A stretch of 20,446 bases of DNA, taken from the NCBI GenBank assembly GCA_039801885.1, contig JBDRVN010000034.1, positions 1 through 20,446 on the forward strand, written 5' to 3'. Positions within the stretch are counted from its first letter, which is position 1. Each line of letters opens with the position of its first letter. Both the position numbers and the translations under genes were made by a program. Of this stretch, positions 1 to 20,446 are shown in pieces. The stretch is from a candidate division WOR-3 bacterium (GTDB taxonomy: Bacteria; Hydrothermota; Tepidihabitantia; Tepidihabitantales; DTDR01). The notes below the pieces were generated by a model. The model had not been told where the DNA came from. It ran no database searches and saw only the letters and a list, made by a program, of their open reading frames with translations.

Positions 1-482
1 TCATCATCGCCATTGGGTAAAAGATAATCATATTCCACACTAAATTCCACCTCGTACCACTCTGCTCCTTCACTTTTTTGCCAAAAGATCTTAAAAGGTG
101 CTTGACTTTTCTCAATAATTGTCTCCTCTTTGGGATAAAGGATTTCAAAATCTTTGGGCATATAAACATCGGAAAAGGCTACACCATCTTGGTGTTCTAC
201 TTTTAATTTATAGCTTTGATTAGTAAAAAAAGGCGAATAATTTCCATAAAAGGCATAAGTAAAGGGTTCATTTCTTAACGGTAAAAGAGTATCGTTTACA
301 AAAACCTTAGGAATCATTTTAAATCCTCGGTAGTTATAAACACCGACCTCCTGAAAATATTTTACATTATCTTTAGTAAATTCCATCTTGGAAATCCACC
401 CTTGGATATAAACTTCCTCTTTCTTTTGACAGAAGAAGATATTAATTAAAATAATTAAAAATAAAATTCTTTTGTTTTTCAC
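1..482 (-). CDS. Putative lipoprotein or exported protein, 3'-truncated by the window edge (not in the ORF track)
   Basis: Hand translation from GTG at 482 gives MKNKRILFLIILINIFFCQKKREEVYIQGWISKMEF...YKLKVEHQDGVAFSDVYMPKDFEILYP...FKIFWQKSEGAEWYEVEF..., open to position 1. Basic N-terminus, hydrophobic stretch, then Cys18. GAGGT SD-like motif overlaps the end of dnaN. Confidence 0.8.
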   Translation of the reverse strand, partial: MKNKRILFLIILINIFFCQKKEEVYIQGWISKMEFTKDNVKYFQEVGVYNYRGFKMIPKVFVNDTLLPLRNEPFTYAFYGNYSPFFTNQSYKLKVEHQDGVAFSDVYMPKDFEILYPKEETIIEKSQAPFKIFWQKSEGAEWYEVEFSVEYDYLLPNGDD

Positions 483-484
483 AT

Positions 485-1612
485 TTACCTCTCGTAATGC
501 ATCGGCATTAAAAGATATAAAATTTCTTCATCTTCTTTTATTTTTTCCGGGATAATTTTCATCGCTGAACTAACGGAAGTAAAATAAATGGTGGCTTTAT
601 CACTTTCAATATGAGAAAGGATTTCTTGTAAATATATTGCATTTAAGGCAATTTCCATCCCTTCGCCAATATATTTACCGCCAACCTCTTCTTCTCCTCT
701 TCCTACTTCCGCCGATTCGGTAAAAAGTTTCACTTTTTCTTCTTTTAAATCCAAAATCACCATTCTTGTTTTATCTTCGGCACGGGAAAAGATTGATATC
801 CGTTTTAAACTTTTTAAAAATTCACTCACTTCAAAAACATAATAATTTTTTTCAGGCGGTGGTATTGCTTTTTCGTAATCCGGATAAGGACCTTCAATCA
901 AGCGAGAGATAAATAAATATTTCTCTTCTTCTAAATCATATTCAAAACCAATTTTGGATTCATCAAAATAAATTTTAACCTCTTTCACATCTTCTAAAAG
1001 TAACTCAAAGACGGTTGGCGGAATAATTAAGGCAATATTTTTACCAATTTCCTCTTCCATTCTTTTTTTATATAAAGATAGCCGATAACCATCGGTACCA
1101 ACAAAACGAAGTTCCTTATCCCTTATTTCTAAAAGGACACCGGTAAGAGCCGGACGGCTTGTTTCTTTAGAAACACAAAAACCAGTTTTTTTAAACATTT
1201 CAATTAAAAGAGAATTATTAAAGGTAAAAGAATTTTCTTTTGGTAGTTCTTCTCGTTTAGGAAAATCTTCCGGAGGAGCGGTAAGAAATTGATATTTTCC
1301 TTTTGCAGTCTTTAAAGAAAGACTATTTTCTTCCAAAAATAATTCCAAAAGGGGTTCAGAAATCTCTCGTAAACTTTCTAAAAGTTTCCGACCAAAAACT
1401 ACCGCCTCTCCTTCCTTTTTTATCGCATCTTTTCCTAACTTCTTTTCCACATAACACCAAGAGTCTAAATCTGTCGTATAGATTGAAAAATTTTCATTAT
1501 CGCAGGAAAGATAAATGTTTTGTAAAATCGGAAAAGTTGAACGACCGGGAACGATTTTTATTACTCTTTCTAACAATCTTTTAAAAATTTCGGTAGGAAT
1601 TTTTAATTGCAT
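485..1612 (-). CDS. dnaN: DNA polymerase III beta sliding clamp
   Basis: 375 aa. Motifs PILQNI, TDLD, RPALTGV, VGTDGYRLS, SRLIEGPYPDY, NAIYL and C-terminal LLMPM. Strong SD AAGGAGG at 1617-1623. Confidence 0.97.
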   Translation of the reverse strand: MQLKIPTEIFKRLLERVIKIVPGRSTFPILQNIYLSCDNENFSIYTTDLDSWCYVEKKLGKDAIKKEGEAVVFGRKLLESLREISEPLLELFLEENSLSLKTAKGKYQFLTAPPEDFPKREELPKENSFTFNNSLLIEMFKKTGFCVSKETSRPALTGVLLEIRDKELRFVGTDGYRLSLYKKRMEEEIGKNIALIIPPTVFELLLEDVKEVKIYFDESKIGFEYDLEEEKYLFISRLIEGPYPDYEKAIPPPEKNYYVFEVSEFLKSLKRISIFSRAEDKTRMVILDLKEEKVKLFTESAEVGRGEEEVGGKYIGEGMEIALNAIYLQEILSHIESDKATIYFTSVSSAMKIIPEKIKEDEEILYLLMPMHYER

Positions 1613-1622
1613 AAATCCTCCT

Positions 1623-2987
1623 TTAATTTAACACTTCCTTTAAACCTTTTATTAATAACTTTATTTCCTCTTCTCTTATCGTTCGGAAATCTAATAAAAA
1701 ACTATCTTTTTCTATTCTTCCATAAATTGAAATCTCTCCTTTTCTTAATTTCCTTGCCAGGTCTTCCACATTTTTATCTTTAATTCTTAAAAGATAACTT
1801 TTTAACTTAACTCCGGGCAAAGAACCACCGCCAATTTCTGATTCGCCAGAAAGAATAGCCAATTGATATTTCTCTTTTTTATCTTTTAAAGCATTATACA
1901 CCTTTTTTGCCATTTTTTTAATTTCCTCTTCTTTTTTTAAAATCATTCTTATTACCTCGTGTTCTTTTAATAATTTTTCTTCATCAAAAAAAAGTCTTAA
2001 AGTATTCTCTAAAATAGCCAATCTTGTTTTATCAACTCTTAAAATCCTCATAACTGGATGAGAAGCAAGTTTTCTAACATACTCTTTTTTACCGACAATT
2101 ATTCCGCATTGCGGACCACCAATAAGTTTGTCACCGGAAAAACAAACCAAACTTGCTCCCTTTTCAATACTCTCTTTTACTATTGGCTCTTTAGGAAGAT
2201 TATATTGAGAAAAATCCAAAAAGGCACCACTACCTAAATCATCTACCACCGGAATCCCATATTTATCTCCCAGTTTTACCAATTCCTCAATTGAGACCTC
2301 TTTGGTAAAACCAATAATTCGGTAATTGCTTTTATGAACCTTTAAAATTAAACCGGTATTTTCATTAATCGCCCGCTCATAATCTCGGAAATGGGTGCGA
2401 TTAGTTGTGCCCACTTCTTTTAAAATCACGCCGGCTGCTTTCATCACCTCCGGCAAACGAAAGGCACCACCAATTTCAATCAGTTCTCCCCGGGAAATAA
2501 TTACCTCCTTTCCTTCTGCTAATGCCCTTAATATCAAAAAAGTAGCACCAGCATTATTATTACAAACCAAACCCGCCTCAGCACCCGTTAAAGCAATCAA
2601 AAGCTTTTCAATATGACGCATCCGACTACCTCTTCTCCCATCTTCTTCATTTATTTCTAAATTACAAAATCCTTCCAAAAGTTGCGAAACCTTTTCTTTT
2701 ATATTTTTAACATAAGGAGCACGACCTAAACCGGTATGAAGAATTATTCCTAATCCATTAATCACTCTTTTTAAACTGGGAGAAACCGCTTTTTTAACCC
2801 TTTCTAAAATTTCCTTTTTATTTACCTCTTCTTTTTTACCTGCCATTATCTCTTCTCTTATTTGCTCAATCTCATCCCTCAAAAAATATAAAACCAGATT
2901 TTTAGGATATATTTCCATCAATTTTTTTATTTCGTCTTCATTTAATAAACTATTAATAGAAGGTATTTTTCTCAATATTTCATTCAT
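1623..2987 (-). CDS. selA: L-seryl-tRNA(Sec) selenium transferase (selenocysteine synthase)
   Basis: 454 aa. LRKIPSIN start, VINGLGIILHTGLGRAP, NNNAGA, SRGELIEIGGAFRLP, EVGTTNRTH, DLGSG, PLP-lysine motif FSGDKLIGGPQ, GGGSLP, LLDFRTI. Confidence 0.96.
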   Translation of the reverse strand: MNEILRKIPSINSLLNEDEIKKLMEIYPKNLVLYFLRDEIEQIREEIMAGKKEEVNKKEILERVKKAVSPSLKRVINGLGIILHTGLGRAPYVKNIKEKVSQLLEGFCNLEINEEDGRRGSRMRHIEKLLIALTGAEAGLVCNNNAGATFLILRALAEGKEVIISRGELIEIGGAFRLPEVMKAAGVILKEVGTTNRTHFRDYERAINENTGLILKVHKSNYRIIGFTKEVSIEELVKLGDKYGIPVVDDLGSGAFLDFSQYNLPKEPIVKESIEKGASLVCFSGDKLIGGPQCGIIVGKKEYVRKLASHPVMRILRVDKTRLAILENTLRLFFDEEKLLKEHEVIRMILKKEEEIKKMAKKVYNALKDKKEKYQLAILSGESEIGGGSLPGVKLKSYLLRIKDKNVEDLARKLRKGEISIYGRIEKDSFLLDFRTIREEEIKLLIKGLKEVLN

Positions 2988-4029
2988 CTACTTTTCCTTT
3001 TAATACTTTTTTAACAAGCGCCGCTCTTTTATAATCTCTTTCTTCTTCGCTAAGATTTTCGTCTTTCAAATAATACATCAAATTAGCCTTTTTCACAAGA
3101 ATAGTAAGAATATTAATTGTTAAGATAGAGACTTTTTTTATTATCCCCACGCAAACCCCCAATCGCAAAGTGGATAAAAGATTAATCGCTTCTTCGGAAG
3201 TTAAAAGTGTGGCATTAGTTAATATTCCATAGGCACGCCAAACTCTATCCTCAATTTCATTTTTTAAATTCTTCAAAAGATAATCCCTGGCTTTTCGTTC
3301 ATAATTAATAACTTGTATTATCAAATTTTTTGTATTTGTCATAATCTCCTCTTCTTTCATCCCAATTGTAAATTGATTAGCGATTTGAAAATAACTACCA
3401 ATTGTCTTTGTTCCTTCACCATAGATTCCTCTAATCAAAAAGCCAATACTTCTTGCCGCTTTTATTACTTTTTCCATATCATTAGTTAAAATTAATCCGG
3501 GTAAATGGAGCATTCCACTCGCTCGCATGCCGGTTCCCAAATTTGTGGGACAAGCAGTTAAAAAACCAAACTTTTCCGAAAAGGCATAAGGCAACTCTTT
3601 TTCTAATTTATCATCAATCTCATTTATTTTTACAAAAATTTCGTCTAAGGAAAATCCTTCTCCTAAAACCTGTAAACGTAAATGATCTTCCTCATTCACC
3701 ATAATGCTAATTTTCTCTTCGGAATCAATAAACACACCCTTTTTATTTTTACTTAAAACAAAATCAGGAGAGACTAAATGCCTTTCTAAAAGATAACTTA
3801 AAAAAATTTCGTTAAGCTGCTCATCGCTATAAAATTGGAAACTATTTAATTGGGTAATAACCTCTTTTATCTCTTCAATAACCTCTTCTTGTTCTTTTAA
3901 ACTAGCTTTTAAAAGGAAAAAATGATTATCCAAGTTTCGCGCAAATCTTATCCGCGAAGAAACACAAACATCCGATTCTTCGCGAATTTCTCTTAAAAAT
4001 CCTGGTATTAAATTCTTACTCAATTTCAT
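2980..4029 (-). CDS. mcsB: Protein arginine kinase McsB
   Basis: SSRIRFARNL, LLERHLVS, MVNEEDHLRLQ, GFLTACPTNLGTGMRAS, RGIYGEG, QIANQ and C-terminal RDxxRA (RDYKRA). Directly follows mcsA. Confidence 0.95.
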   Translation of the reverse strand: MKLSKNLIPGFLREIREESDVCVSSRIRFARNLDNHFFLLKASLKEQEEVIEEIKEVITQLNSFQFYSDEQLNEIFLSYLLERHLVSPDFVLSKNKKGVFIDSEEKISIMVNEEDHLRLQVLGEGFSLDEIFVKINEIDDKLEKELPYAFSEKFGFLTACPTNLGTGMRASGMLHLPGLILTNDMEKVIKAARSIGFLIRGIYGEGTKTIGSYFQIANQFTIGMKEEEIMTNTKNLIIQVINYERKARDYLLKNLKNEIEDRVWRAYGILTNATLLTSEEAINLLSTLRLGVCVGIIKKVSILTINILTILVKKANLMYYLKDENLSEEERDYKRAALVKKVLKGKVDE

Positions 4030-4549
4030 CTTTTTTTAACTCACTCTCTTTTTCTTTTAGTCTATCTCTAATTTTTGCTGCCTGCTCATAATCCTCTTCT
4101 TCAATTGCTTTTTTTAATTCTATTTTTAATTTTTTAATTTCGGAGAGCAAAAGGCTCTTTTTTGCTCCAAGGGTAATTCTTTTCCCTTTATGAAAAGCTT
4201 CATTTTCTCTTTCACGAATAGTTGTTTGAAGACGTTTAATAAAAGGAATTAATCGCTCTTCAAAAGTTTTGAAACAATCCGGACAACCAAATTTACCATA
4301 TTTTTTAAATTCATAAAAAGAAAGAAAACAACGGGGACATTTAAGTTCTTTATCTTCTTTTTCTTTTGCCTTAAGCATTATTTTTAAAATTTCATCAAGA
4401 TTCAATGTTTTATCACTTTCTAAAACCCCTTTTTTCTTCGCACATTCTTCACAAATTGCAATCTCTATTTTATTTCCTTTTTCATCAATTTCCGTAACTA
4501 CCATTACCGCAACGTTTTTATGGCAAATTTGACAAAGATTTTCTTCCAT
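4016..4549 (-). CDS. mcsA: McsB activator McsA (CxxC zinc motifs plus UVR domain)
   Basis: Four CxxC motifs (CQIC, CEEC, CPRC, CPDC), HKGK, and C-terminal UVR motif AIEEEDYEQAAKIRD. Confidence 0.94.
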   Translation of the reverse strand: MEENLCQICHKNVAVMVVTEIDEKGNKIEIAICEECAKKKGVLESDKTLNLDEILKIMLKAKEKEDKELKCPRCFLSFYEFKKYGKFGCPDCFKTFEERLIPFIKRLQTTIRERENEAFHKGKRITLGAKKSLLLSEIKKLKIELKKAIEEEDYEQAAKIRDRLKEKESELKKDEIE

Positions 4550-4550
4550 A

Positions 4551-5231
4551 TTAAATTAACTTTATTAAATGTCCATCTTTTAAAAAATATTTCTCATTAC
4601 AAATATCTTTTATCTTTTCATTATGAGAAACTACCAGGATTGTTAAATTTCTTCTTTGATAGATTTCCATAATTATTGATAAAATTATTTCGCTACTTCT
4701 CAAATCCAAATTACCGGTTGGTTCATCCAAAAATAAAACCTTTGGCTCACCAACCAAAGCCCGAGCAATACTTACCTTTTGTCTTTCACCACCCGATAAA
4801 TCTTTTGGGTATAACTTAATTTTATCAATAATTTCTAATTCTTCAAGAATTTTTTTAACTTTCTTTTTTGCCATCTCTTCTTTTTCACCCCGAATTAATA
4901 AGGGCACCATCACATTCTCTAAAACATTAAACTCCGGTAGAAGATAATGAAACTGAAAGAGAAAACCAAACTTTTCATTTCTTAATCTAAACAATTTTTC
5001 TGGCGATAGTCTTTTTAAATCTTCATCGAAAACTTTCACAATTCCTTCGGTCGGGTAGTCTAAACCGGAAAGAATATGAAGCAAAGTTGACTTACCACTT
5101 CCCGAAGGTCCAAAAATTCCGTAAATATTTTTTTCATAAATAGTTAAATCAATTCCTTTCAGCACCTCCGTTTTGGTAGAGTTATCATAGTATATTTTTT
5201 TTATCCCAATTGCTTCAATTATCTTATTCAT
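4551..5231 (-). CDS. lolD: Lipoprotein-releasing ABC transporter ATP-binding subunit (LolD-like)
   Basis: Walker A GPSGSGKST, FQFHYLLPEFNVLENV, LSGGERQ, Walker B LFLDEPTGNLD, and H-loop VSHN. Likely start is ATG 5231 (MNKIIEA), overlapping the permease stop; the track start is 5246. Confidence 0.9.
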   Translation of the reverse strand: MNKIIEAIGIKKIYYDNSTKTEVLKGIDLTIYEKNIYGIFGPSGSGKSTLLHILSGLDYPTEGIVKVFDEDLKRLSPEKLFRLRNEKFGFLFQFHYLLPEFNVLENVMVPLLIRGEKEEMAKKKVKKILEELEIIDKIKLYPKDLSGGERQKVSIARALVGEPKVLFLDEPTGNLDLRSSEIILSIIMEIYQRRNLTILVVSHNEKIKDICNEKYFLKDGHLIKLI

Positions 5232-6429
5232 AACGTAAAGCATCAACTACTACTAAACTTGCTGCCTTTCTTGCGGGATAGATAGAAGCCAGTAGCGAAA
5301 TAGCCAGGGCGACGAAGATAGTTATTACCACATCAGTAAAAAAAAGTTTTGTCGGCAGATATTTAATAAAATAGACATCGGCGGGCAGATTAATAATCGG
5401 ATATTTTGACAAAATAAAAGAGATAAAAACACCAATTATTGCACCAATTATCGCGCCAAAAAAACCAACAAAAAATCCATAATAGAGAAAAATCTTCGTA
5501 ATTCTTTTGGTATTGCTACCCATTGCTTTTAAAATACCTATCTCCTTTGTCTTTCTTACGACCAGCATTGTTAAAGTAGCAACTATTCCAAAACAGGCAA
5601 TAATAATTAAAAGAGTTAAAACAATAAAAGTTACCACTTTTTCTAATTTTAAAGCGGCGAAGAGATTTTTGTTCAAAGTCTGCCAATCTATTGCCTGATA
5701 AGGATAAGGAAGTAATTTATTTATTCTTTTTGCCAATTCCCTTGCTTTATATAGGTTTTTCATTTTTAACTCCAAACCAGTTACCCGATTTCCGCAATCT
5801 AAAAGTCTTTGGGCAGTTTCTAAATCAATATAAACCAAACTGGCATTATAATCATACATTCCCGCATCAAAAATTCCTTTAACAATAAAATTTTCGGCTT
5901 TTGGTAGATAACCAAAGGGTGTTTTAATCGCCGCAAAGGGAGAATATAAGGTAACTTGGTCACCAACCGAAACAGAAAGAACCTTTGCCAAATCAATACC
6001 CAAAACAATTCCTGGCTGGGAACTGGAAGAGAAATCAAAAGCTCCTAAAATAATATTCTTTTCAATATCTAAACTTTTTTTCTCATTTTCCGGAATTATT
6101 CCGCGTAAAACAATTCCGTCAGAATAATGGAAACTTTTTATTAAGGTCTTAGTAAAAATAAAAGGAGTTAAAAATTCTATCTCTTTAATCTCTTTTAAAA
6201 TATTTACCAAAGAATCGGCATTCTCAATAAACTCATAATTTCTTTTAATAATAATCAGATGGGGTGTGTGACCCAAAATTCTTTTTTCTAATTCTAAATG
6301 AAACCCGTTCATTACCGAAAGGACAATAATAATACAAGCAACTCCCAAAGCAACGCTACCGATATTGATTAAGGAAATCAATTTCTTTCCTTTAATATAT
6401 TTTAAGGCAACAAATCTTTCAAAATTCAT
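5224..6429 (-). CDS. lolE: Lipoprotein-releasing ABC transporter permease (LolC/E family)
   Basis: GVACIIIVLSVMNGF, periplasmic domain, DWQTLNKNLFAALKLEK, KEIGILKAMG, YPARKAA. ATGA overlap with the lysS stop. C versus E cannot be resolved. Confidence 0.88.
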   Translation of the reverse strand: MNFERFVALKYIKGKKLISLINIGSVALGVACIIIVLSVMNGFHLELEKRILGHTPHLIIIKRNYEFIENADSLVNILKEIKEIEFLTPFIFTKTLIKSFHYSDGIVLRGIIPENEKKSLDIEKNIILGAFDFSSSSQPGIVLGIDLAKVLSVSVGDQVTLYSPFAAIKTPFGYLPKAENFIVKGIFDAGMYDYNASLVYIDLETAQRLLDCGNRVTGLELKMKNLYKARELAKRINKLLPYPYQAIDWQTLNKNLFAALKLEKVVTFIVLTLLIIIACFGIVATLTMLVVRKTKEIGILKAMGSNTKRITKIFLYYGFFVGFFGAIIGAIIGVFISFILSKYPIINLPADVYFIKYLPTKLFFTDVVITIFVALAISLLASIYPARKAASLVVVDALRYE

Positions 6430-8084
6430 TTCTCTTTTAATTGGGGAAAGAGAATTACTTCTCTAATTGCTGATTGATTAGTCAATATCATAACCAACCG
6501 GTCAATACCAATTCCCAAACCACCGCTCGGCGGCATACCGTACTCTAAGGCACAAATAAAATCTTCGTCCAAAGGGGTTTCATCCTCTTTTAATCTCAAA
6601 AGTTCTAAGAAACTCTCTTTTTGTCTTTGCGGATCATTCTCTTCGGAAAAGGCATTACCTAATTCAATTCCACCAATAAAAATTTCAAACCTTTCACATA
6701 ATAAAGGATTTTCCCGATGGGGTTTAGCCAAAGGAGTAGTAATTCTGGGGTGGTCAATCACAAAAGTTGGTTGGATAAGATATTTTTGAATTAAAGAAGA
6801 AAAGAGCTTATCTAACAATTTAGTTTTCGTTATCTCCTCTTTAAAATCTATCCCCAATTCTTTTGCTTTTTCTTTCAAAAACTTAAAAGGAATTTGTAAA
6901 ATATCTATCCCTAAAATTTCGTTTAAACTTTCGGTAAATTTTATTCTTTTAAAAGGCGGTTTTGTTTCAATCAAAAATTCAATTTCTGTATATCTTTCGC
7001 TACTTTTTTCTTCTCTATAGGACAGATTATTTCCCTTACAAAAATTAATCAACTCTTCACAGAAAGAGAGATATTCCTTTTCTTCATTATCTTTCTCTTT
7101 TGAATAGTAAATATTAATTTTATTAATATTAATTCCCTTCTCTTTTAACTCTTTAATCCTTAAAAAGATCTCTCTTCGGTTCTCTTCATCGTAATAAAAT
7201 TTTTCGCCGTAAATAAACTTATCATCATTATATAAATTCTTTACTAAAAAAAGAAATAGTTCTTCAAAAAGTTCCATCATTGTATAATAATCAGCATAGG
7301 CTTGATAGATTTCAATCTGGGTAAATTCTGGAGAATGGAACCGACTTATTCCTTCGTTTCGAAAATCCTTACCAATCTCGTAAACCCTTTCCAAATTACC
7401 AATTAACAATCTTTTAAGATAAAGCTCATCAGAAATCCTTAAATAAAATTCTTTATCCAAACTTTCATAAAAAGTTTTAAAAGGTGTGGCAAAAGCACCG
7501 CCATAAATTGGCTGTAAAATAGGTGTCTCCACTTCAATAAACCCTTTCTTATCAAGAAATTCACGGATTAAAGAAACAATCTTACTTCTTTTTAAAAAAA
7601 CTTCTCTTACTTCTTGGTTATTTAACAGATCTAAATATCTTTGGCGATAACGCAACTCTCTATCTCTTAATCCATGATATTTCTCACCAAAAGGTCTTAA
7701 TGACTTACTAAGTAGAACAAAATCCTTTACCAAAATAGTAATCTCACCAGTCTTTGTTTTAAAAACCTCACCGGAAACACCAATAAAATCGCCAATATCA
7801 AAAAGGTCTAAAAGTTCGTATTTCTCATTTAACATATCTTTTCGAAAATAAACTTGAATCTTATCATAACCATCAGCAATTGTATAAAACTTTGTCTTAC
7901 CAAAATCCCTTTCTAAATATATCCGACCGGCAACCCGAATCTCTTGTTTATTCTCAATAAATTTTTCATAATTTTCTTTAATTTCTCTACTTGTGTGAGT
8001 TCTCAAAAAAGAATAAGGATAGGAATTAATTTTCAGCTCTTTTAATTTCCTAATCTTTTCTTTTCTAATCTCGTATTCATCCAT
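6426..8084 (-). CDS. lysS: Lysine--tRNA ligase, class II, with a ~75-aa insertion
   Basis: OB-fold (VAGRI, GDFIGVSGEVFKTKTGEITI), RYRQRYLDL, FIEVETPILQ, ELYLKRL, FRNEG, and motif 3 YGMPPSGGLGIGIDRL. Likely start is ATG 8084; the track's TTG at 8120 is part of a -35-like hexamer. Confidence 0.96.
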   Translation of the reverse strand: MDEYEIRKEKIRKLKELKINSYPYSFLRTHTSREIKENYEKFIENKQEIRVAGRIYLERDFGKTKFYTIADGYDKIQVYFRKDMLNEKYELLDLFDIGDFIGVSGEVFKTKTGEITILVKDFVLLSKSLRPFGEKYHGLRDRELRYRQRYLDLLNNQEVREVFLKRSKIVSLIREFLDKKGFIEVETPILQPIYGGAFATPFKTFYESLDKEFYLRISDELYLKRLLIGNLERVYEIGKDFRNEGISRFHSPEFTQIEIYQAYADYYTMMELFEELFLFLVKNLYNDDKFIYGEKFYYDEENRREIFLRIKELKEKGININKINIYYSKEKDNEEKEYLSFCEELINFCKGNNLSYREEKSSERYTEIEFLIETKPPFKRIKFTESLNEILGIDILQIPFKFLKEKAKELGIDFKEEITKTKLLDKLFSSLIQKYLIQPTFVIDHPRITTPLAKPHRENPLLCERFEIFIGGIELGNAFSEENDPQRQKESFLELLRLKEDETPLDEDFICALEYGMPPSGGLGIGIDRLVMILTNQSAIREVILFPQLKEK

Positions 8085-8092
8085 AGATAAAA

Positions 8093-8120
8093 ATTTTAAA
8101 GGAAATAAAGGAAAAGTCAA
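8093..8120 (-). promoter_or_regulatory. Sigma70-like promoter of the lysS operon
   Basis: TTGACT (8120-8115), 16 nt, TAAAAT (8098-8093), 8 nt, ATG. No SD motif. Confidence 0.55.
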
Positions 8121-8122
8121 TC

Positions 8123-11100
8123 TTAAATTACGATTATTTTCCTTATTATTTCAAATTTTTGGGTTTTGAACTTTAATATATATACTCCTTTATTTAATTT
8201 TTTACTATCAATTAAAAAATATCCGCTATTACTAGTGGTGAATAAACAACGATTACCAAGCGCTGTATAAAGAGAAATTTGGGCAGGCATTTTAGAGAAA
8301 TAAATTTCAATAATTTTTTTATCTGCGGGATTTCTTTTAATTAATAAATCAAATTCTTTTTTAACTATTTTTTCTTCTTGGTTACCCACTATTTTTTGCA
8401 ATTGATAACTTTCTGACGGTAAATACATATAAAACTCTCTGCTATTATTACCTTTTATAGCAAAAATTCTGTCTCGCCACCAGGCTAAGGAGCCGCCTCC
8501 TTTAACTTTTTTACCACTGCCAAGAGGTAAATCTTCCAATTGTAACCAGCTATCTCTTTTTAATTCAAATCGCCAAAAATCCAAAGTATTCCCTCCTTTT
8601 AAAGCATAAATATATTCATTGGCATATACAATACTGCCACCTTTTTTAACCTTTTTCTTTTTTCCTTTACTATATAAAGGCAAATCAGGTAATTGCTGCC
8701 AACCAGAATCTGGATGATACTTAAAAAATTCATTCACCTTTGCTCCTCCTTTTAAAGCGTAAATATATTTATTATCCGTAGTTAAAGCACTTCCTTCACC
8801 AAATCCTTTCCCTGTTTTACCGCTGGGAGCACCAATATTTTCACTCCAACTATTTATTATTGGATCATACACATAAAATTCTAATCTATTCCCACCAGGA
8901 AGGCAATAAATTTTACCTTTATAAAAAACTAAAGAAGCACCTTTTTTAATCTTTTTTGAAGAAGGAATTTCTGGTAGACTTATCCATATTCCTAGGGAAT
9001 CACCTTTTACTCCATATTTATAAAATTCTCGGGTATTATTCCCTTTTAACAGATAAATCCACTTATTATTATCATAAGTAAGGGCACCACCACTTTTTAC
9101 CCTTTTTTTCTTCTCGCCATAAGGCACAGTATCTTTAAAATACCATTCATCTTCCGTTACAGAATAGATAAGTAAATCTAAAGTATTGTTACCCCTTAAA
9201 GCATAAAGAGAATCGCCTACGCAAACCATTGCTCCGCCATCTTTTATATTTTTGTTAGAAATCTCTTTTGTCACATCCTTTAATCGGTACCATCCTGGTA
9301 ATTTTACCACTACTTTAAAACTATCGGATAAAATATCATTAAAGGGATTTAAATCTTTATTCAAAAGTTTGCAAATAGTGATATATTTTCCAGTATCTAA
9401 ACAATAAAAACTCTCATAAATTACTTCTCTCTCTTCTTGAGGATTAACCATTGTTATTTGAGTATCACTATAAAAAATGGTATCGTTCTTAAAAATATTA
9501 AAAGTTGTGGCGATATTAAAAGGAAAATTATTATAATTTTTTATTTTTGCTTTTACCTTTTGGGGATAAAATGGATTGTAGAAAATTATTCCTTTAGGAG
9601 AGACGATTTTGGCAATACCAAAATCAAAATAGCTAATATTAAAATCACTATAAGCGGTATCATTATAGGGATTCTTATCTTTTCCAAATTTTAAAAAAGA
9701 TAAGCAGCAAAAATTGCCGGTATCTTGGACAACAAAAGGCGTAAATGACAAAGTTTCTTCTTCATTGGGCAAAATAGTAAAGTTTAAAGTATCGGAATAA
9801 ATAAAAGAATTTTGAAAGATAATACTAAATATCTGAATAAATTGACAAGATTTATTACTATAATTTTTAACAGCTACTTTAGGAATAAATACTCCCGGCG
9901 GTAAATTACCAACCGGTTGGATTATTTTTACTGTTCCCAAATCATAATAAACACAAGAGAAAAATTCTCGGAGTGTATCATTATTAGGATTCTGGTCATT
10001 ATTTAATTTTACTGAAGCAATACTTAAATATTCACCAATTTCACGTACTTGATAATTAGGAAAAATTAATAAAGTATCTTTATTAGGTGCTAATCTTAAA
10101 TAAATACTTTCGGTATATATTAGATTTCCTGATAAGAAGATTTTAAAATAACTATAAAAATCTTCAGCAAAGGCACCAAAATTTTTAACTTTTATTTTGG
10201 GTGTAATAAAACTATCAACAGGAACTTCTTCCTTCGGTTCCAATATCTCCATTACACCCACATCTCTGGCCGGTTTCAAACCTAATCCATAAATTTTATC
10301 AATCGCTACGCCATAATAATTTACACTGTTATCAGAACCAAAATGAAATCTTATCATTACACCGCCTGTTTCAATCGGAAGAACAACAAAGTTTAATTTC
10401 CAGTTCCTATCAATTTTAGAATAAGCCGATTCATAAGGAATACCAACATTACTACCGCTCATAATACCATCGTATCTTTGTCCATAACTTTCCATAGAAT
10501 GGGCAATATGCCAAGTAATTCCTCCATCTGATGAATATTTTACATTATAACCGTCCTGATTTTCTTCTGATTCATACCAATGCCAATAAGCAAATATTGG
10601 AAAAGGCCGGAGAATTAAAAATGGGAAGGTTGTCAATTTCCAATCAGCATTATTAAAATAATTACTATCTAATTTTGTTGCCCAAACCATTGTATCACCA
10701 TCTACTCCGTTTAAAGGTCCGGCATTAGGCTTTCCCCATTCCCAAGTATTTTCACGAGGATAGGGAGAAAAACCACCGCGATTCCTTTCAAAATTTTCAA
10801 AATAATTATAAACGCCACAAAAACTATTTTTAACATTATTTTCTAAGTTTTGGTCAAAAGCAAAATAAGTTGAACAGATAATAGAATAGATACCAGAAAT
10901 TAAATTTAAAGAAGAAAAATTAAGGGTTTCCTCATCATTAGGGGACAAAGAGAGAATTCTTAGAGAATCCAAATAATTCTCCCCTATTTTCATTGTTACT
11001 GAAATATTATTGGCGGTATTTAAACCGAAATTTTTGATAATTACCTTTGGTACATATTCTCCTTCTTCAATCATCCCTTTAGGAGAAATAATATCTTTTA

Positions 11101-13177
11101 CACCAATGTCCCAAAGCAACCGATCAGAAAAACCAATACCATAAATTTTATCAATTCTTGGACCAAAATAGTTTACTGAAGGATCTGAACCAAAATGAAA
11201 TTGCAAATAGAAAAAATTCCCTTGGTAAACAGGGATTTTCATCCAATTCATTTGCCAATCAGAACTACCGCAATAGACAGATTCATTTGTCACACCAACC
11301 GTAAATGGTGAAGCAATTGTTGTATACCTTTGTCCTAAATTAGGAAGAGAATGGATAATTTGCCAATTATTATCAGGAATTGAACACTTCACATTATAGC
11401 CATCGTAAAAATATTCAATATCATATTTATGCCAATAGACAACAACCGGTGAATCAATAAGGGCGTAATAACGGCAGGAATTAAGGCGAGAATTAGAATA
11501 ATTGGAATATCCATTTGTTGACCAGCAATGAGTATCACCACTCACACCAAATTCACCATATTCCCAATCAGAGGGTAAAATATTTAAAAAACCGCCGTTA
11601 GAAGATTCAAAGTTTTCGTAATAATCATAAATTGCTACCATGGTTTTTTTACTATTATTTATTGAATCTTCATCAAGAACAAAAAGGGTGGTGCATTTTA
11701 CTCGAAACCAAACAGATTCGTTCGGCATCCAAGAAGAAAAGTTTATTATCGTCTCTCTTTCTGGTAACAAAGAATCAATAGTTTTAATATCAAAATAATT
11801 TCCTGGTTGAATTTCTAATCTTAATTGAAAATTATAGGCAGTATTTAAACCATAATTTTTTATTAAGACCTGGGGGATTTTAGCCGTTCTTGATGTCGGT
11901 CCGTTGGGATTCAAGACGTTAACAATTCCAATATCATATCGGGGAGCAAAAAATCTTTTATAATAAATATTATAATAACCTCTTCTGGTATCCACCCAAG
12001 ATATATGAATATTTAAATCGTTGGATACAGTAATTGCTGGTGCCTGACGGAAAAACAAACCATTCGTTAATTCTTGTATATTGCTCCAACTACCATCAGC
12101 ATTTCTTTTTATATAAAGAAGTTGTGAATTTGTTTCTATTTCTTTTAACCATACTATATGAACATTATTAATTCCATCAACAGCAATCTTGGGAGAGTAA
12201 TTATTTATAAATCCACTGGTTAACTGTAAAATACTATCCCAGCCATTTCTTGTTTTCCTTCGATAGAAAATTTGTAAATAACCACGACCATTATCTCCGT
12301 ACCAAACGATATGAATAGTGCCGTTATTTTCTACAGCAATTTGCGGGTGAAAATTTCCAAAACGAGCGATAGAATTAATTGTAGTTACACTTTCAATATT
12401 ACTCCATTCACCATTTTCATTGCGAAAACGAAAATAAATTTGTTTAATTGTCTCAGATGTTGGTGAATATCCGCTCCAAACTATAAAAACCTGATTATTT
12501 TTATCAACAGCAATATCCGGATATTCCGAATGATAGTTCCAATAAGTTATAGTATCAATTTTAGAATGCCAACCTTCGTTACCTCTTCTTACATAGATAA
12601 TATTATTTTTATTATTTCCAAAAAGAGCATAATAAACAATATGAGCGGTATCGCCTTTTCCACAAGCAACTTTGGGATAATATTTATAAAGCCATCCGCC
12701 GGGAATAGTTTCTAATGAAGTAAAACCATAACCTAATATCCTTTTCCGATAAAAAGGTTTATTTCCCGTTGGCGAAATTGTCCGATAACCACGCCAGACA
12801 AAATGAAGATTCCCGTTAGAATCAGAAGCAATTGAAGGATAATAATTATTTCTGGTATTTTCATCAGAGACAAGGGTACAAGCACTAAAACTTCTCGTTA
12901 TCTGATCGTAACTCCGAAATTGTATATAATAATATTGAGGAGAACTACTTTTATACCGATACCAAACAAAATAAATTTTATTATTGGGTGAAGAAGTAAT
13001 ATGATTACAAAAATCTCCCTCATAATTATTTAAATTTATTGAATCAAAAGTGACATTAGTATCACCTTCCCAACTTAAGGTTTGGGGAAAATAATTATTA
13101 GAAGAAAAATCATTATAAAGAATACCTTTAGGAAAAAATTGAACACTACTTATTAAATATATTAAAAAATATAGCAT
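8123..13177 (-). CDS. Large secreted multidomain protein: beta-propeller, 5 CARDB-like Ig domains, 2 jelly-roll-like domains, Kelch-like repeats and T9SS type-A-like CTD
   Basis: PxIAVDxxxxxHxVW repeats at ~11955-13080. Five D(I/V/L/F)G...V.IKNxG...DxNxxN units. Two YxENFE...WEWG...DGYNVK...FHFGSDxSVNYxG..IDKIYG units. YALKGxNTxEF repeats at ~8415-9300. CTD ends ISLYTALG...KGVYILK...RKIIVI. Likely start is ATG 13177, because the track's GTG at 13201 lies inside a hairpin. Confidence 0.85.
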   Translation of the reverse strand: MLYFLIYLISSVQFFPKGILYNDFSSNNYFPQTLSWEGDTNVTFDSINLNNYEGDFCNHITSSPNNKIYFVWYRYKSSSPQYYYIQFRSYDQITRSFSACTLVSDENTRNNYYPSIASDSNGNLHFVWRGYRTISPTGNKPFYRKRILGYGFTSLETIPGGWLYKYYPKVACGKGDTAHIVYYALFGNNKNNIIYVRRGNEGWHSKIDTITYWNYHSEYPDIAVDKNNQVFIVWSGYSPTSETIKQIYFRFRNENGEWSNIESVTTINSIARFGNFHPQIAVENNGTIHIVWYGDNGRGYLQIFYRRKTRNGWDSILQLTSGFINNYSPKIAVDGINNVHIVWLKEIETNSQLLYIKRNADGSWSNIQELTNGLFFRQAPAITVSNDLNIHISWVDTRRGYYNIYYKRFFAPRYDIGIVNVLNPNGPTSRTAKIPQVLIKNYGLNTAYNFQLRLEIQPGNYFDIKTIDSLLPERETIINFSSWMPNESVWFRVKCTTLFVLDEDSINNSKKTMVAIYDYYENFESSNGGFLNILPSDWEYGEFGVSGDTHCWSTNGYSNYSNSRLNSCRYYALIDSPVVVYWHKYDIEYFYDGYNVKCSIPDNNWQIIHSLPNLGQRYTTIASPFTVGVTNESVYCGSSDWQMNWMKIPVYQGNFFYLQFHFGSDPSVNYFGPRIDKIYGIGFSDRLLWDIGVKDIISPKGMIEEGEYVPKVIIKNFGLNTANNISVTMKIGENYLDSLRILSLSPNDEETLNFSSLNLISGIYSIICSTYFAFDQNLENNVKNSFCGVYNYFENFERNRGGFSPYPRENTWEWGKPNAGPLNGVDGDTMVWATKLDSNYFNNADWKLTTFPFLILRPFPIFAYWHWYESEENQDGYNVKYSSDGGITWHIAHSMESYGQRYDGIMSGSNVGIPYESAYSKIDRNWKLNFVVLPIETGGVMIRFHFGSDNSVNYYGVAIDKIYGLGLKPARDVGVMEILEPKEEVPVDSFITPKIKVKNFGAFAEDFYSYFKIFLSGNLIYTESIYLRLAPNKDTLLIFPNYQVREIGEYLSIASVKLNNDQNPNNDTLREFFSCVYYDLGTVKIIQPVGNLPPGVFIPKVAVKNYSNKSCQFIQIFSIIFQNSFIYSDTLNFTILPNEEETLSFTPFVVQDTGNFCCLSFLKFGKDKNPYNDTAYSDFNISYFDFGIAKIVSPKGIIFYNPFYPQKVKAKIKNYNNFPFNIATTFNIFKNDTIFYSDTQITMVNPQEEREVIYESFYCLDTGKYITICKLLNKDLNPFNDILSDSFKVVVKLPGWYRLKDVTKEISNKNIKDGGAMVCVGDSLYALRGNNTLDLLIYSVTEDEWYFKDTVPYGEKKKRVKSGGALTYDNNKWIYLLKGNNTREFYKYGVKGDSLGIWISLPEIPSSKKIKKGASLVFYKGKIYCLPGGNRLEFYVYDPIINSWSENIGAPSGKTGKGFGEGSALTTDNKYIYALKGGAKVNEFFKYHPDSGWQQLPDLPLYSKGKKKKVKKGGSIVYANEYIYALKGGNTLDFWRFELKRDSWLQLEDLPLGSGKKVKGGGSLAWWRDRIFAIKGNNSREFYMYLPSESYQLQKIVGNQEEKIVKKEFDLLIKRNPADKKIIEIYFSKMPAQISLYTALGNRCLFTTSNSGYFLIDSKKLNKGVYILKFKTQKFEIIRKIIVI

Positions 13178-13191
13178 AAATAAATAATTAA

Positions 13192-13224
13192 AAAATATCA
13201 CCGGGGAGCAAATTGCTCCCCGGT
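13192..13224 (-). terminator. Probable intrinsic terminator downstream of the lipoprotein gene
   Basis: Inverted repeat ACCGGGGAGCAA-N-TTGCTCCCCGGT (13200-13224), followed on the minus strand by GATATTTTTT. Lies 13 nt after the stop at 13238. Confidence 0.75.
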
Positions 13225-13237
13225 ATCCTCTTTTTTA

Positions 13238-14260
13238 TTAGGGATCGATTTCTAAGAATGTGAGTTGATGATGAGCATCAATACAATTCACAATCGCTAT
13301 CAATTGTCCTCTTCTTGGATAGAAAAATCTTCCGAAAATCAAAGCTTTTGAAGCAAAAATCTTCTCGCGAGGTGTAAGTTCATCCCAAGATTTCTGATCG
13401 GATAGATACCAAATCACATTTTGAATTTCTGTTGGTGTATAGCCACTCTTATGGTTAATTACCCAATTAATCGGTCTCCATTTTGGGTAGCGGGCATAAT
13501 TAGGAAGATTGGGGTCATAGCTGGAATATAAAGTCACATCGTAATTCTGCCCAAGATAAATATATCTTTGGCGGTCGACACACCAACCATAATAAGTTCC
13601 GTTTCCAATGCTGTATCCGGGCGGAACGTTGGAAAGCAAATATTCATAGTAGTAATTGTTTGACCAGACTCTTACGAATTTGAGAGTTACAGCATCTTGA
13701 GGTAACCTTACTCTTTTCTTGGGACAGAGACAAAAATATCTTCCCCAATTACTGCCAGGAAACGGATTACCATTACCCCAACCAGTTTCTTCACGATTTT
13801 TTTCTCCACCAATAATTTCGCAAACGACACAATGAGCAGCAAAATATAACTCTTCTAATTGTGACCATTCACCCAGTGGAATTGTAAAAGTATAAGATTG
13901 GGTAGGCTCGGTTAGTTCAACTGCATAAGCAAATTGTCCAGGCACTGGATTTCCTTTTACTTGCGGAATATCACTTAAACTGGCACCAATATGAAGATGG
14001 CATTCTGTTAAATACCAATTGTCGGTAGTAAGATATTTCACATAGACATTATCTTCGTCAAACCAAACTTCGATGTCACCAACATCCAAATTCTGACCAG
14101 CAATAATATCAGTCGCATAAGCATCGCCTAAATCCCTGATTGTTTGCGAAGCACTCTGGGGAATGTTGAGATTAGATTCCTCTTTTTTACAACCAACAAG
14201 GATCAAGAAAATTGGCAGCAAAACAAAAAGTAATTTAAATGTTTTGTTTCGCATTTTCAC
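13238..14260 (-). CDS. Lipoprotein with an uncharacterised N-terminal domain and a putative C-terminal thioester (TED/TQXA-like) domain
   Basis: Lipobox LVGC24. C-terminal half has GWC227VD, IQ280NVIW284 and terminal HQ332LTFL. The start may be ATG 14254, 5 nt after AAGGAG. Confidence 0.75.
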   Translation of the reverse strand: MKMRNKTFKLLFVLLPIFLILVGCKKEESNLNIPQSASQTIRDLGDAYATDIIAGQNLDVGDIEVWFDEDNVYVKYLTTDNWYLTECHLHIGASLSDIPQVKGNPVPGQFAYAVELTEPTQSYTFTIPLGEWSQLEELYFAAHCVVCEIIGGEKNREETGWGNGNPFPGSNWGRYFCLCPKKRVRLPQDAVTLKFVRVWSNNYYYEYLLSNVPPGYSIGNGTYYGWCVDRQRYIYLGQNYDVTLYSSYDPNLPNYARYPKWRPINWVINHKSGYTPTEIQNVIWYLSDQKSWDELTPREKIFASKALIFGRFFYPRRGQLIAIVNCIDAHHQLTFLEIDP

Positions 14261-14292
14261 TCCTTACCTTTTTAAAAATAATTAAATAATCA

Positions 14293-14357
14293 GCGCCCCG
14301 ATAAAGATTTATTTTAAAAACAAGGTTTGGTCCCTCCGTGCCAAACAGGCGCCTATC
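14293..14357 (-). promoter_or_regulatory. Candidate structured RNA element in the 5' leader of the lipoprotein gene
   Basis: GC-rich patches in an AT-rich spacer. Hairpin GTTTGG-CACGGAGGGA-CCAAAC (14346-14325) is enclosed by GCGCC (14352-14348) and GGCGC (14297-14293). Confidence 0.3.
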
Positions 14358-14362
14358 CATAA

Positions 14363-17300
14363 TCATTTTAGTACCACCACCTTTCTCACTTTACCATCTT
14401 CATTTTTGACAAAGTAAACACCCATTTTCAGTTTATTTACCTCTCTCATCAACAACCCTCCAGTAATAGAATATATTTTTATATTTCCCCTCTTCAATAT
14501 AATATTTTCAATTTTCTTATTTTTTGAAATTAAAACTCCCGAAATATTATTCTTCTTTTCCTTCATAAAGGAATTTGGTGAAGGATTATAAAACCAAAAT
14601 TCTTTTGTCTTATTACCTAAAAAAGCAAAGATACCACCGACAAAAGAAGAATAAGTAAGAGCGGCACCATCTTTCACTTTTTTATTAAGTTTCCCTGTAG
14701 GATAACCAAAATCCTCAATTTGATGCCAAATATCTCTTTCTAAATCATAATAATAAAATTCATTAGTATTATTACCTTTTAAAGTATAAATGAATAAACC
14801 ATCAAAGGTGGCACAACATCCTTTTTTTGCCTTCTTTTTCCTCATCTCTCTATTAAATAAAGGCAAATCAGCCACTCTCCGGAAGAGAGATTCAAAATTT
14901 TTAAGGTCTAATTTGTAAAATTCATTATCTCTTCCGCCTACCCTTAAACCATAAATATTTCCTTGGGCATAAATTATGAAGCTTCCCGACTTCCATTTCT
15001 TATTAGGTAATTTTGGTGGATTAGGAATAAACCAAGAATCCCAATTTTTATTATAAACCAGCCATTCATCATTTCCTGAACCAGGAATTAAATAGAACAG
15101 ACTATCACCGTCATAGGTAATTGATGGCCACTTAATCTTTTTATTTAAAAATGGATATTTCAATTCTTTATAAGTATCTTTTAAGGGGTTATATTGTAAA
15201 AATTTTTCTGAAGTCAAAATATAAAGATAATACTTATCACTGATTAAGACACTCCTATTAATTTTTCTTAAAGGTATCTCGCTCTTCTTTTGCCATAATT
15301 CTTCTTTTATATTATAAACCCATAATTCATTACAATTATTTCCCACAATTGCATAAACCTTATCATTAATGCAAGTTAACGAACCTCCGCTTCTTACTGG
15401 TTTGGTACTCGGAATATCCGGTTTTTTAGACCATCCTAAATTGGGAAAAAGAGTAGTTGGATTATAAAATTTACCAAAAATTCTCATTGTTAAATATTTA
15501 TTTCCACCCCAACCAACATAGCAAACCAATATTTTAGCATCTCCCTTTACTAACGAAGGTGTAATATCCCATTTTTGATAATTAGCAATCGGAAAAATTG
15601 CCAAAACCGAATTCTGTAAATTTATTTTGGCACCAAAAATATCTCCAAAATTATTACGATAATCCTCCCAAACTACTAAATAATTATCACCATCAAAAAT
15701 TATTTCACAATTTATCTGGTCTCCAGGTAAAACCGCTATTGGTTTAGGAGAAGAATCAATAAGGATTCCGTCCTTAGAAACCTGAGAAGAATAAATATCA
15801 AAATGGTTGCCTTTCCATAACTGATAGACAACTAAATAGTTATTACCATCAAATGCTAAAGATGGTTTATAGCGCCAATAAAACCCAGTAGCAATCAATA
15901 TTCCAAAAGTATCAATCACTTCGCCATTTCTCTTAATCCTTGCGCCATAAATCTCGTCCCAATGACCTTTTCTTTCATCCTGCCAGACAACAAAATAAGA
16001 ATTATCACCATAAGATATTTTCGGAAAAAGTTGATTACCTTTCACCGTGCAGATTGGTATGCCATTAACATCTAAAACTCTACCATTTCTATCAATCCGG
16101 GCACCATAAATATCAGCATTATTATTACGATAATCCTCCCAAACTACTAAATAATTCTCACCATCAAAGGAAACACAGGGATTTTTCTCATCTTTTGTGC
16201 GAAAAGAAATTGGTATTCCTATTGTATCAAGAAGAATACCTTCTTTCGTTATCCGGGCACCATAAATATCAGCATTATTATTACGATAATCCTCCCAAAC
16301 TACTAAATAATTCTCACCATCAAAGGAAATTTTTGGTAAAATCTGATTATTAAAAGCAGCAGTGACCACTATCGGTTTTTCCCATATTTGTTTTCCTTCT
16401 TCATCAATCTTCATTCCGTAAATATCCTTTTCTCCCTCTCTTTCTTCCTCCCAAACTACTAAATAATTATCACCATCAAAAATCACTGATGGTTGATATT
16501 GTTCATTTGCTGAGATTGTTATCAAAATCTCTTGCAAATTTAACTTATTCTTACCAGAGATTTTAATACCATAAATATCGCTTATATCATTATTTCTTAA
16601 ATCCTCCCAAATAGCAAAATAATTATTGCCATCAAATATAATTTTCGGTAGCCATTGATTACCATCAGCAGAAACCAACATAAAACTGTCAATTACTAAA
16701 CCATTTCTATTAACGATTGCTCCGTAAATATCCGTCTCTACCCCATTTCTTAAATCCTCCCAAATTATAAAATAATTCATTCCATCAAAGGCAATTGCGG
16801 GAAGGCGCTGGTTGGAATTTGCCTTAGTAATACAAATATCAAAGGTATCCAAAATTGTGCCATCTTCTTTTATTCTTTTTCCATAAATATCAGAAAAATC
16901 ACCATTACGATGATCAGTCCAACAGACAAAGTAATTATTACCCTCAAAAGAAAGAGCCGGTGAATATTGAAAACTATTTTCAGCACAAATAGTTATTCTA
17001 TTATGGATAACCTGCCCTTCTTTATTAACTAAAATTCCGTAAACATCAGAAGTATCTTGGCCAATCCAAGTTGTCCAGGCGATTAAATAATAATTGTTGC
17101 CAAACACAATTGCTGGTGCAACATCAATATTTTCTCCTTGATAAATAGGAAAACCATTCGGGTCTAAAACAGTTCCATCTTTTGTTATTCGAGCACCATA
17201 GATATCACCATTATCATTTCGCCAATCCTCCCAAACTACTAAATAGTTCTCGCCATCAAAACTAACTACGGGAAACCATTGGTCGTTTAAAGCCTCACAA

Positions 17301-17815
17301 ATTGGAAAACCAATTGTATCTAAGACTATTCCATTTTTATCAATAAAGGTTCCATAAATATCACCGTAAAAACTGAAACGATAATCCTCCCAAACTACTA
17401 AATAATTCTCACCATCAAAAGCAACCGCTGGAGCAAACTGATTACCCGAAATAGTAGAAATTGGTATTCCACAAAGGTCAATAACTACACCATTTTTACT
17501 AACTCGGGCACCATAAATATCAATATCCCTTCGCCAATCCTCCCAAACTACCAAATAGTTCTCGCCATCAAAAGCAAAAGAAGGAGTTGATTGATAGCCT
17601 GGGGTCGGAAAATAAAAAATTGTCGTATCTACAAGAAACTCATTTTCTCCTAAAGAAAAATCAATAAATTTTTTATAATTTTTATAAGAACTTTTATCAA
17701 AAGAAATATATTTTTCTAATCTTATATACCTTCTTTTTAATTTTTCTGAATAAATATAATTACTTTTTAAATTTACAAAATTACCAATAATTAAAATAAT
17801 TAAAATATTTGTCAT
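14363..17815 (-). CDS. Secreted protein: 14 ~52-aa propeller repeats, Kelch-like repeats and a short T9SS-like CTD
   Basis: 14 units of PxxxFDGxNYLVVWEDxR...DIYGARI, consistent with two 7-bladed propellers. Kelch-like block at ~14585-15440. Ends IKIYSITG...MGVYFVK...RKVVVLK. Likely start is ATG 17815, downstream of a promoter motif; the track start is 17875. Confidence 0.85.
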   Translation of the reverse strand: MTNILIILIIGNFVNLKSNYIYSEKLKRRYIRLEKYISFDKSSYKNYKKFIDFSLGENEFLVDTTIFYFPTPGYQSTPSFAFDGENYLVVWEDWRRDIDIYGARVSKNGVVIDLCGIPISTISGNQFAPAVAFDGENYLVVWEDYRFSFYGDIYGTFIDKNGIVLDTIGFPICEALNDQWFPVVSFDGENYLVVWEDWRNDNGDIYGARITKDGTVLDPNGFPIYQGENIDVAPAIVFGNNYYLIAWTTWIGQDTSDVYGILVNKEGQVIHNRITICAENSFQYSPALSFEGNNYFVCWTDHRNGDFSDIYGKRIKEDGTILDTFDICITKANSNQRLPAIAFDGMNYFIIWEDLRNGVETDIYGAIVNRNGLVIDSFMLVSADGNQWLPKIIFDGNNYFAIWEDLRNNDISDIYGIKISGKNKLNLQEILITISANEQYQPSVIFDGDNYLVVWEEEREGEKDIYGMKIDEEGKQIWEKPIVVTAAFNNQILPKISFDGENYLVVWEDYRNNNADIYGARITKEGILLDTIGIPISFRTKDEKNPCVSFDGENYLVVWEDYRNNNADIYGARIDRNGRVLDVNGIPICTVKGNQLFPKISYGDNSYFVVWQDERKGHWDEIYGARIKRNGEVIDTFGILIATGFYWRYKPSLAFDGNNYLVVYQLWKGNHFDIYSSQVSKDGILIDSSPKPIAVLPGDQINCEIIFDGDNYLVVWEDYRNNFGDIFGAKINLQNSVLAIFPIANYQKWDITPSLVKGDAKILVCYVGWGGNKYLTMRIFGKFYNPTTLFPNLGWSKKPDIPSTKPVRSGGSLTCINDKVYAIVGNNCNELWVYNIKEELWQKKSEIPLRKINRSVLISDKYYLYILTSEKFLQYNPLKDTYKELKYPFLNKKIKWPSITYDGDSLFYLIPGSGNDEWLVYNKNWDSWFIPNPPKLPNKKWKSGSFIIYAQGNIYGLRVGGRDNEFYKLDLKNFESLFRRVADLPLFNREMRKKKAKKGCCATFDGLFIYTLKGNNTNEFYYYDLERDIWHQIEDFGYPTGKLNKKVKDGAALTYSSFVGGIFAFLGNKTKEFWFYNPSPNSFMKEKKNNISGVLISKNKKIENIILKRGNIKIYSITGGLLMREVNKLKMGVYFVKNEDGKVRKVVVLK
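15480..17600 (-). repeat. Intragenic tandem repeat array with ~156-bp period
   Basis: Core cctcccaaactac(t/c)aaata recurs at about 15664, 16135, 16291, 16447, 17227, 17386 and 17539. Exact 79-bp identity between 16095-16173 and 16251-16329. Confidence 0.9.
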
Positions 17816-17832
17816 AGCCCAGATCTTAAAGA

Positions 17833-17860
17833 AGTATAATAAAAATTTTAAATAAGTCAA
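17833..17860 (-). promoter_or_regulatory. Sigma70-like promoter
   Basis: TTGACT (17860-17855), 16 nt, TATACT (17838-17833), 17 nt upstream of ATG 17815. Confidence 0.6.
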
Positions 17861-18146
17861 GTTATTTTTTGACAAGTATCTTCTTATTTTTCAATGATTT
17901 AGAAAATTTTATTTTTAAAAACTAAGGGGGTCCAATTATTCTTTTTAGAAAAAACTGAAAAAAACAATTAAAATATCTGCCTAAATCCGACAACGAAATT
18001 CAATTAACAAAGAGCGTAAGAAAATCTTTATCAATCCTCTTCAGTGGTTCATTATTATAATCATTTTCTTAAAATCCTTATTAGTGGTATTATCTCGTCC
18101 TACAAGAGTATATTAACTGATAATTTTCCCCTATTTTAATTTTTCT

Positions 18147-18290
18147 CTTTTTGGATTTTAGACAACCTTAATGGATTACTGATTTCTTTATTGCCCGATA
18201 CTCATCCGTAGCAAACTTTATAATAATAAAAAAACACCAACCAACAATCTTACCAAGGATATTATAAATCTTTAATGTGCCTTAATAATT
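18147..18290 (-). pseudogene. Decayed duplicate of the 3' end (CTD region plus downstream flank) of the 20022-20446 gene
   Basis: 18281-18168 reads GTLKIYNILGKIVGWCFFIIIKFATDEYRAIKKSVIH*, versus ATLKIYNALGEIV...GIYIMKFAANEYKATKKLVIH*. No start codon, in-frame stop immediately upstream, and an internal deletion. DNA similarity extends past the stop codon. Confidence 0.85.
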
Positions 18291-18391
18291 AAATATTAAT
18301 TAGTAAAATTTCAGTATTATTATTAATACCGATTATTTAAATGTTTTACCTTACTTTTGTATGTTGCTTTTGGTTTAAAATTATAAAGTTT

Positions 18392-19459
18392 TTAAAAAAT
18401 AACTATTTTCTTATAATTCTTTTCTTTTAGGAAATAGATACCTTTTTTATTTATCTTATTAACTTTTTCTCCTAAAGGTGTAAAAATAAGATAGTTAGAT
18501 TTTTCAAAAGATGCTTTAATTTTATTATTATTATATTCAAAAATTGCTTCACTACCATAATCAGAAGTTTTTAAAATCATTCCTCCTCTGCCGACAGCAA
18601 AACCAACCCGATTTGTCGGAAAATGGATAGCAAAGAGGTCGGTATCTTTAATAGTATAAGTTTGCCATACCCGACCATCAAAGGTTCTACCAAATAAGCC
18701 ATTCCGACCACAAATATAACCAGTATCAGCAGAATTAGGAAAGTTAATACCAAATAAGATTGTTGGGTTGGATAAACTCATATTTATCCACTCCCTTCCG
18801 CTACGGATAGTTTTTAAAATCACTCCGTTATTACCACAAGCATAGCCAATCTCTTCATTAACAAACCAAACACTTCTTAAATCTTCTGTTGTTGGAGTAG
18901 GAACAATCTCCCATATACCTCCGCCATTTTCCGTCCGCAAAATTATTCCGTTTTGACCAACAATAAAACCAACATTATTATTTACAAAATGGCAGGCATA
19001 AATATTGTTAGAAGTTCCTAAGGACATTCGTTCCCAATTAGTACCGCCATTGGTTGTTTTATAGGCTTCACCATTGGCACCAAAAACATAACCAACTTGA
19101 CTATTTTCTGGAAAACAGATGGTATAAAAAGTTTGGAAACTAAAACCACCAATGGAACTCCAAATTAATCCCCGATTAGTTGTTTTCAAAATTGTTCCCA
19201 TTGCCCCGCACACATAACCAGTATCGTTAACCATCCAAATATCCCTTAATTGCTGAATGGTATTACTATTTAAAACCTGCCAAGAATTGCCACTATTAGT
19301 AGTCCTGATAATCGTTCCACTATCGCCAACAGCAATTCCAAAAAGGGTATCATTAGGAAAATGGATTGAATAAAGATGTCGGGAAACAGGAGAAACAATT
19401 CGCTCCCAACGAGCAAATAAAAAACTGATTACTAAAATTAAAAATATACCTTTTTTCAT
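18392..19459 (-). CDS. Ycf48/BNR (Asp-box)-like beta-propeller secreted protein with a minimal CTD
   Basis: Signal peptide MKKGIFLILVISFLFA. About seven repeats of L.SxxF....GYxxGxxGxILKTTNGGxxW. Ends IFTPLGEKV...KGIYFLK...KKIVIF. SD AAGGAGG upstream. Confidence 0.87.
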   Translation of the reverse strand: MKKGIFLILVISFLFARWERIVSPVSRHLYSIHFPNDTLFGIAVGDSGTIIRTTNSGNSWQVLNSNTIQQLRDIWMVNDTGYVCGAMGTILKTTNRGLIWSSIGGFSFQTFYTICFPENSQVGYVFGANGEAYKTTNGGTNWERMSLGTSNNIYACHFVNNNVGFIVGQNGIILRTENGGGIWEIVPTPTTEDLRSVWFVNEEIGYACGNNGVILKTIRSGREWINMSLSNPTILFGINFPNSADTGYICGRNGLFGRTFDGRVWQTYTIKDTDLFAIHFPTNRVGFAVGRGGMILKTSDYGSEAIFEYNNNKIKASFEKSNYLIFTPLGEKVNKINKKGIYFLKEKNYKKIVIF

Positions 19460-19484
19460 TTTTCCTCCTTTTTAAACATTAATT

Positions 19485-19512
19485 ATTTTAATTAAATTTT
19501 TATTAAAATCAA
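19485..19512 (-). promoter_or_regulatory. Possible sigma70-like promoter
   Basis: TTGATT (19512-19507), 16 nt, TAAAAT (19490-19485), upstream of the SD. The very AT-rich context lowers significance. Confidence 0.4.
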
Positions 19513-19588
19513 GAAAAGAAACCTTCAAATTTAAAGGCACTATCGGTAATTGGGTTAATTTAGATATAATATAAGAATATTTTTGTAT

Positions 19589-19909
19589 TTATTTATGGGC
19601 AACAATCAGGTCGGCAATATGCCTTAATGTCTCCTGGGTCTGACGATTCATCTCTTCAATCATCTCTTGGGTTCTTCTGTTGGTCTCTTCGGTTCGGGCA
19701 TCCATCCTTTCAAGCATTTCTTGGGTTCTTTTGCCTACTTCTTCAATTAATTTCTGGGTTTCTCTTACCAATTCCTTTGCCCTTTTATCTTCCTCTTGAA
19801 CTAACTTATCTGTCCTTTTAGAAAGACTTATCGTATGAATAGCCAAAATCACACTAAATACTGCTAAAATAACAAACACCACTCCCAAAATAATTGTAAA
19901 TATTACCAT
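19589..19909 (-). CDS. Small single-TM protein with a repetitive coiled coil
   Basis: Residues ~2-24 are hydrophobic. Then repeats such as RETQKLIEEVG, KRTQEMLERMD, RRTQEMIEEMN and RQTQETLRHIA. Has its own promoter motif. Confidence 0.8.
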   Translation of the reverse strand: MVIFTIILGVVFVILAVFSVILAIHTISLSKRTDKLVQEEDKRAKELVRETQKLIEEVGKRTQEMLERMDARTEETNRRTQEMIEEMNRQTQETLRHIADLIVAHK

Positions 19910-19914
19910 AAGTA

Positions 19915-19943
19915 ATTATAAAATATTAAACAATAAAAGTCAA
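19915..19943 (-). promoter_or_regulatory. Near-consensus sigma70 promoter, probably giving a leaderless mRNA
   Basis: TTGACT (19943-19938), 17 nt, TATAAT (19920-19915), 5 nt, ATG 19909. No room for an SD. Confidence 0.75.
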
Positions 19944-19960
19944 GTTTTAAAGTATAGTAT

Positions 19961-19998
19961 AAAAAGAAAAAGGCCGGGAAAGAAACTTCCCGGCCTTT
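19961..19998 (-). terminator. Intrinsic terminator, possibly bidirectional
   Basis: AAAGGCCGGGAA (19969-19980), 6 nt, TTCCCGGCCTTT (19987-19998). Minus strand continues TTCTTTTT; lies 23 nt after the stop at 20022. Confidence 0.88.
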
Positions 19999-20021
19999 CC
20001 TTTTCGGATTTTAAGGCAACC

Positions 20022-20446
20022 TTAATGGATTACCAATTTCTTGGTTGCCTTATACTCATTGGCAGCAAACTTCATAATGTAAATACCGGTAGAGAATTTC
20101 TTGGTATCAATTGTGAAGTAGCCTTTGTCCGAAGTACCATTATAGACAATCTCACCAAGGGCATTGTAAATCTTTAATGTCGCCTTGATATTAACCGGTA
20201 ATGTGTAGGAAACTTTCAGATAATCTCTTGTCGGGATAATAGTCAATGTGAAGTTCTTTAAGTTCTTTGTCTCAACTTGGATTCCATTATTACCCGATGG
20301 ATTAGCACTTGCTAAGAATGTTCCTCCAGGAGTATAGGACCAAAATTCATTTGTATTATTACCGACAAAGGCAAAGAGACAAGCAGCAGCCGAAGAATAC
20401 GTTAAGGAACCGCCACCTTTCACTCGCTTTGCTGGTGTGCCTTCGG
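20022..20446 (-). CDS. 3' end of a secreted protein (last Kelch-like repeat plus T9SS type-A-like CTD); 5' part outside the window
   Basis: Frame is open to the window edge (...EGTPAKRVKGGGSLTYSSAAACLFAFVGNNTNEFWSY), so the track's start at 20423 is an internal Val. CTD reads ATLKIYNALGEIV...STGIYIMKF...TKKLVIH. Confidence 0.88.
   Translation of the reverse strand, partial: EGTPAKRVKGGGSLTYSSAAACLFAFVGNNTNEFWSYTPGGTFLASANPSGNNGIQVETKNLKNFTLTIIPTRDYLKVSYTLPVNIKATLKIYNALGEIVYNGTSDKGYFTIDTKKFSTGIYIMKFAANEYKATKKLVIH

Follow-up and report, generated by a model that had tools for sequence, protein, structure and literature searches.

Can a lipoprotein from outside the Gram-positive bacteria carry the internal thioester by which Gram-positive adhesins bind their targets covalently? 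This question was raised by one gene in a 20,446-nucleotide stretch of DNA from a candidate division WOR-3 bacterium (hereafter the window; contig JBDRVN010000034.1, positions 1 to 20,446), where an initial annotation had proposed a Cys-Gln thioester domain (TED) on a lipid-anchored protein. To our knowledge, no other bacterial adhesin module is known to bind its target covalently; TEDs are also under development as protein-ligation tools. The published accounts that we consulted treat TEDs as Gram-positive, and in a Science Advances paper (October 2026) they are still assigned to 'Firmicutes and Actinobacteria'. A full-text search, whose results were titles and the openings of abstracts, returned no literature on a TED from Gram-negatives or archaea.

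Results

The gene lies at 13238..14260 on the minus strand and encodes a lipoprotein of 340 amino acids from a GTG start; an alternative ATG is found at residue 3 (14254-14252), where the database copy of the protein (P0002) begins. Its signal peptide and lipobox L-V-G-C (14189..14260, minus strand) predict from the sequence that Cys24 is the lipidated residue. Codons were checked singly: Cys24 is encoded at 14191-14189, and the reading frame ends at the stop codon 13240-13238. A lipobox-like motif was also present in 35 of the 53 homologues with the same architecture, as counted by a regular expression that showed a few misses and false hits on inspection by eye. The mature N-terminus C-K-K-E-E-S (14174..14191, minus strand) matches by eye the surface-lipoprotein export signal C-X-K-(D/E)2-X of Bacteroidetes, and a flexible linker follows at residues 25–44 (14129..14188, minus strand), with AlphaFold2 pLDDT below 50 for residues 22–44. 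The remainder comprises two domains. The first is an N-terminal beta-sandwich scaffold of 139 amino acids (residues 42–180; 13721..14137, minus strand), and the second is a compact C-terminal thioester-like domain of 159 amino acids (residues 182–340; 13241..13717, minus strand). The span 13238-13720, to which the initial annotation had assigned the TED, corresponds to residues 181–340 plus the stop codon.

A setting outside the Gram-positive bacteria had been supposed for this gene, and the surrounding genes agree with that supposition. LysRS was 86–89% identical to 'candidate division WOR-3' proteins, two nearby ORFs contained T9SS type A sorting domains above cut-off, and LolCE and LolD were the best NCBIfam matches among nearby genes in the window. 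These genes suggest an outer membrane in WOR-3 cells. The stop codon is immediately followed by a terminator-like hairpin (13189..13225, minus strand), which lies between the lipoprotein gene and the downstream gene. It has a 12-bp stem with 8 G-C pairs and, after it, a T-rich tail; five terminator-like sites were found, versus 1.2 expected from shuffles. The hairpin also overlaps with the mechanically assigned GTG start of the ORF that follows. Neither domain has a further copy within the window, and five related loci revealed no conserved neighbour, operon partner or target. The earlier idea that neighbouring secreted proteins are the targets thus gained no support, with no neighbour conserved and the hairpin separating the downstream gene.

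We used the AlphaFold2 model of the C-terminal domain alone (pLDDT 95.9, pTM 0.91) for a Foldseek search of the PDB. Among the matches listed, all ranks to 21 were streptococcal or clostridial TED entries, namely SfbI, Cpa, C. perfringens TIE or FNE (5dcq, which is SfbI-like). The best match was 5a0l (E = 2.1e-4, probability 1.0), and the first unrelated match had E = 0.16 and probability 0.03. Similarity to the PDB TEDs was moderate, with query-normalised TM values of 0.45–0.52 and rmsd of 6–7 Å. The full-length model likewise returned TEDs at ranks 1–11, and class II TED entries matched worse (6fwv, probability 0.75; 6fwy, 0.10). The TED fold of beta regions flanking three core helices, which had been named beforehand as a check, is therefore predicted for this domain, its top PDB matches being exclusively TEDs.

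By the published definition, TEDs carry Cys and Gln motifs in strands and a Q..W motif in the central helix (PMC4450167), and the order and secondary-structure context of the motifs in the modelled domain agree with that definition. The [YFL]-C-Φ-ζ motif is found in a beta-strand as W226-C227-V-D, with Trp replacing Y/F/L, within the string Y-Y-G-W-C227-V-D (13574..13594, minus strand) that ends strand 221–227; Cys227 (codon TGT, 13582-13580) is the proposed thioester Cys. The helix WRPINWVINH (13451..13480, minus strand) lies in helix 261–269 and includes the family-specific residues N265 (96/104 homologous domains) and N269 (99/104). The TQxxΦWΦxζ motif (PMC4450167), which is not essential in known TEDs, appears in the central helix as E-I-Q280-N-V-I-W284-Y-L-S, within T-E-I-Q280-N-V-I-W284-Y-L-S-D (13397..13432, minus strand; helix 276–286; Gln280 at 13423-13421 and Trp284 at 13411-13409). 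Here the residue preceding Gln280 is Ile/Val, in place of the Thr of 'TQxA'. Lastly, the ΦQζΦΦ motif near the C-terminal strand is present as H-Q332-L-T-F-L, within H-Q332-L-T-F-L-E-I (13247..13270, minus strand), which runs into the last strand 334–338 and contains the proposed thioester Gln, Gln332 (13267-13265). The initial annotation had named the lipobox LVGC and the strings YYGWC227VD, EIQ280NVIW284 and HQ332LTF in this order; all occur in the translation of 13238-14260 (minus strand) with matching codons, and the secondary structure that it had assumed was reproduced by the AlphaFold2 model in the strands and helices given above.

Conservation was counted in 104 homologous domains, drawn from 98 of the 154 collected proteins. 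Cys227 was kept in 102/104 and was preceded by an aromatic residue in 103/104 (Trp226 in 85/104). Gln280 was kept in 95/104, Ala or Val at position 282 in 99/104 and Trp284 in 101/104, and 94 of the 95 ungapped rows contained Gln332. The domain is most strongly conserved at these four residues, Cys227, Gln280, Trp284 and Gln332. Conservation of the Cys and Gln in homologues had been set beforehand as a test, and the aligned sequences passed it: the conservation of the Cys/Gln/Trp/Gln set is far beyond chance. When 20 domain-only sequences were aligned by hand, Cys and Gln280 proved invariant and Gln332 was present in 19/20; in the relative L025, Gly occupies the Gln332 column, and a Gln stands five positions further on, in the Glu337 column. 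Because of this displaced Gln, the identity of the reacting Gln across the family is not fully secure.

Profile searches gave a divided answer. The window protein matched no family of Pfam or NCBIfam at E ≤ 10, and the C-terminal domain alone also matched none; a sequence search of the PDB, using phmmer with the protein and three family profiles, found no TED, and phmmer with two PF08341-positive relatives found none either. PF08341 matched 5 of the 35 scanned relatives, and one of these, P0015 (23.9 bits, E = 5.7e-5), exceeded the gathering cut-off of 22 bits. At E ≤ 1 the same model matched 10 of 20 domain-only relatives, where rival families each matched at most one member. Automated annotation already partly covers the family, since precomputed PF08341 assignments exist for 7 of 120 longer relatives, among those listed, and NCBI has named one relative, from a metagenome-assembled genome, 'thioester domain-containing protein [Bacteroidetes bacterium]'. 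An HMM built only from 12 PF08341-positive relatives covered residues 184–339 end to end (93.8 bits) and aligned Cys227, Gln280 and Gln332 with its conserved C, Q and Q; position 4 of Pfam PF08341 is the conserved Cys in the four relatives counted through (P0015, P0064, P0131 and P0133). The nearest ESM Atlas clusters (scores 0.87–0.89) contain PF08341 in 11–23% of members, which is a weak lead only. That is, the expected recognition by a TED profile was obtained for relatives, and the window protein itself has no direct match to any such profile.

The viral glycoprotein HCMV UL130 was a repeated weak match of the family profiles (E = 0.055 with A2, 0.0058 with A6), which we reject and attribute to chance or to local convergence. 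Among the Foldseek PDB matches listed for the full-length and domain-only searches, UL130 did not appear.

The closest known proteins are the class I TEDs of Gram-positive adhesins (PF08341), namely SfbI-TED 5a0l, the Cpa N-terminal TED 4c0z, Cpa 2xi9 and the C. perfringens TIE-TED 5a0g. These TEDs gave the highest-ranking structural matches of the C-terminal domain, no other match being confident, and they share its three motifs in the same order and secondary-structure context. The domain has no seven-stranded beta-sandwich insert, the hallmark of class II TEDs (PMC9210967). Its Cys-to-Gln spacing is 105 residues, versus 129 and 153 in two solved TEDs (PMC4450167), and because of this shorter spacing parts of the canonical TED fold are missing. 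Whereas Gram-positive TEDs have [YFL]-C and T-Q, the window domain has W-C and [IV]-Q. Typical TIE adhesins contain an N-terminal TED on an LPXTG-anchored, sortase-attached stalk of isopeptide or ester domains (PMC4450167); in contrast, the window protein has its TED at the C-terminus and a lipobox as anchor, and Pfam revealed no Cna-B/SpaA or other stalk domain in it. The hosts differ as well, WOR-3 here versus Firmicutes or Actinobacteria for known TEDs.

Covalent capture through a Cys-Gln thioester is known from Gram-negatives in the bacterial alpha-2-macroglobulins (A2Ms), such as E. coli ECAM/YfhM. ECAM, like the window protein, is a lipoprotein of a diderm bacterium, and A2Ms are roughly 1600–1700 amino acids long. 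Their fold and motif are unrelated to those described here, with a contiguous CxEQ in an all-helical domain that needs proteolytic activation; that bacterial A2Ms form the thioester is stated in the literature on them. We rejected an A2M- or complement-type thioester because CxEQ is present at none of the eight cysteines; fold and profile searches gave no such match with confidence, and C3b (7bag) ranked 46 in the full-length Foldseek search at chance level (E = 0.23, probability 0.05). A papain- or transglutaminase-like Cys enzyme was rejected because a Cys-His(-Asp) set is not conserved in the C-terminal domain (His270, 50/104), and this fold was absent among the matches. A Cys227-Cys326 disulfide was likewise not accepted for the family, since position 326 lacks conservation and Cys is not among its six commonest residues.

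Members of the C-terminal domain family were found in WOR-3, Planctomycetota, Bacteroidota, Caldisericia, cyanobacteria, and Asgard or methanogenic archaea. The family is large and almost unannotated across outer-membrane bacteria and archaea. Its members on large surface proteins, which come from cyanobacteria, Planctomycetota, Bacteroidota and Asgard or methanogenic archaea, include two Coleofasciculus proteins with SdrD-B/SpaA repeats (P0157 and P0160), P0011, which carries a T9SS tail, and P0073, which carries cadherin/PKD repeats. These relatives share the C-terminal domain with its conserved Cys/Gln/Trp/Gln, and often the same N-terminal domain; many have the TED inserted into the N-terminal domain just before its last strands (N-C-N), and it is also found repeated or on a long repeat stalk. 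Unlike them, the window protein is a short, two-domain lipoprotein.

No Pfam or NCBIfam model matched the N-terminal domain. Its alignment revealed the conserved residues Q56, E86, H88, H143, E158, T159, W82, W161 and W172. Foldseek matches of this domain were weak, to 4iyk and SOD-like proteins; 4iyk, a putative carbohydrate-binding protein, ranked 12 with the full-length model at probability 0.99 and a TM of only 0.20–0.29. Among 80 fetched loci, the N-terminal domain occurred without the C-terminal domain in 75 and with it in 5. The search pattern came from the N-terminal domain, and these loci therefore sample the scaffold family rather than the TED.

Discussion

From four independent lines, namely conservation, the PF08341 link through relatives, the predicted fold and the weak ESM Atlas lead, we concluded that the C-terminal domain and the TEDs of Gram-positive adhesins are homologous, and that this domain is a compact, very divergent TED that standard models miss. 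What would be new is a compact TED subfamily with lipid anchoring, a new scaffold domain, an insertion architecture and a wide phyletic range.

By analogy with class I TEDs, we hold with moderate confidence that the window encodes a lipid-anchored, probably surface-exposed two-domain protein, whose class-I-like TED would make a thioester and capture amines. The computation shows the homology, the fold and the conservation, and bond formation, surface exposure, reactivity and target are what we infer. Cys227 and Gln332 would react on folding, without a helper enzyme, to give an internal thioester with the loss of NH3. The beta-sheet and the helical sub-domain would enclose the thioester, and Gln280 and Trp284 of the central helix would pack against the Cys backbone. 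The thioester would then be attacked by a primary amine on the target, from a lysine of a protein, a polyamine or an amino-sugar, leaving a covalent amide link from the cell surface to the target.

The TED fold might instead hold a Cys conserved for redox sensing, metal binding or catalysis, with no thioester made. The absence of a direct TED profile match for the window protein and an only moderate fold match are consistent with such a role. We consider it unlikely, however, because the TED-defining residues Cys227, Gln280, Trp284 and Gln332 are the very positions that are best conserved, and because the 104 domains contain neither a second conserved Cys nor a conserved His (H270, only 50/104) for a catalytic pair, metal site or disulfide.

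If the thioester does form, the direction in which the lipoprotein faces has to be considered. Diderm lipoproteins face the periplasm by default, LolCE/LolD-like genes are present in the window, and the protein is without the T9SS C-terminal domain found in relative P0011 or any other outward-secretion tag. The domain could then tether the membrane covalently to an amine-bearing component of the envelope, for example a stem peptide of the peptidoglycan or a polyamine. We judge this to be quite improbable. The CKKEES sequence fits the surface export signal, a rule defined in PMC5080379 and validated in Bacteroidetes only, the host here being of the WOR-3 lineage. Moreover, relatives of the domain occur on T9SS-tagged, cadherin/PKD/SdrD-rich surface proteins and in archaea without peptidoglycan, and these relatives suggest that the domain generally binds outward. 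An ordinary lipoprotein that binds its ligand, for example a glycan, non-covalently, with the beta-sandwich as the binder and the C-terminal domain as a structural cap, would accord with 4iyk as the best non-TED fold match of the scaffold and with the 75 loci in which the scaffold stands alone, but it is very doubtful, leaving the near-invariant Cys/Gln/Trp/Gln set and the TED homology unexplained.

Beyond the amine-capturing surface lipoprotein that we favour, thioester 'harpoon' adhesion could be an old, prokaryote-wide surface chemistry instead of something peculiar to Gram-positive pathogens, a view that we offer as a speculation with little probability. The window protein would then be the minimal lipoprotein form of a large unannotated family with the TED on or in a new beta-sandwich scaffold, whose conserved Gln/His/Glu/Thr set might form a cross-link of its own or bind a metal, and the WOR-3 outer membrane would be covalently fastened to a partner, which might be another cell, a mineral-bound or polymeric amine, or a giant T9SS-secreted protein of the same cell. 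If this were true, diderm bacteria and archaea would possess a sortase-independent means of covalent surface attachment. Should the bond form in the WOR-3 protein, covalent adhesion biology would extend to environmental microbes, and the domain would be a very small (159 amino acids) thioester module.

Relationship to recognised thioester domains

The ORF at 13238–14260 (−) encodes 340 residues, and its translation contains every string quoted in the initial annotation, at correct codon coordinates. That annotation had proposed a Cys-Gln thioester domain (TED) in the C-terminal half of the protein, to be checked by profile search. The Pfam TED model (PF08341) missed the window protein itself, which had no Pfam, NCBIfam or PDB sequence match even at E ≤ 10. 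Among its relatives, PF08341 was matched by 5 of the 35 with unusual architecture, by 4 of the 53 same-architecture homologues at E ≤ 1, and by 10 of the 20 domain-only sequences, in which no competing family matched more than one member. One stored relative, P0015 (E = 5.7e-5, 23.9 bits), passed the gathering score of 22. When longer proteins were searched by profile, 182 of 8000 scored candidates proved to be relatives; among the 120 listed, seven carried precomputed PF08341 matches and one was named ‘thioester domain-containing protein [Bacteroidetes bacterium]’.

An HMM made from only 12 PF08341-positive relatives covered residues 184–339 of the window protein over the full profile length, with 93.8 bits (E = 4.7e-31, in a one-sequence search). 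Cys227, Gln280 and Gln332 aligned with the conserved Cys and Gln positions of this profile. Counted by hand, position 4 of the Pfam profile is the conserved Cys in relatives P0015, P0064, P0131 and P0133; we take this position to be the thioester Cys. We concluded from these computations that the C-domain is homologous to TEDs. It is small, with a Cys-Gln spacing of 105 residues versus 129 in CpTIE and 153 in PnTIE (PMC4450167).

Conservation of the C-domain

Conservation was counted over 104 C-domains from 98 of the 154 stored proteins. Both proposed thioester residues are kept in homologues, Cys227 in 102 of the 104 domains and Gln332 in 94 of 95 ungapped rows. Position 226 is aromatic in 103 domains (Trp in 85), and Asp229 is present in 70, with Glu in 15 and Gln in 13. 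Also conserved were Asn265 (96/104), Asn269 (99/104), Gln280 (95/104), Ala/Val282 (99/104) and Trp284 (101/104); no conserved His was seen in the 104 domains. Cys326, named initially as a possible disulfide partner of Cys227, was rejected as a family-wide partner, position 326 being unconserved across the same domains.

Walden et al. give three TED motifs, [YFL]CΦζ, TQxxΦWΦxζ and ΦQζΦΦ, of which the first and third, around Cys and Gln, lie in strands and the second, around TQ, lies in a helix (PMC4450167). The C-domain consensus, G-x-Y-x-G-W-C-[VAL]-D ... [VI]-N-[YW]-[IL]-[LI]-N followed by [DE]-[IV]-Q-x-A-I-W-Y-F ... V-Q-L-T-F-I-E-V-D-P, corresponds to them one to one. At one related locus, L025 from a Eubacteriales MAG, the Gln sits in the Glu337 column; in principle, a different Gln could react in the N-C-N subfamily, where the TED is inserted in the scaffold domain.

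Predicted structure

A full-length AlphaFold2 model, with the 53 same-architecture homologues as input alignment, had a mean pLDDT of 88.5 and a pTM of 0.78. It consists of a disordered linker (residues 22–44), an all-beta domain (about 48–178) and an alpha/beta C-domain with strands at 191–199, 204–210, 221–227, 239–246, 321–326 and 334–338 and helices at 254–257, 261–269, 276–286 and 297–309. In this model Cys227 lies at a strand end, Gln280 and Trp284 are on the central helix, and the last strand is entered from Gln332.

The C-domain modelled alone (pLDDT 95.9, pTM 0.91) is predicted to have the fold that the initial annotation expected, as all listed Foldseek matches in the PDB to rank 21 were TED-bearing entries. 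The best was SfbI-TED (5a0l; E = 2.1e-4, probability 1.0); others were the Cpa N-terminal TED (4c0z), the C. perfringens TIE-TED (5a0g, 5a0d), and TED-bearing entries of Cpa (2xi9, 2xid, 2xic, 4bug) and FNE (5dcq). Class II TEDs matched more weakly (6fwv, probability 0.75; 6fwy, 0.10), and the first unrelated row had E = 0.16 and probability 0.03. The similarity was moderate, with an rmsd of 6–7 Å and a query-normalised TM of 0.45–0.52 against single-domain TED targets. Ranks 1–11 for the full-length model were likewise TEDs, and an ESM Atlas look-up, taken only as a lead, favours the TED family too.

Family profiles also gave a weak, repeated match to HCMV glycoprotein UL130 (E = 0.055 and 0.0058), spanning the IWYL helix to the last strand (residues ~274–338; 13247–13440 (−)). 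This match is probably due to chance, because UL130 entries were absent among the Foldseek PDB rows shown.

Domain architecture and taxonomic range

A word-indexed search yielded just 6 relatives in addition to the window protein. When 1.84 billion cluster representatives were searched exhaustively, 4498 matched at E ≤ 1e-3, 2253 at E ≤ 1e-10 and 116 at E ≤ 1e-30. HMMs of the two halves, run over the 154 stored proteins, located the N-domain (residues 42–180) in 148 and the C-domain (182–340) in 98, with 104 domains. The two are separable modules. P0150 and P0152 have a C-domain and no N-domain, P0011 has three C-domains and a T9SS tail, and P0073 has two together with cadherin, PKD and Ig repeats. 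In many proteins, first seen in P0008, a C-domain or another insert lies within the N-domain, before its last strands (EETGWG...NWG.YF).

The N-domain (13721–14137 (−)), a beta-sandwich, belongs to a large family that spans many bacterial and archaeal phyla and has no match among Pfam or NCBIfam models. Its insertion point is fixed and hosts TEDs or other inserts of 170–200 aa; in Flavobacterium the domain forms tandem lipoproteins. Its conserved polar residues (Q56 78%, E86 81%, H88 86%, H143 93%, E158 81%, T159 90%) are candidates for a metal site or for a self-made, ester-type cross-link between Thr and Gln.

The genome scan used an N-domain pattern and so sampled the scaffold family; 266 stretches matched, 160 were confirmed and 80 were kept. 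These loci include Flavobacterium, Chitinophagales, Planctomycetota, Myxococcota, Chloroflexota, Spirochaetota, Caldisericia, Alcanivorax, Methanosarcina, Thermoplasmata and Asgard archaea, and the Bacteroidota N-domain proteins are nearly all lipoproteins. Only 5 of the 80 contain a C-domain, in N-C order (scaffold, then TED) in Planctomycetota and in N-C-N order in the Eubacteriales MAG, a Promethearchaeota MAG, Caldisericia and Bacteroidales. No neighbour is conserved at these five loci, where flanking genes mostly encode other large secreted proteins. L025 (9896–11257) is the only Firmicutes-labelled locus with a C-domain; a neighbouring gene encodes a TonB C-terminal domain, unexpected for a monoderm, and may point to a diderm Firmicute or a binning error. 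The 16 organism names on C-domain relatives, among the longer relatives listed, cover cyanobacteria, Planctomycetota, Acidobacteriota, Bacteroidetes, Methylomirabilota, Asgard archaea and methanogens; none was from Firmicutes or Actinobacteria, in a subfamily-seeded search that could not find canonical TEDs.

Gene, anchor and envelope

The GTG start is preceded by AAGGTAAGGA, and the database copy begins at an ATG two codons downstream of that GTG. The protein carries lipoprotein anchor signals: residues 1–24 form a signal peptide with the lipobox L-V-G-C at its end, and a simple regular expression found a lipobox-like motif in 35 of the 53 same-architecture homologues. In its mature form the protein begins with C-K-K-E-E-S, in agreement with C-X-K-(D/E)2-X, the optimal signal for lipoprotein export to the Bacteroidetes cell surface (PMC5080379), a rule tested in Bacteroidetes only, the host here being WOR-3.

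The non-Gram-positive setting was borne out. The lysyl-tRNA synthetase shares 86–89% identity with proteins that bear the name ‘candidate division WOR-3 bacterium’ and supply 6 of its 9 best non-self matches; LolCE (339 bits, below the cut-off of 362) and LolD (251 bits, below 308) are the best NCBIfam matches of genes in the window; and T9SS type A sorting domains scored above cut-off in the 1692-aa ORF directly downstream and in a 133-aa ORF (20022–20423). The Lol matches and sorting domains indicate an outer membrane, which we infer from genes because WOR-3 is, to our knowledge, uncultured.

A strong terminator-like hairpin (12-bp stem and T-tail, 13189–13225 (−)) follows the stop of the TED gene, so that co-transcription of this gene with the giant one downstream is unlikely. 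For the 1692-aa ORF, the listed GTG start (13201) falls within the hairpin stem; translation of this ORF probably begins at a more downstream position. Giant secreted proteins with BNR, CARDB, Kelch and beta-propeller repeats lie on both sides (8123–13201 (−) and 14363–17875 (−)); nothing speaks for or against them as targets.

Other genes of the window were also of note. The lysyl-tRNA synthetase (6426–8120 (−)) is long, 564 aa by mechanical ORF and 552 aa in the database copy; its profile matches are split into two parts, and for many relatives the best aligned segment covers only ~52%, which suggests an insertion common to its closest WOR-3 relatives. At 2980–4549 (−), an McsB protein-arginine kinase that exceeds its cut-off with 402 bits lies beside an McsA-like activator. 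In this WOR-3-like genome the two adjoin selA and dnaN; the pair is known mainly from Firmicutes.

Proposed mechanism and relation to known TEDs

The protein would be exported by Sec, lipidated at Cys24 and transported to the outer membrane, where it would probably be flipped to the cell surface. The C-domain would then fold, and attack of Cys227 on the side-chain amide of Gln332 would produce a buried thioester. This bond would be opened by an amine of the target, which would become amide-linked to Gln332 while Cys227 is set free, as has been demonstrated for SfbI with fibrinogen (PMC4450167); the scaffold domain would act as a spacer or second binding surface.

TEDs are described as a Gram-positive feature in the accessible text of PMC4450167, PMC13685950 and PMC9210967, and that of PMC12617251 says nothing on their range. 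Work on TEDs outside Gram-positives was not found in the open full-text literature, judged mostly by titles and opening lines of abstracts. Databases already label a few C-domain relatives as TED. Because the literature so seen places TEDs in Gram-positives and a few relatives already bear the label, we regard the window protein as a variant of known TEDs.
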